The notes under the pieces were generated by a model. That model saw only the letters and a program-made list of their open reading frames with translations, had not been told where the DNA came from and made no database searches. This document shows, one piece after another, positions 1 through 64,000 of a stretch of DNA of 64,000 bases. The DNA lies in contig CM075988.1 in NCBI GenBank assembly GCA_038087875.1, positions 14,820,001 to 14,884,000 on the forward strand, given 5' to 3'. The DNA is from Malacoraja senta. Lineage: Eukaryota. Position numbers and translations under genes: made by a program. The stretch's first letter is position 1. Each line of letters begins with the position of its first letter.

Positions 1-1036
1 AATAATAATAAAATAAAATAAATATAAAGATGTTTCCACTGATCTGCGTTATAAATGTCATTTCTATATGAATCCAATCATTTTTTATAGTCGAAATCGC
101 CAAATTTGCGCAGCTCAGCAGCAAATACAGGGAGAGATGGGAGGTGAGGCAGCGACGAGCTGAGCCTCCCCTCTGATTGTGCAACCCCTCAGAAACTGAA
201 TGAAGCGTGGGCAATAAGCGTGTGCCTGTTACTATCTCTATGTATGTCACCAATGTAATGTATGTAAACCTCTTCATTACATGTCCTCACCTTCCATAGT
301 CCAGGTAACTTATTTCACATATAAATATATTAAATTTGTGCTCGCTGGTCTCATCATAAAACTGCAATGGAAAAGCTCCAGGGGAGGCAGCGATCATGTC
401 TGCCTCACAAGGGGGCGTGTCTTAAGCCCAGTGGAGGAAGAACGAGCGTCAATTACGTAAGCTCAGCTCACGTAATTGACGCGGCCTCGCTCTCCCTCCA
501 TGCTAGATAGCTTCAGCAGCGGCGACGCTGACTGGTAGGTTGATTCCAAAGATACTCCTCTAGTATCTTTGGTTGATTCGTTGATTTGTAGCGGCCGATT
601 CGGAGGCTCTGGGCCGCTGAGAGCTCCCAATTGGGCCCCACGCTGGAGTAATCTACTCTCGGCTCGGGACCCCGGCATCCACTCCCACCGCCGGCCCTCT
701 CCCTCCCTTCTCTCCTTCCCTTCCCTCCCTCCCTTCGCTCCTTCCATCCCTCCTTCCTCTCGTTATTTTCCCTTCTCTCCTTCCCTCCCTTCTTTCTCTC
801 CTTCCCCCCCTCCTTTCTCTACTTCCCTCCCTCCCTTCCTCCCTTCTGTCCCTCCCTCCCTCCCTTCCTCCCTTCTCTCCTTTCCTCCCAGACACTTCAC
901 GCACAGACAACTAACACACACATATCACGCGCAGACAACTAACACACACACAACTAAAACACACACACACACAACTAAGTTAGGATGGGGTAGAAGCCAG
1001 TGCCTCCCCAGTGATTGACCTCACCGCACGTCACTG
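1..1036. mobile_element. Right part of a putative hAT-like non-autonomous DNA transposon
   Basis: Ends in ...gacctcaccgcacgtcactg (reverse complement CAGTGACGTGCGGTGAGGTC, a hAT-like CAG terminus). Repeated gaggcag/gcctcccc subterminal motifs. Abuts a CR1 fragment at 1037. The left end lies outside the window, so the TIR pair and TSD cannot be checked. Confidence 0.45.
695..975. repeat. Low-complexity CT-rich tract followed by CA-rich tract
   Basis: (CCTT/CCCT)n-like run, then acacacacaact repeats. Confidence 0.85.
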
Positions 1037-1305
1037 ATAGGACATAGATTTGAGAGGGGGAGGGGATTTAATAGTAACCTGTGGAGCAATTTTTTTAAAC
1101 AAAGGGTGGTGGGTATGTAGAATGAGCTGAAGGAGGAGGTAGTTAAGGCAGGTACTATCACAATGTTTAAGAAACATTTGGATAATATAGGTTTAGAGGA
1201 ATATGGGCCAAACACAGGCAGGCAGGACCAGTGTAGATGGGGATGATGGTCGGCGTGGGCAAGTTGAGCTGGAGGACCTGTTTCCATGCTGTTTGACATT
1301 ATGAT
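1037..1305 (+). mobile_element. CR1 (HER1-like) LINE 3' fragment
   Basis: Degenerate RT C-terminus region and a 3' tail (ggacctgtttccatgctgt...) shared with the SINEs in this window. Confidence 0.7.
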
Positions 1306-2924
1306 TCTAATATTATAGCAACTTATCCCATTCATCCATTGCACCTTCTGCACTTACTGATGGAGCTCAAATAATGAGTCACTGAGCTTGCTACATCCGG
1401 CAAAGTCAGCATCCCTCTCTGGTGCTCAGTGGATTGCCGAGGCACAGTAATATCATCTCAATGTTGCCAGCATTAGTGACCAGTCCAACCATTAGCACTT
1501 AATACAATTAGAAAGATCAGTCCTGGTATGTTATACTTTGTAAGATTAAAGGGCATTTTAAGAAGCCTTCGAAAAGTAATGAATAATGAGAAGAATGCAT
1601 CCATACATCCTAAAAGAGTTTTTCACAAAATGTTTTAGATTCAAAATTCTAAACTTCAATCTAAATCTGAAAGAAATTAATATCTTGTAAGTTTAAATTT
1701 CCTTAATTGGCATTGACTGAAAGAATTGTGTTCATAAAGTATACAAACAATGTTTCTCCTGAAAATAGGAGAGTAATTTTTCACGACGCAAAAAAAACAT
1801 AAAGAGGATTTGATCAAAATGGTATGATGGTGCTCTGAAAAATATCACCATTGAACTTTGAACTATTGGTCAGAATGATGAATTAGACAGAGAGGGGTTG
1901 GTTTGCAGCTCAGTGAACCTTCTCTAATGGCCTGAAACACTTTGGGTTTAAGAAACAGCAAAGTTGCTGAGTGTAATATTATCTTGTAGGGCTGCACAAT
2001 TCTGCTGCAACATATTCAATGCAAGATCCAAAAAACTGTACAGAATATTGATGACATATGGCACAAAACTGCTTAGCTTGGGATTTGTTTCATATTTACC
2101 TTGACTACTTCACTTAATATCCTGAGACCCTAGAGAAAGCACCATGGGAATATTAACAGAAACAAAATGTATCACTGTAATAGATAATACCAGAGACATT
2201 GCATTAAGTATGAAAGAATTGCCATTTCAAAATCACAAAAAGAATGATGTATGGCAAATATATTTCAAATGTGTAGGATTCAATCACAATTGAACCAAAC
2301 CAAAACATATTGTTGGGATGAAACTATTAGCTCTGTAATGAATATGAAATGTTATGTGAAGAGAAAAGACAATCTAGAGAATGTGAAATGGATAAAAGGA
2401 AGAATCTATCATAATTTAGCTTCAACTCTGTAACCTTATGATATTTCTCCTTGAGATAGTGACTGACCATATTTGAACCATTCTGTCATGAAAGTTCAAG
2501 CAGGTATACAAGCAAATATGTGACATTAAATTGCAAAAATGTTAATGTGACTGTTGACAGCAACGAACAGTCCCGTCAGTCTCTTACATCAGGTGCTTTC
2601 TCTTGGAGTTTACTAGCTATATTTCTATCACTGCAAAGGATACAATTTTAAAATAACTTTTCTGTTAAACTAATGGTTCAAATACTGCATTTCCTTCCTC
2701 TTCTCATTACATTACTTTATGCATTTTTTTAAATGTATGCACACCTAGCAGTTACAATTAAATCTGACAATGTGCTATCAAACTCTACAATGCATGGGTG
2801 ATAGTGAATGGAGGGAGATTTCACAAGCATTTCAAAGATCATGTTGGTTGTTATGTTGAGTATTAAAACAGTAGCTGGCCTTTTAAAATTTAATCCAAGA
2901 ACTATAACGATACAAAGAAAATAA

Positions 2925-3440
2925 TAATGCTAGAAATCTGAAATAAAACGGAAATCACTGGAAATATTCTGCAGATCAGGCAGCATCTACACAGAGAGAA
3001 GCAGTTAATATTTCAGATTGAAGAACTGGCTCTTGTGATAAAAATGTCATTTATGAATTGAATTTGTATCAATTCTGCATGTTTAAATATTCCAACCAAA
3101 TTCATTTTTCTTGCATAATCTGCAAAAGCGCTTGAACTCAATCCTATCCCCATAGCCTTAATGGCCTGACTCTGGCTGACCCCATAATAGATTTGTTGTG
3201 AAAAGTGGGTTAACAGAATATAAGAGATGGAAAAAGGCAAAGAAATGGATATGGAAACCCATGTCACAAAAATAATAATATTCCAGACGATGGAAATCTG
3301 AAATATAAAGAGAAAATATAAAGAAGGGAACACTCAGTTCAGGCAGCATTTATGGTGAGTAAAACAGAATTCATGTTTCCTTAGAAAAGTCACTGACCCT
3401 AACTATTTCCCTCTGCACAAATGTTGCCTGAATTGTGATT
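2925..3440. mobile_element. Two old, degenerate Penelope pLTR-derived fragments (about 2925-3030 and 3270-3440)
   Basis: ggaaatctgaaata...tcaggcagcat motif resembles the younger pLTR copies. Confidence 0.45.
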
Positions 3441-3962
3441 TTCATATATAATCTATTTCTTTATTATAAAAATAGTTGCATCTATTTATTGCATTAAACT
3501 AGAAACTGGATATAAAAGGGACAAGTTTATTCAAACAGGCAAATTCTCAATTTCAATTTCATTTTCCTTTTAACGTAAAATATTAAAATCTCTACCAGCT
3601 ATTTAAGATACTTACATGATAAACAAAGGAAATAAGCACATTGCCTTTTGTGCTCTTGTATTTCAATGATAGTGAACCACTGCTCTGGATCTCGTATATG
3701 CAGCAAAACCTTCCTTCAGTAGGAAAAAAAGGGGGCAGAGAATATACTTTTAAATCATGTTGCTACTAGGTTGTGCTATGTGTTTTAGATTACAGACAAG
3801 AGTACTCAAGTAGAAAGTCAACATGTTAAACAAGTAGCTAGGTGCATTAAGTCCAGAAATAATTCTGTACATCATTTGCAGCATTACATAGGCACAATTT
3901 GGGAAATTAACAAGTGCCAGCCAAAGTCAGCCATTTGCTTCCTCAAGCCAAGTGATCAAGTG

Positions 3963-4262
3963 GTTTAGTTTTAGTTGTTTTAGTTTAGATATACTGAGTG
4001 GAAACAGACCCTTTGACCCATCGAGTCCGCGTCAACCAGCGATACACTAACACTATCCTACACACACTAGGGACAATTTACAATTCTACCAAGCCAATTA
4101 GCCTGTGTCTTTGAAGTGTGGGAGGAAATAGGAGCTCCCGGAGAAAACCCATGCAGGTCACGAGGAGAACTTTCAAACAAAGTACAGACAGCACCCATAG
4201 TCAGGATTGAACCCAGGTATCTAGTGCTACAAGACAGCAACTACACCGCTGCACCACCGTGC
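3963..4262 (-). mobile_element. tRNA-derived V-SINE (HE1-like)
   Basis: Reverse strand shows an A/B-box head, the V-domain (gggttttctccggg...tcccacac) and a (CTAAA)n tail. Confidence 0.85.
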
Positions 4263-4709
4263 AGGTCTACCATTCCATAAGATCACAGCTGATCCTTAGT
4301 TTCATTTCTCCTTTCCAGTGATCCTGGTATACTTTGATTCTTTCAAGGTTCAAACGGGTGTTAATTTGAGTTTTGAAGCTTTACAAATAATTATTTATAA
4401 TTCTGGACAAATGCTATTAGTCAGAATCCTGATCCTGAAACTCACCATAGCTATACTTTCCAGTCTAGTTTATTGAAATTGGTTTTATTTTGCCCCAAAT
4501 GAAACATTATATTTTCAAATCCACTTTCAATCCCATAAATAATCTTATGATTTCTCAATGACTCTTTGGCTCTGTGACAATGGACAGTTTTCACTGTCAA
4601 CTACCAAAGAGTGGGAGATAAAATCATAGAATTTATCTATTAAATTTCAATAAATATTATTATATTTATTAAATTATTAAAATATTAAATTATCAATAAA
4701 ATTCCATCA

Positions 4710-5422
4710 TCGGGTGTCTCCACGAGTGGCAGCCTCGCCAGCAGCCCGTCTGTCCTTTAGACTTTTTTTGTTATTTTTAGTGCGGCTAAATGTATGAGTT
4801 AATGTTTCTCAGTATGTTTTATGTGGGGGATGGTGGGGGGGGAATAGGGGGGAACTGTTTGCAGTCACTTACCTCGACGGAGATGCGACTTTTCTCCTTG
4901 TCACATCTTCGCCCCCCTCGCAGCCTAACAACTGGTTTGGTGCGGCCTTTCCAGACCGGAGACTGGCCTAAAGCTTCAGTGGCAGGCGCGTCACAGACTC
5001 ACCATCGCAGAGCCTGGGATCCCTTGCCAGGGATCGCCAGAAGAAGTGCTCCGACCACTGGCCCGTGGTCTTTAACATCGTGAAGCCACGGTCTCCGGTA
5101 AGAAAGTGGCCGATTTGGGAACTCCATCCCGACGTCGGAGTTTCGATCATCCCAACGAGAAGGTTTGTTCATCAGGCCGTCCGTAGCTGCGACTGCAGAG
5201 GGGTCAAGGCCCCGACCACGGGTGAACAAAGGAGGAAGATTGACTGAACATTATCGCCTTCCATCATAGTGAGGAATGTTGATTCCACTGTGAAGGATGT
5301 TTATGTTAAACTCTATCGTGTATTATGTTATTTTTGCTTGTATGGCTGTACGGTAACTCAAATATCACTGTACCTCAATTGGGGCATGTGACAATAAATG
5401 TGAACTTGAACTTGAACTTGAA
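4710..5422 (+). mobile_element. Non-LTR element fragment with a Rex1/Babar-type 3' tail
   Basis: GC-rich body ending in cactgtacctc...atgtgacaataaatg(tgaact)n. The same tail type appears reversed at about 61085-61165. Confidence 0.5.
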
Positions 5423-5689
5423 TTGTTGAGTCAGAGAAGGTAACTATTCAGACCATTGAGTCTCTGCTGGCTTCTAGTAGAACAATTGCATTAATCCTAT
5501 TCCCCCACTTTCCTCATTGCCTGACAACCATTCTCTTTCAAATCTCAGACCAATTTCTGGATAAATTTAATTGTAATTTCTGTGTCATGACTCGTAAAGA
5601 CTTCAGCAATACAAAGCAAAAGCCTATGAGAAATTACTTAAAATAGGTTAAAAAAAAAAAACAGCACAAATTAAGATTTTTTTTTAAAT

Positions 5690-5975
5690 GGGGCAGCACA
5701 GTGGCGTTTTGGTAGCGTTGTTGCCTTACAACACCAGAAACCCAGGTTCGATCCTGACTCGAATACATATCCCTGTGACCGTATGGGTTTTCTCTGGGTG
5801 CTCCGGTTTCCTCCCACACTCCAAAGACATACAGGTTTGTAGGTTAATTGGCTTCAGTAAAGTGTAAATTGTCCCCAGTGTGTGGAATAGTGCTAGTGTA
5901 CGGGGTGGTCGATGGTTGGCGCAGACCCGGTGGGCCGAAGGGCCTGTTTCCATGCTGTATATCAAAAGTCTAAAG
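5690..5975 (+). mobile_element. V-SINE (HE1-like)
   Basis: ggggcagcacagtggcg...ggttcgatcc (B box), V-domain, gggccgaagggcctgtttcc tail. Confidence 0.9.
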
Positions 5976-8389
5976 TTGCAGTGTCCATGAGGCCAGAAGC
6001 AATCCAAAATATAATCCTTTATCAGTTCATTCATTTTAATTCTGCAAACTTTGCAGGTGTAACAGAGTCTCAGGATGAGTTGTCAAGATCTTGACAGCTC
6101 CATTTCACAAGGATTGTCATTAATCTCTATAAGATAAGGAGCTCCAATTAATTCTTACACTCTTTACATTTAGTTGTTTTAATTTTCAACAAAATTATGT
6201 ACATTTCATGTGTAATCCATGAAACAATTTCCCAGAAACAATTTAACATGTTTCCCAGAAGAAGGCTCACATTAAGAGCAAACAAATCTAAATGGAGACA
6301 GTGCTGTTGGGATGGAAGTCAGCTTTCATTGTGCCCAAGAGCAAGAATGAATTCAGGAGCATTGTACCTCCAAAAATTGGAACAGCCCCTTCTTCGCAAG
6401 TCATTAGAAGACCAAAACTGACAGCAGGCCTTTTCTGCAAGCAACTATTGGGCCTGATGTCTACCTTGGATATCCTGTGGCAGCAGCATGAAGGTTGTTC
6501 CCTGGACTATTCAGGGGGAAAAACACTGTCCTGAATGATCTTTTAAGCCAAAATGTCTGTGTGTGATGAAATGTTACCTCAATCCATGCATACTGTGAGC
6601 TGTGTGAAATCAGTAGTGCTGAACTACTATCTACCTCTTTGGTACCTTCGGACTATCCTTGATCGGACTTTGCTGGCTTTGCTTTGACATTTAACATTCA
6701 GAATCTATACTTTGTTCACTTTTCTTGATTAAGGATAACTTTCCACAATCTGAACCATGAGTGACAGTATGCCTCACTGTGCTTTATGGATCAAAATCAA
6801 TACAGTGCATCTATTTATCACTCCTGGCCCCACTGTGCCTTTTGCGTCTTCAACCTAGGATTCATGGAGCTTTACATAGCTTTGATCTTTACCAAGATTT
6901 ATACAAAACTATTCTCATCTTTATGATGAACAAGGACACATACATCAGTGGTTGCTGCCATTTGCTTGGAAAGTTATCTCTTTCACTGATCTGTTGCTAA
7001 TCAATCAATCCCACAAACCACGGTTCCTTCATAAAATAGGTTTCTATGTTAATGTTTCAGCGCATTATTTAACCTGTTATCTTTATCTTCGACTTTTTGC
7101 ACTAGGCCTTGGCCATTTCTCTGTTTCGGAATCAGGTAAGGAACATCTTATGTAAATGTAATGTAAATGTAAAAGTACCCAATATATGTATTTGTAAAAG
7201 TAACCCAATGGTTTCTCATTCTAACAGGTTAGCCCTAAACCTGATTCAAGAGAGATACATTTCTAAACATTTCTCTTCCATGCTCCATACACAGAACTTT
7301 TCCTGTACTGTACAGTTCAGATTATAACTGGTGATAAAGCCAAATTTTTTCTTCAAGATAAGATGGCAATCTGAGTATGTTTGTTCCCCGAGATGACCAC
7401 TAATGATCCCCTGGAACTATTTGTTGATTTCCAAGTGTCCCTGGATAAGATTTATTCTTCAATTTCCATCACTAAAATGGATTAGCTGGTTATTAACAAA
7501 AAGGCGATTAGTGGAAGCTGGCTGTGTAGAAATGAGTTTCCAAGGTTTATATTATAGCAGTAACTACACTCAAGGTATTTCAATTGATATAAGGTTCTCT
7601 GGGATGTCTTAAAGCTAAAATAGGTGCAATTTGAATGCAAATCTTTTGTGATTTGAATGTTAAACCATCTAACTGGTAGCTGCCTATTGGCGTATTCATC
7701 AATAGATGGACCTGAAAAATTTCAATGAGACCAGTCTTTGGATCTTTGGAATTGTACATTGCGAGTTAGAATAGTGCTAATCAATCTTCACAATTTGGAT
7801 TAAAATCCAGCCAGAACCAAGTTATAGGCGACCCTCCTCATTCTGCTGCCTTTATATGAAGTCAATCTTAAAAGACCAAAACTAATGTGCAGAGTTTAAA
7901 TAATGTGATAAAACCATGTTCAATTTTGCTATTAATTTGAGACGGTAAGTAGCAAGTCCATGTGCATGATACTCGAAATTGAGCTAGTAATTCAAGAAAA
8001 GCCCAATTTGAAATCTTCAAATTTAACAAGCTTTCCTTTGATAAAGATGAAAGTCATTGCTCGCAGTGACTTGAACTACTTCCCATTTCTGAATTCCACA
8101 GCTGCTGGCTATTGGCAGCTGGGAGTCAGCAGAGATACTTTTATTCTGCTGAATACGTTTCAGCCAAAAGTTAAATTCCAGCCTCTACTACCATACAGCA
8201 CTTCAAATCCACTTTATAAATGGATAGGCCTTAAATTAATGTTCCTGAATTCATTCTACATTACTCATTATGTCTGGCTGAAGCAGTTCAACATTTTTTA
8301 CACAGAATAGCAGAGTTTCTGCACCCACCGCGTAGGTTTTCCTGATCTTTAATTGCTTACATTAATTTTCCTCCATCCAAAGCAATGCT

Positions 8390-8537
8390 TCTTCTTATCG
8401 AGTCCACACACAGGATTAGAAGTTGTTCAGCCAGAGCTGAACACACTTCTCGGCATCTGCTTCTTGTGCTTCTTGTGCGTGGTGTGGAAAGATTGGTGGA
8501 AACAGGGCCGCGACGTGAACGCTCTTTCCTTGACCCC
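8390..8537 (-). mobile_element. Short ribozyme-headed retroposon, copy 1
   Basis: 148 bp with TSD aaagcaatgct (8379-8389 and 8538-8548) and an (AAG)n 3' tail. A second copy lies at 63558-63735. Confidence 0.85.
8486..8537 (-). ncRNA. Minimal HDV-like (CPEB3-type) self-cleaving ribozyme, predicted
   Basis: GGGGUC AA GGAAAGA GCG UUCACGU CGC GGCCCU GU UUCCA CCAA UCUUUCC. P1, P2, P3 and L3 can all be paired, with a G1-U wobble. P4 is essentially absent. Confidence 0.8.
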
Positions 8538-8619
8538 AAAGCAATGCTGAAAAACAGGGACAAATGGGCATCACTATCACTTCACGCTGAAGATGAAAAT
8601 ACTTTTTACAATGCCGAGA

Positions 8620-9075
8620 GTACAGAGAAGATTTACGAGAATATCGCCAGGCTACTGGGCCTGAGCTGTAGGGAGAGATTGGACAAGGTAGGAGTTTATT
8701 CCTTGGAAGCTGAGGTGGGTATAAAATCATGAGGGGAATTGATAGGGTCAATGCACAAAGTATTTTACCCAGGGTAGAGGAATCAAAATCAAAGGACATA
8801 GGTTGAAGGTGAGAGGGGAAAGATTTAATATGAACCTGAGGGGCAACCTTTTCACTCAGAGGGTGCTGGGTATATGGAATGAGTTGCCAGAGATCTGTGT
8901 TGAGGCAGGTACAATAACAAAATTGAAAAGACACTTGACAGGTGCATGGATAGGAAACGTTTAGATGGATATGGCCCAAATGCAGGCAAATAGGACTCAA
9001 TTAGATGGGGCACCTTGGATGGCATGGGAGAGCTGGGCTGAAGAGCCTGTTTCCTTGCTGTATGACTATGACTCT
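8620..9075 (+). mobile_element. CR1 LINE 3' fragment
   Basis: RERLDKVGVYSLE-like translation, GHRLKV region, (TATGAC)n tail. Confidence 0.8.
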
Positions 9076-9617
9076 GTCTCCAATACTAAAGTGATGAGCT
9101 TTGACAGTCAAATTAGCCTGTATTTGCCCTTCCCTTTTCTTATTTTCTTCACCGTTATTACTTTGAAATAAAGATGTCTTTCCCATCAATCTATGTACAA
9201 ATTTGAACATTAAATTTTGTGACTGGAATCGAAGAAGAGATCAGCTTGTAACAGTCATCCTGACTGCTGATTTCTCTTTTATCTTTTGATACGCACTTTT
9301 TCCTTTTCAAACATATCTTTTATCGGAATGTTAGATTTCCCCTGAATCTCAACATATTAAATACTGCATGTTGAAGATTTTATTTTGAGTCGGTACAAAC
9401 TAAATATTTTTTAAAGATGTCAGTAGGTTCAATTTACCCGAGCCTATTTTACTTCGGAGTCACGTGAGTGACTACGTGAAGAACCCGCTCAGTGCGCAGG
9501 CGCGGCATTACACCAGCAGTGCAACAGCGGCGGCAGCTGGAGGAAGGCGCTCCGGCTGCATTTTAAAAAAACGGACCGTTGGGTGAGTATATTCAACTAG
9601 TCTAACGGAGAAAGAGA

Positions 9618-10710
9618 GTGAGGGTGTTCTTAGCAAATAAGTACACTCAAGAGAAGACTCTCCAAAAGAACTGCCCCAGCTCAACTCCACCAGGGGAGCG
9701 TTTAATCTCAGGGGGGCAGCAACAGGCGGCAGGACCGCTCTTAGAGCGCTCCGCTATCCCCGAGACCGAGCCGAGCCCAGTCCCGCTAATGCCTGCACAG
9801 CGGACAGGGAGGAAAGCCATGAGAGCAACCGGCCGGTAATTTCTGATTCGTCGGATGGGGACATGTCTCCACCTACACGGAGGAGAGACAGCCGCCAGAG
9901 CTTACAACAGCTCTTGGAGCAGATGCTCCAGCGGGATACGCAGAAAGAGCGTTCTCGCGGAGGTAGGTCAGGCACCTCCTCCACAGTGTCTTGTGCACTG
10001 CCCTCTGCTCCCTCATTACTGGAGGCTAGCATTGGTGACCAGGGTTGGGCTGGTCTGGAACAGGGGCTGGCGGAAGAATTCGGCAGTATGTACGGGGTGC
10101 AGGAGCAGGAAGAGCTGCTGGGTGTGGTGGACCGCTATGTAGCAACCCCACGTGCTGGAAGACCGCTGGAACCAAAAATGGTGGCCAGCATCAATCATCT
10201 GTCAAATAAGCCCTTGCAGGAGAAGGTACTTCTTGAGGCGCTTGAATTTTACACAGCACCAGAGAACTGTGAGGCCCTCAGAGTGAAGACTGTGAACAGC
10301 CAGATCTGGGGGCACGTGGGGTCAAACATGCGTAACCATGAAATCAAGCTACAGCGGATCCTAAGGCTCCACAGGATGTGCTGGCACTGATGTGCAACAC
10401 ACAATTTGAGATAAACAATCTCCGGCGGGGAAACATAAGACCTGCCCTCAATCCCAAATTTGCTGGGTTGTGCAGAGCCCCAGCTGCAGAGACGGATGCT
10501 CTGTTATTTGGGAAAGACCTCAACAAAAAACTGAGGTACATGGAGGAACCAGCGAAATCTTTCGGACTCATGAGGGCAGGCCCTGGGACGAGCAAACCAA
10601 GAGCTACAATACCCAAGCGGCAGCACCCCATGGCAGCCACCAGTCGACGTCCTCAATATGGGACTGGTGAAAACTCGGGGACCGCATTTTATCCCCAAAG
10701 ATCTTTATAG
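9618..10710 (+). pseudogene. DIRS ORF1 (gag-like), frameshifted
   Basis: Consecutive ORF pieces (...PENCEALRVKTVNSQIW..., ...NNLRRGNIRPALNPKFAGLC...LLFGKDL) typical of DIRS ORF1, lying upstream of RT. Confidence 0.75.
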
Positions 10711-11760
10711 ATCAGGGCCCACAGCGGACCCCATGGAAAATGCGCCACCCCCCAACATCGCCAGCACGTCAGACAAGCAAAACCTACAAAAACATCAGGA
10801 AACAAAAGAAACACCAATGAACATGGAGGTAGGTGGGTCTGGTTCCTGCCAGCATATAGAGAATAAGGGTGCTTTACTAACAGAGGGGAGATTACACTGG
10901 TTTAAAGAAGCATGGGTTACTGTCACGTGTGACAAGTATATACTCAACAGCATTAGTGGAGAGGTCATCCAAAAGACCAAACATGAACCTTTGGAATTTG
11001 TATCAAATAAAACCAAAAAAGATGGTGGATGTCGCATCATCATTGACTTAACATCACTAAATAAGTTTGTTGAGTATATACATTTCAAAATGGAGACATT
11101 TGTTACTGCCAAACAACTGATTTCCAAAGGATACTTCATGGCAAGCATTGATCTTAAAGATGCTTACTATCTAATACCCATACACAAGGATCATTGCAGA
11201 TACCTAAAATTTATCTGGTTGGGGCAGCTGAGGCAGTACAAAGCATTGCCCAATGGGCTAACTTCAGCCCCAAGATTATTCATCAAAATATTGAAAATAG
11301 CCATGGCAAGACTAAGAAACAAAAACATATTATCATGGCATACCTGGATGATATTCAGATAGTAGGGAAAACAATGGAATTGGCTGTGGCAGCAGTATCA
11401 GCTACAAAACAGCTCCTCGAAACTCTGGGGTTCATCCTACATCCAGATAAATCTAAGTTGAAGCCATCCACTATTATGGACTACCTGGGCTTCACAATTA
11501 ACTCAGTCCATATGACTGTTACCTTGCCAAAAGGAAAAAAAAAATTTTTTTTTAAATGGTTGCATTAGCACAATCATGCAACTATTTAATGGTCAACAAA
11601 CGACCAACTATTCGACAAGTCCCAAGAGTAATTGGGAAAATGGTAGCAGCATTTCCAGCTACACAATGCGGACCTTTTCACTATCAAAATTGACAAACAG
11701 CAAAGGTACAGGCACTAAAACGACATACAGGTCACGATGTTCGTGTCATGTAATTACCCA
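10658..11760 (+). pseudogene. DIRS reverse transcriptase, frameshifted with small deletions
   Basis: KKDGGCRIIIDL, IDLKDAY, LPNGLTSAPRLF, then YLDD in the next frame and YLGFTIN. Confidence 0.92.
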
Positions 11761-12639
11761 CTGAAGCAATATCAGCTACAGTGGTGGGCAGAAAATGTTT
11801 GGCATAGTTTCAGCTCTATCATCATCACTAACCTTACTTTAGTTCTTCAAACAGATGCCAGTGTTCAAGGCTGGGGAGCAACTAACTCCATATCCAGCAC
11901 AGGTGGTAGATGGACTAACCTAGAGTCATCATTACTACTGACACTGGGCATTAACTATCTAGAGATGTTGGGCGCCTTTTATGCGTTAAAAGCATATGTA
12001 TCTAATATGCAGCACTTGCATGTTCGGTTACAGATTGATAATACTATGGTGGTGGCTTATATTAACCATATGGGCGGCATAAAATCATTATCATGCGACA
12101 AATTGGTCAACGTGATTTGGCTATGGTGTGTCGAAAGACATATTTGGCTATCAGCTACTTATCTACCAGGTAAGCTAAACACAGTGGCAGACACCAGGTC
12201 ACGCAAATTCAATGATAACATCGAATGGATGTTAAACCCTAAAGTATTTGCTAAAGTTATTAAGCAGTATGGAACGCCAGATATCGATGTATTTGCATCA
12301 AGACGAAATCACCAGTTACCTATATATGTCGCTTGGCAACCAGACCCAGAGGCAGCAGCGATAGATGCCATCACGCTGGATTGGGGAAATGTCTGCTTCT
12401 ATGCTTTCCCTCCATTCTGCCTCATCAGTCGGGTACTTCGCAAAATACAGATGGACTCTGCTTCTGGAATTTTGATGGTGCCTGACTGGCCTACACAGCC
12501 ATGGTTCCCGGTTCTACATGACATGGTGGTTGAGTCACCAATGGTCTTTCCCAGTGATCCAGGATTATTAACTCACCCAGTATCAGGCATAAGCCACCCA
12601 TGCCATGAGAAAATTAAACTCCTGGGTTGCAGGGTTTGA
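11737..12639 (+). pseudogene. DIRS RNase H plus C-terminal adenine-methyltransferase-like domain
   Basis: RNase H motifs TDAS..GWG, INYLEM, QIDNT and NTVADT; MT-like motifs DIDVFAS and YAFPPF. Confidence 0.9.
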
Positions 12640-13560
12640 ATAGACCTTACCTGGAACTGGGATTGTCCGAACGAACCATCACCACCATGTCGGCATCCCT
12701 TCGAACATCCACCAAGAGGCAGTACTTAATCAGCATAAGAAAATGGGAGAAGTACTGCCAGGAAACAGGGACAACGTATGCAACAGCCACAGCCACCAAC
12801 GTACTGGAATTCTGGCCCATCTACACCATGATGAAGGGATCAGTTACAGTGCCATCAACACAGCGCAAATTGCTCTTTCTGCTTATCTCAAACCAGCAGG
12901 ACAACAGGCAATGGGATCCCATCCACTGGTGGTAAAACTGATGAAGGGCATTTATAATATCAAGCCCCCTAAACCCAGGTATACCCATATTTGGGATATC
13001 AGTGTGGTCCTGACATACCTCAGGGAATGGCCACCAGCCAGATCCCTCAGCCTCGAGCAATCTACACTAAAGACGCTCATGTTGGTGGCACTCGTATCCG
13101 CTCAGAGGGTCCAGTCACTACACAAGTTAAGGCTGGACAACATGGTGACCACCCCAGATCAGATCGCATTCATCATACAGGGTCTGGTGAAGCAAAGCAG
13201 GCCAGGAACAGTTAATCCACTGGTGGTATTCCGGGCCTACCCACAAGAGCCATGGTTGTGTGTCGTGACCCATCTACAACATTATATAGACACAACCCAC
13301 AATATCAGAGGGAGTGAAAAAGCCTAATGGGTCAGCCACAAGAAACCTCATGGCCGGGTAACGAGCCAAACCATTTCAAGATGGCTCAAAAAGGTACTGA
13401 AGGCTGCCGGAATAGATACTAATACATTTAAATCTCATTCCACTAGGGCAGCATCTACATCAACGGCCGACAGAATGGACGTACCGGTTGACCATATTCT
13501 GAATACAGCAGGATGGTCGAGGGAAACGACATTCAGAACTTTTATAATAAGCCGTTGATG
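12627..13560 (+). pseudogene. DIRS tyrosine recombinase (frameshift near 12810, stop at 13325-13327)
   Basis: N-terminal SAM-like part and SAQRV (catalytic R). Reading past the TAA gives ...FKSHSTRAAS...AGWSRETTFRTF; the catalytic Y is shifted out of frame. Confidence 0.9.
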
Positions 13561-13789
13561 AAATCTGATTTATTTGCAGAGAAAATATGCAGAGAAAATA
13601 TTACAAGCTGCAAATATTTAATTTAAGCCCGGGGGAGCAACTTTAATTTTGTTATTGTTAATAAATACCTTTTTTGTTTCTTGAGAAACAGATTCATTGG
13701 TTGATTACGATAACACTTCCTCCCTCAAGAACTTTCGGCAGTGAGTGAAATAAAACTGTTACACGGTTTGAAATCACAGAGCTTTGAAA

Positions 13790-13902
13790 TCTTCACGTAG
13801 TCACTCACGTGACTCCGAAGTAAAATAGTAAGATTAAACGAGAACTTACCAGTTTGAAGTTTGATCTGTATTTTATGAGGAGTTACGATGAGGGATTACG
13901 TG
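13790..13902. repeat. DIRS internal complementary region (ICR)
   Basis: 13790-13828 is the reverse complement of 9444-9482, and 13822-13902 is the reverse complement of 14051-14131. Confidence 0.95.
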
Positions 13903-14920
13903 CCCTCCGCTCCCACCCTCATTATATGGATCAAACTAATAAATTGATGTCTCCTTTTCTTTACTATGTTTACTTCAAATACTTGTGTCTATCTGTGATT
14001 CCACACCGCTGTTTGGAAGTATGCCGCGCCTGCGCACTGAGCGGGTTCTTCACGTAATCCCTCATCGTAACTCCTCATAAAATACAGATCAAACTTCAAA
14101 CTGGTAAGTTCTCGTTTAATCTTACTATTTTTGCTGCTAATAAGTCTGTGGCAAGGACTTCAGATGTGTTTTGTCAAAGAAGACAACACAGGCAGGTTGT
14201 TTTTGACGATAACACACGCTGTGTGATAGTTTGACTGTAAGGAGCTGCCTCATATGACAACTGCATTTTCATTGACAGTTCTGCAGATGAAGCATTCCTC
14301 CGTATCAAAGGCATCATGGCTTTGTTTGGCAAAGATTTTCTGCCTGTGGTCGACAGCATACATAAGAGCAGCAAGTGACAATACATAGGTCAGATGCAGT
14401 TTTGTGAACTGCGCTCCCGTACAGCTTTTATGCGGCAGTGTGCTCTAGGCATGCTGACCTTTGATGACTGGAGTCGCTCTGCTTAGTTTATAGCGCTGTC
14501 AATGATGGCACTCTTGACATCTCCGACGGCTCCAAAGATTCATTGGAGTATAAATATCTTACAAGACAGAAACACAACCAATTTGGAAATGACTCTGCCA
14601 GACGAGTAAAATCACAAATCCCATTTGAAGCTAACTGGTGTAACAAGAGACAGTTGTTTAATATATGTGTTTACAACTTGGTGATGAACTGCATATGAAT
14701 CCTTCATGCACAGTTACTGGATCTGAAATGCAATATAAAAGGTGGTAAATTTGGAAATGATGGAATTTCCAGTGATAAAATTGCGTTATCATCCTATAAC
14801 CTATCATTGTGTATAATGCATGCAGGAAGGCTGACAATGCACCAGCATTACTGTGTCGATAATTACTGTTGCCGCATTACCTTCACTGTTTCAATGCAAA
14901 CAAAAGCAGTGTTGTAAATG

Positions 14921-15047
14921 AAGACAGACACAAAGGAATAGGCGACCTATTCCTTTTCTCCAGAGATGCTGCCTGACCCACTGAGTTACTCCAGCTTTTT
15001 GTGTCTATCTCCGGTGTAAACCAACATCTGCAGTTCCTTCCTGCACA
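14921..15047 (+). mobile_element. Short Penelope pLTR-derived element
   Basis: cctattccttttctccagagatgctgcc...ctgcagttccttcc, flanked by ttgtaaatg (14912-14920 and 15052-15060). Confidence 0.75.
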
Positions 15048-16519
15048 GTAATTGTAAATGTTGTGCTAAAACAGAAAGTGGTTCTTTCCCTGTAGTCAAC
15101 ATGGTTGATTTAAATTTAAACTTGATAAATTATGACTATGATTCCATTTCACTGGGACTTCTTATACCCCAACAAGCTTCAGATGGAGACATATCTCCCT
15201 TGTCTAGAGGGTGAAAGCCCTTGTAAAAGGAGCTCTCTACATGTTTATCTGCACCATCAGTTGTTTGCCACTGCCGAGATGTTATGATTTGGAATGCATT
15301 CAACAGAACATATCTTGTCCAGAGGACAACTTGCAACTTTAGCTCTAACTCTGCTTCTGATTTTCACAAATTGGTATTTCTCACTTTCAAATGTAAGCAT
15401 TCATATAACAAATATATATTTTTAAATCATTTCTGCTTCTGCACTAGCTGCCCTAGAGCTTCTTTAGCTTTTAAATAAATGTATTTGAAACAATATTTAT
15501 TATTTTTCAAGTTCTAGGTATTGTTAGCTGAATACACTGTCACGACCAAGAAAGTTTAATTAAGCTTGACATTGTATATTAATATTTCAGGAAATAAAAA
15601 TCAATATTTGTGAATAAAAGAAATTATTCACAACTTGCCATTACAATTATGGCATTATGTTTCTGCATTTCTGAAATTTCTAGCATGAAAACATCGACAA
15701 TGATGGAGGGGGAGTTTACTTACTGAACTTACAGAACCCCTGAGATTATTAAGCACAAAAAGCATACATGCACGTTCTCAAATGTGTATAATAGATATAC
15801 ATTTAATGTGCGCTTCAAAAAGCAATCAACTGTGAATTCGTTCACACACTGTAAATTTGCTATTACAGTAATTCAGAGAAATTAAATTGGGAACTTTATT
15901 TCACGAGCCATCTCTTATCCTCGCCTTTACATCATTTTTACACCACTACCACTGTGGTTTCCTGTTGTAACATACAAATAAACGTTGACAGATTTTTACA
16001 TAAGAACTGATAAGTGTAGGCATGAGGCTCTGGGTTGGTCAATCAATCATTTCTTGTTCAATTCCACATCAAATTTCCACACTTTTGAAAAAAACATAAA
16101 AGAATATGAAGAAATTGGATATTGCAATGTTGGAATACTTCCTCTTTCATCAAAAGTATTTGTGTTTAATTGAAATTAAATTGATAGAATAAAGTGTTAC
16201 TCTGTCTTCTTGCAATGGACAAATTGAACTCAATCAATTTTATTCTCATTTACAAAAAGAACAGGTCCCAACCACAAAACTGAATCTAACTCACAATTAA
16301 TTACTTCATATTGGCCTATTCAGGGATCAGACAATTATTTCAGGATATCGAATGTCTTTCAAAGGCAAATAAGTAATTTTGAAATGTAAGCACCATTAGG
16401 GATGAATGGAACCAAGTTGTATGCAGTAGGTTCCACAATCAACGAATTAAAGGATTCAATAAACTGACTGTGTGTGAAGCTGCATCACTGCCTATTCACC
16501 TGAAACTGTGTAATAATTA

Positions 16520-16833
16520 TGTAGAAATAGGGAACCGCAGATGCTGGTTTATAAAAATAGATGCAAAGTGCTAGAGTAACTCATCGGGTCAGGTAGCGTC
16601 TCTGGATAGGTGACATTTCAGGTCGAGACTCTTCTTCAGATTGATTGTGGTGTTGGGGGGTGGGGTGGACAATGCTGGAAGAGAGGAGGGGCAGGACAGA
16701 GCTGAGCAATAAATGGGTTGATACAGGTGAGGGGGAACTTTTGGTAGGCAGATGGTTGAACAAAGGTCAGAGATGAAAAGACAGAAGGTATGAGACAAAA
16801 TAATTGAAGAAATGGTTCAACATCACCTATCCA
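16520..16833 (-). mobile_element. Penelope pLTR-derived element with a degenerate hammerhead motif
   Basis: TSD tgtaataatta (16509-16519 and 16834-16844). Reverse strand reads ctgaagaagagtctcgacctgaaatgtc. Confidence 0.75.
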
Positions 16834-16929
16834 TGTAATAATTACATTCTTGTCCAAACTTCCATTGCTTGTATGGTGTCCCTAACAATATCCTGCTCAC
16901 CCATCTTAGCTTATTGCGTGAAAAATATA

Positions 16930-17385
16930 CGTCTTCTAGATGGGCTGGGACGCATCCTCAGTGATGTGATCTGGGGTCATCGGGTGTTTCGGGTCTCACA
17001 ACATCAGACACCCTCGCCCAGGCGACCCAGCCGGGGTTGACCAGGCTGGGACTTGCATCCCAGCAGCAACCGCCCATGGATCAGCCATCTTAATAATTAC
17101 TCTGCAGGGGTTGGGAGACTCTAGTGCGTGGAGGGACTGGCCTCTGTGGGGTGAGTCCTGGCCGGGCTCCTCCTGCGTCCCACCAGGTTCAAGGCCTGTG
17201 CGCTGCACCTCTTTCTCCCTCTCTGAGCATCTCATTCTCATCTGATGGATTTTTAGGCCATGGTGGTTCATTAGGCCTTTCCGTAGCTTTATTGGGTGTC
17301 TTTCTAATGAAAGACACAGACTGGGGAGCTAACCCAGCCTGTCCCGGGTGCCGTCTTTCCGTGCCGTCAACTGTATCTCCAGTAG
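16930..17385 (-). mobile_element. Internally deleted Hero-like (RLE-clade) non-LTR retrotransposon
   Basis: An N-terminal peptide (HGLKIHQMRMRC...VQRTG..PGGTQEEPG..SPHR.QSLH) is fused directly to a C-terminal peptide (IKMADPWAVAAG) and a 3'UTR, both recognised from memory as Hero-like. No RT is present. Confidence 0.7.
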
Positions 17386-17409
17386 ATCCACTTTAATCTT
17401 TAAAAAACA

Positions 17410-17830
17410 ATAACATATTTATATAGAATGATGCAGCAAGATATCACGAGTCATTTCTCAGGGACATTTTCAAACAACATTTGACACCTAGTTAATTAGG
17501 AGGGTGTTAGGACATCTGGCCAAAAGCTTAGTCAAAATGATATATTTTACTATTATTTTAAAAGAGTGAGGTAAAATAGAGGAGTGTAGAGGGTTAGAGA
17601 GGAACTTTCAGATTTTAAGACCTTGGCAACTAAAGGCATGGTTGGCAATGGTAGAGCAATTAATACTGGTATTGACAAGAACTGGTGGAGTGCAGAATTC
17701 TTACGGGTTATAGATCTGGAAGAATCTATGGAATTTGTAAGGGATGAGACCATGGATGCATGTGAAAGCAAAGGTGAGAAATTCATATATTATGGGGTTG
17801 CATAACTGGAAGCCAGTGTGGATCATAAAC
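17410..17830 (-). mobile_element. Old L2-like LINE 3' fragment
   Basis: Degenerate gagggttagagaggaactttcag...ggcaactaaaggcatgg resembles elasmobranch L2 3' ends. Confidence 0.45.
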
Positions 17831-18060
17831 CACCGAAGTGATAGATGAAAGAACTATGCAACACGTGATGAACAATGGTAATCTGGACCAGATACATCAA
17901 GTAAAGATGAATGATGGCGCATGAGTCAACATGAATCAACGATAGCAATTTCGGAATCTTGATTTATCGAGATGAATAAACAGCTGATGAAAGTGTTAAC
18001 TCTCAATTTCTGCTTCACATGAAGACCAAGGCCATGATGAATCACAACTTACATTGCCTC

Positions 18061-18252
18061 TTTTTTTTTTTTTTTTTTTTTAAATATTTTTTTATTGGAG
18101 ATGCGTACACAACCTAGTTACATCATTACAGTCTTACATTATTAAATTGATAATATTGTTAAATATTATTACAATGTCTCCAATACCTTTTGCTTTTTTT
18201 TTAAGCTAAATAGAACTAAAGAGAAAGGTGAAGTAAAGAAAGAGAAAAAATA
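18061..18252 (-). mobile_element. 5'-truncated poly(A)-tailed (L1/Tx1-type) insertion
   Basis: T21 tract, AATAAA on the minus strand, and TSD ttacattgcctct (18049-18061 and 18253-18265). Confidence 0.75.
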
Positions 18253-18605
18253 TTACATTGCCTCTAATATTACATTGCCTCTAATATTCAAATGTTTGAT
18301 CATCAATTGTTACTCATTTTTACAACAAATAAGTTCATCAGTTGCTGGAACTTCCCAAACACTTTTGGCTTCTTTACCAATAAGAGAAAAGTACTTCACT
18401 GAACTGTACTTTGCAGCTCACTCAGGAATGAAGAAATCAAAAAATAACCAAGGGCAATTTAGATGAATCATGAAGATCAATTTCTAATCAAACTATGCTG
18501 CAGATTTCTACTGAGTTCATATGTGCACATTAAGACAATCAATCTGGCCAAGAGTACACTGAATCAGTGTTATTGCAACCCTTTACAATCTCTTAAACTC
18601 TGATT

Positions 18606-18755
18606 ATGTACAAGTTTGTAAGTTAATTTGGTTCGGTGAAAATTGAAAATTGTCCTTAGTTTGTAGGATAGTGCTAGTGTACGGGATGATCGCTGTTCAG
18701 GGCAGACTCAGTGGGCCGAAGGGCCTGTTTCTGTGCTGTATTTCTAAAGTCTAAA
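18606..18755 (+). mobile_element. 3' half of a V-SINE
   Basis: gttaatttgg...gggccgaagggcctgtttctgtgctgtatttctaaagtctaaa. Confidence 0.8.
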
Positions 18756-19170
18756 GGAGATATAGGCTATTAAGTGTTCCTCCATAAATGCTGCTTTACC
18801 ATCCATACCTAAAATACATAATTAACATATTGTAAAACACAAAATAAATTGTTTATAATTATTGAATAAATCTATCCTAGGTCATGGATAGATCCCCTAA
18901 AAATATATAATAGATTCTATAAACTGCAACATTTCCATGGGAATTATTGTTACTGATAGGATAATACATTGAAATTTATAAATAGAGGAATACATTATAA
19001 ATATATCATGTTTGGTTGCTATTAATGCATGGGAACAATTAGCTTTAAAATTTGTCTATGTAGCACCGGTGAAACCCATCCATGGACAACAAGGGGAAAA
19101 TATTTGAATGGTTGGCACCTTACCTTGGATGGCTATGATAGTTGAAGGTCAATTATTCCAGATCAAGATA

Positions 19171-22100
19171 TCTATATAACTAAAAGTCTCATCCTGACCA
19201 CTTCCTATCTGTGCTGTATATTGATTTAAGAAAAAACGCTACCGTATATAGCTATGACTTTTGGCCATCTTACTCACAGTCCTCCTCCGCTGAGGCAGCC
19301 CTGAGGATTTTTCTGATCGATGAAAAATAAAAAAAATAATTAGTGTTTAAAAAATCTTTAGATCAGCTGATTGGTCCTCTCGCCTGTCAATCACCATGAT
19401 GAAGATAACGCCCCTTCCGGGGAGACAAGACTATAAAACCCCGGATGCCTGGACGTGAGTCATTCACTCTGGAAGATTGCGAGGGAGGGGCTACAGCTGT
19501 GATTCTGCTGTGAGTCAACTGAACTGTGAGTCTACTAAACTGTGAGTCTGCAATGTACTTGCAATAAATGATTTGTTAGCCCTTAATGAAAATGAGATGA
19601 GTTGTTTGGCCTGCCCTGTGCCTGAAACTGAAATGACAATGGAAATGAAATGAAATGAAAATGAGATGAGTTGTTTGGCCTGCAATGTGCCTGAAACTGA
19701 AATGGCAATGGAAACTAAATGAAATGGAAATGAGATGAGTTGTTTGGCCTGCCCTGTGCTTGAAACTGAAATGGCAATGGAAATGAAATGAAATGAAAAT
19801 GAGATCAGTTGTTTGGCCTGCCCTGTGCTTGAAACTGAAATGGCAATGGAAATGAAATGAAATGAAAATGAGATGAGGTGCGTGAAACTGAAATGGCAAT
19901 GGAAATGAAATGAAATGAAAATGAGATGAGTTGTTTGGCCTGCCTAGTGCTTGAAACTGAAATGGCAAAGGAAATGAAATGAAATGAAAATGAGATCAGT
20001 TGTTTGGCCTGCCCTGTGCTTGAAACTGAAATGGCAATGGAAATGAAATTAAATGAAAATTAGATGACTTGTTTGGCCTGCCCTGTGCCTGAAACTGAAA
20101 TGGCAATGGAAATGAAATGAAATGAAAATGAGATGAGATATTTGGCCTGCCCTGACCTTGAAACTGAAATGGCAATGGCAATGGAAATGAAATGAAATGA
20201 AAATGAGATGAGTTGTTCGGCCTGCCCTGTGCTTGAAACTGAAATGGCAATGGCAATGGAAATGAAATGAAATGAAAATGAGATGAGTTGTTTGGCCTGC
20301 CCTATGCTTGAAACTGAAATGTAAATGGAAATGAAATGAAAATGAGATGAGTTATTTGGCCTGCCCTGTGCTTGAAACTGAAATGGCAATGGAAATGAAA
20401 TGAAATGAAAATGAGATGAGTTGTTTGGCCTGCCCTGTGCTTGAAACTGAAATGGCAATGGAATCGAAATGAAATGAAAATGAGATGAGTTGTTCGGCCT
20501 GCCCTGTGCTTGAAACTGAAATGGCAATGGAAATGAAATGAAATGAAAATGAGATGAGTTGTTTGGCCTGCCCTGTGCTTGAAACTGAAATGCCAATGGA
20601 AATGAAATGAAATGAAAATGAGATGAGATATTTGGCCTGCCCTGAGCTTGAAACTGAAATGGCAATCGAAATGAAATGAAAATGAGATGAGTTGTTCGGC
20701 CTGCCCTATGCTTGAAACTGAAATGGCAATGGAGATGAGTTGTTTGGCCTGCCCTGTGCTTGAAACTGAAATGGCAATGGAATCGAAATGAAATGAAAAT
20801 GAGATGAGTTGTTCGGCCTGCCCTGTGCTTGAAACTGAAATGGCAATCGAAATGAAATGAAAATGAGATGAGTTGTTTGGCCTGCCCTAGGCTTGAAACT
20901 GAAATGGAAATGGAAATGAAATGAAATGAAAATGAGATGAGTTATTTGGCCTGCCCTGTGCTTGAAACTGAAATTGCAATGGAAATGAAATGAAATGAAA
21001 ATGAGATGAGTTGTTTGGCCTGCCCTGTGCTTGAAACTGAAATGGCAATGGAAATGAAATGAAATGAAAATGAGATGTTTGGCCTGCCCAGTGCTTGAAA
21101 CTGGAATGGCAATGGAAATGAAATGAAATGAAAATGAGATTAGTTGTTTGGCCTGCCCTGTGCTTGAAACTGAAATGGCAATGGAAATGAAATGGAATGA
21201 AAATGAGATAAGTTGTTTGGCCTACCCTGTGCTTGAAAGTGAAATGGCAATGGAAATGAAATGAAATGAAAATGAGATGAGTTGTTTGGCCTGCCCTGTG
21301 CTTGAAACTGAAATGGCAATAGCAATGGAAATGAAATGAAATGAAATGAAAATGAGATGAGTTGTTTGGCCGGCCCTGTGCCTGAAACTGAAATGGAAAT
21401 GGAAATGAAATGAAATGAAAATGAGATGAGTTGTTTGGCCTGCCCTGTGCTTGAAACTGAAATGGCAATTGAAATGAAATGAAAATGAGATGAGTTGTTC
21501 GGCCTGCCCTGTGCTTGAAACTGAAATGGCAATGGAAATGAAATGAAATGAAAATGAGATGAGTTGTTTGGCCTGCCCTGTGCTTGAAACTGAAATTGCA
21601 ATGGAAATGAAATGAAATGAAAATGAGATGAGTTGTTTGGCCTGCCCTGTGCTTGAAACTGAAATGGCAATGGAAATGAAATGAAATGAAAATGAGATGT
21701 TTGGCCTGCCCTGTGCTTGAAACTGGAATGGCAATGGAAATGAAATGAAATGAAAATGAGATTAGTTGTTTGGCCTGCCCTGTGCTTGAAACTGAAATGG
21801 CAATGGAAATGAAATGGAATGAAAATGAGATAAGTTGTTTGGCCTACCCTGTGCTTGAAAGTGAAATGGCAATGGAAATGAAATGAAATGAAAATGAGAT
21901 GAGTTGTTTGGCCTGCCCTGTGCTTGAAACTGAAATGGCAATGGCAATGGAAATGAAATGAAATGAAATGAAAATGAGATGAGTTGTTTGGCCGGCCCTG
22001 TGCCTGAAACTGAAATGGAAATGGAAATGAAATGAAATGAAAATGAGATGAGTTGTTTGGCCTGCCCTGTGCTTGAAACTGAAATGGCAATTGAAATGAA

Positions 22101-22640
22101 ATGAAAATGAGATGAGTTGTTCGGCCTGCCCTGTGCTTGAAACTGAAATGGCAATGGAAATGAAATGAAATGAAAATGAGATGAGTTGTTTGGCCTGCCC
22201 TGTGCTTGAAACTGAAATGTCAATGGAAATGAAATGAAATGAAAATGAGATGAGTTGTTTGGCCTGCCCTGTGCTTGAAACTGAAATGGCAATGGAAATG
22301 AAATGGAATGAAAATGAGATGTTTGGCCTACCCTGTGCTTGAAAGTGAAATGGCAAAGGCAATGGAAATGAAATGAAATTAATTGTTAGGCCTGCCTGAA
22401 ACCACTAATTTCGGCCTACAAGGCCCCTATTAGACAAGAAACCAGTCCCTTTTGCCAAAAAAGGCCCCTATTAGCCCAGGAAGAGCATTTTAGCCCAAAA
22501 GACCCATGCCAGACCAGGAAAAGTCCAGAAGTGCCTTTCACTGAGATTTCACAGATTTTTTTTAAAGTCCTTTTAGCCCATCAGGCCTATACTAGCCCAG
22601 GAGGAGTCCCTTTGGCCCATCAGTGTATACCCCCTGCAAG
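19171..22640 (+). mobile_element. Non-autonomous Helitron with satellite array, 3' end missing
   Basis: A|TCTATATAACTAAAAGT 5' end. About 400 bp are homologous to the complete Helitron at 61169. No hairpin-CTAG end is found. Confidence 0.75.
19587..22378. repeat. About 69-bp satellite, roughly 40 monomers
   Basis: Unit gaaaatgagatgagttgtttggcctgccctgtgcttgaaactgaaatggcaatggaaatgaaatgaaat; this explains the 23-aa period in the spurious ORFs. Confidence 0.97.
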
Positions 22641-22642
22641 CA

Positions 22643-23081
22643 GGCAGTCGAGGGCAGTCGAAAACCGAACGGTAGGTAAAATGCCCGCTAAATTATATTA
22701 TACTTCTTAAAAGTGTCTCCACTCCTTCTCCCCCCTTCTCTCCCCTTCTCCTTCTCTCCCCCTCTCCCCTTCTCTCCCCTTCTCTCCCCCTCTCTCCCCT
22801 TCTCTCCCCCCCCCCCCGCGCTCTCTAAAAGACTTACCATACACTGTGCAGCCGTCTTTCCTTCCTCTTCATCGCGGGTCTGAATTTCAGACAGCACTCC
22901 CCTGCTTTCCCTGGCCCCCGCCTTTACGATGTGTTTGTGTGTGCGGTCGGTCGATCCAGCTCACGGTTTAAACGCTGACGATCGATCCAACTCGAGGTTT
23001 TCCAGGCGAGTGCCCTCGAGCTGAAGGTCGAAGACACTCTTCTTAACTCGCGGATTAGGTCGCCGCAGTGGGACAGCCCCT
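22643..23081. mobile_element. Right half of a Harbinger-like MITE
   Basis: Homologous to the right part of 43025-44332 without its nested insert; ends gtgggacagcccct|TAA. Confidence 0.75.
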
Positions 23082-23099
23082 TAACCCAGTCAAATACTC

Positions 23100-23326
23100 A
23101 GACATGAGGAACTGCAGATGCTGGTTTACAAAAAAAGACACAAGGCGTTGCAGTAACTCAGCGCATTCAGCAGCATCTCCGGAGAATATGGAGAGACAAC
23201 GTTTTGGGTCGACACCCTTCTTCAGAACCTGGAGAAGGGTCCCAACCCAAATTGTCTTCTGTCCATGTTTTCCAGAGATGCTGCCTGACCCATTGAGTTA
23301 CACCATCACTTTGTGTCTTTTTTCCT
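23100..23326. mobile_element. Penelope pLTR-derived fold-back element
   Basis: Inverted arms and a 14-bp TSD ccagtcaaatactc (23086-23099 and 23327-23340). Confidence 0.85.
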
Positions 23327-23391
23327 CCAGTCAAATACTCCCTGTAAATATACTATTGCCAAATTAGTCATTAAGTACAGGAATCAAAGAA

Positions 23392-24911
23392 TTTATATTA
23401 AGGCAAATTTGAATGGTGAGGTTGAAATTCAATTAACACAATGAGTACTCACACACTCTCAGTGTGAAATATAATTTGTTCGTATTAAAAATTAACAACG
23501 TGAAGAGTGGTATGAAATCAGAAATCATGCCTTTCCTCCCTAATAATCTGAGGTTAGTTACAGTCTGAGGGAAGTAATTAAAAGTGACCTTTTTATTGAC
23601 AGTTGTTCTAACTCTTAAAAAACATGTACTGCAAATGTAACCACCGACCCCAGTGAATATTACTCCACAGTAGAGAACGTGACTTAGCTCAACAACTTCA
23701 GCATTAACAGGGTAGGCTCAATACATCAAGAGTACACGCATGCCTCATGCTACAGCAAAGAGCAATGAATCAGACCTGGAAATGGAAGCTTAAAGGAATT
23801 ATTGAATGCTTCACACACAATACTCCCTTGAAACAAGGTGTGCAGCACTGAATTACAGAAAGTATCAGGCATTCAGGAAAAACATAGGGGAAGACAAGGA
23901 ATCGGAAACAGAGTTTCTCAGTGTGGCTGTTTAAGAATAATGTGAAACTGCATGGAACAAGATTGAAAATGTAATCACCGTTTTGCTCTTCAGCCCCCAA
24001 TAAAACTACCATTAGTGTTACCACTCCAATGGCAGTGAATGGGTGAAAGGCTGGTCTTTATTCCGGGAGCAGAGGAGCTGAGGATTGGTGATATATAACT
24101 CAAGAGGGGCATAAATGAGGTGTAAAGCCACAGTCTTTTCACCATGGTAGAGGGGTCTAAAACTAGAGGACATAGGTATAAGGTGAGAGAGGAAAGATTT
24201 AAAAAGAACCTGAGAAGCAACTTTTTCCCCACAGAAGGCTGTGTGTTCATATATGAGCAGCTGAATGAATTGGTAGAAGCAAGCTCAAATGCTACATTTA
24301 AAAGACTCGAGAAAGAAAGGTTTGGAGAAATAGGATCTCGTGGGCAAGTAGACCCAGCGGACAAGTGGGACTATCTCTGTTAAGCAATCTGGTCAGCATG
24401 AATTAGTTGGGCCAAAGAGCTTGTTTCCATGCTGTATAGACCTATGACTATGACTCCAGGTCCTTGTACTTTATATTAAGGACATTTTTGAATGGTGAGG
24501 TTGAAATTCAATTAACACAATGAGTACTCACACACTCTCAGTGTGAAATATAATTTGTTCTGATTAAAAATTAACAACATGAAGAGTGGTATGAAATCAG
24601 AAATCATGCCTTTCCTCTCTAATAATCTGAGGTTCGTTACAGTCTGAGGGAAGTAATTAAAAGTGACCTTTTTATTGACAGTTGTTCTAACTCTTAAAAA
24701 AACATGTACTGCTAATGTAACCACCGACCCCAGTGAATATTACTCCACAGTAAAGAACGTGACTTAGCTCAACACTTCAGCATTAACAGGGTAGGCTCAA
24801 TACATCAAGAGTACATGAATGCCTCATGCTACAGCAAAGAGCAATGAATCAGACCTGGAAATGGAAGCTTAAAGGAATTATTGAATGCTTCACACACAAT
24901 ACTCCCTTGAA
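23392..24911. repeat. About 440-bp direct duplication (23392-23832 and 24470-24911)
   Basis: Near-identical copies of otherwise non-repetitive AT-rich sequence. Confidence 0.95.
24040..24455 (+). mobile_element. CR1 3' fragment
   Basis: SKTRGHRYKV...RSNFF translation and (TATGAC)n tail. Confidence 0.8.
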
Positions 24912-25517
24912 CAGCCTATATCCTATTAATAACTGGAATGTATTAAATGCTAATTTTGTAAAAAATGCCCTCCTGATTGTTTGAAGAGAGAATTGTGCAG
25001 TAAATCCATAATGAACCAAATGTAACAACTTCCCATTAAATTCATATTGTGGTTGAAAATACTCAGAATTTAACAGCTCTCCCTCTTTATTTGTTACATT
25101 GTAGAGTAAATTCAGGAAATTTGAGTGAATTATAAATTATTTCATGTTATAACAACATCAAGTGAACATTTAAAATTTTTACCATGGTGTAAATTGAAAA
25201 AAAACCATGAAAGACAACTTTAAGGCAGATTCAGAGATGAAAAATCCATTAGAATTCAAAGGTTGAAAATGGATAGAAGTTTCTTCTTTCAGAAACTTTG
25301 AGGAGAATTACCACCTCGTGTGAATTTCACATTCATACAAATACATAAAATAAAACCATCAGCATAATTTGAACATGAAGGATCCAATTTTCATTTTGCC
25401 TGTTCAGCATTAACAAGCCCATTACCATTTCAAGTGAAACTACTGGGCTCATCACCCGATTAATAAAAACTGTTGCAATTTCTGAAGAGGCTTTCCAGTG
25501 CCCAGAGCTGTCACCTG

Positions 25518-26205
25518 GTTTAGGAAAAGTGGAGGTGCAATGAGACCTGCGTATGCTTGTACATCAGTCACTGAAAGTAAGCATGCAGGTACAGCAGGCG
25601 GTGAAGAAAGCTAATGGCATTTTGGCCTTCATTGCAAGAGGATTTGAGTTTAGGTGCAAGGAGGTCCTACTGCAGTTGTACATGGCCCTGGTGAGACCGC
25701 ACCTTGTGTGCAGTTTTGATCTTCTAATTTGAGGAAGGACATTATTGCTATTGAGGGAGTGCAGCGTAGGTTCACCAGGTTAATTCCCGGGATGGCAGGA
25801 CTGACATATGATGAAAGAAAGGGTCGACTGGGCTTGTATTCACTGGAATTTAGGATGAGAGGCTCTCTTATAGAATCATTTAACATTCTTAAAGGATTGG
25901 ACAGGCTAGATGCAGCAAAAATGTTCCCGGTGTTGGGGGAGTCCAGAACCAAGGGCCACAGTTTAAGAATAAGGGGTAGGCCATTTAGGACTGAGATGAG
26001 GAAAAACGTTTTCACCGAGAGAGTTATGAATCTGTGGAATTCTCTGCCACAGAAGGCAGTGGAGGCCAAAGAGTTAGATTTAGCTCTTAGGGCAAAAGGA
26101 ATCAAGGGTTTTTGGGAAAAAGCAGGAATGGGGTACTCATTTTTGATGATCAGCTGGCTTGAAGGGCCGAATGGCCTACTCCTGCACCTATTTTTCTATG
26201 TTTCT
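25518..26205 (+). mobile_element. CR1 LINE 3' fragment
   Basis: RKDIIAIEGVQRRFTRLIPG...SRTKGHSLRI...WNSLP and a ttctatgtttcta tail. Confidence 0.92.
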
Positions 26206-26319
26206 AAAGCACTCTCCATCAGGGAGAAGCTTAGGTTAATTATTTGGCATTCAGTAAAGTAACTAAGATAGAAGAGCTTAATTATTTGGCATTCAGTAAA
26301 GTTACTAAGATAGATAGAA

Positions 26320-27372
26320 GCTACACTTCTCCCCACCCTGTTTCCTGTAAGCACTCCATCCCCTACTCCCAATTCCTCTGTCTACGCCGCATCGGCACCA
26401 AGGTTGAGGTGTTCCACACCAGATGCCCTCATTCTTCAGGGAACGGGGGTTCCCCTCTTCCACTATAGATGAGGCTCTCACCTGGGTCTCTTCTATACCC
26501 CATAACACTGCTCTCATTCCCCATCCCCCCACTTGTAACAAGGGCTGAGTCCCCCTTATCCTCACCTTCCACCCTACCAGCTGTCACATACGACAAATAA
26601 TCCTCCAACATTTTCGCCACCTCCAACGGGAACCCACCACTGGCCACATCTTCCCATCTCCTCCCCTGTCTGCTTTCCGCAGAGACCGCTCCCTCCGTAA
26701 CTCCCTGGTCAATTCGTCCCTTCCCACCCAAACCACCCCCTCTCCTGGCAATTTCCCTTGCAAACGCAGGAAATGCTACACTTGTCGCTTTACCTCCCCC
26801 CTTGACTCCATTCAAGGACCCAAGCAGTCTTTCCAGGTGCAGCAGAGGTTCACCTGCACCTACTCCAACCTCATCTATTGCATCCGCTGCTCTAGGTGTC
26901 AGCTGATCTACATCGGTGAGACCAAGCGTAGGCTTGACGATCGCTTCGCCCAACACCTCTGCTCGGTTCGCAATAACCAACCTGATCTCCCGGTGGCTCA
27001 GCACTTCAACTCCCCTCCAATTCCAAATATGACCTTTCTATCCTGGGCCTCCTCCATGGCCAGTGAGGACCACCGTAAATTGGAGGAGCAGCACCTCATA
27101 TTTCGCTTGGGCAGTTTGCACCCCAGCGGTATGAACATTGACCTCCAATTTCATGTAGTCCCTGCTTTCCCGTCCCCTTCTCAGCTCTCCCTCAGCCCAC
27201 TGTTTCCACCTCTTCCTTTCTTCTTCCCGCCCCCCACCCTCACATCAGTCTGAAGAAGGGTCTCCACCCAAACGTTGCCTATTTCCTTCGATCCATAGAT
27301 GCTGCCTCACCCGCTGAGTTTCTCCAGCATTTTTGTCTACCTTTGATTTTCCAGCATCTGCAGTTACTTCTT
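26320..27372 (+). mobile_element. Penelope-like element 3' part (GIY-YIG endonuclease plus pLTR)
   Basis: SIPYSQFLCLRR (RT thumb), FTCTYSNLIYCIRC...IYIGETKRRL, and pLTR ctgaagaagggtctcc. Confidence 0.92.
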
Positions 27373-27520
27373 AAAAATAAATAAGATAGAACCTGGTGCT
27401 ATCAATACACAAAATGACTCAGAAAGTTATAGATCTACACTATGTCTTGCAAAGTAGGATTCCTCCTTATAATAGCATTGTAATGCATGAATTACTGGCT
27501 GAATGGGCTCACCGGACCTT

Positions 27521-27805
27521 TGTGTAGGAAGGAACTGCAGATGCTGGTTTACACCGAAGATAGACACAAAATGCTGGAGTAACCCAGCCGGTCAGGCAGC
27601 ATCTCTGAGAAAAGGAATAGGTCGCCTATTCCTTTATGCCTATCTTCATTTACAACACTGCCTTTGCTTGAAACAGTAAAGGTAATGCGGCAACAATAAT
27701 TATCGACACAGTATTGCTGGTGAAGGGTCTTGACCCAAAACGTCACCCATTCCTTCTCTCCAGATTTGCTGCCTGATCCGCTAAGTTATTTCAGCATTTT
27801 GTGTT
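27521..27805. mobile_element. pLTR fold-back element carrying extra sequence also found at 14840-14920
   Basis: The reverse complement of 27521-27722 matches 14840-15047. Confidence 0.8.
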
Positions 27806-27927
27806 TACAGTATCTTCACCAAACGTTTGTGTTGATTTCCCCCGCTAGAGTATGATTGTGGATTGATTTGATATCTGATAATGTGCTCATCTGACATTGA
27901 TGATTGGTCATGAGACCTCACCAGCAA

Positions 27928-28112
27928 TGTGTAGGAAAGAACTGCAGATGCTGGTTTAAATCGAAGGTAGACACAAAATGCTGGAGTAACTCAGCGGGAC
28001 AGGCAACATCTCTGGAGAGAAGGAATGGGTGACGTTTTGGGTTAAGACCCTTCTTCAGACCCGTAGCATCACCCATTCCTTCTCTCCAGAGATGCTGCCT
28101 GTCCTGCTCTTC
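27928..28112. mobile_element. pLTR fold-back element
   Basis: 13-bp TSD acctcaccagcaa (27915-27927 and 28113-28125). Confidence 0.85.
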
Positions 28113-29781
28113 ACCTCACCAGCAACACTGGTATCGGTCCTGAGTGCATGATCGCTCAGATGTGCTCAACCACTCTACAGGCAAGCACTGCTCTTTGCCA
28201 GTTGACAAACCAAACATGACTATGGTGCAGTTGGAAGACAGGAAATAAAACCATAAAGAACAAACTTTAGGTTTATTGTGGTTTTCCCAAAAGTTGGTGA
28301 ACCCTTGCATATAATCAACTGTGACGTGAAACAGTAAGCTTCAATTCATAATTTAAGTTTTGTAAATTTTTCATCCCTTTCATTTATATGTGTAAGTTCC
28401 ATGCTGGCAAGAGAAATGTACCTCTGGGTAAGATGTGCTCTCATTGATCAGTCATTTGGTAGTTAGTTAATGTAAAGCCCCAGAGGTGTTTGATAGGTTT
28501 GCTCAAAAGGACTGATAAATATGTTATTAATAATTTAATTTAATTTTAATTAATTAATATGTTATATCCAAAGACAGCGACATATTGATGACTTTTCTTG
28601 CTTTGCCCTTGTAGTTTTGAAAAACGTCAAGGTCCTTCAAGATTTATGGTAATACCTGCAGAAACCTTGTGCCTTTCCCAGCTTGTGCAATGATGGTGAA
28701 TTATCTGGGGAAAGAAAACACACATTCTTATTGCAGTTTTAATAATTATAGAATATAATTAACTTATTCTGTTTCATTTCCTTTCCATCGCACCACACAT
28801 TCAGAAATGGGGGAGACGTGAGCAAATACATGAAGCAATAAAAAAATGCATTTCAGTGTGCAGGGATAATTGAACTGGGAATGCAGAGGCCATGGGGTGC
28901 TAAATGGGTAAAGAGATTCAATGCAGCATGGAATAGATGAATATATTGTGGCTTTTTTTGTCTATAAAGGCACAACGCTGTTTATTTTAATAAAAAATTG
29001 AAATGTTTATCTTTTACAATTGCACTTATGCATATCCAAAAGGAACAATGATCTACACACAGTAATTCAGCACATAAAATATACACATCTCTCCTATTAT
29101 ACGTCTCAATGAGGTGAAAATTGATAGCAAATGGTTTGGTTTGTGGCTGCTGATCTCAGAATTATAGAGAGCCGTTTCCACAAGCTTATTTCTTTTGGTT
29201 CTTTTGGTAGACATCAGACTTTTCTTCAGCATCTCCTCCTGTTGTGAAAATGTAAAAATTAACAACCGCTGCAACTAATTGTTATTATAAATTACTATCC
29301 AGCGCCTTGCAGGCTGCACAAGTGAATACCATTCATCAAGAAACACGCAATCAATTATCACGGAAACCTTAGCAGATTATACATTTCAAAGTGGGTTTTT
29401 TTCTGTGACTGTGTAATTGAAGAACAACAGCAAATGTTTAATACAGGTGTCAAATCTATGAAACCTCAATAGTGCAACCCGTCATAAACTTTGAAATTAG
29501 AGAATATAATCATCCCCTTTCACCTCACACTTTGCACTATTTCAGTAGTTTACAGCTCCTGCAATATTTATGAAAGACCCTGATGGAATGGCAAACCTCA
29601 TTGCTATATTTATCTATTGCCTCTAATTTGCAGCGATCTGTTTGATTCGGATACATTGGCATGCAACTATCAACCTGCCTGTCTGATTGTCTCTCACTTG
29701 GCAGCTTGTAGAATATTTCTGCAAAGGCGCAAAAATGATCCTAAAGCTGGGAACACTCTGATATGAAAACGAGTAAGTATT

Positions 29782-30062
29782 AGGGCAGCACAGTGGAACA
29801 GTGGTTGAGCTGCGACCAAAGTACCAGTGGCCTGGGTTCGATCCTGAGTACGTGCTGTCTGTGCGGAGTTTTACATTCTCACTGTGACCGCGTGGGTTTT
29901 CTCTGGGTGCTCCGATTTCCTCCCACATTCCAAAGATGTATAAGTATGTAGATTAATTGGCATCTGTAAATTGCCACTAATGTATAGGATTCCACAAAGG
30001 TGGAATAACATAGAACTTGAGTGTGGGTGATCAAAAGGCCTGATTCCACACTGTATCTCTCT
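29782..30062 (+). mobile_element. V-SINE
   Basis: gggcagcacagtgg...gggttcgatcc, V-domain, ctgtatctct tail. Confidence 0.85.
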
Positions 30063-30810
30063 CAATGAGGTGTGCCAGTGGTGCGTGCACTGGTATCTGT
30101 CCGCTTAGCATAGCTGGCAAAATTCTCCAAGACTAAGCAAAGGGGAAGTGCAGTAGATGCGCCTGTATTGCCAAAATATAAATCAGGACAATCTGGACCA
30201 ATCTGTTTTGCAACGTACCAGCAACCCTGCTTTCAAAGAGGAGAAACAGCCATCATTCTGTCAGTCTATTTGGATTTACCATAGATATTGAGCTGTATAC
30301 TTCCCTTTGGAGAATCATTGATTTTCACATGCTTGGTGAAACCAACAGATTCAAGGTAATACTGCAAATATTTTCACGTCAAATAAAAAAAATTACATTA
30401 TAACAATTCTCACTGCTGAAGCGTCAAGGCTGTAATATCTATTTTCATAACTTGTAGCTTTGGAAATAACCTGTCACTGGAGCTCCACGTGCATTGAGAG
30501 TGGCCTGAATTTCAACATATTCAATAAAGAAATCCTTTCAGAATATCTTTATTTTGACAATTCACATCAACCACTGTTTTTCTGCCTTGAAACCATTAAG
30601 CTTTGCATCGGAATGTCACTCTGTAGGACTAATTAATGTGTGGCGTGCAACCTTTACCACATCTGACTTTCAGGGACGTTGAGATTATGATGAATACATC
30701 ATTTTTAATCTGTTCAATACTATGAAGAATGTAACTTTAACCAAAGGGAAATCGCTTTCACTAGTTGCACATTCACACTCGAGTAAGATCCAGTTCTTGG
30801 ACTGGCATTT

Positions 30811-31412
30811 AGAAATATAGAAACATGGAAAATTGGTGCACGAGTAGGCCATTCAGCCCTTCAAGCAAGCACCACCATTCAATATAATCATAGCTGATCA
30901 TCCAAAATCAGTACCCTGTTCCTGCTTTCTCCCCATATCCCTTGATTCCGTTAGCCCTGGGCTATATCTAACTGTCTCTTAACTACATCCAGTGAATTGG
31001 CCTCCACTGCCTTCTGTGGTAGAGAATTCCACAGATTCACAGCTCTCTGGGTGAAAAGTTTTTTCCTCATCTCACTCCTAAATGGCCTATCCCTTATTCT
31101 TAAACAAACCCATGGCTATCAGTTCAGAGACAAGAGTCCAGACATGGGCCTATATTCATCACAGTATAAGTCAGCAAATCCACTGTAATTTTTACCATTT
31201 GGATCAATGCAATGTTGTATTTCATAGGGTGACATTGACAGATAACCAGAAGAAAAGCATCAACTAATACCGATAGACAATAGACAATAGATAATAGGTG
31301 CAGGAGAAGGCCATTCGGCCCATTGAGCCAGCACCGCCATTCACTGTGATCATGGCTGATCATCCATATTCAGTATCCCGTTCCTCCCTTCTCACCATAT
31401 CCCCTGACTCCA
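30811..31412 (-). mobile_element. Two CR1 3'-end fragments (30811-31105 and 31272-31412)
   Basis: Reverse-strand gggccgaatggcct...tgcacc tails. Confidence 0.8.
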
Positions 31413-31434
31413 CCATAGAACAGTCCCTGAGATC

Positions 31435-32480
31435 TAAGAACACAGAACATTGAACAGTTGGCAATTTGTGCAAAACATGATGCCAAGTTAAGCTGATCTC
31501 ATTTGCCTGCCCATGATCCATATCCCTTTATTCCCTGCACTTCCATGTGCCTATCTAAAAGCATTTGAAATGTCGCTATCATAATTGCCACCACCACCAC
31601 CCCTGGCAATGCATTCCAGATCTCCACCACTCTGTGTAAAAAAACTTGCCCTGCACATGCAGCCATGGTGGCGCAGCGGTAGAGCTGCTGCCTCAGAGCA
31701 CTTGCAGCGCCGGAGACTGGGGTTCAATAACAACTACGGGTGCTGTCTGTACAGAATTTGTACGTTCTCCCCTTGACCGCATGGGATTTTTCCAAGATTT
31801 TCAATTTCCTCCCACACTCCAAAGACGTACAGGTGTGTAGGTTAATTGGCTTGGTGTATGTGTAAATTGTTCCCAATATGTGTGGGATAGTGTTAGTGTG
31901 CGGGGATTGCTGGTCGGTAGGGACTCGGTCGGCCGAAGGGCCTGTTTCTGTGCTGTATCTCTAAACTAAACTAAACTAAACATCCCCATTAATTTTTCTG
32001 CTCTCACCATATAGCTAATCCCTCTGCTGTTAGGTATTTCCACCCTTAGATAAAGGTTCTGACCATCTACCCTATCTATGCCTTTCATAATTTTATATAC
32101 TTCTATCAAATCTGACGCCAGACCCTCTATCCAAGTCTATCCAACCTCTCCTTGTAGCTAAAACTCTCTAATCCAGGCAGCATTATGGTAACCTTCCTCT
32201 ACACCCTCTCCAAAGTCTCCACATCTTTCCTGTAGTGGGATTGCCACAGAAGGCTGTGGAGGCCGTCAATTGATATTTTTAAGGCAGAGATAGATAGACT
32301 CTTGATTAGTACGGGTGTCAGGGGTTATGGGGAGAAGGCAGGAGAATGGAGGTTAGGAGGGAGAGATAGATCAGCCATGATTGAATGGCGGAGTAGACTA
32401 GATGGGCTGAATGGTTTAATCCTGCTCCTATGACCTTATATTCTCTTATGACCTTATGCCAGAACTGCACGCAATACTCC
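31435..32480 (-). mobile_element. Old CR1 fragment interrupted by a SINE (31660-31980) and a plus-strand CR1 3' end (about 32243-32457)
   Basis: Minus-strand CR1 sequence continues on both sides of the inserts. Confidence 0.65.
31660..31980 (+). mobile_element. V-SINE
   Basis: ggtggcgcagcggtagag head and (CTAAA)n tail. Confidence 0.9.
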
Positions 32481-33125
32481 AAATAAAGGTCTTAAGGTCA
32501 CAATCCCAATGACCTTGCCTTAATCCCCTGCACACAGAGCCTGACAGGGATTCCTGAATTGGGGGGAACTATGTATACAGCAGGTGGATACTAGCCTGAT
32601 TTTGGCATGTTCCCGGTGTCTGCCTAGCCTTAACCCTGGTGCCTGTCACCGGGTAGTCCTGGTCCATCCCTACCTCAGTGCACCCTGCCCCCTCATGGCC
32701 CCCTCCCAAAATCCACACTTACAATTTCATTGAGTCTCCGAACCAATTGTAAAGTTAAGACACAAACATGAGGCCAACTTTAACCAAACAGACCTTGCAG
32801 TCTGAAAAAGGGTCGCAACCCAAAACATCACCTAATCCTTTTCTCCAGAGATGCTGCTTGACCTCCAGCATTTTGTGTCGATCTTTGGTGTAAACCTTCC
32901 AGAGATGCAATTGCCATTCAATGCAGCCCAGTGAGTTCAAATTCTCCACCTGATAAGAGTCGGGGACCAAAGCCAGTTGTGCATTCTTTGAGCTGTGAGT
33001 TCAGAGGAGCAGATGAACCAGTCTCACCACAGTGAGGATTCGTGCAAAATATTTCTGATCCCCCATTCCTGTTCAAAGAGAGTTTCACTGAAAAAGGATG
33101 GGATTGTAGAACTATGTTGGCTGGA

Positions 33126-35421
33126 GACAGACACAAAATGCTGTAGTAACTCAGCGTGTCAGGCAGCATCTCTGGAGAAAAGGAGTAGGTGACGTTTCGG
33201 GTTGAGACGCGTACAAATTAGCCAGAAAAAGCAGCCTACCAGAGGACTGAGAGAAATTCAGAGTCCAGCAGAGGAGGACAAAAGGCTTAATTAGGAAAGG
33301 GAAAATAGATTATGAAAGAAAACTGGCAGGGAACATAAAAACTGACTGCAAAAGTTTTTATAGATATGTGAAGAGGAAAAGATTAGTTAAAACAAATGTA
33401 GGTCCCTTGCAGTCAAAAACAGGCGAATTGATCATGGGGAACAAGGACATGGCAGACCAATTGAATAACTACTTTGGTTCTGTCTTCACTAAGGAAGACA
33501 TAAATAATCTGCCGGAAATAGCAAGGGACCGGGGGTTAAATGAGATGGAGGAACTGAGTGAAATCCAGGTTAGCCGGGAAGTGGTGTTAAGTAAATTGAA
33601 TCGATTAAAGGCCGATAAATCCCCAGGGCCAGATAAGTTGCATCCCAGAGTACTTAAGGAAGTAGCCGCAGAAATAGTGGATGCATTAGTGATAATTTTT
33701 CAAAATTCTTTAGATTCTGGAGTAGTTCCTGAGGACTGGAGGGTAGCTAATGTAACCCCACTTTTTAAAAAGGGAGGGAGAGAGAAAATGGGGAATTACA
33801 GACCAGTTAGTCTAACATCGGTGGTGGGGAAAATTCTGGAGTCAGTTATTAAAGATGGGATAGCAGCACATTTGGAAAGTGGTGAATTCATTGGACAAAG
33901 TCAGCATGGATTTATGAAAGGTAAATCATGTCTGACGAATCTTATAGAATTTTTAGAGGATGTAACTAGTAGAGTGGATAAGGGAGAACCAGTGGATGTG
34001 TTATATCTGGACTTTCAGAAGGCTTTCGACAAGGTCCCACATAAGAGATTAGTATGCAAACTTAAAGCACACGGTATTGGGGGTTCAGTATTGATGTGGA
34101 TAGAGAACTGGCTGGCAGACAGGAAGCAAAGAGTTGGAGTAAACGGGTCCTTTTCAGAATGGCAGGCAGTGACTAGTGGGGTACCGTAAGGCTCAGTGCT
34201 GGGACTCCAGCTATTTACAATATATATTAATGAACTGGATGAGGGAATTGAATGCAACATCTCCAAGTTTGCGGATGACACGAAGCTGGGGGGCAGTGTT
34301 AGCTGTGAGGAGGATGCTAGGAGGCTGCAAGGTGACTTGGATAGGTTGGGTCAGTGGGCAAATGCATGGCAGATGCAGTATAATATGGATAAATGTGAGG
34401 TTATCCACTTTGGTGGCAAAAACAGGAAAGTAGACTATTATCTGAATGGTGGCCGATTAGGAAAAGGGGAGATGCAACGAGACCTGGGTGTCATGGTACA
34501 CCAGTCATTGAAAGTAGGCATGCAGGTGCAGCAGGCAGTGAAGAAAGCAAATGGTATGTTAGCATTCATAACAAAAGGATTTGAGTATAAGAGCAGGGAG
34601 GTTCTACTGCAGTTGTACAGGGTCTTGGTGAGATCACACCTGGAGTATTGCGTACAGTTTTGGTCTCCTAATCTGAGGAAAGACATTCTTGCCATAGAGG
34701 GAGTACAGAGAAGGTTCACCAGACTGATTCCTGGGATGGCAGGACTTTCATATGAAGAAAGACTGGATAGACTCGGCTTGTACACGCTAGAATTTAGAAG
34801 ATTGAGGGGGATCTTATAGAAACTTACAAAATTCTTAAGGGGTTAAACAGGCTAGATGCAGGAAGATTATTCCCGATGTTGGGGAAGTCCAGAACTAGGG
34901 GTCACAGTTTAAGGATAAGAGGGAAGTCTTTTAGGACCGAGATGAGAAAATCATTTTTTACACAGAGAGTGGTGAATCTGTGGAATTCTCTGCCACAGAA
35001 GGTAGTTGAGGCCAGTTCATTCGCTATATTTAAGAGGGAGTTAGATGTGGCCCTTGTGGCTAAAGTGATCAGGGGGTATGGAGAGAAGGCAGGGATGGGA
35101 TACTGAGTTGGATGATCAGCCATGATCATATCGAATGGCGGTGCAGGCTCGAAGGGCCGAATGGCCTACTCCTGCACCTAATTTCTATGTTTCTATGTTT
35201 CTATGAGACACAATTTTTGAGACTGAGAGTCAAGGGAGAGGGAAACTAGAGGTATGAACATTTGTAATTTCCCTCTCCCCTGACTCTCAGTCTGAGGAAG
35301 GGTCTCGACCTGAAACGTCACCTATTCCGTTTCTCCAGAGTTGCTGTCTGACATGCTGAGTTACTCCAGCATTTTGTGTCTATCTTCGGTATAAACCAGC
35401 ATCTGCAGTTCCTTCCTACAT
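33126..35421. mobile_element. pLTR fold-back element split by a CR1 insertion
   Basis: Left arm 33126-33208 and right arm about 35210-35421; flanking gttggctgga / gttggttgga. Confidence 0.7.
33209..35204 (+). mobile_element. 5'-truncated CR1 LINE (RT region plus 3'UTR)
   Basis: KSPGPD, NYRPVSLTS, YLDFQKAFDKV, GVP*GS, KFADDTK; (TTTCTATG)n tail; short gagac duplication. Confidence 0.97.
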
Positions 35422-35771
35422 GGGTTGGTTGGACATCTGCCAATGTGATGGGAGGTGGGAAAGAGATTGTACATGGAGTGCTCCCAGTATTAGCTATTTT
35501 TATTTGTGCTGAAACACAAAAAGAAATTGCACTCTGCTGAATGTTGTCGTATTCCCACTTACTGCAGCAGAGCTTTGTGTTCTCTCATCTAATCTGCAAA
35601 AGTGTCTGTTTTAATTTCGGTTTATAATTGGGATGGATAGACCTCTTAAAAGCTGAGAATATATTTACAATTTAACCCTATTTTTGCTTAAGTGCACAGC
35701 TTTATAGTGAGCAGGAAGAGGGACTCTCAGCCCCCAAGTCATCTCCATCTTTCAGTTATGTGTCAGTCACA

Positions 35772-36090
35772 CTGCATGGAAACAGGCCCATGAACCCACC
35801 AAGTCCACACTGACCATCCCGTGCCCATTTAAACAAATCCTACACCAATCCTATTATTTCTCCACACATTCCTATCAGTTCCTCACAGAAACTACCACTC
35901 AGAATACACGAGGAGGAATCTACAGTGGCCAATTTACTTGCCATCTGCATGCCTTTGACACATGGCAGGAAATCAGAGCACAGTAGAAACACACACGGTC
36001 ACAGGGAGAACATGCAAACTCCACACTGACAGCACCAGAGGTCAAGATTAAACTTGGATCACTGGAGCTTTGATGCTGCAGCTATACTAG
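35772..36090 (-). mobile_element. Diverged V-SINE
   Basis: ggaaacaggccc tail and cacagggagaacatgcaaactccacac V-domain on the reverse strand. Confidence 0.7.
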
Positions 36091-36869
36091 CTACGAAAGA
36101 CATAAAAGGTTGGAGTAACTCAGCAGGTCAGGCAGCATCTCTGGAGAACATGGATAGGTGACGTTTTGGGTCGGCAACCTCCTTCACGCCGATTGTCGGG
36201 CCGGGAAAAGAAAGCTAGAGAGGGGAGTGGCAGGACAAGGTCATCGAGTCACAGAGTGTAACAGTGTGGAAACAGGCCTCTCGGCCCAACTTGCCCACGC
36301 CGACCAACACGCCCCGTCTTCACTAGTCCTACCTGCCTGGGTTTGGTCCATATCCCTCTAAACTTGTCCTATCCATGTATGTCTCAATGTTACTTAAAAG
36401 TTGCAATACGTATGGCAAAGCGGGTGTACGAGCTAGGTAATTCTGTTGCCTTTGTTTGTTGCCAATGTTTTCTTTTTAACCTTTCTTGCTCTGTGGGCTG
36501 TATTATGTAGCTCACTGTAGCAACATGATGGATGGAAACAACAAGTGCAAATAGGCCTCATCTTCCTCATCAGGTCCTCTCCGGTACTCCACACAAAACA
36601 AAACAGGTAGCCCAATGTAAGTTGGGGAAGGTCAAAATAGCTGCAGTCACGAAAATGCACTTTGGTGCAACATTCCCATTGAAGGATTAAGAACTTTGCC
36701 CTGTATTTAAGCACCAGCCAAATACTTTTTGATCAAGATATGAATGTTGCTCACGTAGTCACCAATTATTTTCACTCTAGGTGCCCCTGGACTGAGGAGG
36801 GAGTCAAGAGTCAGCCAAATTTTAGGCCTGGAGTAACACACAAAGGCGATACATGGTAAGTGCTGGGCT

Positions 36870-37090
36870 CCCTCACCTCCATCCAGGAACCCCAGCAGTC
36901 CTTCCAGGTGGGCGAGAAGCTCAAATGCACCTCTTCTAACCTCGTCTACTGCATCTGGTGTTCCAGATATGGCCTCTTGTACATTGGCGAGACCAAATGT
37001 AGACATACTAACCGTTTCACCGAACACTTGCGTTCAGTCTGTCAAGACCAACTATGTCTCTCGGGTTGCTAGCCACTTTAGCTCCTCTTC
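36870..37090 (+). mobile_element. Penelope GIY-YIG fragment
   Basis: CTSSNLVYCIWCSRYGLLYIGETK. Confidence 0.85.
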
Positions 37091-37455
37091 CATACTGTAG
37101 TATGCTGTTCCCATACTGCTACATTCTTCCCCCTTGCTTCACAATCCACAAATCTTCAAACCTGTCTCACATCCATTGTTTTTATCTCTGGCCTTTGTTC
37201 CAACCATCTGCCTGTTAAAAAATCCCTCATGCCTGTGTCGACGTATTTCCAGCAGGAATCACTGCCTCAGTCATTGAATTTGGATCCAAAGGACCTACTG
37301 ATGATGGGTTTGTTGTGTCTCAGATGTCACTCTATTCTGCCTTGTCATTAATTCCTGTGAGAGTGTGGATGAATATGAATATGATAAAAATGAATCCCCT
37401 ACCTTGCCTCTGTACATCAGGATTTATTTTTTAATCAGTTATTAAAGTTACTCTT

Positions 37456-38462
37456 AAGGGTAGCAGAGTCAGAGGATATGGGGAAAAGGCAGGAACGGGG
37501 TACTGATTGGGGATGATCAGCCATGATCACATTGAATGGCAATGCTGGCTCGAAGGGCCGAATGGCCTACTCCTGCACCTATTGTCTATTGTCTATTCTC
37601 TATTGTCTTTTGTCTATAGTTCCAGGCTGTAATCGCCACAGGCAAGGATTTGGCCCGACTTTAACATCATAAAAATTAACAAATTTCACACCTAGCTTTC
37701 TATTGCAGGAAGATCATAGACTCGGCCATTTATAATCTTTTGGCTTTGTTATCACTGTGAGCCAGCACCGCATCAAACACAGTGAGACCAGGAGTGGAAC
37801 AAATAAAATGCAGGAACTTCCAGGGTGCTTGTGTTTCCACCTCAGTCCAATTGCAATTCGAGTGAATTACCTCAAAATGTTGAATGGTAAATAGAACTGT
37901 GAATGTAAGATATCACACATTACAGACTATCTTAGCGTGTTTGTTTATTTTTAGAGTTGTCATTCAGCCAAGGAAATCTACCAACAACACTCTGACAACA
38001 GCCTACGCAATGTCTGCTTGGGGAAACTCTAAATAGCACTGGGCCTCTGCACGTTGGAATTTAGAAGATTCAGGGGGGACATCCTTGAAACTTACAGAAT
38101 AATGAATGACACAGATAGAGTGGATGTGGAAAGGATGCTTCCACTGATGGGAGAGTCTAGGAACCAGAGGTCATAGCCTCAGAATTAAAGGACGCTCTTT
38201 TAAAAAGGTGAGGAGGAACTTCTTTAGTCAGTGGGTAGTTAATCTGTGGAACTCATTGTCACAGAGGGCTGTGAAGGTCAAGTCGGTGGATATATTTAAG
38301 GCAGATATAGACAAATTCTTGATGAAAACGGGTGTCAAGGCTTATGGGGAGAAGGCAGAAAAATGGGATTAAGAAGCAGAGATCAGCCATGATTGAATGA
38401 ACTCGGAATTGAGTGGACTAGGTGGGCCGAATGGCCTAATTCTAATCCTTGTGACGTGAACT
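37456..38462 (+). mobile_element. Two CR1 3' fragments (37456-37615 and 38040-38462)
   Basis: Typical CR1 3'UTR gatcagccatgat...gggccgaatggccta. Confidence 0.75.
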
Positions 38463-38928
38463 TGTGAAATAGCGATAAGGCTGAATCTGTGACAACCAGG
38501 CAAACAAGATGGAGAAGCTTCTGCAATACGCAGTATCAATATTGCCATGGCAACAATTAGGCTGGAGTATCGAACGCAGAGGACGATTTGGTCCAGGATA
38601 AACACTGGCAAGGCAACATCTCCATTCCTGTGAAGTTTGCCTTTCACATGAGGGGCTGTCGTTGAGGTTTCCAGCAGCTGTCCTGCCATCCCTTCAGTGC
38701 TGGTCAGTTCCTAAGAGGTGGTGGTAAATGTAACATGAAACATCTGCTCTCTCCTTGCTCCCCTATTCCTTATGGGCCAGGGTGCATGAAGACAGTGAGT
38801 GTAATCTAAGTGCAAATGAATGGTGAAATGGGGTTTGGATTCCAATTGTCTTGTGAGGCGGTCCCTCAGGATCAAGGTTGACTTGCTTGCACTTCATTCT
38901 GAGGCAGTGGAAGATGCCTGCGTGTGAA

Positions 38929-39142
38929 AGATAGACACAAAATGGTAGAGTAACTCAGCAGGTCAGGCAGCATCTCTGTAGAAAATGGGTAGGTGACGTT
39001 TCAAGCTGGGACCCAAGAGTCCAAGCCTAAAATGTCACTCATCCATTTTCTCCAGAGATGCTGCCTGACCCGTTGAGTACTCCAGCATTTTGTGTCTGTC
39101 TTTGGTATAAACCAGCATCTGCAGTTCATTTTTCTTACATAT
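38929..39142. mobile_element. pLTR fold-back element
   Basis: 15-bp TSD atgcctg(c/t)gtgtgaa (38914-38928 and 39143-39157). Confidence 0.85.
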
Positions 39143-39199
39143 ATGCCTGTGTGTGAATCAAATTCTGCTGCACATGAATAGGGAGATGATATGAAATCT

Positions 39200-39480
39200 T
39201 CTGGGATGTTGAAAACATTCTACAGCCAGAAAGAGACATGATTTTGTAGTCACTGTTGCAAGCAAGGATACACAGTTGCTATTTCACACTCAAGATCCCA
39301 CAATCTGTGGCACTAACCAGATAATATGGGGTGTTTTGACTGAATGAGTGATAAATGCAGTACACCTCCCACTGTTCGTCCTCAAAGTAGTATCAAGGGA
39401 AATTTCACAAGTGTCTATTTCATTCAATGCCTTGCACAGCTCCCCTTCAATGCCTGGAATTCTGTGCTCTAGTCTTTACA
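39200..39480 (-). mobile_element. Ancient Deu-domain SINE remnant
   Basis: tgtagtcactgttg...caagatcccaca resembles the Deu core. A similar plus-strand remnant may lie at about 56100-56345. Confidence 0.4.
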
Positions 39481-39659
39481 TACAGCAGATCTTGGACCTC
39501 CTGATTCCATAGTCGGGGTAAGCCACAGCCAACCTGCAACAGGATTACATCCCACTCTCTCCCACCGATCTATTACTACTGTTGTACTGAACTGGCTTGG
39601 CACTCCTGAGACAACGTGTGGTTCAAATTAGGAGGCCTGCAAGGTAAATAAAATACCTA

Positions 39660-40205
39660 GGGAGGAGGAAGGGGACAAGGAGAGAGGAGAGCGGATGGGA
39701 GTTTGAGATGAAGTTATTTAAAATTAGAGCATTCATGTTCATACCGCTGGATTGTAAGCCACCCAAGTGAAATATGTTGCATATTACACTTGGGTGGCTT
39801 ACAATCCAGTGGTATGAACATGAATTCTCTTATTTTAAATAACTGCATATATTCCCCTCCCCGTCCCCCCTTCTTCCAAGCCCCTTTTCTCCTCCCTAGT
39901 CATTTTACCAGTTCCACAGACTTCACATTGTTTCACTTGAGATCACACCTTCCCTGACTAGCAATCGACCTACCAGGATACGCCCTGCCTGAGGTGATTT
40001 GTGGCTGGCCCTGATTGTTCCTGGTCTTTTCTCACCTCCACCTCCCCCCCCCCCCCCCCACCTCCAACTTTCAGTCTGAAGAATGGTCCTGACCCAAAAC
40101 ATCACCCATCCTTTGTCTCCAGAGATGCTGCCTGACCCACTGAGTTACTCCAGCATTTTGTGTCTATATTTGGTACGAACCAGCATCTGCAGTTCTTTGT
40201 TTCTG
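39660..40205 (+). mobile_element. Penelope 3' fragment with a 5' inverted duplication
   Basis: 13-bp TSD aataaaataccta (39647-39659 and 40206-40218); palindrome centred near 39778. Confidence 0.85.
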
Positions 40206-40473
40206 AATAAAATACCTACCGACATCTTTGGACCTCAGTCCCTGCACTGTCAGCTACTCCCAACAAATACCAACCTCCAGCTCAGGCTCGAACCACACCT
40301 CCCAATCCGAATCCGAATCCCACCCGCAACACTGCCACTCCCACTCAACAACATGCTGATGGGCATGATATCCATCCGCCCCCGGTCCGCAGTGAAAAAT
40401 ACATTCTCTTACTGCCAACCCCAAACAGTGGGCTGTTATGCACCAACCGACAATCATCTCAACCACACTAGAG

Positions 40474-40690
40474 AAGATAGACACAAAAAGCTGGAGTAAC
40501 TCAGCGGGACAGGCAGCATCTCTGGAGAGAAGAATGGGTGACGTTTCGGATTGAGACCCTTCTTCGGACGTCTTGTCCCAGAATGTCAACCATTCCTTCT
40601 CTCCAGAGATGTTGCCTGTCCCTCTGAGTTACTTCAGCTTTTTGTGTCTATCTTTGGTTTAAAGCAGCATCTGCAGTTCCTTCCTACACA
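40474..40690. mobile_element. pLTR fold-back element
   Basis: Inverted arms; cacactagagaaga on both sides. Confidence 0.85.
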
Positions 40691-41099
40691 CTAGAGAAGA
40701 AGCAGGTAGCAGGTTTCATGTGAAAATACCCAATATTCAATCTGCCAGAGACTTCTGGGATATACTGTCGTAGAGTTTGTGAGCAACTCTGCTATGACTG
40801 GAAAGTGTTGTGAAAATATTCACTGCAACAGGACTTTGCAGCAGAAAAGCCAGTGACAATACTGGTTGTAGATGGTCCTGATTAAAGCCCCAACTCTTTA
40901 TCTTCCTTCCATTCTAATCTGGTATTGTTATAGATCAATTTATCATTATATTTCAGTAGATCTTGCTCTTTGATTCCAGCTTTTGATATCTCTCTGTACG
41001 TTTTAATTTCTTGGCATAATAGCAAAGCCAAGTGACATTGAACACCTCACTATTCATTATGTGCCATGAGTTTTGTATCTGACCATGAAGAATCCAGGA

Positions 41100-41310
41100 A
41101 ATAAATAACAATGATAAAGGAAACAGGCCATTGTTAGCTGTTTTCTAGGTGAGAATGAAAAGCTGGTGTGACTTGGGTGGGGGAGGGGTGGAGAGAGAGG
41201 GAATGCAGGGTTACTTGAAGACGGAGAAATCAAACATGCCCCTGGGTTGTAAGCTGCCCAAGCGAAATATGAAGTGCCGTTCCTCCAATTTGTGTTTGGC
41301 CTCACTCTGA
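41100..41310 (-). mobile_element. Penelope 3' fragment
   Basis: Reverse of HKLEERHFIFRLGSLQP. Confidence 0.75.
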
Positions 41311-42299
41311 AAACTAATTTTTACCCCTCTGCTCAGATGTATTCGTGCTTAATGCATACACAGACTGTCAGCGATATTGAACAATTTAAACAATATTTTA
41401 TATCTCAGCCACACATCAGCAGGTGAGATATCTGCAATTTTGACTGAGTTGAGCCATGATTCCTATTCTATTCACGGCAGGAGTTAAAACTACAAGAGTG
41501 GCTTGAAGTCAGAGATTACTTTGCTCTTCTATCAAATCGTCCTTCCAAACAATATATATATATATCTTGTTTGTGGCCGCATCAACACTTCCATGTCACT
41601 ATTTGACAAATCATAGTCAGTGAGATAGGAAAAGATTCAGGGTGTGATTGGTATTCTAGGTTGTTCAGCTGTATTGATTGTTTTTCCTGCCCTTTGCAAC
41701 ACTCTGTATCCTGATCCATAATAACCATCATCAGGTTTTTTTTATAACTGTTTTAACCTGCTGAACACTGTGATGCTCCTGTGTTGATACATCCATGGTA
41801 TCAATTTCAAGCTATTCTTGTTTTTCCTGTAAGCGACGTATAATGAAAACATCCTTCCATTCACATCGATCAATAGAAACTTAACTGGTTGGAAGCAGTC
41901 AAAGCAACAGGAATATTGGTTTGAATCATCTTGGCTGATAACTAGTGGTTCTGAAAAGAATTGTCAACCTCTGCAAATCTTGGAATTCTTTGCTTTGAAA
42001 CCAAACATGGACATCCTAGGGGTGGAGCAGCAAGTCCCTGAAGTGAGGGTCAGGATGCACTTCGCACCTGTCCCTTCACTGCACATCAGGAAGGGTCAGT
42101 GCACAAGCAGAAGAAATGTGGAAGAGGAATTTGCTTTACTATACTACAATGTGCATATTTTTTGCCAGTGTTTTAATTTTATATTTTTTATTTCTTTTTA
42201 TAATGATTTTAACAATTAGTTTAAATATATTGGAATAGTTTTTAAATGTCACTGACGGCCAGAGATATTTAGTCTGGGCATACTGGGGCTCAGGATATG

Positions 42300-42588
42300 T
42301 GTTTAGTTTAGTTGAGAGATACAGCACAGAACAGGCTCATCAGCCCACCGAGTCTGCGCCGACCAGCGACAACCTGTACACTATCCCACACATGGGACAA
42401 TTTACTTTTTTTTACCAAAGCCAATTAACATACAAATCTGTACATCTTTAGAGTGTGGGAGCAAACGGGAGCACCCGGAAAAAACCAATGCGGTTGCAGG
42501 GAGAACATACAAACGCCGAACAGACAGCACCCATAGTCTGAATCGAACCGGTGTCTCTGACATTGTAAGGCAGCAACACTGAGCCGCC
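42300..42588 (-). mobile_element. V-SINE
   Basis: Reverse-strand B box, V-domain and CTAAA tail. Confidence 0.85.
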
Positions 42589-43024
42589 CCAAAAACCTGT
42601 GCCTGAGGCCTATTTGTTTCTTTGAACCTGCTCCACCTCATATGATGGTCAGAAACAACTCAGCCTCTGCTCATCACCTGGGGAAAAAAAGTATTGGGTC
42701 CTTGGGCAGTGGTCAGTTCACCAGACCAAATATGGGACAACCTTCACTTGCTATTGACCAAATGCAGGCAGAAAATAAAAGGCAGACTTGTCTATTCAAT
42801 GTGCGCAAAGACAAAATATTTTTTTCCTATGCGCCTTTCACATCTACAGAAGCATAATTTCTACTGCTTTTCACTGAAGTATTTTTAATGAGTGGAAAAT
42901 GTTTTGTGTTCCTATTGTTCAGTTTAAAATGTTTGTCTTTCTGTCAATGATCTTCATCTTCCCAATGTGGAGTGGATACATTGAGTAAGCTTTCAAACCA
43001 AATATACCATGTTTCCATGTGTAA

Positions 43025-44172
43025 AGGGCCTGTCCCACTGCGGCGAGCTAATTTGCGAGTTTAGAAGAGTTTGTTCTCGACTCAAACTCGCAGCATGGTC
43101 GACACGTGGTCCTAGGAGGTCCGAGGAGGTGACTGGAACTCTCCTTCATGCTCGAGGGAAGTTCCCGCATACTCGCAGCCTCAGTTTGGTCGAGGAAAAA
43201 TTTTCAGCATGCTGAAAAATTTTCCGTGAGTAAAAATTGGTTGGCATGGTTCTTTTGAACTCCTAGTGCAGTGGAGTGGGATCGCTAGGCAGTCGAGGTA
43301 GCCGTAGGCAATCTCCTTTGCTGACCTACATTTTAATTGGCTCATTGGAGTTTTCAGGCCCAAGGAAAACCGACCGGTAATGTTAAATACCCGCTAAACT
43401 CCCCCCTTCTCTCCCCTTCTCTCCCCCTCTCTCCCCCTCTCTCCCCCCTCCGCACTCTCTAAAGGACATAAAGGCCTGTCTCACGAGTCTGCGGTCTATG
43501 GCGGCGAAACGGGAAGAATCTGCCGCCATAGACCGCGCACTCGTGAGAAAGTACAATTCCCGGGCCGTGCGGCGGTGTTCCCAACACCGCGCGGTGCTAA
43601 AATAAAATCGACAATGTCCAAAACTAAATACTCACCGCACAACCTCCACCAGTGATGCACGAGTGCGGCACGGCCGCTCGCACGGGCCGCCGCCAGTATG
43701 GCTCGAGCGCCGTGCGTCAAACCTCCACTGCCATAGCCTCCGCCAGTGAGGCACGTGCCGCCGCCAGTGAGGCACGGCCGCTCGCACGGGCCGCCGTCAG
43801 TATGGCTCGAGCGCCGTGCATCAAACCTCCACTGCCACAGCCGCCGCTGGTGAGTCACGTGCGGCGGGCCGACGTCATCGCAGTCGGCCCGCCCTTTTAT
43901 TTACTTACCGCAAGCACGTGGGACCCGCCGTGTTTGAATTAACTCGGCCCCCGCGCAGCATCCGTGCGGCGCTCCGGTGGATAGGCTCGACGCTCTCGCC
44001 GTTGCCGCGCGGTCCTCGCTACTGGCGACGCCGCGCTTCACCGCCGATGACCGCAAACAGGTAAGACAGAGCCTTTACCGTACACTGTGGCAGCCGTCTT
44101 TTATCTTCCTGTTCTTTGCGGGTGTGAATTTCAGACAGTGCTCCCCCGCTTTCCTGGCCCCCGCCTTTGCGA

Positions 44173-44205
<33 letters not shown>

Positions 44206-44332
44206 TGACGGTCGATCCAGCTCGCAGTTTCATCGGTGACAGTCGATCCAGCTCGAAGTTTTTCAGGCGAGTGCCCTGGAGCTTGAAGGTCCAAGACAGT
44301 CGCTGAAAAGTCGCGTTAGTGGGACAGGCCCT
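43025..44332. mobile_element. Harbinger/PIF-like MITE
   Basis: TIRs AGGGCCTGTCCCACT / AGTGGGACAGGCCCT, flanked by TAA / TTA. Confidence 0.8.
43472..44074. mobile_element. Nested CpG-rich Harbinger-like MITE
   Basis: Imperfect TIRs aggcctgtctcac / gtaagacagagcct with TAA/TTA flanks. The empty site gacttacc is visible in the copy near 22835. Confidence 0.7.
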
Positions 44333-45071
44333 TTACTTTCTCCCATCATACTCATCAGACTCATCCTCCATTTTTTGATTAAAGAATTCTACTTTACATG
44401 TTTATTCTTACAATCTTTCTCACTATTCAGTCAGGTGTGTTTTACATTCTTTACAATATTGCAACAGTTCTCCATATTTTTACTTCATTAGTCGGGTTAG
44501 GTAGCTTTACAATGGAGTAACTGACTGGTGAAATGGTAGATCATTGAACAGAAACTAAATATTCAATGAATTTCCTTAAATGTATTAGCAGGTCATATGT
44601 TCTGTGTAATTTCATCAGAATTAAGCTAACAATCATCTTGGAGTCACCATTTGTGTACTTTAACAAGGAATTGATTAGTGTTAGCAGTAGTACGTTGTAT
44701 CCAGAGCATGTACAATTATCACAAGAATGAGATGCCACAGATTGGATTCACTACAGCTCAGTGTTAAACACCCTTTAAGCTCATTCAGTCAATGGTTTAA
44801 TATTCAAGTTTAAAAATTCATTCAAAATGACGTTTGTTGCAATATCAAGATGAACTTCCACCTACTATCAGATTTACAGCACAAATGAATTATTGTATCT
44901 TGCGATGTGCTGATCTGTTTGTCAACAGCACAGAAGAATTAAAATATGATACCTTTAGCTGCTGTGCGGTACATTAAGCATTGAAGGGAGATATTATAAC
45001 CGTGAATTAACCCAACACGTAGCATAATTCATGAATCATAAGATTTCATGGAAACCTGAGAACTAATAGTC

Positions 45072-45383
45072 TCGGTGGCACAGCGGTAGAGTTGCTGCCT
45101 TACAGCACCAGAAACCCGGGTTCGATCCTGACTACGCGTGCTGCCTGTAGGGAGTTTGTACATTCTCCCCATGACCTGCATGGGTATTCTCCGGGAACTC
45201 CGGTGTCCTCCCACACTCCAAAGACGCATAGCTTTATAGGTTAATTGGCTTGGTATAATTGTAAATTGTCCCTAGTATGTGTAGGATAGTGTTAGTGTGC
45301 GGGGATCGCTGATCGGCGCGGACTCGGCGGGCCGAAGGGCCTGTTTCCGTGCTGTATCTCTAAACTAAACTAAAACTAAACTA
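45072..45383 (+). mobile_element. V-SINE (young, full length)
   Basis: A box, B box gggttcgatcc, V-domain and (CTAAA)n tail. Confidence 0.92.
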
Positions 45384-45987
45384 ATCAAGCAACACCTATG
45401 TAAACCCAACTCCAGTTGGTGTGTTTTGTTTAAAATATTCCCCTAGAATATTAAAATATTACTCTGGAACCTGAAACTAGAATGCTGTTATCACTGTGAG
45501 GCCTCCAATGCTAACTCTGTAACATATGGTACAGAGCAAATTCTGTGCAGGTCTCTTTGCAAACAAGTTTTTTGTCACTGGAAGATAAGGCCAGGAGTAT
45601 GTACCGAGGACATGGTGACTGTAGATCTCGATCTGAATGCAAGATCTCTTCCTACAATGTGGTGAAACTGGAAATAACCCATTTATCAAAGTCAATGTTG
45701 TCACTTAACCTGCTGAATCACTGCTATTAATTACTGCAGCTGTTCGCTGCTATTATGTTTAGTCAATAGCAGTGAACCCTGTATTTAGGTTGATAACATC
45801 AGAGTACATTTACTTCAAACCTATTTCACATGAGTCAGTGGAAAGTTGAATATAAATTACCTAGAACATTGCTGTGGCTGGACTTAGGAATATTTTCCGG
45901 CATAAAAACAGGAACTGTTGGACATACTCAGTAGTTCAGGCAGATTCTAAGCAGAGATGACCTGATGAAAGGACGTTGACAAGAATT

Positions 45988-46180
45988 AAGTTTAGTTTCA
46001 GAGATACAACATGGAAACAGGCCCTTCGGCCGAACTGAATCCATGCCGACCATCGATCACCCATTCACACAAGTTCAATTTTATCCCGCTTTATCATTCA
46101 CTCCCTATATATTGAGGGCAACTTTTTCAGACGCCAATTAACGAACAAACCCACGCTACTTTGGGATGTGGAAGGAAATC
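45988..46180 (-). mobile_element. V-SINE 3' part
   Basis: tttagtttcagagatacaacatggaaacaggcccttcggcc. Confidence 0.75.
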
Positions 46181-47610
46181 AGAGAATTGTTCATTCTGTT
46201 TCTTTCTACACATTTCCAGCATGAATTTTTCCAGTGTCTGTAGCATCCTTCAGATATTTGTGTGGATTAGGTGGAGATTTCCTCCAATCTTGTGCAATGA
46301 ATAGCAAATTTCCCTGCAGTTGTCAAAACTAAATGTATGCATTCCATTGGGAAGAAGAAGCAGCCCCTTGAAACCAAGTTGATTTGGATGTATTCTTTTG
46401 AAAGTGCTGAAAATGTTTTCTTCTCATTTTCTAACAAATTAACAATAAGGAATATGACTGATGATTCACAGTTATTGTTTGATGCATCATAACATGGTTT
46501 ACAACCATAGTTTATTACACACTGTCAAACACACTGTCGGATCTCCCAGCACTGAAAAGTGGAAAGTAATTTGTGCTTTCAAAAATCATACTGCACTGTT
46601 TGGGGACCAATTCCATCTTGACCTTTAGTCAATTGATATATTTTTTGAGGTAAAATTTGACTCAAGCACTCGTGTCTGTGTAATAAAAAATAACAAATGC
46701 AACAAAATTGTGTCAATGCACAGAATTAAAATGATTTGGGTTTTCTCTCATTTTTATTTTTGGGGTTTTATTTTGAAGTTGTGACATTATAAATCTAAAC
46801 CCATATAGACTGCTTCAACCTCTAATAGGCCAGGAGTAGGTTGATTTTCTTTAAAGAGTAAAATCACATCTACTGTTCTCCGTGTTTCTTTAACTCTAGC
46901 AAGTAACAATGTACATAATTAATTCATTCACACAATCAACCTCTGACATTATCAACTCCACAGACTAGAAATAGTTCTTAGCAGGGATTCATCTGATATT
47001 AAATCATAATTGTAAAAGGGAAATGATTCAGCAACTAAGGTGTTTTATCTCCCAATGTGGGAGGGGGGGGGGAGAGAGAGGGGTGGAATAGTAATGCAAT
47101 CAAAACTAAATGTATTAATTGTGGCTTCCCACTGCACTAAATTTCAATGGCAAACCTGCTGTGGTGCTAATACCATCACTAGGCTCCTCGTCTTTGGATG
47201 ATGGATTCATCTTTGCAGCAAACTCTCAAGCATATGTGAACTTATTTTAGTCAGCATTAAATGCGCCGAGCACATGTATGGTAATATCAGTTTTCTGGCC
47301 TACACGCATGCTGTGTGGAATCAAGAACCTCTGTAAAGAACTTCTAAAGTACAACCTGTCAGCTGAAAAAAATGAAGGAAGAACTGACACGCATTTGTCA
47401 AATTACCCATTTTCCTACCCAAACCCCTTTGATCAGGTAACAATAAGATTTACAAGCCAATGCACAATTAACAGCCATGGTTCCACCAAGCTTGGAAATG
47501 AGCCTATGAAAATGGTTCTGTTGTGATAATAGTTGAACATAAAGCAGAATGATACTTCTAATTCCTGAACCTCAAAGAGACAAACATGATAAAGACGGTT
47601 GTATGCAGAA

Positions 47611-47883
47611 AGGGCAGCACAGTGGCGCAGCTGGTAGAGCTGCTGCCTCACAACGCCAGGGACCCGGCTTTGATCCCGAATCGTGGTGCTGACTAGACGA
47701 AGTTTCTACGTTCTCCCTGTGAATGCGTGGGTTTCCTCCGGGAACTCTGGTTTCCTCCCACATTCTAAAGACGTACAGATTTGTGGGTTAATTGGCTTGG
47801 TTAAATTGTAAATTGTCGCTAGTGTGTGTAGGATAGTGTTACTGTGTGGGGGCCCAGTGTTTCCGCGCTGTATCTCTAAACTA
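47611..47883 (+). mobile_element. V-SINE
   Basis: gggcagcacagtggcgcagctggtagagc head and ctgtatctctaaacta tail. Confidence 0.88.
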
Positions 47884-48008
47884 CATTTTGTGGAGAGTTT
47901 TTTGTCCCTTGGTCATCAGAAGTCTTTTCCTTCCACCAACATATCAAGGACAGAGTCCACAAATCAGCATGTCTGCTCTTGTACCTGAGCTACCAATACA
48001 TGCATTAA

Positions 48009-50607
48009 TGCTAGTGGGAGTTGTGTACAGGCCACCTAACAGTAGTAGTGGAGTTGGGGATGGCATCAAACAGGAAATTAGAAATGCGTGCAACAAAGGT
48101 AAAACAGTTAGAATGGGTGACTTCAATCTACATATAGATTGGGTGAATCAAATTGGCAGGGGTGCTGAGGAAGAGGATTTCTTGGAATGTATGCGGGATA
48201 GTTTTCTAAATCAACATGTAGAGGAACCAACGAGAGAGCAGGCTATTCTAGACTGGGTATTGAGTAATGAGGAAGGGTTAGTTAGCAGTCTTGGTGTGCG
48301 TGGCCCCTTGGGCAAGAGTGACCATAATATGGTTGAGTTCTTCATTAGGATGGAGAGTGACATAATTAATTCAGAAACAAGGGTTCTGAACTTAAAGAAA
48401 GGTAACTTTGAGGGTATGAGACGTGAATTGGCCAAGATAGACTGGCAATTGATTCTTAAAGGGTTGACGGTGGATATGCAATGGAAGGCATTTAAAGGCT
48501 GCATGGATGAACTACAACAATTGTTCATCCCAGTTTGGCAAAAGAATAAATCAGGGAAGGTAGTGCATCTGTGGATAACAAGGGAAATCAGGGATAGTAT
48601 CAAAACAAAAGATGAAGCATACAAATTAGCCAGAAAAAGCAGCCTACCAGAGGACTGGGAGAAATTCAGTGTCCAGCAGAGGAGGACAAAGGGTTTAATT
48701 AGGAAAGGGAAAATAGATTATGAAAGAAAACTGACAGGGAACATAAAAACTGACTGCAAAAGTTTTTATAGATGTGTGAAGAGAAAAAGATTAGTTAAAA
48801 CAAATGTAGGTCCCTTGCAGTCAGAAACAGGTGAATTGATCATGGGGAACAAGGACATGGCAGACCAATTGAATAACTACTTTGGTTCTGTCTTCACTAA
48901 GGAAGACTTAATTAATCTGCCAGAAATAGCAGGGGACCGGGGGTCAAATGAGATGGAGGAACTGAGTGAAATCCAGGTTAGCCGGGAAGTGGTGTTAGGT
49001 AAATTAAATGGTTTAAAGGCCGATAAATCCCCAGGGCCAGATAGGCTGCATCCCAGAGTACTTAAGGAAGTAGCCCCAGAAATAGTGGATGCATTAGTTA
49101 TAATTTTTCAAAACTCTTTAGATTCTGGAGTAGTTCCTGAGGATTGGAGGGTAGCTAATGTAACCCCACTTTTTAAAAAGGGAGGGAGAGATAAAGGAGA
49201 ATTACAGACCAGTTAGTCTAACATCGGTAGTGGGGAAACTGCTAGAGTCAGTTATTAAAGATGGGATAGCAGCACATTTGGAAAATGGTGAAATCATTGG
49301 ACAAAGTCAGCATGGATTTATGAAAGGTAAATCATGTCTGACGAATCTTATAGAATTTTTCGAGGATGTAACTAGTAGAGTTGATAAGGGAGATCCAGTG
49401 GATGTGTTATATCTGGACTTTCAGAAGGCTTTTGACAAGGTCCCACATAAGAGATTAATATACAAACTTAAAGCACACGGTATTGGGGGTTCAGTATTGA
49501 TGTGGATAGAGAACTGGCTGGCAGACAGGAAGCAAATAGTAGGAGTAAACGGGTCCTTTTCGGAATGGCAGGCAGTGACTAGTGGGGTACCGTAAGGCTC
49601 AGTGCTGGGACCCCAGCTATTTACAATATAAATTAATGATTTGGACGAGGGAATTGAATGCAACATCTCCAAGATTGCGGATGACACGAAGCTGTGGGGC
49701 AGTGTTAGCTGTGAGGAGGGTGCTAGGAGGCTGCAAGATGACTTGGATAGGCTGGGTGAGTGGGCAAATGCATGGCAGATGCAGTATAATGTGGATAAAT
49801 GTGAGGTTATCCACTTTGGTGGCAAAAACAGGATAGTAGACTATTACCTGAATGGTGGCCGATTGGGAAAAGGGGAGATGCAACGAGACCTGGGTGTCAT
49901 GGTACACCAGTCATTGAAAGTGGGCATGCAGGTGCAGCAGGCAGTGAAGAAAGCGAATGGTATGTTAGCATTCATAGCAAAAGGATTTAAGTATAGGAGC
50001 AGGGAGGTTCTACTGCAGTTGTACAGGGTCTTGGTGAGACCACACCTGGAGTATTGCATACAGTTTTGGTCTCCTAACCTGAGGAAGGACATTCTTGCCA
50101 TAGAGGGAGTACAGAGAAGGTTCACCAGACTGATTCCTGGGATGTCAGGACTTTCATATGAGGAAAGACTGGATAGACTCGGCTTGTACTCGCTGGAATT
50201 TAGAAGATTGAGGGGGGATCTTATAGAAACATACAAAATTCTTTAGGGGTTGGACAGGCTAGATGCAGGAAGATTGTTCCCAATGTTGGGGAAGTCCAGA
50301 ACAAGGGGTCACAGTTTAAGGATAAAGGGGAAATCTTTTAGGACTGAGATGAGAAAAACATTTTTTGCACAAAGAGTGGTGAATCTCTGGAATTCTCTGC
50401 CACAGAATGTAGTTGAGGCCAGTTCATTGGCTATATTTAAGAGGGAGTCAGATGTGGCCCTTGTGGCTAAAGGGATCAGGGGGTATGGAGAGAAAGCAGG
50501 TACAGGATACTGAGTTGGATGATCAGCCATGATCATATTGAATGGCGGTGCAGGCTTGAAGGGCCAAATGGCCTACTCCTGCACCTATTTTCTATGTTTC
50601 TATGTCT
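48009..50607 (+). mobile_element. 5'-truncated CR1 LINE (part of the APE endonuclease plus RT)
   Basis: VVYRPP, GDFN, ILDWVL, SDHN; RT motifs; frameshift near 49195; GVP* stop; ttctatg tail. Confidence 0.97.
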
Positions 50608-52008
50608 ATTAAGCTTTCCAAAGATATTCAATGATATGCAGTAAGGGTTGTAGACAATGTACCCTGGTATTAAGAAGGACAGGAATGGTGTGAACCTGCA
50701 TTACTTAGATCCAGCTGGCACTCCAAACAGTGCACCCTGTCGATGAGCAAGTTCTGTACGCTGAATTCATGAGGTATGCGGCAACATTTCAGATGTAAAG
50801 TAAAAAGAGAAAATGCTGGAAAAACTCAGGAAAGTATGCAGTATCAGTACAGAGAGAAGCAGAGTAAGTGCAGATCAAAACTTACTAGTTTTTCCTCACT
50901 TTTCCTGTCCTGACTAAGGATTTCAACCTAAGCCATTGACTGTTACTCTTTCCGCAGATGCTCTCTGACCTGCCGTTTCTTGCATTTTCTGTTTTATTTT
51001 TAAATTGCAGATTTGCACCATCCGTAATTTTTTGAATTTTTCTTCCAAGTGTGAGTTGCACTGAGTGAAGTCATGAGTGTGAGTTTATGGAGCTTGATAA
51101 TTGGAGTGCAGTGGAATTTCTGGGCTGGATTTTAAGCGCCGCTGAATCTCTTTTGACTGTCCAGGAATAGAATGTTGATGAGATATGAGGGAAGTGTCAA
51201 AATGCATCTGCTGATCAGATGCACAACAAAAGTGATCTTTAAAAATGTATTTCTTACAATTCTGAGGTAGTTTGCTCCATGGCCTACTTTCTTACAGCAT
51301 TTTGCTGTCATCGATGGAACAGTTATAAGCAGTGTGTGCTTTGAGCTGTTGGGCATCGAAGAGACTAACATCCCAACACCTTACAACACTGCAATTGTTT
51401 CTGTGCTTGTGAATATATTCAAATCTGTCTCCTAGAAAAATGAATGCCTCGAGAAAGTTGTTGGAAAATACCATGATTGAAAGTAAGCATTATCCTGTAT
51501 CGTGTTCTTTGCAAGGTTTTGCCAATCTTTTCTCTTTTAACCTGTCACCTCCATGTAGCTAAACAGCTGTGTGCATCACTGTGGAGTCTGTCTCACACTT
51601 CACACATTCATTTCAACTGAATCAAGTGAGAAATGTTTGCCTATATGTGCAAGATGTACCAGTGGAAGTCAATACCTAGAATAGGGTAGAATGTGATAAG
51701 GCTTAGAGGAGAACCTCTGTAGCTCTGGTAGTGATCAATGCTGATTTATAACCAGGGACAATAAAACAATGGCAATATGTTTCCCAATCAAGACGTGTGT
51801 GAGTTGGATGGAAACATTCTGGCAATGGTATTCCCTTGGGACTGCTGACTTTGTCTGTCAGGATGCAAAGTTTACGATGCCTCAGAAGAAGACGATGGAT
51901 TACTGCAGGGTGCTTTGTGGATGGTACTCACTGCTGTCGCAGTGTGCCACCAGTAGATGGAGTGACTTGTGGAAGGGATGTCAGGCAGGCAAGCTACTTT
52001 ATAAGTGA

Positions 52009-52884
52009 CTAGACCAAGTGCAGACCCGTTGGGTCTGTTCCCGCAACGCGCGGTTGCGTGGGGAGGGGGCGGCCTGAGGCGTCACACACACACTAACCAA
52101 CCTCTTACACACACACACACACACACACTAACCACCCCTCACACACACACACACACACACACTAACCACCCCCATTGATATTATATTAAGAAGGGAGGGA
52201 GGAGAGGGGTAGGGACGCCCAGCAGCCGTCGGCCTCAGAGTGAGCCTCAGCTCCATGGCCTCGCATCCTCGGCGCTTCAGACCCTGAGTACGGGGAGGGG
52301 GGAGGGTGGAGTGGGCGTGCGGGTGTGATCCCAAGTGAGCCTGCGGGCCACCAGCGAGGACAGCGAAAATCAGCGGGGGAACAGCTGATCTGTGGCTTCC
52401 GCCAGCGTGACAGAGCTTGGCCGGGGAGGGGGGGAGTGGAGGAGAGCCGGGCGGCAGCTGAGCGCGTGGGCGGCTCTGAGCAAGTGGGGGGTTGGAGCAG
52501 GCGGGCGGGCATAGGAGTCCAGATGCGGGAGGCGTGGCGTGAGCGTACTTGGTGCGGGGGGGGGAGTGGAGGAGAGCCGGGCTGCCAAATGAAGAGAGAG
52601 AGAGAGAAGCGGCTTGGATTGGTCGGCATGTGGGCATTGTGACGTCAGCAGCTGGTAAGAGCCGTTTAGATTTAAAAAATTGAGTTTTGTTTGAGTTTTG
52701 TGATCAATTTTACTCAAAATCTGGGGAAATAATTGACCAAGGAGTGGATGTGCGAATGTAAAAGTAAAATCGCTAGCGAAATGGTAAAAATCTCGGCGTT
52801 TTTGCCTCTGGTTTTCGCGGAGTAATGAATCAAAGGCAAAATGCCGTACACCCACACACACACAGAGTTTTAAAAGTATATAGC
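52009..52884 (-). mobile_element. Non-autonomous Helitron
   Basis: Minus-strand 3' end is a CAGACCC-AAC-GGGTCTG hairpin followed by CACTTGGTCTAG|T. The 5' end (g)CTATATACTTTTAAAA deviates from TC at the first base. Confidence 0.8.
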
Positions 52885-52889
52885 TGGAT

Positions 52890-53047
52890 AGGATCAGAAT
52901 AGCAAGTCTACTCTGCTATTCAATCATGGCTGATCGATCTCTCCCTCCTAACCCCATTCTCCTGCCTTCTCCCCATAACCCCTGACACCCATACTAATCA
53001 AGATTCTATCTATCTCTGCTTTAAAAATATCCATTGACTTGGCCTCC
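52890..53047 (-). mobile_element. CR1 3' fragment
   Basis: caatcatggctgatc...ccttctccccataacccctgacacc. Confidence 0.75.
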
Positions 53048-54475
53048 AGATCCATTGACTTTCTTCCGGATACCGGCTAGTCTCTTGGGAGCTTCAATTC
53101 CACCAATTGGGCTATTTTCCACTGCACTTCTGGTGCACCCTCCTCTTCCACGAACTTTCACCCTTGTCAATACGGTGCCTGACATTAACCCATTTTAAGA
53201 GTGTGCATGGGCCAACTAAATGCCAGCTTGGAGCTGAAGCAATACCCCCACTGGCTGAAAAATACTTTGTGTGAATCCAAATTTCACACCTATTAGAGCG
53301 ATTTCAAAATCATGCTAAGAGAGTGGGAGATGAAGCTTCAAGTCTCTGCTGTAATAGCTGTGACGATACAGGAACACCTCAGTGAAAAAAATAGATCAAT
53401 TTTATAAAGTTACCTCCTCCAAACTGCTTGTCCTCGACGTGATTTTGCGAATGCCTGTGGGGATAATAGCTTTGAATCCTTTAGCTCCTCATCAAGCACT
53501 TAAAAATAAGGTTGATTAAAGGGCACTGGGGAGCGTCACTAAGTGCAGCAAAGTGCTGGTAAAAGGGAACTATTAGTTGATGATCAAGATTATTCTAACA
53601 CGGCCATGATGAGTCAGACACCACAGGTGGCCATTGGACTGAAACTAGATATACATTATGGAGCAATTTGTCCATGGCCAAATAAAGTCCTTTGGGAATC
53701 TTTAGCATTTTGCACATACAAAAAATGAACTTTTTTGACAGTCAACTCTGTCAAGCCCTGTTTTGAACTTCTCATCCTAGTTTCAGCTACTTTTATGGAG
53801 ACTTTTACCTTTGTTCTCCATATTTCACTGCTCTATGTCTTACCTAAACCTCACCCTCGATGTAAACTCTCTTTCTTTTCTTTACAAGTTGCATTTCCCA
53901 GATCCCATCGCCTCCACCGTATGTTCAGCATTAATAATGTCATAATGATCACAATTATTATGTCCTGTTTTTCTCAGGACTCTCTACACACATTCCTTCT
54001 CTATCTTTACTTCCTTCTGCACCTCTTCTTAAAAAGGATTCTCAGGTCATTTACAATAGCATGTTCAAGATATCAATTGGCCCACCTTTGATCTTTCATT
54101 CCCCTTCATACTTCAGCAGTGTGAATTGTTGAATTATTCTCCACAAGCTTTGATACCTCCCCCATCACTTCAATTCTGCATTTGCACTTGAACTAGTAAA
54201 ACATTGAAGGATATAGTCCTAATGTGGACAAATGGGATCAGTGTAAATGGTCAAAACAGTCAGCGTGAATGTGGTGAGCCAAAGGGCCCATTTCTATGCT
54301 GCACAACTATGGCGCACTATGATTCATTCTTCATCTCAGCTGAACTCTTTGGAGTGACCCTGTTGTGTTGCATCTTCAAGCCTCAGGGACCCAGCTTTAT
54401 TTGCCAATGGCTTCACAGCCACTTTAGTTATTTATTGCCATCAATTTCCTAGCCATCCATATCACCAACAAAACT

Positions 54476-55442
54476 CAGACACAAAATGCTGGAGTAACTC
54501 AGCAGGCCAGGCAGCATCTCTGGAGAGAAGGAATGGGTGACGTTTCGGGTCGAGACCCTTCTTCAGACTGATGTCAGGGGAGGGGGCGGGACAAAGATAG
54601 AATGTAGTCAGAGACAGTAAAACTGGTGGGAGAACTGGGAAGGGGATGGGATGGAGAGAGCGGGAAAGCAAGGGCTATCTGAAGTTATAGAGAAGTCAAT
54701 ATTCGTACCGCTGGGGTGTAAACTACCCAAGCGAAATATGAGGTGCTGTTCCTCCAATTTGCGCTGGGACTCACACTGACAATGGAGGAGGCCCAGGACA
54801 GAAAGGTCAGATTGGGAATGGGAGGGGGAGTTGAAGTGCTGAGCAACTGGAAAATCAGGTAAGTTAAGACGGACTGAGATGAGGTATTCAGTGAAACGAT
54901 CGCCGAGCCTCTGCTTGGTCCCGCTGATGTAGAGAAGTTGACACCTGGAACAGCAGATACAGTAGATGAGGTTGGAGGAGGTGCAAGTGAACCTCTGCTT
55001 CACCTGGAAAGACTGTTTGGGTCCTTGGATGGAGTCGAGGGGGGAGGTAAGGTAAAGGGACAGGAAAGTACCTGGGTGCCAAGGAACGAGTTGACCAGGG
55101 AGTTCCGGTGGGAACGGTCTTTGCAGAAAGCAGAAAGGGGTGGAGATGGGAAGATGTGGCCAGTAGTGGGCTCACGTTGGAGGTGGCGAAAATGTTGGAG
55201 GATTATATGTTGTATGCGACGCCTGATGGGGTGGAAGGTGAGGACAAGGGGGACGAATGGCCAGCTGTGGGATCACTATCACCGACTACATTATATCTTT
55301 GTCCCACCCACTCCCCTGACATCAGTCTGAAGAAGGGTCTCGACCCATTCCTTCTCTCCAGAGATGCTGCCTGTCGCGCTGAGTTTCTCCAGCATTTTGT
55401 GTTTACCTTCGATTTAAACCAGCATCTGCTGTTCTTTCTTAC
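54476..55442 (-). mobile_element. Penelope fragment (GIY-YIG plus pLTR) with an inverted second pLTR
   Basis: FTCTSSNLIYCICC...HLIFRLGSLHP on the minus strand; plus-strand pLTR at about 55250-55440; tcacca(a/t)caa flanks. Confidence 0.88.
54537..54568 (-). ncRNA. Minimal type I hammerhead motif of a Penelope pLTR (best-preserved copy)
   Basis: GU CUGAAGA A GGGU CUCG ACCC GAAAC GUC AC, with palindromic ACGU in place of helix III. Confidence 0.7.
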
Positions 55443-55469
55443 TCACCATCAACTTAACCTGCTCCCTTC

Positions 55470-55868
55470 ACACTGATGAGGTGATTAAGAAAGGACATCA
55501 ACATATTTATTTTCTTCCGCATCTAAGAAGATTCAGCATGTCCATGAGAATTCCCTCCAACTTCAGCAGATGCACGATAGAAAGTGTTCTGATAGAATAC
55601 ATCTGCCTGAACCGACAGAGAGTGGGAACACAGCCCAATCCATCACAGGCTCATCACTTCCTTTCATGCACTCAATCTCCTCAGGGTAGACACAAAATGC
55701 TGAGTAACTCAGCGGGACAGGCAGCATCTCAGGAGGGTGTTGAATCAGGAAGTCTGGAAGTATCATCAAGGATTCCTGTCACCCTGGCCATTCACTTTTC
55801 CCTCCTCTACCTTCTGGGTGCTTGAAAGCCTGGACATTCAAACTTAAGAACAGCTACTTCCCCCACTG
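55470..55868 (+). mobile_element. Rex1/Babar-type RT C-terminal fragment
   Basis: KKGHQHIYFL..LRRFSMS....NFSRCTIESVL; interrupted by a pLTR piece at about 55686-55730. Confidence 0.7.
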
Positions 55869-56632
55869 GGTTGGAAATGGTGTTTGATTAATGTAGGCTG
55901 CTTTCCCAAGGCAGGGTGAAGTGTAGTTGGAGTCTAAACTAATGACTCCATAAACTAATGTCTCCTTCAAATGTTAACTGTTGCTTTTTCCACAGACAAT
56001 GCCAAACGTTATTCAGTATTTTCAGGTGTTTACTTCATTTCACAATATTTTGATTAAATCTACTTTTGGCTTTTGTGTGACTTCTCGAGCCTCACATCCC
56101 TTCCAAAACTGATCTTGCATCTTCTTTAGCATTTGTCTCCACCACCTATTTCACCCAACCACGATCAGCTAGCTGCCCTGCTTCCTACATTACATCCTTG
56201 ACTTATCTTGAAGTACTTTTGGGAAGTATTTTGGCATTGGCTGACAATGTGAAATGTACAAGTATTTCTGAGTTTGATGGAAAGAATCCAATGTTTCTTA
56301 TTAATCATCTTATGAAATGAACCATGGAAATGCTATATAAATCCCAATATAATACACAAGGCTGTGAGAGCCATTGAGGCTTATAGCAGACCAGAGCAAT
56401 TTGTCATATTGCCCTGGATATTATCTTAGATGAGGGAAGAGAAACAGGGCTGCTTTGAAACTGCCCTGAAATCCTGAAAAACATGTATCCTACAGGTACT
56501 TCTAAATATAACAACAGCCCTCGATTTACACTTTTTATCTCTGCTTTTACGATATTCTCTCACTGAAAGTCAGTCATGATACTGAATATAGATCTTTTAA
56601 GGGTGCCAACTCTCCCATATTATAAAAGATTT

Positions 56633-57340
56633 CACAGTGGCACAGCAGCAGAGCTGTTGTCTTACAGCGTCAGAGACACTCTGGTTCAATTCAGACTACA
56701 GGTGCTGTCTGTACAGTGTTGGTACACTCTCCCTGTAACCACGTGGGTTTTCTCCGGGTGCTCCGGTTTCTACCTACATTCCAAAGACATGCAGGTTTGC
56801 AGGTTAATTGGCTTCTGTAAAATGTCCCTCGTGTCAAGTCAAGTCAAGTCAAGTCATATTTATTTATATAGCACATTTAAAAAACAACTCTCGTTGGCCA
56901 AAGTGCTTTACATTTGTTATAAGAATAGTATAAACAAACAAACTACATACATATATACATATAGCCCTCGCTCAAAGGACGTCAAGAAAGGCTTGGGAGT
57001 ATAGATACATTTTTAGTCTTGACTTAAAGTAGTCGATGGAGGGGGCAGTTCTGATGGGAAGGGGGATGCTGTTCCACAGTCTAGGAGCTGCAACCGCAAA
57101 GGCGCGGTCGTCCCTGAGCTTATGCCTAGACGGCGGGATCTGAGGGACCTGGAGGTGGTGTGGTGGGTGAGAAGACTTTTAATGTAGGTGGGGGCAAGCC
57201 CATTGATGGCTTTGTAGACATGGAGGAGGATCTTGAAATTTATACGTGTCGGATGGAACGAGTGTGATTGTTGGTCGCGCTGACTCAGTAGGCCAAAAGG
57301 CCTGTTTCCATGTTGTATCTCTAAACTAAACCAAACTAAA
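56633..57340 (+). mobile_element. V-SINE split by an L2 insertion
   Basis: Head and V-domain at 56633-56835; tail at 57245-57340. Confidence 0.8.
56836..57244 (-). mobile_element. L2-clade LINE 3' fragment
   Basis: Reverse translation FKILLHVYKAINGLAPTYI...DRAFAVAAPRLWNSIP; (GACTT)n tail; cgtgtc duplicated at 56830-56835 and 57245-57250. Confidence 0.85.
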
Positions 57341-58182
57341 ATTAGACCTGAGTGTTGTCACTGATCGCCAGGGCTGATGACAGAGAAAGGAACACTAGAT
57401 CAGATTTTCTTGTATTTAAGAGTTTGCTACAATCGCACAGTTTTATAAACACAAGTTGGGCACAAGAAACAGATTCACAGTCGGAATCATCTCACTTGCC
57501 AAAAGCTGTCTCCGTGATATTTCTTCCAAATAGTCCTCGATATAAAAAAAACAAGCAGACTTGCAAAGCAACATCTCAAAGCTATCTTCCAAATATAATT
57601 GGGAATTAACAACCCTTTATATGAAAGTAATTTTGTTGCCGTCATTTGTTACGGTCCAAAGAGGCTGAAATGAATACTCAAAGTAATCAAATAAGCTCTG
57701 TTTTTTCAAATCTAACTCAAAAAATAAGATTGCACATTTAAAAATAGTAATGCACTATAGTCTAGATACAGAATTTAATGCATCATCACAAACCCAATAA
57801 TAAGGTAAAATCTATATTTCACTGTTTACAGCATTGTGGAGGAAGACATTTAGTGGATTAGATAACACCAGGAGAAAGAAAATCAGAGTTAAGGTTTCAT
57901 TTGGATGACCGTTCATTAAAATGGATGAGTGGTCATTTGTCTGAAACACTGGCTTGCTCCACACTCCACAGATGCTGTCGACCTGCTGAGTAATCCCAGC
58001 ATTCCCTCTTTTTCAATTTCCAGGGTATTTTATACATTTACTTTTAAACAAGGTGATTTATCCAATTAAATACAGTTAGCCTTTCTACCAACTTCCCTTT
58101 TTACTTTTTAGGAATGCATAATCTCAACTTTACCTCCCTTTGTTGATCTTAAGCAGCATCTTCTGGTGAAAACTGATGTGAA

Positions 58183-59050
58183 ACAAAATACAAAGTGCTG
58201 TAGGAACCCAGCGGGTCAGGCAGCATCTGTGGAGGGAATGGACACCTGGTTTTTGAGAGTCTGAAACAGGGTCCCGAGCCAAAACATCATCTATCTATTC
58301 CCTCCACAGATACTGCCTGACCCACTGAGTTTCTCCAGCACTTTGCATTTTGCTCATGATTCCACCGTCTACAGTCTCCTGTGTCTCCACTGATGTAAAG
58401 CAATGACTTTGTCTCTGTGCCATGCCCTCCATCTCCATGTGTAGAACTCCTTTCAGATCTCTGATCAACTCCTCTTCCAACACTCTTCCTCTACGCATAT
58501 CTGCCGATATATCAGCGACACCAAGCGTAGACTGGGCGATCGTTTCGCTGAATACTTACGCTCAGCGTGCCTTGGCCCATGCGATCTCCCGTTTTCCAAA
58601 CATTTTACTGCCCCATCCCATTCCCATACTGAACTTTCTGTTCTGGCCCTCTCCACTGTCAGAGTGGGGCCACACGCAAATTGGAGGACAGCCCCTCATA
58701 GTTTGTTTGTGCAGCTTATAACCGAGCGGTATGAATGTTCACTTCTCTCATTTTAAAGTAACCCCTGCTTTCTCTCTCTCCCCCTTCCTTCCCCCCTCCC
58801 CCACCCTAGTCATCCGACTAGTTCCACTGTTCGCAGCCTTGTGCCCCTTCGTTATCACCTCTTCCTCAGCCAACAATGGGCCATTGTGGGCTCCACCCTT
58901 CCTCGGTCATCTGTTGCCAGCCCCCCTTTGTTCTGGCCTTTTCTAACCTCCATTTCAGTCTGAAGGGTTCCAACCCGAAATGTCACCCATCGATTTTCTC
59001 CAGAGATGCTGCCTGACCCGCTGAGTTACTCCAGTATTTTGTGATTATCT
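58183..59050 (+). mobile_element. pLTR fold-back (58183-58388) followed by a degenerate Penelope 3' fragment (about 58430-59050)
   Basis: actgatgt(g/a)aa duplication; decayed GIY-YIG and pLTR sequence. Confidence 0.7.
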
Positions 59051-59199
59051 TCTGGAGAATATTATCAGTCCAAAAATCGGTCCAAAAAAAATCTGCCCTA
59101 CTTCATTCCCCATCTTTTTAATCATCCCCTACAGACCTACGTCCAGAATTGTTACCTTGCTCATTGGATCAGAAACATATTGATCAATAAGGGTTTTTG

Positions 59200-59685
59200 A
59201 ACATCCTTCACAAAGCCTTTCATCTTTGCCCCTTCAGTTATCACTGTCCCAGTCTATGTTTTGAAAGATGACCTCCCCCTTTCTCAGAAATCATTGTCTT
59301 TTTTTAAGTAGCTGCAACTTCCCTGCAAATGTTCTCTTCAGTTTATTTCCCACTAATTGGCAGCCTTTAAAATAATCCCAGTTCTGTAATTGCACCAGTG
59401 TTATTTCTTAATTAAAACAGATAGATGCTGTACTTTATTGTTGCAGGATATTCTCTCTCTCTCCAGCACTGCAATATAATTCTTAATCAATAAGGTCACG
59501 CTTTATTTTCCATACATCCATTCACCATTTGTCCTGACGATATTGCATGCAAGCATTTTAGAATCCATCCCCACATTTTTAGACAGTTCTCTGTTATCAC
59601 CACAACATTATAAACACACTTGGTTATCTGTACCTCCAGATCATTAGTCTTATTTATATAACAGGATATAACAGCCAACAAAACA
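59200..59685 (-). mobile_element. Old CR1-like APE endonuclease remnant
   Basis: INKTNDLEVQI....YNVVVITENCL resembles the NK..EL...YD.V.ITETWL motif. Confidence 0.5.
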
Positions 59686-59807
59686 GGTAGACAAAAGTGC
59701 TGGAGAAACTCAGCGGGTGTGGCAGCATCTATGGAGCATCTATGGAGCCGCCCGAAACTTTGCCTATTTCCTTCGCTCCACAGACGCTTGCCGCACCCGC
59801 TGAGTTT

Positions 59808-60290
59808 TTAGAGTATTGTGTTCAGTTCTGGGCACCAAGTTATAGAAAAGATGTTGTCAAGCTGGCAGGGTACAGAGAAGATTTACGAGGATGTTGCCAG
59901 GGTTCGAGGGTCTGAGCTAAGGGGAGAGGTTGAGTAGGCTGGGACTATATTCCTTGGAGCGCAGGAGGATGAAGGGTGATCCTATGGAGGTTAAAGAAAT
60001 CATGTAAGGAATAGATCGGGTAGATGCCCGGAATAGGTAAATGGAGGACCAGAGGACATGGGTTTAAGGTGAAGAGGAAAAGATTTAATAGGAATCTGAG
60101 GGGTACTTTTTCACACAAAGGGTGGTGGGTGTATGAAACACGCTGCCAGAGGAGGTAGTTGAGGCTGGGACTATCCCAACATTTAAGAAAGTTAGACGGG
60201 TACATGGATAGGACAGGTCGGGCAGTTGGGATTAGTGTAGCTGGGACATGTTGGCCGTTGTGGGTAAGTTGGGCCTGTTTCCACACTGTA
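59808..60290 (+). mobile_element. CR1 3' fragment
   Basis: LEYCVQFWAPSYRKDV...; gggcctgtttccacactgta tail. Confidence 0.85.
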
Positions 60291-61168
60291 TATATATATA
60301 TATATTTTTATTTTTAAATATTAAATATTGCTCCGGAAAAAGGTGCAAGTAGTGGAAATAGATCACAGGTTTAAAGGTGTATTTGAAATAGACACAAAAC
60401 GTCACCTATTCATGTTCTCCAATGTGTTAGTGGTGGGGGGGCTTGTTGATGGTAATATGATTGAATATCAAGGATAAGCAGTTGGACTCTCTCTATGGAA
60501 GAGGCTCATCGTGTGACACTTCTGTGGTGTGAAAGATACTCGCCAAATGATGAAAAAATAACCAACAGACATTTTACATTTTGATTTCATAAAAATACTG
60601 ACCTACTCCTTCTCCGAAGAAAATAACTAGACAAAGATGAATTACTTGATGGATAAAGTGCTCGAAAACTGAATAAATCCTTTTAATTTTCAGCAAGTTT
60701 GAAAAATATGAATATCATATGACAACAACTGTACACTTACAATGATAGATTAACTATCATTGTTGGTGTACAGTTTTTTGATAACTTTCTCACCAGAAAT
60801 GTCAGACGATGAACTTCTTCAGACCAAAAATAATCTTGTAGAATGGAAGAAAGTCACTCAAACTGGTCCATTTAGTTTTCACATATGATTGGCCTGTCAT
60901 GGAATTCCATCCCAAATCAGATAATGATCATTCTCCTCTGTCAACTAAAAACATAAAGAACTGATAAATGTCTTTAAAACCCTCATAGTACATGATAAGC
61001 CAGTATTTCTTTCTCTAGGAAAATTACTTTCACTTGGGTTCAAGCCCATGGCTCCTATCCTGTGATTAAATTTCAAATCATAGTTTATTTTCGTTTAGTT
61101 TACTGTCACATGTACTGAGGTACAGTGAAAAGCTTTTGTTGCGTGCTAACCAGTCAGCAGCAAGGATA

Positions 61169-62844
61169 TCTATATTACTAAAAGTAAGATCTTGACCGCT
61201 TTTGGCTCGCTGTGCTGTGATTTCCGAGAGAACTCCGCCACCTACGGCCGTCATTTTTGGCCACCTTGCTCAGAGCCCCCCTCCGCCTGCCAGGACTGGA
61301 GGATTTTTCCCATCGATGAACAATCAGAGATATATTCATGTTTTTAAAAATTTTGCCATTCTCTCTGCTGCCCCTGCTGGTGGGAGGGGGGAGGGACTAT
61401 AACACCCGGAAGTGGTGTGCCTCACTCAGTCTCTGCAAGATGGAGGAACTGAGAGGTTCACGTCTCTCTGAGCTCTGAATAACACTGAACACATGTCTAC
61501 TCAACAGTGAGTGCCCTTAATGTGGTTTGAAAATGAAAATATGGTTGGTTTGAAGTAAAAAGGCAGTGCAAAGAGTTGTTTGGTTTTTTTGGGGGTTGAA
61601 GTAAAAAGGCAGTGCAAATGGTTGTTTGGGGGGGGGGTTGGGGTTGAAGTAAAAAGGCAGTGCAAATGGTTGTTTGGGGGGTTTTGGGGTTGAAGTAAAA
61701 AGGCAGTGCAAATGGTTGTTTGGGGGGGAGGGTTTGGGTTGAAGTAAAAAGGCAGTGCAAATGGTTGTTTGGGGGGGTTTTGGGTTGAAGTAAAAAGGCA
61801 GTGCAAATGGTTGTTTGGGGGGTTTGGGGGTTGAAGTAAAAAGGCAGTGCAAATGGTTGTTCGGGGGGGTTTGGGTTGAAGTAAAAAGGCAGTGCAAATG
61901 GTTGTTCAGGGGGGGTTTGGGTTGAAGTAAAAAGGCAGTGCAAATGGTTGTTTGGGGGGGGGTTGGGTTGAAGTAAAAAGGCAGTGCAAATGGTTGTTTG
62001 GGGGGGGTTGGGTTGAAGTAAAAAGGCAGTGCAAATGGTTGTTTGGTTTTTTTGGGGGTTGAAGTAAAAAGGCAGTGCAAATGGTTGTTTGGGGGGGGGT
62101 TTGGATTGAAGTAAAAAGGCAGTGCAAATGGTTGTTTGGGGGGGGTGGGTTGAAGTAAAAAGGCAGTGCAAATGGTTGTTTGGGGGGGTGGGTTGAAGTA
62201 AAAAGGCAGTGCAAATGGTTGTTTGTTTTTTTTTGGGGTTGAAGTAAAAAGGCAGTGCAAATGGATGTTGGGGGGGTTTGGGTTGAAGTAAAAAGGAAGT
62301 GCAAATGGTTGTTTGGGGGGGGTGTTGGGTTGAAGTAAAAGGCAGTGCAAATGGTTGTTTGGCTAAACTTGACAACTTCCTGTTTGCACTACATTGATTT
62401 TAGATGAACCTGAATTTGGTGGCCTTGCACCCTGCTTGAAGTGGTATGAAACTGCACTTGAAATTTGTGGCCTTGCACCCTGCTTGAAATGGTAGGAAAA
62501 TGGATTTGAATTTGGTGCCCTAGCACTCCGCTTGAAATGTAATTTCAAGGAATAGCCGTGAGTCAACTGCCAGCCCACCAGCCGTGAGTGAGCTGCCAGC
62601 ACATCAAGCTTCAGGGACTGAGCTGCCACCCCAAGAATCCATTTGGCCCACAATGTCCATACTAACCCTCTGGAGACCAGTAGTCCCTGCAGCCAACAAC
62701 ACCCATACCAGCACTCCAGAAAGCCCCCGCCCCCCCCCCCCCCACTGGCCACCAATATTGGAATTGGTGGAGAGGTGGAATATTGCGTTGGGGGACCAGC
62801 CCTCCCGTGTGAACATGGGACCCAACGGGTCCCACTTAGTCTAG
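61169..62844 (+). mobile_element. Complete non-autonomous Helitron with a G-rich satellite
   Basis: A|TC start, hairpin tgggaccc-aac-gggtccca (62816-62834), CTAG|T end, no TSD. Inserted into a minus-strand Rex1-type 3' tail. Confidence 0.9.
61545..62362. repeat. About 44-bp G-rich minisatellite, roughly 18 copies
   Basis: Unit gttgaagtaaaaaggcagtgcaaatggttgttt(g)n-ttggg. Confidence 0.97.
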
Positions 62845-63557
62845 TACATTATTACAATCGAGCTGTCCACAGTTTACAGATACACCATAACAGGTTTGTG
62901 AATGTTGACTTTGTGTTCTTACACTTCTCTGCCCACTTCTTGGGTACTTGGTATGCCTTCCTCTTGCACGCTTGTTTCTTTTATTGAAACAAAAAATTGC
63001 AAATGCTGTAAATCTGGAAGCAAAACAGAAAAAGCTGGAGGCACCCGTCAGGCTAAACAGCATCAGCAGAAGGAGAAACAAAAGATTGGCTTTTCGGGTC
63101 AAGGAACTTCAACAGAACTGGACAGGTCAGCAAACAGGTGCGCCTTATGTTGCAGAGTGGGGGAGCGGCAGAGGGAATGGCTGTGATAGGGCACAGGCTA
63201 AAGTTTTTAAATTGAAATAGGCAGATCGAGCCACATCTGTGGGGACAGAAAAAAGAAAAGGGGTAGTTGTCCAGTAATGAGTCCAATACGGGTTGCAACG
63301 TGCCAGACTAATATGAGGTGCTGACCCTAAGCTTATGATGGGCATGGTTGGAGAATTATAGGAGGCCAAAAAACAGAGAGCCAGTGTCAGAGAGATGGAG
63401 AATTAAAGAGACAGACAGCTGGAAGCTCAGGGTGGCCTTTTGGAGGTAATATGCAAAGTGATCACCGGGTCTGCTTTTGAAGAGAACACCATATTGTGAT
63501 GCTGTAAACCAATGGGGTTTTTTGTGGACGAGAATGTGCTGCTATGCATCTTTAATT

Positions 63558-63735
63558 CTTCTTATCGAGTCCACTTCACAAGATAGAAATTATTCAGCCA
63601 GAGCTGAACATACTTCTCGGCATCTGCATACAATGGTGTCAGTCTTGCTTCTTGTGCTTCTTGTGCTTCTTGTGCGTGGTGGTGGGAAGATTGGTGGAAA
63701 CAGGGCCGCGACGTGAACGCTCTTTCCTTGACCCC
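63558..63735 (-). mobile_element. Short ribozyme-headed retroposon, copy 2
   Basis: 178 bp with the same 5' start as copy 1, an imperfect TSD a(t/c)ctttaatt (63548-63557 and 63737-63746) and an AAG tail. Confidence 0.85.
63684..63735 (-). ncRNA. Minimal HDV-like ribozyme, predicted (copy 2)
   Basis: Identical to copy 1 except for one P2 mismatch (UCUUCCC). Confidence 0.75.
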
Positions 63736-64000
63736 AACCTTTAATTAAACCAATGTGCCACACATCGAGAAACCGAAATAACCTGTTTGTGGTGTTGGTA
63801 CGTTGTATCAGCAGGTACTATCACTAAATAAAGCATTGCTGTAAACTAATTTGGATCAAAGGTAAGAGAATTACTGCTTCAACTGGAAGGAATGTTTAGA
63901 TCCCTGAATGGTGGGAAGGAAAGAGTTAAAAAGGTTTCTGGTTTACCAGCCCTGACGAAGGGTCCTTGACCTGAAGAGTCAATACTGTTTCTCTACCCCT

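What the first reader, a model, noticed from the sequence alone, without database searches (positions are those of the whole stretch)
8379..8548. Promoterless ribozyme-SINE family: HDV head plus LINE-like 3' stem-loop and (AAG)n tail
Seen: two copies 55 kb apart have different TSDs and identical 5' starts. They have no tRNA-type A/B-box head, a (CACAAGAAG)n middle, a 3' hairpin GAAGU(G)UGUUCAGC-UCUG-GCUGAACAACUUC and a GGACUCGAU(AAG)n end. The 3' part translates as ...ADAEKCVQLWLNNF*, reminiscent of RTE/RTEX ORF C-termini. Inference: a non-autonomous element that needs no promoter. It would be released from host read-through transcripts by self-cleavage and mobilised by an RTE/RTEX-type partner, analogous to R2-derived short internally deleted elements. 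Two copies in 64 kb suggest a high copy number.
Basis: partly seen in the sequence, partly recalled or inferred. Interest (0 to 1): 0.88.

Follow-up and report, generated by a model that had tools for sequence, protein, structure and literature searches.

The report
Ribozyme-headed short retrotransposon, RTE-like origin
This is a roughly 160-base, 3,000-copy non-autonomous retrotransposon in a cartilaginous-fish genome whose first 52 bases fold as a stripped-down HDV-like self-cleaving ribozyme of the same sequence type as the mammalian CPEB3 ribozyme, which is reported as unknown outside mammals.

Summary
Two copies lie on the minus strand (8391-8537 and 63558-63735). They have different target-site duplications, the same 5' start, a (CACAAGAAG)n middle, a 3' hairpin and a GGACTCGATAAG(AAG)n end.

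The own genome (1.94 Gb) holds about 3,000 copies. Of 68 unique copies examined, 57 begin with GGGGTC. Target-site duplications were found in 52 of 61 copies, and in 43 of those 52 they abut G1, the predicted cleavage site.

The head folds as an HDV-like double pseudoknot without P4. It matches only Rfam's CPEB3-ribozyme model: 26.9 bits here, below the 35-bit threshold, and up to 43.7 bits in other copies.

The same genome carries 3.1-kb single-ORF (endonuclease plus reverse transcriptase) RTE-like LINEs. Their heads are full ribozymes with P4 (up to 64 bits) and their tails end in GACACGAAAAG(AAG)n. Covariation among five element families supports the fold.

No LINE with the SINE's exact tail was found. 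Self-cleavage and promoter independence were not tested.

The class is known: bipartite non-autonomous RTE derivatives. Two things look new: the P4-less ribozyme in a vertebrate element, and CPEB3-type ribozymes on LINE heads outside mammals.

The parts
8538..8548 (-). Upstream target-site duplication of copy 1 (AGCATTGCTTT). The next two bases, GG, are shared with the element's start.
   Evidence: the same 11-mer recurs at 8379-8389
8486..8537 (-). 52-nt P4-less HDV-like (CPEB3-type) ribozyme. G1 = 8537. P1 8537-8532 pairs with 8509-8504 and includes the G1-U wobble. P2 8529-8523 pairs with 8492-8486. P3 8522-8520 pairs with 8512-8510. L3 (UUCACGU) is 8519-8513. J1/4 (GU) is 8503-8502. A 6-nt linker at 8501-8496 stands in place of P4. 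J4/2 (CAA) is 8495-8493, with the putative catalytic C at 8495.
   Evidence: Rfam RF00622, 26.9 bits; hand fold; alignment and pair counts
8461..8485 (-). Middle part: ACACCACG then two CACAAGAAG units. It is the counterpart of the 5' UTR that follows the ribozyme in the LINE heads, which all begin 'CCAC...'.
8416..8460 (-). Remnant of a LINE ORF end, reading ADAEKCVQLWLNNF*.
   Evidence: positional alignment to the LINE-A 3' end
8419..8449 (-). 3' stem-loop: a 13-bp stem with one bulge and a UCUG loop.
   Evidence: z -3.2
8391..8405 (-). Terminal motif GGACTCGATAAGAAG, i.e. GGACNCGANAAG plus the (AAG)n tail.
   Evidence: related tails GACACGAAAAG(AAG)n in LINE-A and GGACACGAAAAG(AAG)n in L046
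8379..8389 (-). Downstream target-site duplication of copy 1.
63558..63735 (-). Copy 2 of the same family (178 nt). It has three CACAAGAAG units and a 30-nt longer middle. The TSD AATTAAAG lies at 63746-63739 and 63557-63550, with GTT inserted before G1.

Best explanation
The element is a bipartite (internally deleted) non-autonomous derivative of an RTE-like LINE. It keeps only the LINE's 5' UTR and the last 70 nt or so of its 3' end.

Structure:
- The first 52 nt form a minimal HDV-like self-cleaving ribozyme of the CPEB3 sequence type. P1, P1.1, P2 and P3 are intact, and a 6-nt linker replaces P4.
- The 3' part carries a stable hairpin, the motif GGACTCGATAAG and an (AAG)n tail.

Proposed mechanism (inferred):
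1. A copy is transcribed as part of a longer host or read-through RNA.
2. The ribozyme cuts just 5' of G1, giving an RNA that starts with the intact ribozyme.
3. The reverse transcriptase/endonuclease of an RTE-like LINE recognises the 3' hairpin, terminal motif and tail.
4. It copies the RNA to its very end by target-primed reverse transcription, producing 7-15 bp target-site duplications.

What is shown by computation: the fold, its covariation, the precise 5' ends, the TSDs, the copy number, and the kinship with LINE heads and tails.

What is inferred: self-cleavage itself, read-through transcription, and which LINE supplies the protein.
For: 1. Fold.
- RF00622 is the only Rfam family matched at E<=10.
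- Other SINE copies exceed the 35-bit threshold. L084 scores 43.7 bits, and further copies score 40.4 and 37.4 bits.
- On an alignment of 10 natural ribozymes from five element families, 88.5% of 243 cells pair in the double-pseudoknot model. Slid controls give 36-44%.
- 13 of 29 pairs change on both sides, including 4 of the 7 P2 pairs, and 0 of 500 shuffles reach the observed values.
- The C aligned with the catalytic position is invariant.

2. The 5' ends sit at the cleavage site.
- 57 of 68 unique copies begin GGGGTC.
- TSDs were found in 52 of 61 copies, against 2 of 61 with mismatched flanks. In 43 of the 52 the TSD abuts G1.
- 19 of 20 sites chosen only by the 3' hairpin 31-mer carry the complete head.
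- In contigs of 4 of 4 runs laid, unrelated flanks start at 8537/8538 and at 8388.

3. LINE kinship.
- RF00622 on the own genome gave 39 matches at or above 35 bits among 59 scored candidates, best 64.2 bits.
- LINE-A is about 3.13 kb and starts at G1 of an 84-nt ribozyme that has P4. It has one ORF of 940 aa up to the stop in the copy read, with Exo_endo_phos and RVT_1 domains.
- Its tail is GACACGAAAAG(AAG)n, found 213 times with a control count of 0.
- 5 LINE-A heads have such a tail 3.09-3.12 kb downstream on the same strand.
- The SINE 3' domain and the LINE-A 3' end align position for position: 49 versus 51 nt between 'GC.GAG/AAG..TGT' and the terminal motif.

4. No pol III head.

5. Abundance. 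There are 2,996 matches to the hairpin 20-mer at up to 2 mismatches, with a control count of 1.

6. Precedent.
- Bipartite non-autonomous RTE LINEs that keep the 5' end, with a remark linking this to 5' ribozymes: PMC5786205, passages read.
- Minimal HDV-like ribozymes that lack P4: PMC10879173, passage read.
Against: - No LINE with the SINE's own 3' domain or its exact terminal 15-mer exists in this assembly. Patterns with negative context gave 11 and 8 hits. They look like SINE variants from the short matched strings; I fetched and read only two of the 11 (L088, a SINE variant; L089, a 5'-truncated copy) and none of the 8.
- LINE-A's tail differs at 3 of the 12 motif positions, and LINE-A has no comparable hairpin (z +0.25).
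- The window's own copy scores below Rfam's threshold (26.9 versus 35 bits).
- P4 is missing, and no activity assay exists for this sequence.
- Uniform 5' ends would also follow from a fixed transcription start.
- Contigs of two runs guessed to be RNA show SINE copies embedded in longer records. Contigs cannot show RNA ends, so this neither supports nor refutes cleavage.
- The copies examined were chosen by similarity or by exact words, so the divergence figures are biased low.
- LINE-A's placement in the RTE clade rests on architecture only.
Confidence: 0.75

Rival explanations
1. The head is only a relic of the parent LINE's ribozyme and became inactive when P4 was lost. The uniform 5' end comes from transcription that starts at G1, driven by an internal promoter in the head. 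This would resemble Pr77 of L1Tc/NARTc, where the same 77 nt act as both promoter and ribozyme.
For: - P4 is absent.
- The window's copy is below Rfam's threshold.
- Short elements are usually copied to their 5' end whatever makes that end.
- Precedent for a dual promoter/ribozyme head: PMC3383444, abstract seen in a listing.
Against: - P1, P2, P3, the P1.1 C-G pair, the G1-U wobble and the J4/2 C are all intact in the family's common form.
- Natural HDV-like ribozymes without P4 are described (PMC10879173).
- About 3,000 copies arose after the P4 loss, all keeping the head.
- The start coincides to the base with the cleavage site that the fold predicts, both in this family and in LINE-A.
Confidence: 0.15
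2. The element is a true ribozyme-headed SINE, but it is mobilised by a LINE of another clade. The candidate would be the abundant CR1-like LINEs of this genome. The resemblance to RTE-like tails would then be a leftover of its origin.
For: - No RTE-like LINE with the identical tail was found.
- CR1-like elements are abundant and lie next to or inside several copies.
Against: - The terminal motif GGACNCGANAAG(AAG)n is shared with at least two RTE-like tail types in the same genome.
- I recall that CR1-type tails look different, but I did not test this here.
- The SINE 3' domain aligns position for position with an RTE-like ORF end.
Confidence: 0.05
3. The HDV-like fold is a chance resemblance in an ordinary repeat.
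For: The window's copy is below the curated Rfam threshold, and I drew the pseudoknots by hand.
Against: - Sister copies and LINE heads score 35-64 bits.
- No match passed the cut-off in the 14 control genomes.
- Compensatory changes occur in P1, P2, P3 and P4 across families.
- Element starts coincide with the cleavage site.
Confidence: 0.02

Closest known systems
Bipartite non-autonomous RTE LINEs (RTE-N1_Lch and RTE-N2_Lch of the coelacanth, WALLSI3/RTESINE2, MAR4_MD), as described in PMC5786205 (passages read)
   Same: They consist only of the 5' end and the 3' end of an RTE-type LINE and have no pol III head. They keep the exact LINE 5' terminus, and that paper tentatively links this to 5' ribozymes.
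   Different: This element is shorter: about 160 nt against the 262-286 nt quoted there. The exact parent LINE was not found in this genome. The ribozyme has lost P4. Here the ribozyme is demonstrated by model score and covariation, whereas there it is only suggested. I could not compare with Repbase or Dfam, so an existing entry for this family cannot be excluded.
R2 SIDEs (short internally deleted elements), PMC3414825 (abstract seen)
   Same: A 5' HDV-like ribozyme plus the 3' protein-binding end of the parent LINE. The RNA is released from a co-transcript by self-cleavage.
   Different: R2 and its SIDEs insert site-specifically in 28S rDNA. This family is dispersed, with variable TSDs. It also belongs to a different LINE lineage, with an AP-type endonuclease.
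NARTc/L1Tc of Trypanosoma cruzi (Pr77/L1TcRz), PMC3383444 and PMC3185411 (abstracts seen)
   Same: A dispersed non-autonomous partner that shares a 5' HDV-like ribozyme with its LINE.
   Different: That head is also a proven promoter, which is untested here. The host is a protist, and the LINE clade (ingi/L1Tc) is different.
Mammalian CPEB3 ribozyme (Rfam RF00622)
   Same: The same sequence type. L3 (UUCACGU), P3 (GCG/CGC), CCCUGU and CGAAU are identical or nearly so. The LINE heads score 39-64 bits against a threshold of 35.
   Different: These are multi-copy and sit at retrotransposon 5' ends in a cartilaginous fish, so they are not orthologues of the single intronic locus in mammals. The SINE version lacks P4.
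Minimal HDV-like ribozymes and theta ribozymes (PMC10879173, passage read)
   Same: A double-pseudoknot core without the P4 domain.
   Different: Those come from metagenomes and gut phages, and the paper says their origin and function are largely open. This one sits in a vertebrate retrotransposon and has an evident role.

Membership tests
HDV-like (delta) self-cleaving ribozymes | Nested double pseudoknot with P1, P1.1, P2 and P3 (P4 is optional) | tested here: met
   Hand fold of 8486-8537(-). On alignment A2, 88.5% of 243 cells pair against 36-44% for slid controls, and 13 of 29 pairs change on both sides. P4 is absent in the SINE and present in the LINE heads.
HDV-like (delta) self-cleaving ribozymes | Cleavage site directly 5' of G1, which forms a G-U wobble closing P1 | tested here: met
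   G1 (8537) lies opposite U (8504). 57 of 68 copies start GGGGTC, and in 43 of 52 the TSD abuts G1. The rule that cleavage falls 5' of G1 is recalled from the literature on the family.
HDV-like (delta) self-cleaving ribozymes | Catalytic cytosine in J4/2 | tested here: met
   C at 8495 aligns with a column that is invariant in all 10 ribozymes. Its catalytic role is inferred by position.
HDV-like (delta) self-cleaving ribozymes | Self-scission activity | not testable with these tools
   No RNA run is kept as raw reads. Only contigs were available, and they cannot show RNA ends.
Rfam RF00622 CPEB3_ribozyme | Score at or above the curated gathering score of 35 bits | tested here: inconclusive
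   The window's copy scores 26.9 bits and is not met. Sister SINE copies score 37.4-43.7 bits and are met. LINE heads score 39.2-64.2 bits and are met.
Rfam RF00622 CPEB3_ribozyme | Single conserved locus in an intron of the mammalian CPEB3 gene | tested here: not met
   The matches are multi-copy and sit at the 5' ends of repeats. The host's nearest named relatives for a resident CR1-like ORF are skates and rays at 74-93% identity. This is the same sequence type but not an orthologue.
Bipartite non-autonomous LINE (RTE-N / SIDE type) | Made of the 5' end and the 3' end of one autonomous LINE | tested here: inconclusive
   Both ends are homologous to the ends of RTE-like LINEs in the same genome. 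No LINE carries the identical ends.
Bipartite non-autonomous LINE (RTE-N / SIDE type) | Dispersed insertions with target-site duplications and a LINE-type tail | tested here: met
   TSDs in 52 of 61 copies (median 11 bp, range 7-15) against 2 of 61 in the control. The tail is (AAG)n.
Canonical SINE (pol III head from tRNA, 5S or 7SL) | Head derived from a small RNA, with an internal pol III promoter | tested here: not met
   ARAGORN found 0 genes. Rfam found no family at gathering threshold in the window and only RF00622 at E<=10.
RTE clade of LINEs (for the related autonomous element LINE-A) | About 3.2 kb, a single ORF with an N-terminal AP endonuclease and an RT, very short UTRs and a short-repeat tail | tested here: met
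   About 3.13 kb, with an ORF of 940 aa carrying Exo_endo_phos and RVT_1. Relatives are 920-1,000 aa on contigs of 3.0-3.4 kb. The clade's definition is recalled. Placement on a tree with reference LINEs was not done.

The most novel reading that the evidence does not exclude
The mammalian CPEB3 ribozyme is not a mammalian invention. It would be the exapted 5' head of an RTE-type LINE that landed in the CPEB3 intron. The ribozyme-headed LINE and SINE families of this cartilaginous fish score up to 64 bits on the CPEB3 model, with identical L3, P3, J1/4 and J4/2. [quoted passage not shown] Within the same lineage, the SINE shows that a P4-less 'minimal' HDV-like ribozyme arose naturally in a vertebrate mobile element and still supported about 3,000 insertions.
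Probability: 0.4. Interest if true: 0.8.

Novelty: new variant of a known kind. Interest (0 to 1): 0.6.

Why it matters
- It documents at the sequence level how a LINE can shrink to a 160-nt parasite that needs no promoter of its own. Kojima (2018) suggested this for bipartite RTE derivatives but did not show the ribozyme.
- It places a natural P4-less HDV-like ribozyme in a vertebrate, in a setting where its role (making the 5' end) is evident. The origin and function of 'minimal' HDV-like ribozymes are described as open (PMC10879173).
- It shows that Rfam's 'mammalian' CPEB3 model finds dozens of above-threshold matches on LINE heads in a cartilaginous fish. This makes the origin of the CPEB3 ribozyme, and more loosely of the HDV ribozymes, testable by comparative genomics.
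- On the practical side, ribozyme scans and repeat annotation of fish genomes should expect thousands of such matches.

Tried and rejected
Search for the exact partner LINE:
- 20 sites with the ribozyme 39-mer but no tail in range. All were SINE copies with mutated tails or with other repeats inserted. L047 is a CR1-like insertion, and the rest of the SINE follows it.
- 20 sites chosen by the 3' 31-mer. 19 were full SINEs and 1 was 5'-truncated.
- Patterns requiring non-SINE bases upstream of the 3' domain (11 hits; two of them fetched and read) or upstream of the terminal 15-mer (8 hits, judged from the matched strings only). Only SINE variants appeared.
- Extending two copies of family E by 520 nt each. 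There was no ORF, and the two copies diverge after about 95 nt.

RNA evidence. No RNA holder was listed for the stretch. The four runs laid are contigs, which cannot show RNA ends. The pieces that touch the unique flank carry only 27-30 letters of the SINE, under the tool's 31-letter rule, so I make no claim of a shared orthologous insertion.

Other checks that gave nothing:
- The MFE fold of the whole element is not exceptional (z -1.84) and cannot show pseudoknots.
- The protein atlas gave only 'reverse transcriptase'.
- Earlier findings of this scan: none.

Literature limits:
- Ruminski et al. 2011, the paper on RTE ribozymes, is not held. What it shows for chordate RTEs could bear on novelty.
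- Repbase and Dfam could not be consulted.

Data limits. For that reason only one LINE-A copy was read end to end.
Full report
**What is there**

The finding lies on the minus strand. Copy 1 runs from G1 at 8537 down to 8391 and is flanked by the 11-bp duplication AGCATTGCTTT at 8548-8538 and 8389-8379. Copy 2 runs from 63735 to 63558 and is flanked by AATTAAAG. Three extra bases (GTT) lie between that duplication and G1.

The ribozyme core 18-mer occurs exactly twice in the window, and none of 100 shuffles gave a match. The terminal 15-mer GGACTCGATAAGAAG is exact at both copies. The copies align end to end apart from a 30-nt indel in the middle.

- There is no tRNA-like head. ARAGORN found 0 genes, and Rfam at gathering threshold found 0 matches in the window.
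- There are two or three CACAAGAAG units.
- The hairpin is stable: -19.9 kcal/mol, z -3.2, with 0 of 200 shuffles as good. Copy 2 keeps it through G-U pairs.
- The reading ADAEKCVQLWLNNF* is correct.

**The head is an HDV-like ribozyme without P4**

A permissive Rfam scan of 8300-8650 returned one family, RF00622 (the 'mammalian CPEB3 ribozyme'). It scored 26.9 bits against a curated threshold of 35, with E 3.3e-5.

Drawn by hand, the 52 nt give:
- P1: GGGGUC/GGCCCU, with the G1-U wobble
- P2: GGAAAGA/UCUUUCC
- P3: GCG/CGC
- L3: UUCACGU
- J1/4: GU
- J4/2: CAA
- a 6-nt linker (UUCCAC) where other members have P4

Other copies of the same family pass the threshold. L084 scores 43.7 bits, and others score 40.4 and 37.4 bits. 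At E<=10 no other ribozyme family of Rfam matches either these copies or the related LINE heads. Natural HDV-like ribozymes that lack P4 are on record from metagenomes and phages (PMC10879173, passage read).

**A large family that starts at the cleavage site**

The window is part of a 1.94-Gb assembly. A search with copy 1 gave 1,288 first-look candidates. All 40 that were scored were 87-100% identical.

Whole-genome pattern counts:

| Pattern | Matches | Control |
|---|---|---|
| 39-mer of the ribozyme, exact | 393 | 0 |
| 31-mer of the hairpin region, exact | 720 | 0 |
| Hairpin 20-mer, up to 2 mismatches | 2,996 | 1 |

So there are about 3,000 copies.

In the DNA I held there were 76 core matches. 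Four had heads too mutated for my fuzzy search. After dropping duplicated flanks, 68 unique copies remained. Of these:
- 57 of 68 begin GGGGTC.
- 61 have a recognisable tail.
- 52 of those 61 have a target-site duplication (median 11 bp, range 7-15). Pairing each upstream flank with another copy's downstream flank gave 2 of 61.
- In 43 of the 52 the duplication runs right up to G1. In 7 there is one extra base, and in 2 there are two.

The copies were chosen by similarity (30), by an exact ribozyme word (20) or by an exact hairpin word (20). Only the last set is unbiased with respect to the 5' end. In that set 19 of 20 carry the full head and 1 is 5'-truncated.

Contigs of all 4 runs laid on the region show unrelated flanks starting at 8537/8538 and at 8388. 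The start of the repeat unit therefore coincides with the position at which an HDV-like ribozyme cuts. That position, 5' of G1, is taken from knowledge of the family.

**Related autonomous elements**

Running RF00622 over the own genome gave 39 matches at or above 35 bits among 59 scored candidates, the best at 64.2 bits. None of the 14 control genomes had a match over the cut-off.

The best matches are 84-nt ribozymes with a full P4 at the very 5' end of one repeat, which I call LINE-A. About 40 nt after the ribozyme an ORF begins.

One copy read end to end (L072+L083) has these features:
- It is about 3.13 kb long.
- Its ORF is 940 aa up to an in-frame stop that precedes a Cys/His knuckle.
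- It carries Exo_endo_phos and RVT_1 domains.
- Its 3' end is ...CAAAGACACGAAAAG(AAG)n, followed by the same 10-bp duplication that precedes its head.

That tail occurs 213 times at up to 2 mismatches, with a control count of 0. Five LINE-A heads have it 3.09-3.12 kb downstream on the same strand.

The closest proteins elsewhere are 920-1,000 aa on contigs of 3.0-3.4 kb, from many animal phyla, at 50-69% identity. This architecture is that of the RTE clade. The clade's definition is recalled, and I built no tree.

Four more ribozyme-headed families (B to E) were seen. In all of them, as in the SINE, the 3' strand of P2 is followed by 'CCAC...'. Family E reads GUCAGG-UUUUCCA-CCUGCGAAUCC where the SINE reads GU-UUUCCA-CCAAUC. 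The SINE's linker therefore looks like the P4 loop left behind after the stem was lost.

**Covariation**

I aligned ten natural ribozymes: two from the SINE, one from LINE-A, two each from families B, C and E, and one from family D. I then counted pairs for the double-pseudoknot model that I drew.
- 88.5% of 243 cells form standard pairs, against 36-44% when partners are slid by 1-3 columns.
- 13 of 29 pairs change on both sides: 4 of 7 in P2, 2 of 7 in P1, 1 of 3 in P3 and 6 of 11 in P4.
- 0 of 500 shuffles reach the observed pairing or covariation score.

Three caveats apply. I derived the structure from these sequences. Several copies are decayed. Two apparent U-A pairs in P4 come from the SINE rows, which have no P4.

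**Is there a partner with the same ends?**

Not in this assembly, as far as I could see.
- None of 20 ribozyme sites lacking a tail in range leads into a LINE. They have mutated tails or carry other repeats inserted.
- Patterns demanding non-SINE bases just upstream of the 3' domain found 11 hits, and patterns demanding them upstream of the terminal 15-mer found 8. From the short matched strings these look like SINE variants or truncated copies. I fetched and read two of the 11 (L088 and L089) and none of the 8.

What does exist is a shared terminal motif:

| Element | Terminal motif |
|---|---|
| SINE | GGACTCGATAAG(AAG)n |
| LINE-A | AGACACGAAAAG(AAG)n |
| A third tail, in L046 | GGACACGAAAAG(AAG)n |

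The SINE's last 75 nt also align position for position with LINE-A's ORF end and 3' UTR. LINE-A has no hairpin like the SINE's.

In my biased samples the SINE copies differ from their majority base at 4.1% of sites, and the LINE-A heads at 1.1%. Either the parent LINE is extinct or unassembled, or a related RTE-like protein accepts the SINE's tail.

**Mechanism and rivals**

The reading I commit to, at about 0.75, has four steps:
1. A copy is transcribed within a longer RNA.
2. The RNA self-cleaves 5' of G1.
3. An RTE-like RT/endonuclease recognises the hairpin, motif and tail.
4. Target-primed reverse transcription runs to the very 5' end.

All four steps are inferred. The anatomy, the ends, the duplications and the kinship are shown.

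The main rival, at about 0.15, is that the P4-less head no longer cleaves and that G1 is a transcription start. The Pr77 head of L1Tc/NARTc is both a promoter and a ribozyme (abstracts). Mobilisation by another LINE clade (about 0.05) and chance resemblance (about 0.02) are weak.

**Comparison with what is known**

HDV-like ribozymes at the 5' ends of R2, R4, RTE and L1Tc elements are established. So are non-autonomous derivatives that keep them, namely R2 SIDEs and NARTc.

Kojima (PMC5786205, passages read) catalogued 'bipartite nonautonomous LINEs' of the RTE clade. He remarked that they usually keep the LINE's 5' end, perhaps because of a ribozyme. The element is therefore a member of a known class.

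Two things I did not find in print:

(a) A P4-less HDV-like ribozyme in a vertebrate retrotransposon.

(b) CPEB3-type ribozymes on LINE heads outside mammals. On this point:
- A whole-word search for 'CPEB3 ribozyme' together with 'RTE' found 1 paper, and it makes no such link.
- A search combining ribozyme and retrotransposon with skate or shark listed nothing relevant among the 12 papers shown of 52.

The host is a cartilaginous fish. The nearest named relatives of a resident CR1-like ORF are skates and rays at 74-93% identity.

The limits on this novelty claim are that Ruminski et al. 2011 is not held and that Repbase, Dfam and Rfam's own full hit lists could not be consulted.

**Verdict**

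I rate the novelty as a new variant of a known kind.

The boldest reading still open is that the mammalian CPEB3 ribozyme is an exapted RTE head, with these fish elements as its surviving relatives. I put that at about 0.4.

Noticed in passing
68 SINE copies in loci L001-L070, L084-L088 and the window: The base just before G1 is T in 44 of 68 copies, against 28% T in the DNA held. In the 43 copies where the TSD abuts G1 this base belongs to the duplicated target. Several copies share a further 1-2 bases (G, GG) with the element's start. This points to a preference at second-strand joining, such as microhomology or an untemplated A on the cDNA end.
   Followed up: partly
L081 (G000:C8:936115-939198), minus strand, just upstream of a LINE-A head: Five or six tandem copies of a 26-nt piece of the ribozyme's 5' half (ATCAAGGTAGAAGCGTTCACGTCGCG) precede an otherwise normal LINE-A copy. 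This may reflect slippage or template jumping between the two P1 strands at the RNA's 5' end.
   Followed up: no
L075, L079 (family B); L082, L086, L095 (family C); L090 (family D); L092, L094 (family E): At least four further repeat families in the same genome begin with CPEB3-type ribozymes that have P4 (39-60 bits). Family C is the closest in sequence to the mammalian consensus. What follows the heads was not worked out, so they may be LINEs or short elements.
   Followed up: partly
window 61546-62362 and 62413-62539: A tandem array of a 46-nt unit (17.8 copies, 87% matches) with variable G-runs, and next to it 2.6 copies of a 48-nt unit.
   Followed up: no
window about 8618-8800; also L022, L033, L047: Fragments of an abundant CR1-like LINE (RT ...YLDFQKAF..., C-terminus ...LGLYSLEFRRLRGDLIETYKI...) lie beside copy 1 and inside some SINE copies. 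In L047 a 5'-truncated CR1-like copy is inserted at position ~62 of a SINE.
   Followed up: partly
L029/L030 (C1:275.916 and 275.926 Mb), L040/L041 (C1:98.71 and 98.84 Mb), L066/L067 (C1:60.52 and 60.64 Mb): Pairs of SINE copies with identical flanks lie 10-130 kb apart. These are segmental duplications (or assembly duplicates) that carry the element. Each pair was counted once in the tallies.
   Followed up: no
proteins P0003-P0122: Relatives of the LINE-A protein at 50-69% identity turn up in aphids, psyllids, moths, crabs, sea urchins, a starfish, amphioxus, an anole and notothenioid fish. That is unusually even for a LINE and recalls the cross-phylum similarity of RTE 5' regions noted in PMC5786205.
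   Followed up: no

What the first reader, a model, noticed from the sequence alone, without database searches (positions are those of the whole stretch)
8486..8537. Minimal CPEB3-like HDV ribozyme at the exact 5' end of a mobile element
Seen: the minus strand reads GGGGUC-AA-GGAAAGA-GCG-UUCACGU-CGC-GGCCCU-GU-UUCCA-CCAA-UCUUUCC. P1 (GGGGUC/GGCCCU) starts with a G1-U wobble, P2 (GGAAAGA/UCUUUCC) is 7 bp, P3 is GCG/CGC, L3 is UUCACGU, and a C-N-A-A-type J4/2 is present. G1 (8537) is the first base inside the TSD. Known: the core AGCGUUCACGUCGC(G/A)GCCC..UGU is, from memory, that of the mammalian CPEB3 intronic ribozyme, including its weak P1.1 with GU; HDV-like ribozymes process the 5' ends of R2 and RTE retrotransposons. 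Inference: an active 52-nt P4-less ribozyme in a cartilaginous-fish retroposon, possibly related to the mobile source of the CPEB3 ribozyme. Caveat: P1 is 6 bp rather than the usual 7.
Basis: partly seen in the sequence, partly recalled or inferred. Interest (0 to 1): 0.93.

Follow-up and report, generated by a model that had tools for sequence, protein, structure and literature searches.

The report
CPEB3-like ribozyme heading a short retroposon
These 52 bases are the ribozyme "head" of a short mobile element found in over a thousand copies in a skate-like fish genome, and sister elements there look like the first non-mammalian relatives of the mammalian CPEB3 ribozyme.

Summary
The minus strand 8537->8486 reads as described. 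G1 (8537) is the first base of a ~148-nt retroposon (8390-8537) flanked by an 11-nt target-site duplication.

The element belongs to a family with at least 1,044 exact head matches in this 1.94-Gb elasmobranch genome. In two samples, 31 of 36 and 13 of 17 scorable copies have the duplication abutting G1.

The head scores 26.9 bits against Rfam's CPEB3 model, below the 35-bit cut-off. The same genome holds 39 matches at or above the cut-off, up to 64 bits. They head other elements: an intact 3.15-kb RTE-type LINE and three low-copy short elements, all with a P4 helix.

Across these families the HDV-type helices are kept by compensatory changes: 90.7% of cells paired against 38-52% when slid, and 4 of 7 P2 pairs covary.

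One family matches the mammalian consensus end to end, P4 stem included. A metagenomic RTE relative carries the same head.

Most likely mechanism: co-transcriptional self-cleavage 5' of G1 frees the element RNA from read-through transcripts. Catalysis is untested.

HDV-like heads on RTEs are known. New here are the P4-less eukaryotic version and the sequence-level link to CPEB3.

The parts
8486..8537 (-). 52-nt P4-less HDV-like (CPEB3-type) ribozyme head. RNA nt n = window 8538-n.
   Evidence: Sequence; RF00622 26.9 bits; pair list; covariation with sister families.
8532..8537 (-). P1 5' strand GGGGUC. G1 (8537) is the inferred first nucleotide of the cleaved RNA.
   Evidence: Pairs with 8504-8509. 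The TSD ends at 8538. Family-wide 5' ends at G1.
8523..8529 (-). P2 5' strand GGAAAGA.
   Evidence: 7 bp with 8486-8492. 4 of 7 P2 pairs change on both sides between families.
8510..8522 (-). P3 (GCG/CGC) enclosing L3 UUCACGU.
   Evidence: Identical to the Rfam CPEB3 consensus over these 13 nt (alignment).
8504..8509 (-). P1 3' strand GGCCCU.
   Evidence: This 6-nt form has 1,044 exact genome matches against 20 for GGCCCCU.
8497..8503 (-). J1/4 GU, then a 5-nt linker UUCCA that stands where P4 is in sister families.
   Evidence: Alignment A1. The only shared non-CpG head variant, C39U, lies in this linker.
8493..8496 (-). J4/2 CCAA. C42 (8496) is the candidate catalytic cytosine.
   Evidence: The C-N-A-A register before P2' is kept in all families: CGAA in A, C, D; CUAA in B and the metagenome RTE; CCAA in E. 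The catalytic role is inferred from the HDV family.
8486..8492 (-). P2 3' strand UCUUUCC.
8390..8537 (-). Whole retroposon copy 1 (~148 nt): head, variable middle, 3' hairpin GUUCAGC-UCUG-GCUGAAC, tail GGACUCGAUAAGAAG.
   Evidence: In four runs, contigs of the family stop at 8385/8388 and 8537/8538.
8538..8548 (-). Upstream copy of the target-site duplication AGCATTGCTTT.
8379..8389 (-). Downstream copy of the target-site duplication AGCATTGCTTT.
63558..63735 (-). Second copy of the same retroposon (~178 nt, head 63684-63735). TSD AATTAAAG lies at 63739-63746 and 63550-63557, with 3 extra bases before G1.

Best explanation
The 52 nt are the self-cleaving head of a short non-autonomous non-LTR retroposon of ~150-180 nt. 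The element has no protein and no recognisable pol III gene head.

Proposed cycle:
- A copy is transcribed as part of a longer host or read-through transcript.
- The head folds into the HDV-type double pseudoknot: P1 nt 1-6/29-34, P3 16-18/26-28, P2 9-15/46-52, a short P1.1 between L3 and the GU of J1/4, and a 5-nt linker in place of P4.
- A J4/2 cytosine (C42) catalyses scission just 5' of G1.
- This gives the element RNA a defined 5' end.
- Its 3' hairpin and GACUCGA-UAAG-(AAG)n tail are then used by the reverse transcriptase of an RTE-type LINE for target-primed reverse transcription, which produces the 7-15-bp TSDs.

The LINE found here, with a 934-aa APE+RT ORF, a CPEB3-type ribozyme head and an AGACACGA-AAAG-(AAG)n tail, is the best candidate partner.

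Shown: sequence, pairing, covariation, exact 5' ends, copy number, and the LINE and its head. Inferred: catalysis, read-through transcription, and which LINE mobilises the element.
For: Similarity to CPEB3:
- RF00622 is the only Rfam match in 8350-8650 (26.9 bits).
- In the genome, 39 of 60 scored RF00622 matches reach the 35-bit cut-off, the best at 64.2. None of 14 control genomes reaches it.

Sister families:
- The high scorers are heads of other elements that start at the same G1. Family A is a LINE. L061 holds an intact 934-aa ORF with Exo_endo_phos and RVT_1 domains, a 12-bp TSD, and is ~3.15 kb long.
- Families B, C and D are short low-copy elements with 6, 4 and 7 genome matches.

Covariation on 53 heads (51 distinct rows):
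- 90.7% of cells are paired, against 38.4-52.0% when partners are slid by 1-3 columns.
- 0 of 500 shuffles reach the observed percentage paired or covariation score.
- Pairs changed on both sides: P2 4 of 7, P4 7 of 8, P1 1 of 7, P3 1 of 3.
- E differs from D at two P2 pairs and from A at three, each change compensated.

5' ends:
- All 31 copies in L001-L030 start at the same position; 29 read GGGGTCAAGG and 2 carry one substitution in it. Upstream sequence is unrelated.
- The TSD abuts G1 in 31 of 36 entries with a TSD, out of 38 examined.
- In a sample of 20 hits taken at regular intervals from the first 100 listed on one contig, 18 reach G1 and 13 of 17 scored TSDs abut it.
- In contigs of four runs from four coded organisms, cover stops at 8537/8538 with unrelated loose ends.

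Abundance: 1,044 exact 24-nt head matches, 0 for the reversed control.

Conservation: non-CpG differences per site per copy are 0.016 in the head and 0.078 in the body.

P4-less HDV-like ribozymes of similar size (56 nt) cleave in vitro (PMC10879173, passages read). HDV-like ribozymes cut at the 5' junction of RTE, R4, Dong, baggins and L1Tc (PMC3774820 and PMC6765202, passages read).
Against: - No cleavage assay exists, and no RNA data could be used. No RNA holder was listed, and all runs laid were contigs, which cannot show RNA ends.
- The head is below Rfam's cut-off (26.9 against 35 bits). It lacks P4 and has a 6-bp P1.
- The nested MFE fold (-10.6 kcal/mol, z 0.60) pairs GGAAA of P2 with the UUUCC linker. 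This fold competes with the HDV fold (P1+P3 -9.5, P2 -5.7 kcal/mol).
- Covariation rests on about five lineages, so independent events are few. P1 and P3 vary mostly on one side.
- Among all pairs, 'pairs with a change on both sides' (13) is reached by 172 of 500 shuffles.
- A uniform 5' end is also what a fixed transcription start would give.
- The low divergence of the head partly reflects an indel-prone middle region, because gaps were counted, and copies chosen by similarity.
- The partner LINE shares only a short terminal motif and the (AAG)n tail with the element.
Confidence: 0.8

Rival explanations
1. Dead relic. The head descends from a ribozyme, but loss of P4 and shortening of P1 abolished catalysis. 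The uniform 5' end then comes from a fixed transcription start in a few master copies, or from another nuclease.
For: No P4, a 6-bp P1 and a sub-threshold Rfam score. A competing alternative fold exists. No activity or RNA data.
Against: - The P4-less, 6-bp form is the one that amplified: 1,044 exact matches against 20.
- Its P2 carries compensated changes relative to families A and D, so the pseudoknot was kept after divergence.
- The start coincides to the base with the cleavage site predicted by the fold, and with the starts of four other families in different contexts.
- An upstream promoter would not be copied by retroposition.
- P4-less ribozymes of this size are active.
Confidence: 0.12
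2. Dual element. The head is also, or instead, an internal promoter that starts transcription at G1, as Pr77 does in the L1Tc/NARTc elements of trypanosomes.
For: The first 77 nt of L1Tc/NARTc are both promoter and HDV-like ribozyme (PMC3383444, abstract seen in listing). The element carries no other obvious promoter; no Rfam small-RNA gene matches it.
Against: Nothing here tests promoter activity, and the promoter scan tool was not run. RTE elements are described as lacking their own promoters and relying on co-transcription (PMC6765202, passage). This reading does not exclude cleavage.
Confidence: 0.07
3. Chance resemblance of a repeat's 5' end to the HDV/CPEB3 motif.
For: The Rfam score is below the gathering threshold. 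The nested fold is no more stable than shuffles.
Against: - There is a 26-nt run identical to the CPEB3 consensus core.
- Sister heads score 37-64 bits.
- Pairing is compensated across families.
- The same head sits on an RTE relative in unrelated metagenome contigs.
Confidence: 0.01

Closest known systems
Mammalian CPEB3 intronic ribozyme (Rfam RF00622)
   Same: - Same P3/L3 letters (GCG UUCACGU CGC), a GGCC 3' flank and, after the C run, a UGU (the window head has one C fewer), and an AGA upstream; same J1/4 GU and the same C-N-A-A J4/2.
- Sister family C aligns end to end, including the P4 stem CAGAUUCU/AGAAUCUG and P2 GCAGGA/UCCUGC. My counts: 54 of 67 (L042) and 52 of 67 (L044) model positions identical.
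- The P2 difference from the mammalian consensus is a compensated A-U to G-C change.
   Different: - The window head has no P4, a 6-bp P1 and a different P2 sequence.
- It scores 26.9 bits, under the 35-bit cut-off.
- It is an interspersed repeat head in an elasmobranch, not a single-copy intronic element of the Cpeb3 gene.
- Bendixsen et al. [quoted passage not shown]
HDV-like ribozymes at the 5' ends of non-LTR retrotransposons (RTE, R2, R4/Dong, baggins, L1Tc)
   Same: The ribozyme is the first nucleotides of the element and cleavage is at the 5' junction. The element depends on co-transcription (passages in PMC3774820 and PMC6765202). The LINE found here has the RTE-type layout: one APE+RT ORF, ~3.15 kb, a microsatellite tail.
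   Different: Published examples that I could read about were found by structure and share few letters with CPEB3. Here the letters are CPEB3's. Ruminski et al. 2011 and Webb et al. 2009 were not held, so I could not check their sequences.
Non-autonomous elements that keep a LINE's ribozyme head: R2 SIDEs in Drosophila, NARTc in Trypanosoma cruzi
   Same: A short element made of a 5' ribozyme plus the 3' end needed by the LINE's reverse transcriptase (PMC3414825 and PMC3383444, abstracts seen in listing).
   Different: The window element is not a simple internal deletion of the LINE found here. Its P1, P2 and P4 region differ, and the tails share only a short motif. It is dispersed genome-wide rather than sitting in rDNA.
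Minimal HDV-like ribozymes lacking P4 (metagenomic drz-Mtgn, phage theta ribozymes)
   Same: No P4, ~52-56 nt, J4/2 cytosine. These ribozymes self-cleave in vitro (PMC10879173, passages).
   Different: Those come from metagenomes and gut phages, next to tRNA genes. This one is in a vertebrate retroposon and visibly derives from P4-bearing relatives in the same genome.

Membership tests
HDV-like (delta-like) self-cleaving ribozymes | Nested double pseudoknot: P1 and P3 nested, P2 crossing P1. | tested here: met
   All 16 pairs of P1, P2 and P3 are standard pairs in the window copy. 90.7% of cells are paired across 51 distinct heads, against 38-52% when slid.
HDV-like (delta-like) self-cleaving ribozymes | Pairing supported by compensatory change. 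| tested here: met
   P2 4 of 7 pairs, P4 7 of 8, P1 1 of 7 and P3 1 of 3 changed on both sides. The covariation score of 0.263 is reached by 0 of 500 shuffles. Only about five lineages are involved.
HDV-like (delta-like) self-cleaving ribozymes | Cytosine in J4/2 just before two adenines and the P2 3' strand. | tested here: met
   CCAA at nt 42-45. The same register holds CGAA or CUAA in sister families. The catalytic role is inferred.
HDV-like (delta-like) self-cleaving ribozymes | G1 in a G-U wobble closing P1, with the RNA starting at G1. | tested here: met
   G1-U34. Element copies start at G1. That these ends arise by scission is inferred.
HDV-like (delta-like) self-cleaving ribozymes | P4 helix. 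| tested here: not met
   A 5-nt linker stands in its place. P4 is dispensable in known minimal members, so this does not exclude membership.
HDV-like (delta-like) self-cleaving ribozymes | Mg2+-dependent self-scission. | not testable with these tools
   Needs a bench assay.
Rfam RF00622 CPEB3_ribozyme | Score at or above the curated 35-bit gathering threshold. | tested here: not met
   The window head scores 26.9 bits. Sister heads score 37.2-64.2 bits.
Rfam RF00622 CPEB3_ribozyme | Single conserved copy in an intron of the mammalian Cpeb3 gene. | tested here: not met
   It is an interspersed repeat with at least 1,044 copies in an elasmobranch genome.
Non-LTR retroposon, non-autonomous | Target-site duplications, a simple-repeat tail, many dispersed copies, no ORF. 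| tested here: met
   TSDs in 36 of 38 entries. The (AAG)n tail. 1,044 exact head matches on both strands. Length is 137-186 nt.
Classical SINE | Head derived from a tRNA, 7SL or 5S gene with an internal pol III promoter. | tested here: not met
   The only Rfam match at E<=10 over the element is CPEB3. No tRNA scan was run.
SIDE (internally deleted LINE) | 5' and 3' ends identical to those of the parent LINE. | tested here: inconclusive
   Against LINE A the head differs in P1, P2 and P4. The tail shares only GAC-CGA plus (AAG)n. A closer parent was not found.
RTE clade (for the LINE with the sister head) | Single ORF with APE then RT, ~3.2 kb, short UTRs. | tested here: met
   L061: ORF 199-3003, 934 aa, Exo_endo_phos plus RVT_1; element 86 to ~3236.
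RTE clade (for the LINE with the sister head) | Placement within RTE on an RT tree. | not tested
   No reference set of clades was on hand. Relatives at 46-63% identity occur in insects, amphioxus, sea urchins, fish and a lizard.

The most novel reading that the evidence does not exclude
The mammalian CPEB3 ribozyme is an exapted 5' head of a retroposon of this RTE-borne ribozyme lineage.

The elasmobranch families, above all the ~105-nt family C, and the metagenomic RTE head would then be its first known outgroups. They would give that ribozyme a dated mobile source and a polarity for its evolution.

The P4-less 52-nt head would also be the first natural minimal HDV-like ribozyme shown to drive amplification of a vertebrate repeat.
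Probability: 0.6. Interest if true: 0.88.

Novelty: new variant of a known kind. Interest (0 to 1): 0.78.

Why it matters
The origin of the CPEB3 ribozyme is an open question. It is one of very few mammalian self-cleaving RNAs and has been implicated in memory. A 2021 reconstruction could not go deeper than mammals for lack of outgroups (PMC8233481). A review only suggested in general terms that such intronic ribozymes were domesticated from transposable elements (PMC7761336).

This genome offers concrete, sequence-level relatives on an intact RTE-type LINE and its short dependants, so the question becomes testable. One can look for RTE-tail and TSD remnants beside the mammalian ribozyme, and root its tree.

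The finding also shows a natural series from P4-bearing heads to a 52-nt P4-less head with a 6-bp P1 that still amplified about a thousand-fold. That series is a ready-made experiment on the minimal requirements of the HDV fold.

Tried and rejected
- **Rfam at gathering thresholds on the whole window:** no match. The head is only seen with the E-value threshold.
- **Nested MFE folding:** uninformative for a pseudoknot (z 0.60).
- **RNA evidence:** no RNA holder listed. The four runs laid are Logan contigs, which cannot show RNA starts, and no begin/end pile-ups were listed. This says nothing on expression.
- **Partner LINE:** I looked for tail-only or head-only pieces in 30 loci plus the window and found none. 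A LINE with the element's exact 3' end was not found. Searching with the tail would return only SINE copies, so I did not try.
- **Earlier findings:** nothing is on record for this genome.
- **Metagenome RTE relatives (80 loci):**
  - At Rfam gathering thresholds, 3 of 20 loci with 5' ends on the contig matched. All three are one locus seen in three contigs.
  - My own model R1 added only L093:57-118 at 16.6 bits, E 0.12. Its helices I could not pair convincingly by eye, so I dropped it.
  - Most of these relatives therefore showed no CPEB3-type head at these sensitivities, or lack their 5' end.
- **Papers not held:** Ruminski 2011, Webb 2009 and Webb & Luptak 2011. Riccitelli 2014 has no PMC id and was not sought.
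- **Literature searches:** searches turned up no paper linking CPEB3-type sequence to RTEs or cartilaginous fish. The library lacks most subscription journals. Searches were loosely built and mostly returned unrelated papers.
- **Not run:** tRNA scan, promoter scan, structure prediction and complex tools.

Full report
**1. The observation**

Read on the minus strand, 8537->8486 is GGGGUC AA GGAAAGA GCG UUCACGU CGC GGCCCU GU UUCCA CCAA UCUUUCC. All 16 proposed pairs are standard pairs:
- P1: 1-6 with 29-34, with G1-U34 and U5-G30 wobbles.
- P3: 16-18 with 26-28.
- P2: 9-15 with 46-52.

The 13-nt core occurs twice in the window against 0.11 expected. The second hit lies in a second copy of the same element at 63558-63735.

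An 11-nt target-site duplication, AGCATTGCTTT, lies at 8538-8548 and 8379-8389. G1 is therefore the first base of the insert, give or take 2 nt of GG microhomology.

**2. Similarity to CPEB3**

At Rfam's curated thresholds the window has no RNA family match. With the E-value threshold on 8350-8650, the only match is RF00622, the mammalian CPEB3 ribozyme. It scores 26.9 bits against a cut-off of 35, E 2.9e-5 for 301 nt. There is a 26-nt identical run through P3/L3, and 5 nt stand where the model has 18 nt of P4.

The nested MFE fold is no better than shuffles (z 0.60). That is expected for a pseudoknot. The MFE fold uses an alternative pairing of GGAAA with the UUUCC linker. Evaluated separately, P1+P3 give -9.5 and P2 -5.7 kcal/mol.

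**3. The element is a high-copy retroposon**

The window lies in a 1.94-Gb assembly. A search with the 152-nt element gave 1,221 first-look candidates; the 40 scored were 87-100% identical.

All 31 copies in the 30 fetched loci start at the same position; 29 read GGGGTCAAGG and two carry one substitution in it. Upstream sequence is unrelated.

Of 38 entries examined (37 distinct copies):
- 36 have a TSD of 7 nt or more.
- The TSD ends directly at G1 in 31, one base away in 4, and three bases away in 1.

An exact 24-nt word from the head occurs 1,044 times (488 + 556 by strand). The reversed control occurs 0 times.

To avoid the bias of similarity-ranked copies, I fetched 20 of these hits taken at regular intervals from the first 100 listed on one contig. 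Results:
- All 20 are this element: 17 with the tail word, and 3 interrupted or with a mutated tail.
- 18 reach G1, and 2 are truncated near nt 11.
- 13 of 17 scored TSDs abut G1; in 1 it lies one base away, and 3 have no detectable TSD.

The element is 137-186 nt long. It consists of the head, an indel-rich middle, a hairpin GUUCAGC-UCUG-GCUGAAC and a tail GGACUCGAUAAG(AAG)n.

Contigs of four public runs from four coded organisms carry the family: 184, 17, 2,534 and 953 contigs were laid. Cover stops at 8385/8388 and 8537/8538, with unrelated loose ends there. The only head variant at 10% or more is C39U in the linker. These are contigs and say nothing about RNA.

**4. Sister heads with P4**

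Searching the genome with RF00622 gave 60 scored matches. Of these, 39 are at or above the cut-off, the best at 64.2 bits. None of 14 control genomes reached the cut-off.

The loci show several element families that all begin with a CPEB3-type ribozyme:
- **Family A:** GGGGAUC AA GGUAGAA GCG UUCACGU CGC GAUCCCU GU, an 8-bp P4, CGAA, UUCUACC. It heads a LINE. In L061 the element runs from 86 to ~3236 and is flanked by a 12-bp TSD. It has an intact 934-aa ORF with Exo_endo_phos and RVT_1 domains, and ends in AGACACGAAAAG(AAG)n.
- **Families B, C, D:** short elements of ~95-125 nt with 6, 4 and 7 genome matches.
- **Family E:** the window's element. A minor form with a 7-nt P1 3' strand (GGCCCCU) has 20 exact matches against 1,044 for the window form.

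Rfam scores are 61.3 (A), 54.5 (B), 43.4-51.4 (C), 39.9-48.2 (D) and 37.2 (minor E form).

Relatives of the family A protein, at 46-63% identity, occur in aphids, psyllids, moths, crabs, amphioxus, sea urchins, a notothenioid fish and Anolis, mostly on ~3.1-3.4-kb contigs. The layout is RTE-type. I did not place it on a tree.

**5. Covariation**

I aligned 53 heads: 28 E, 12 A, 5 B, 4 C and 4 D. I left out E copies identical to those included, and L074, which has an internal deletion. Several A, B and D rows are 5'-truncated and count against P1.

With the HDV-type structure written over the alignment:

| Measure | Result |
|---|---|
| Cells forming standard pairs | 90.7% |
| Same, 3' partners slid by 1-3 columns | 38.4-52.0% |
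| Shuffles reaching the observed % paired or covariation score | 0 of 500 |
| P2 pairs changed on both sides | 4 of 7 |
| P4 pairs changed on both sides | 7 of 8 |
| P1 pairs changed on both sides | 1 of 7 (5 more vary on one side) |
| P3 pairs changed on both sides | 1 of 3 |

P2 reads GGAAAGA/UCUUUCC in E, GGUAGAA/UUCUACC in A, AGCAGGA/UCCUGCU in C and AGAAGGA/UCCUUCU in D.

Two caveats apply. The count 'pairs with a change on both sides' (13) is reached by 172 of 500 shuffles. The cells come from about five lineages, so independent events are few.

Even so, P2 is the pseudoknot-forming helix. It is kept in E by compensated changes relative to both A and D. That is the strongest sign that the P4-less head stayed under selection for the HDV fold.

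**6. Conservation within the family**

Over 37 copies, non-CpG differences per site per copy are 0.016 in the head (44 columns) and 0.078 in the body (104 columns, gaps counted). Variants shared by four or more copies are:
- Head: two columns, G18A at a CpG and C39U in the linker.
- Body: 18 columns, mostly in the middle region.

This fits selection on source copies. It is weakened by the indel-prone middle and by how the copies were chosen.

**7. Kinship with the mammalian ribozyme**

Family C aligns to the Rfam consensus from P1 to the end of P2 with one inserted base in the P4 loop. The P4 stem letters are the same: CAGAUUCU/AGAAUCUG against CAGauucUG/gaauCUG. By my count from the printed alignments, 54 of 67 (L042) and 52 of 67 (L044) positions are identical in these decayed copies.

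The differences shared by all four copies are one base of J1/2, one of L3, the P4 loop, and a compensated A-U to G-C pair in P2.

Published HDV-like ribozymes are said to share only about six invariant nucleotides (PMC8256844, passage). This level of identity therefore points to common descent rather than convergence.

**8. The same head outside this genome**

Among 80 metagenome loci encoding relatives of the LINE protein, I scanned with Rfam the 20 whose match reaches the protein's N-terminal region with upstream sequence on the contig. Three matched RF00622 at 55.6 bits. They are one locus seen in three contigs.

Features of this element (51% protein identity to the LINE):
- Its P1 and P2 letters equal the mammalian consensus.
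- L3 is UCCACGU and J1/4 is GG, where the skate families have UUCACGU and GU. This may be a covariation in P1.1.
- It ends in AGACACGA(ATC)n.
- It is flanked by the TSD ATCATCCGAGTCTT, one G away from the predicted G1.

My own model R1 found nothing further except one weak hit, which I dropped.

**9. Host**

The window is mostly transposable elements. A CR1-like LINE ORF in it has its closest named relatives in a skate (91-93%), a stingray (84-85%) and sharks. 'Cartilaginous fish' therefore holds, and I went no further.

**10. What is known**

- HDV-like ribozymes at the 5' junction of RTE, R4, Dong, baggins, L1Tc and R2 elements are established, as is their use by some non-autonomous elements (passages in PMC6765202 and PMC3774820).
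- P4-less minimal HDV-like ribozymes are known from metagenomes and gut phages, and they cleave in vitro (PMC10879173).
[quoted passage not shown] Domestication from transposable elements has been suggested only in general terms (PMC7761336).
- Searches found no paper tying CPEB3-type sequence to RTEs or to cartilaginous fish. The key older papers were not held, so a prior note there cannot be excluded.

**11. Verdict**

It is the ribozyme head of a ribozyme-headed, RTE-dependent short retroposon.

Its most likely action is co-transcriptional self-cleavage 5' of G1. I put this at about 0.8, since catalysis is untested. The kind is known.

The P4-less, 6-bp-P1 form in a vertebrate repeat is a new variant. 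The sequence-level tie between an RTE-borne ribozyme lineage and the mammalian CPEB3 ribozyme is the part that merits follow-up.

Noticed in passing
L041 (G000:C8, about 937.6-937.8 kb, minus strand): A copy of the ribozyme-headed LINE is preceded by about five tandem 26-nt partial head units (GATCAAGGTAGAAGCGTTCACGTCGC). It looks as if reverse transcription repeatedly slipped or switched template at the RNA 5' end.
   Followed up: no
window 8497-8501 and 8525-8529 (minus strand nt 36-40 and 9-13): The linker UUUCC can pair with GGAAA of P2. This is the nested MFE fold and would compete with the HDV-type P2. It could be a folding trap or a switch.
   Followed up: partly
L048:1512-1575 compared with window 8486-8503: The E linker GU-UUCCACC-AA looks like family D's P4 region (GU CAGG UU UUCCA CCUG CGAA) with both stem strands deleted. 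If so, the original J4/2 C was lost and a former P4 cytosine now stands in its place.
   Followed up: partly
just 3' of P2' in families B, C, D, E (e.g. window 8481-8485) and L087:3854-3858: The letters ACCAC follow the ribozyme in five of six families, but not in LINE A, which has AAACAC. Function is unknown.
   Followed up: no
L087:3781-3853, 6925-6960 (also L088, L089): A metagenome contig carries an RTE relative with a CPEB3-type head at 55.6 bits, an (ATC)n tail after AGACACGA and a 14-bp TSD. Its L3/J1/4 letters (UCC with GG) differ together from the skate families (UUC with GU).
   Followed up: partly
window 9641-13327 (+): A run of long open frames resembles a large retroelement with reverse-transcriptase-like and integrase/recombinase-like stretches. 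This was seen only as translations.
   Followed up: no
window 33251-34819 and 47837-50246 (+): Two CR1-like LINE pieces. The second has close named relatives in skates, rays and sharks.
   Followed up: partly
window 19515-22404 and 61497-62399 (-): Long minisatellite-like arrays that read as repetitive open frames in several phases.
   Followed up: no
L167 and L178: Two of the 20 sampled copies are 5'-truncated at the same place, starting at GAAAGA (nt ~11).
   Followed up: no
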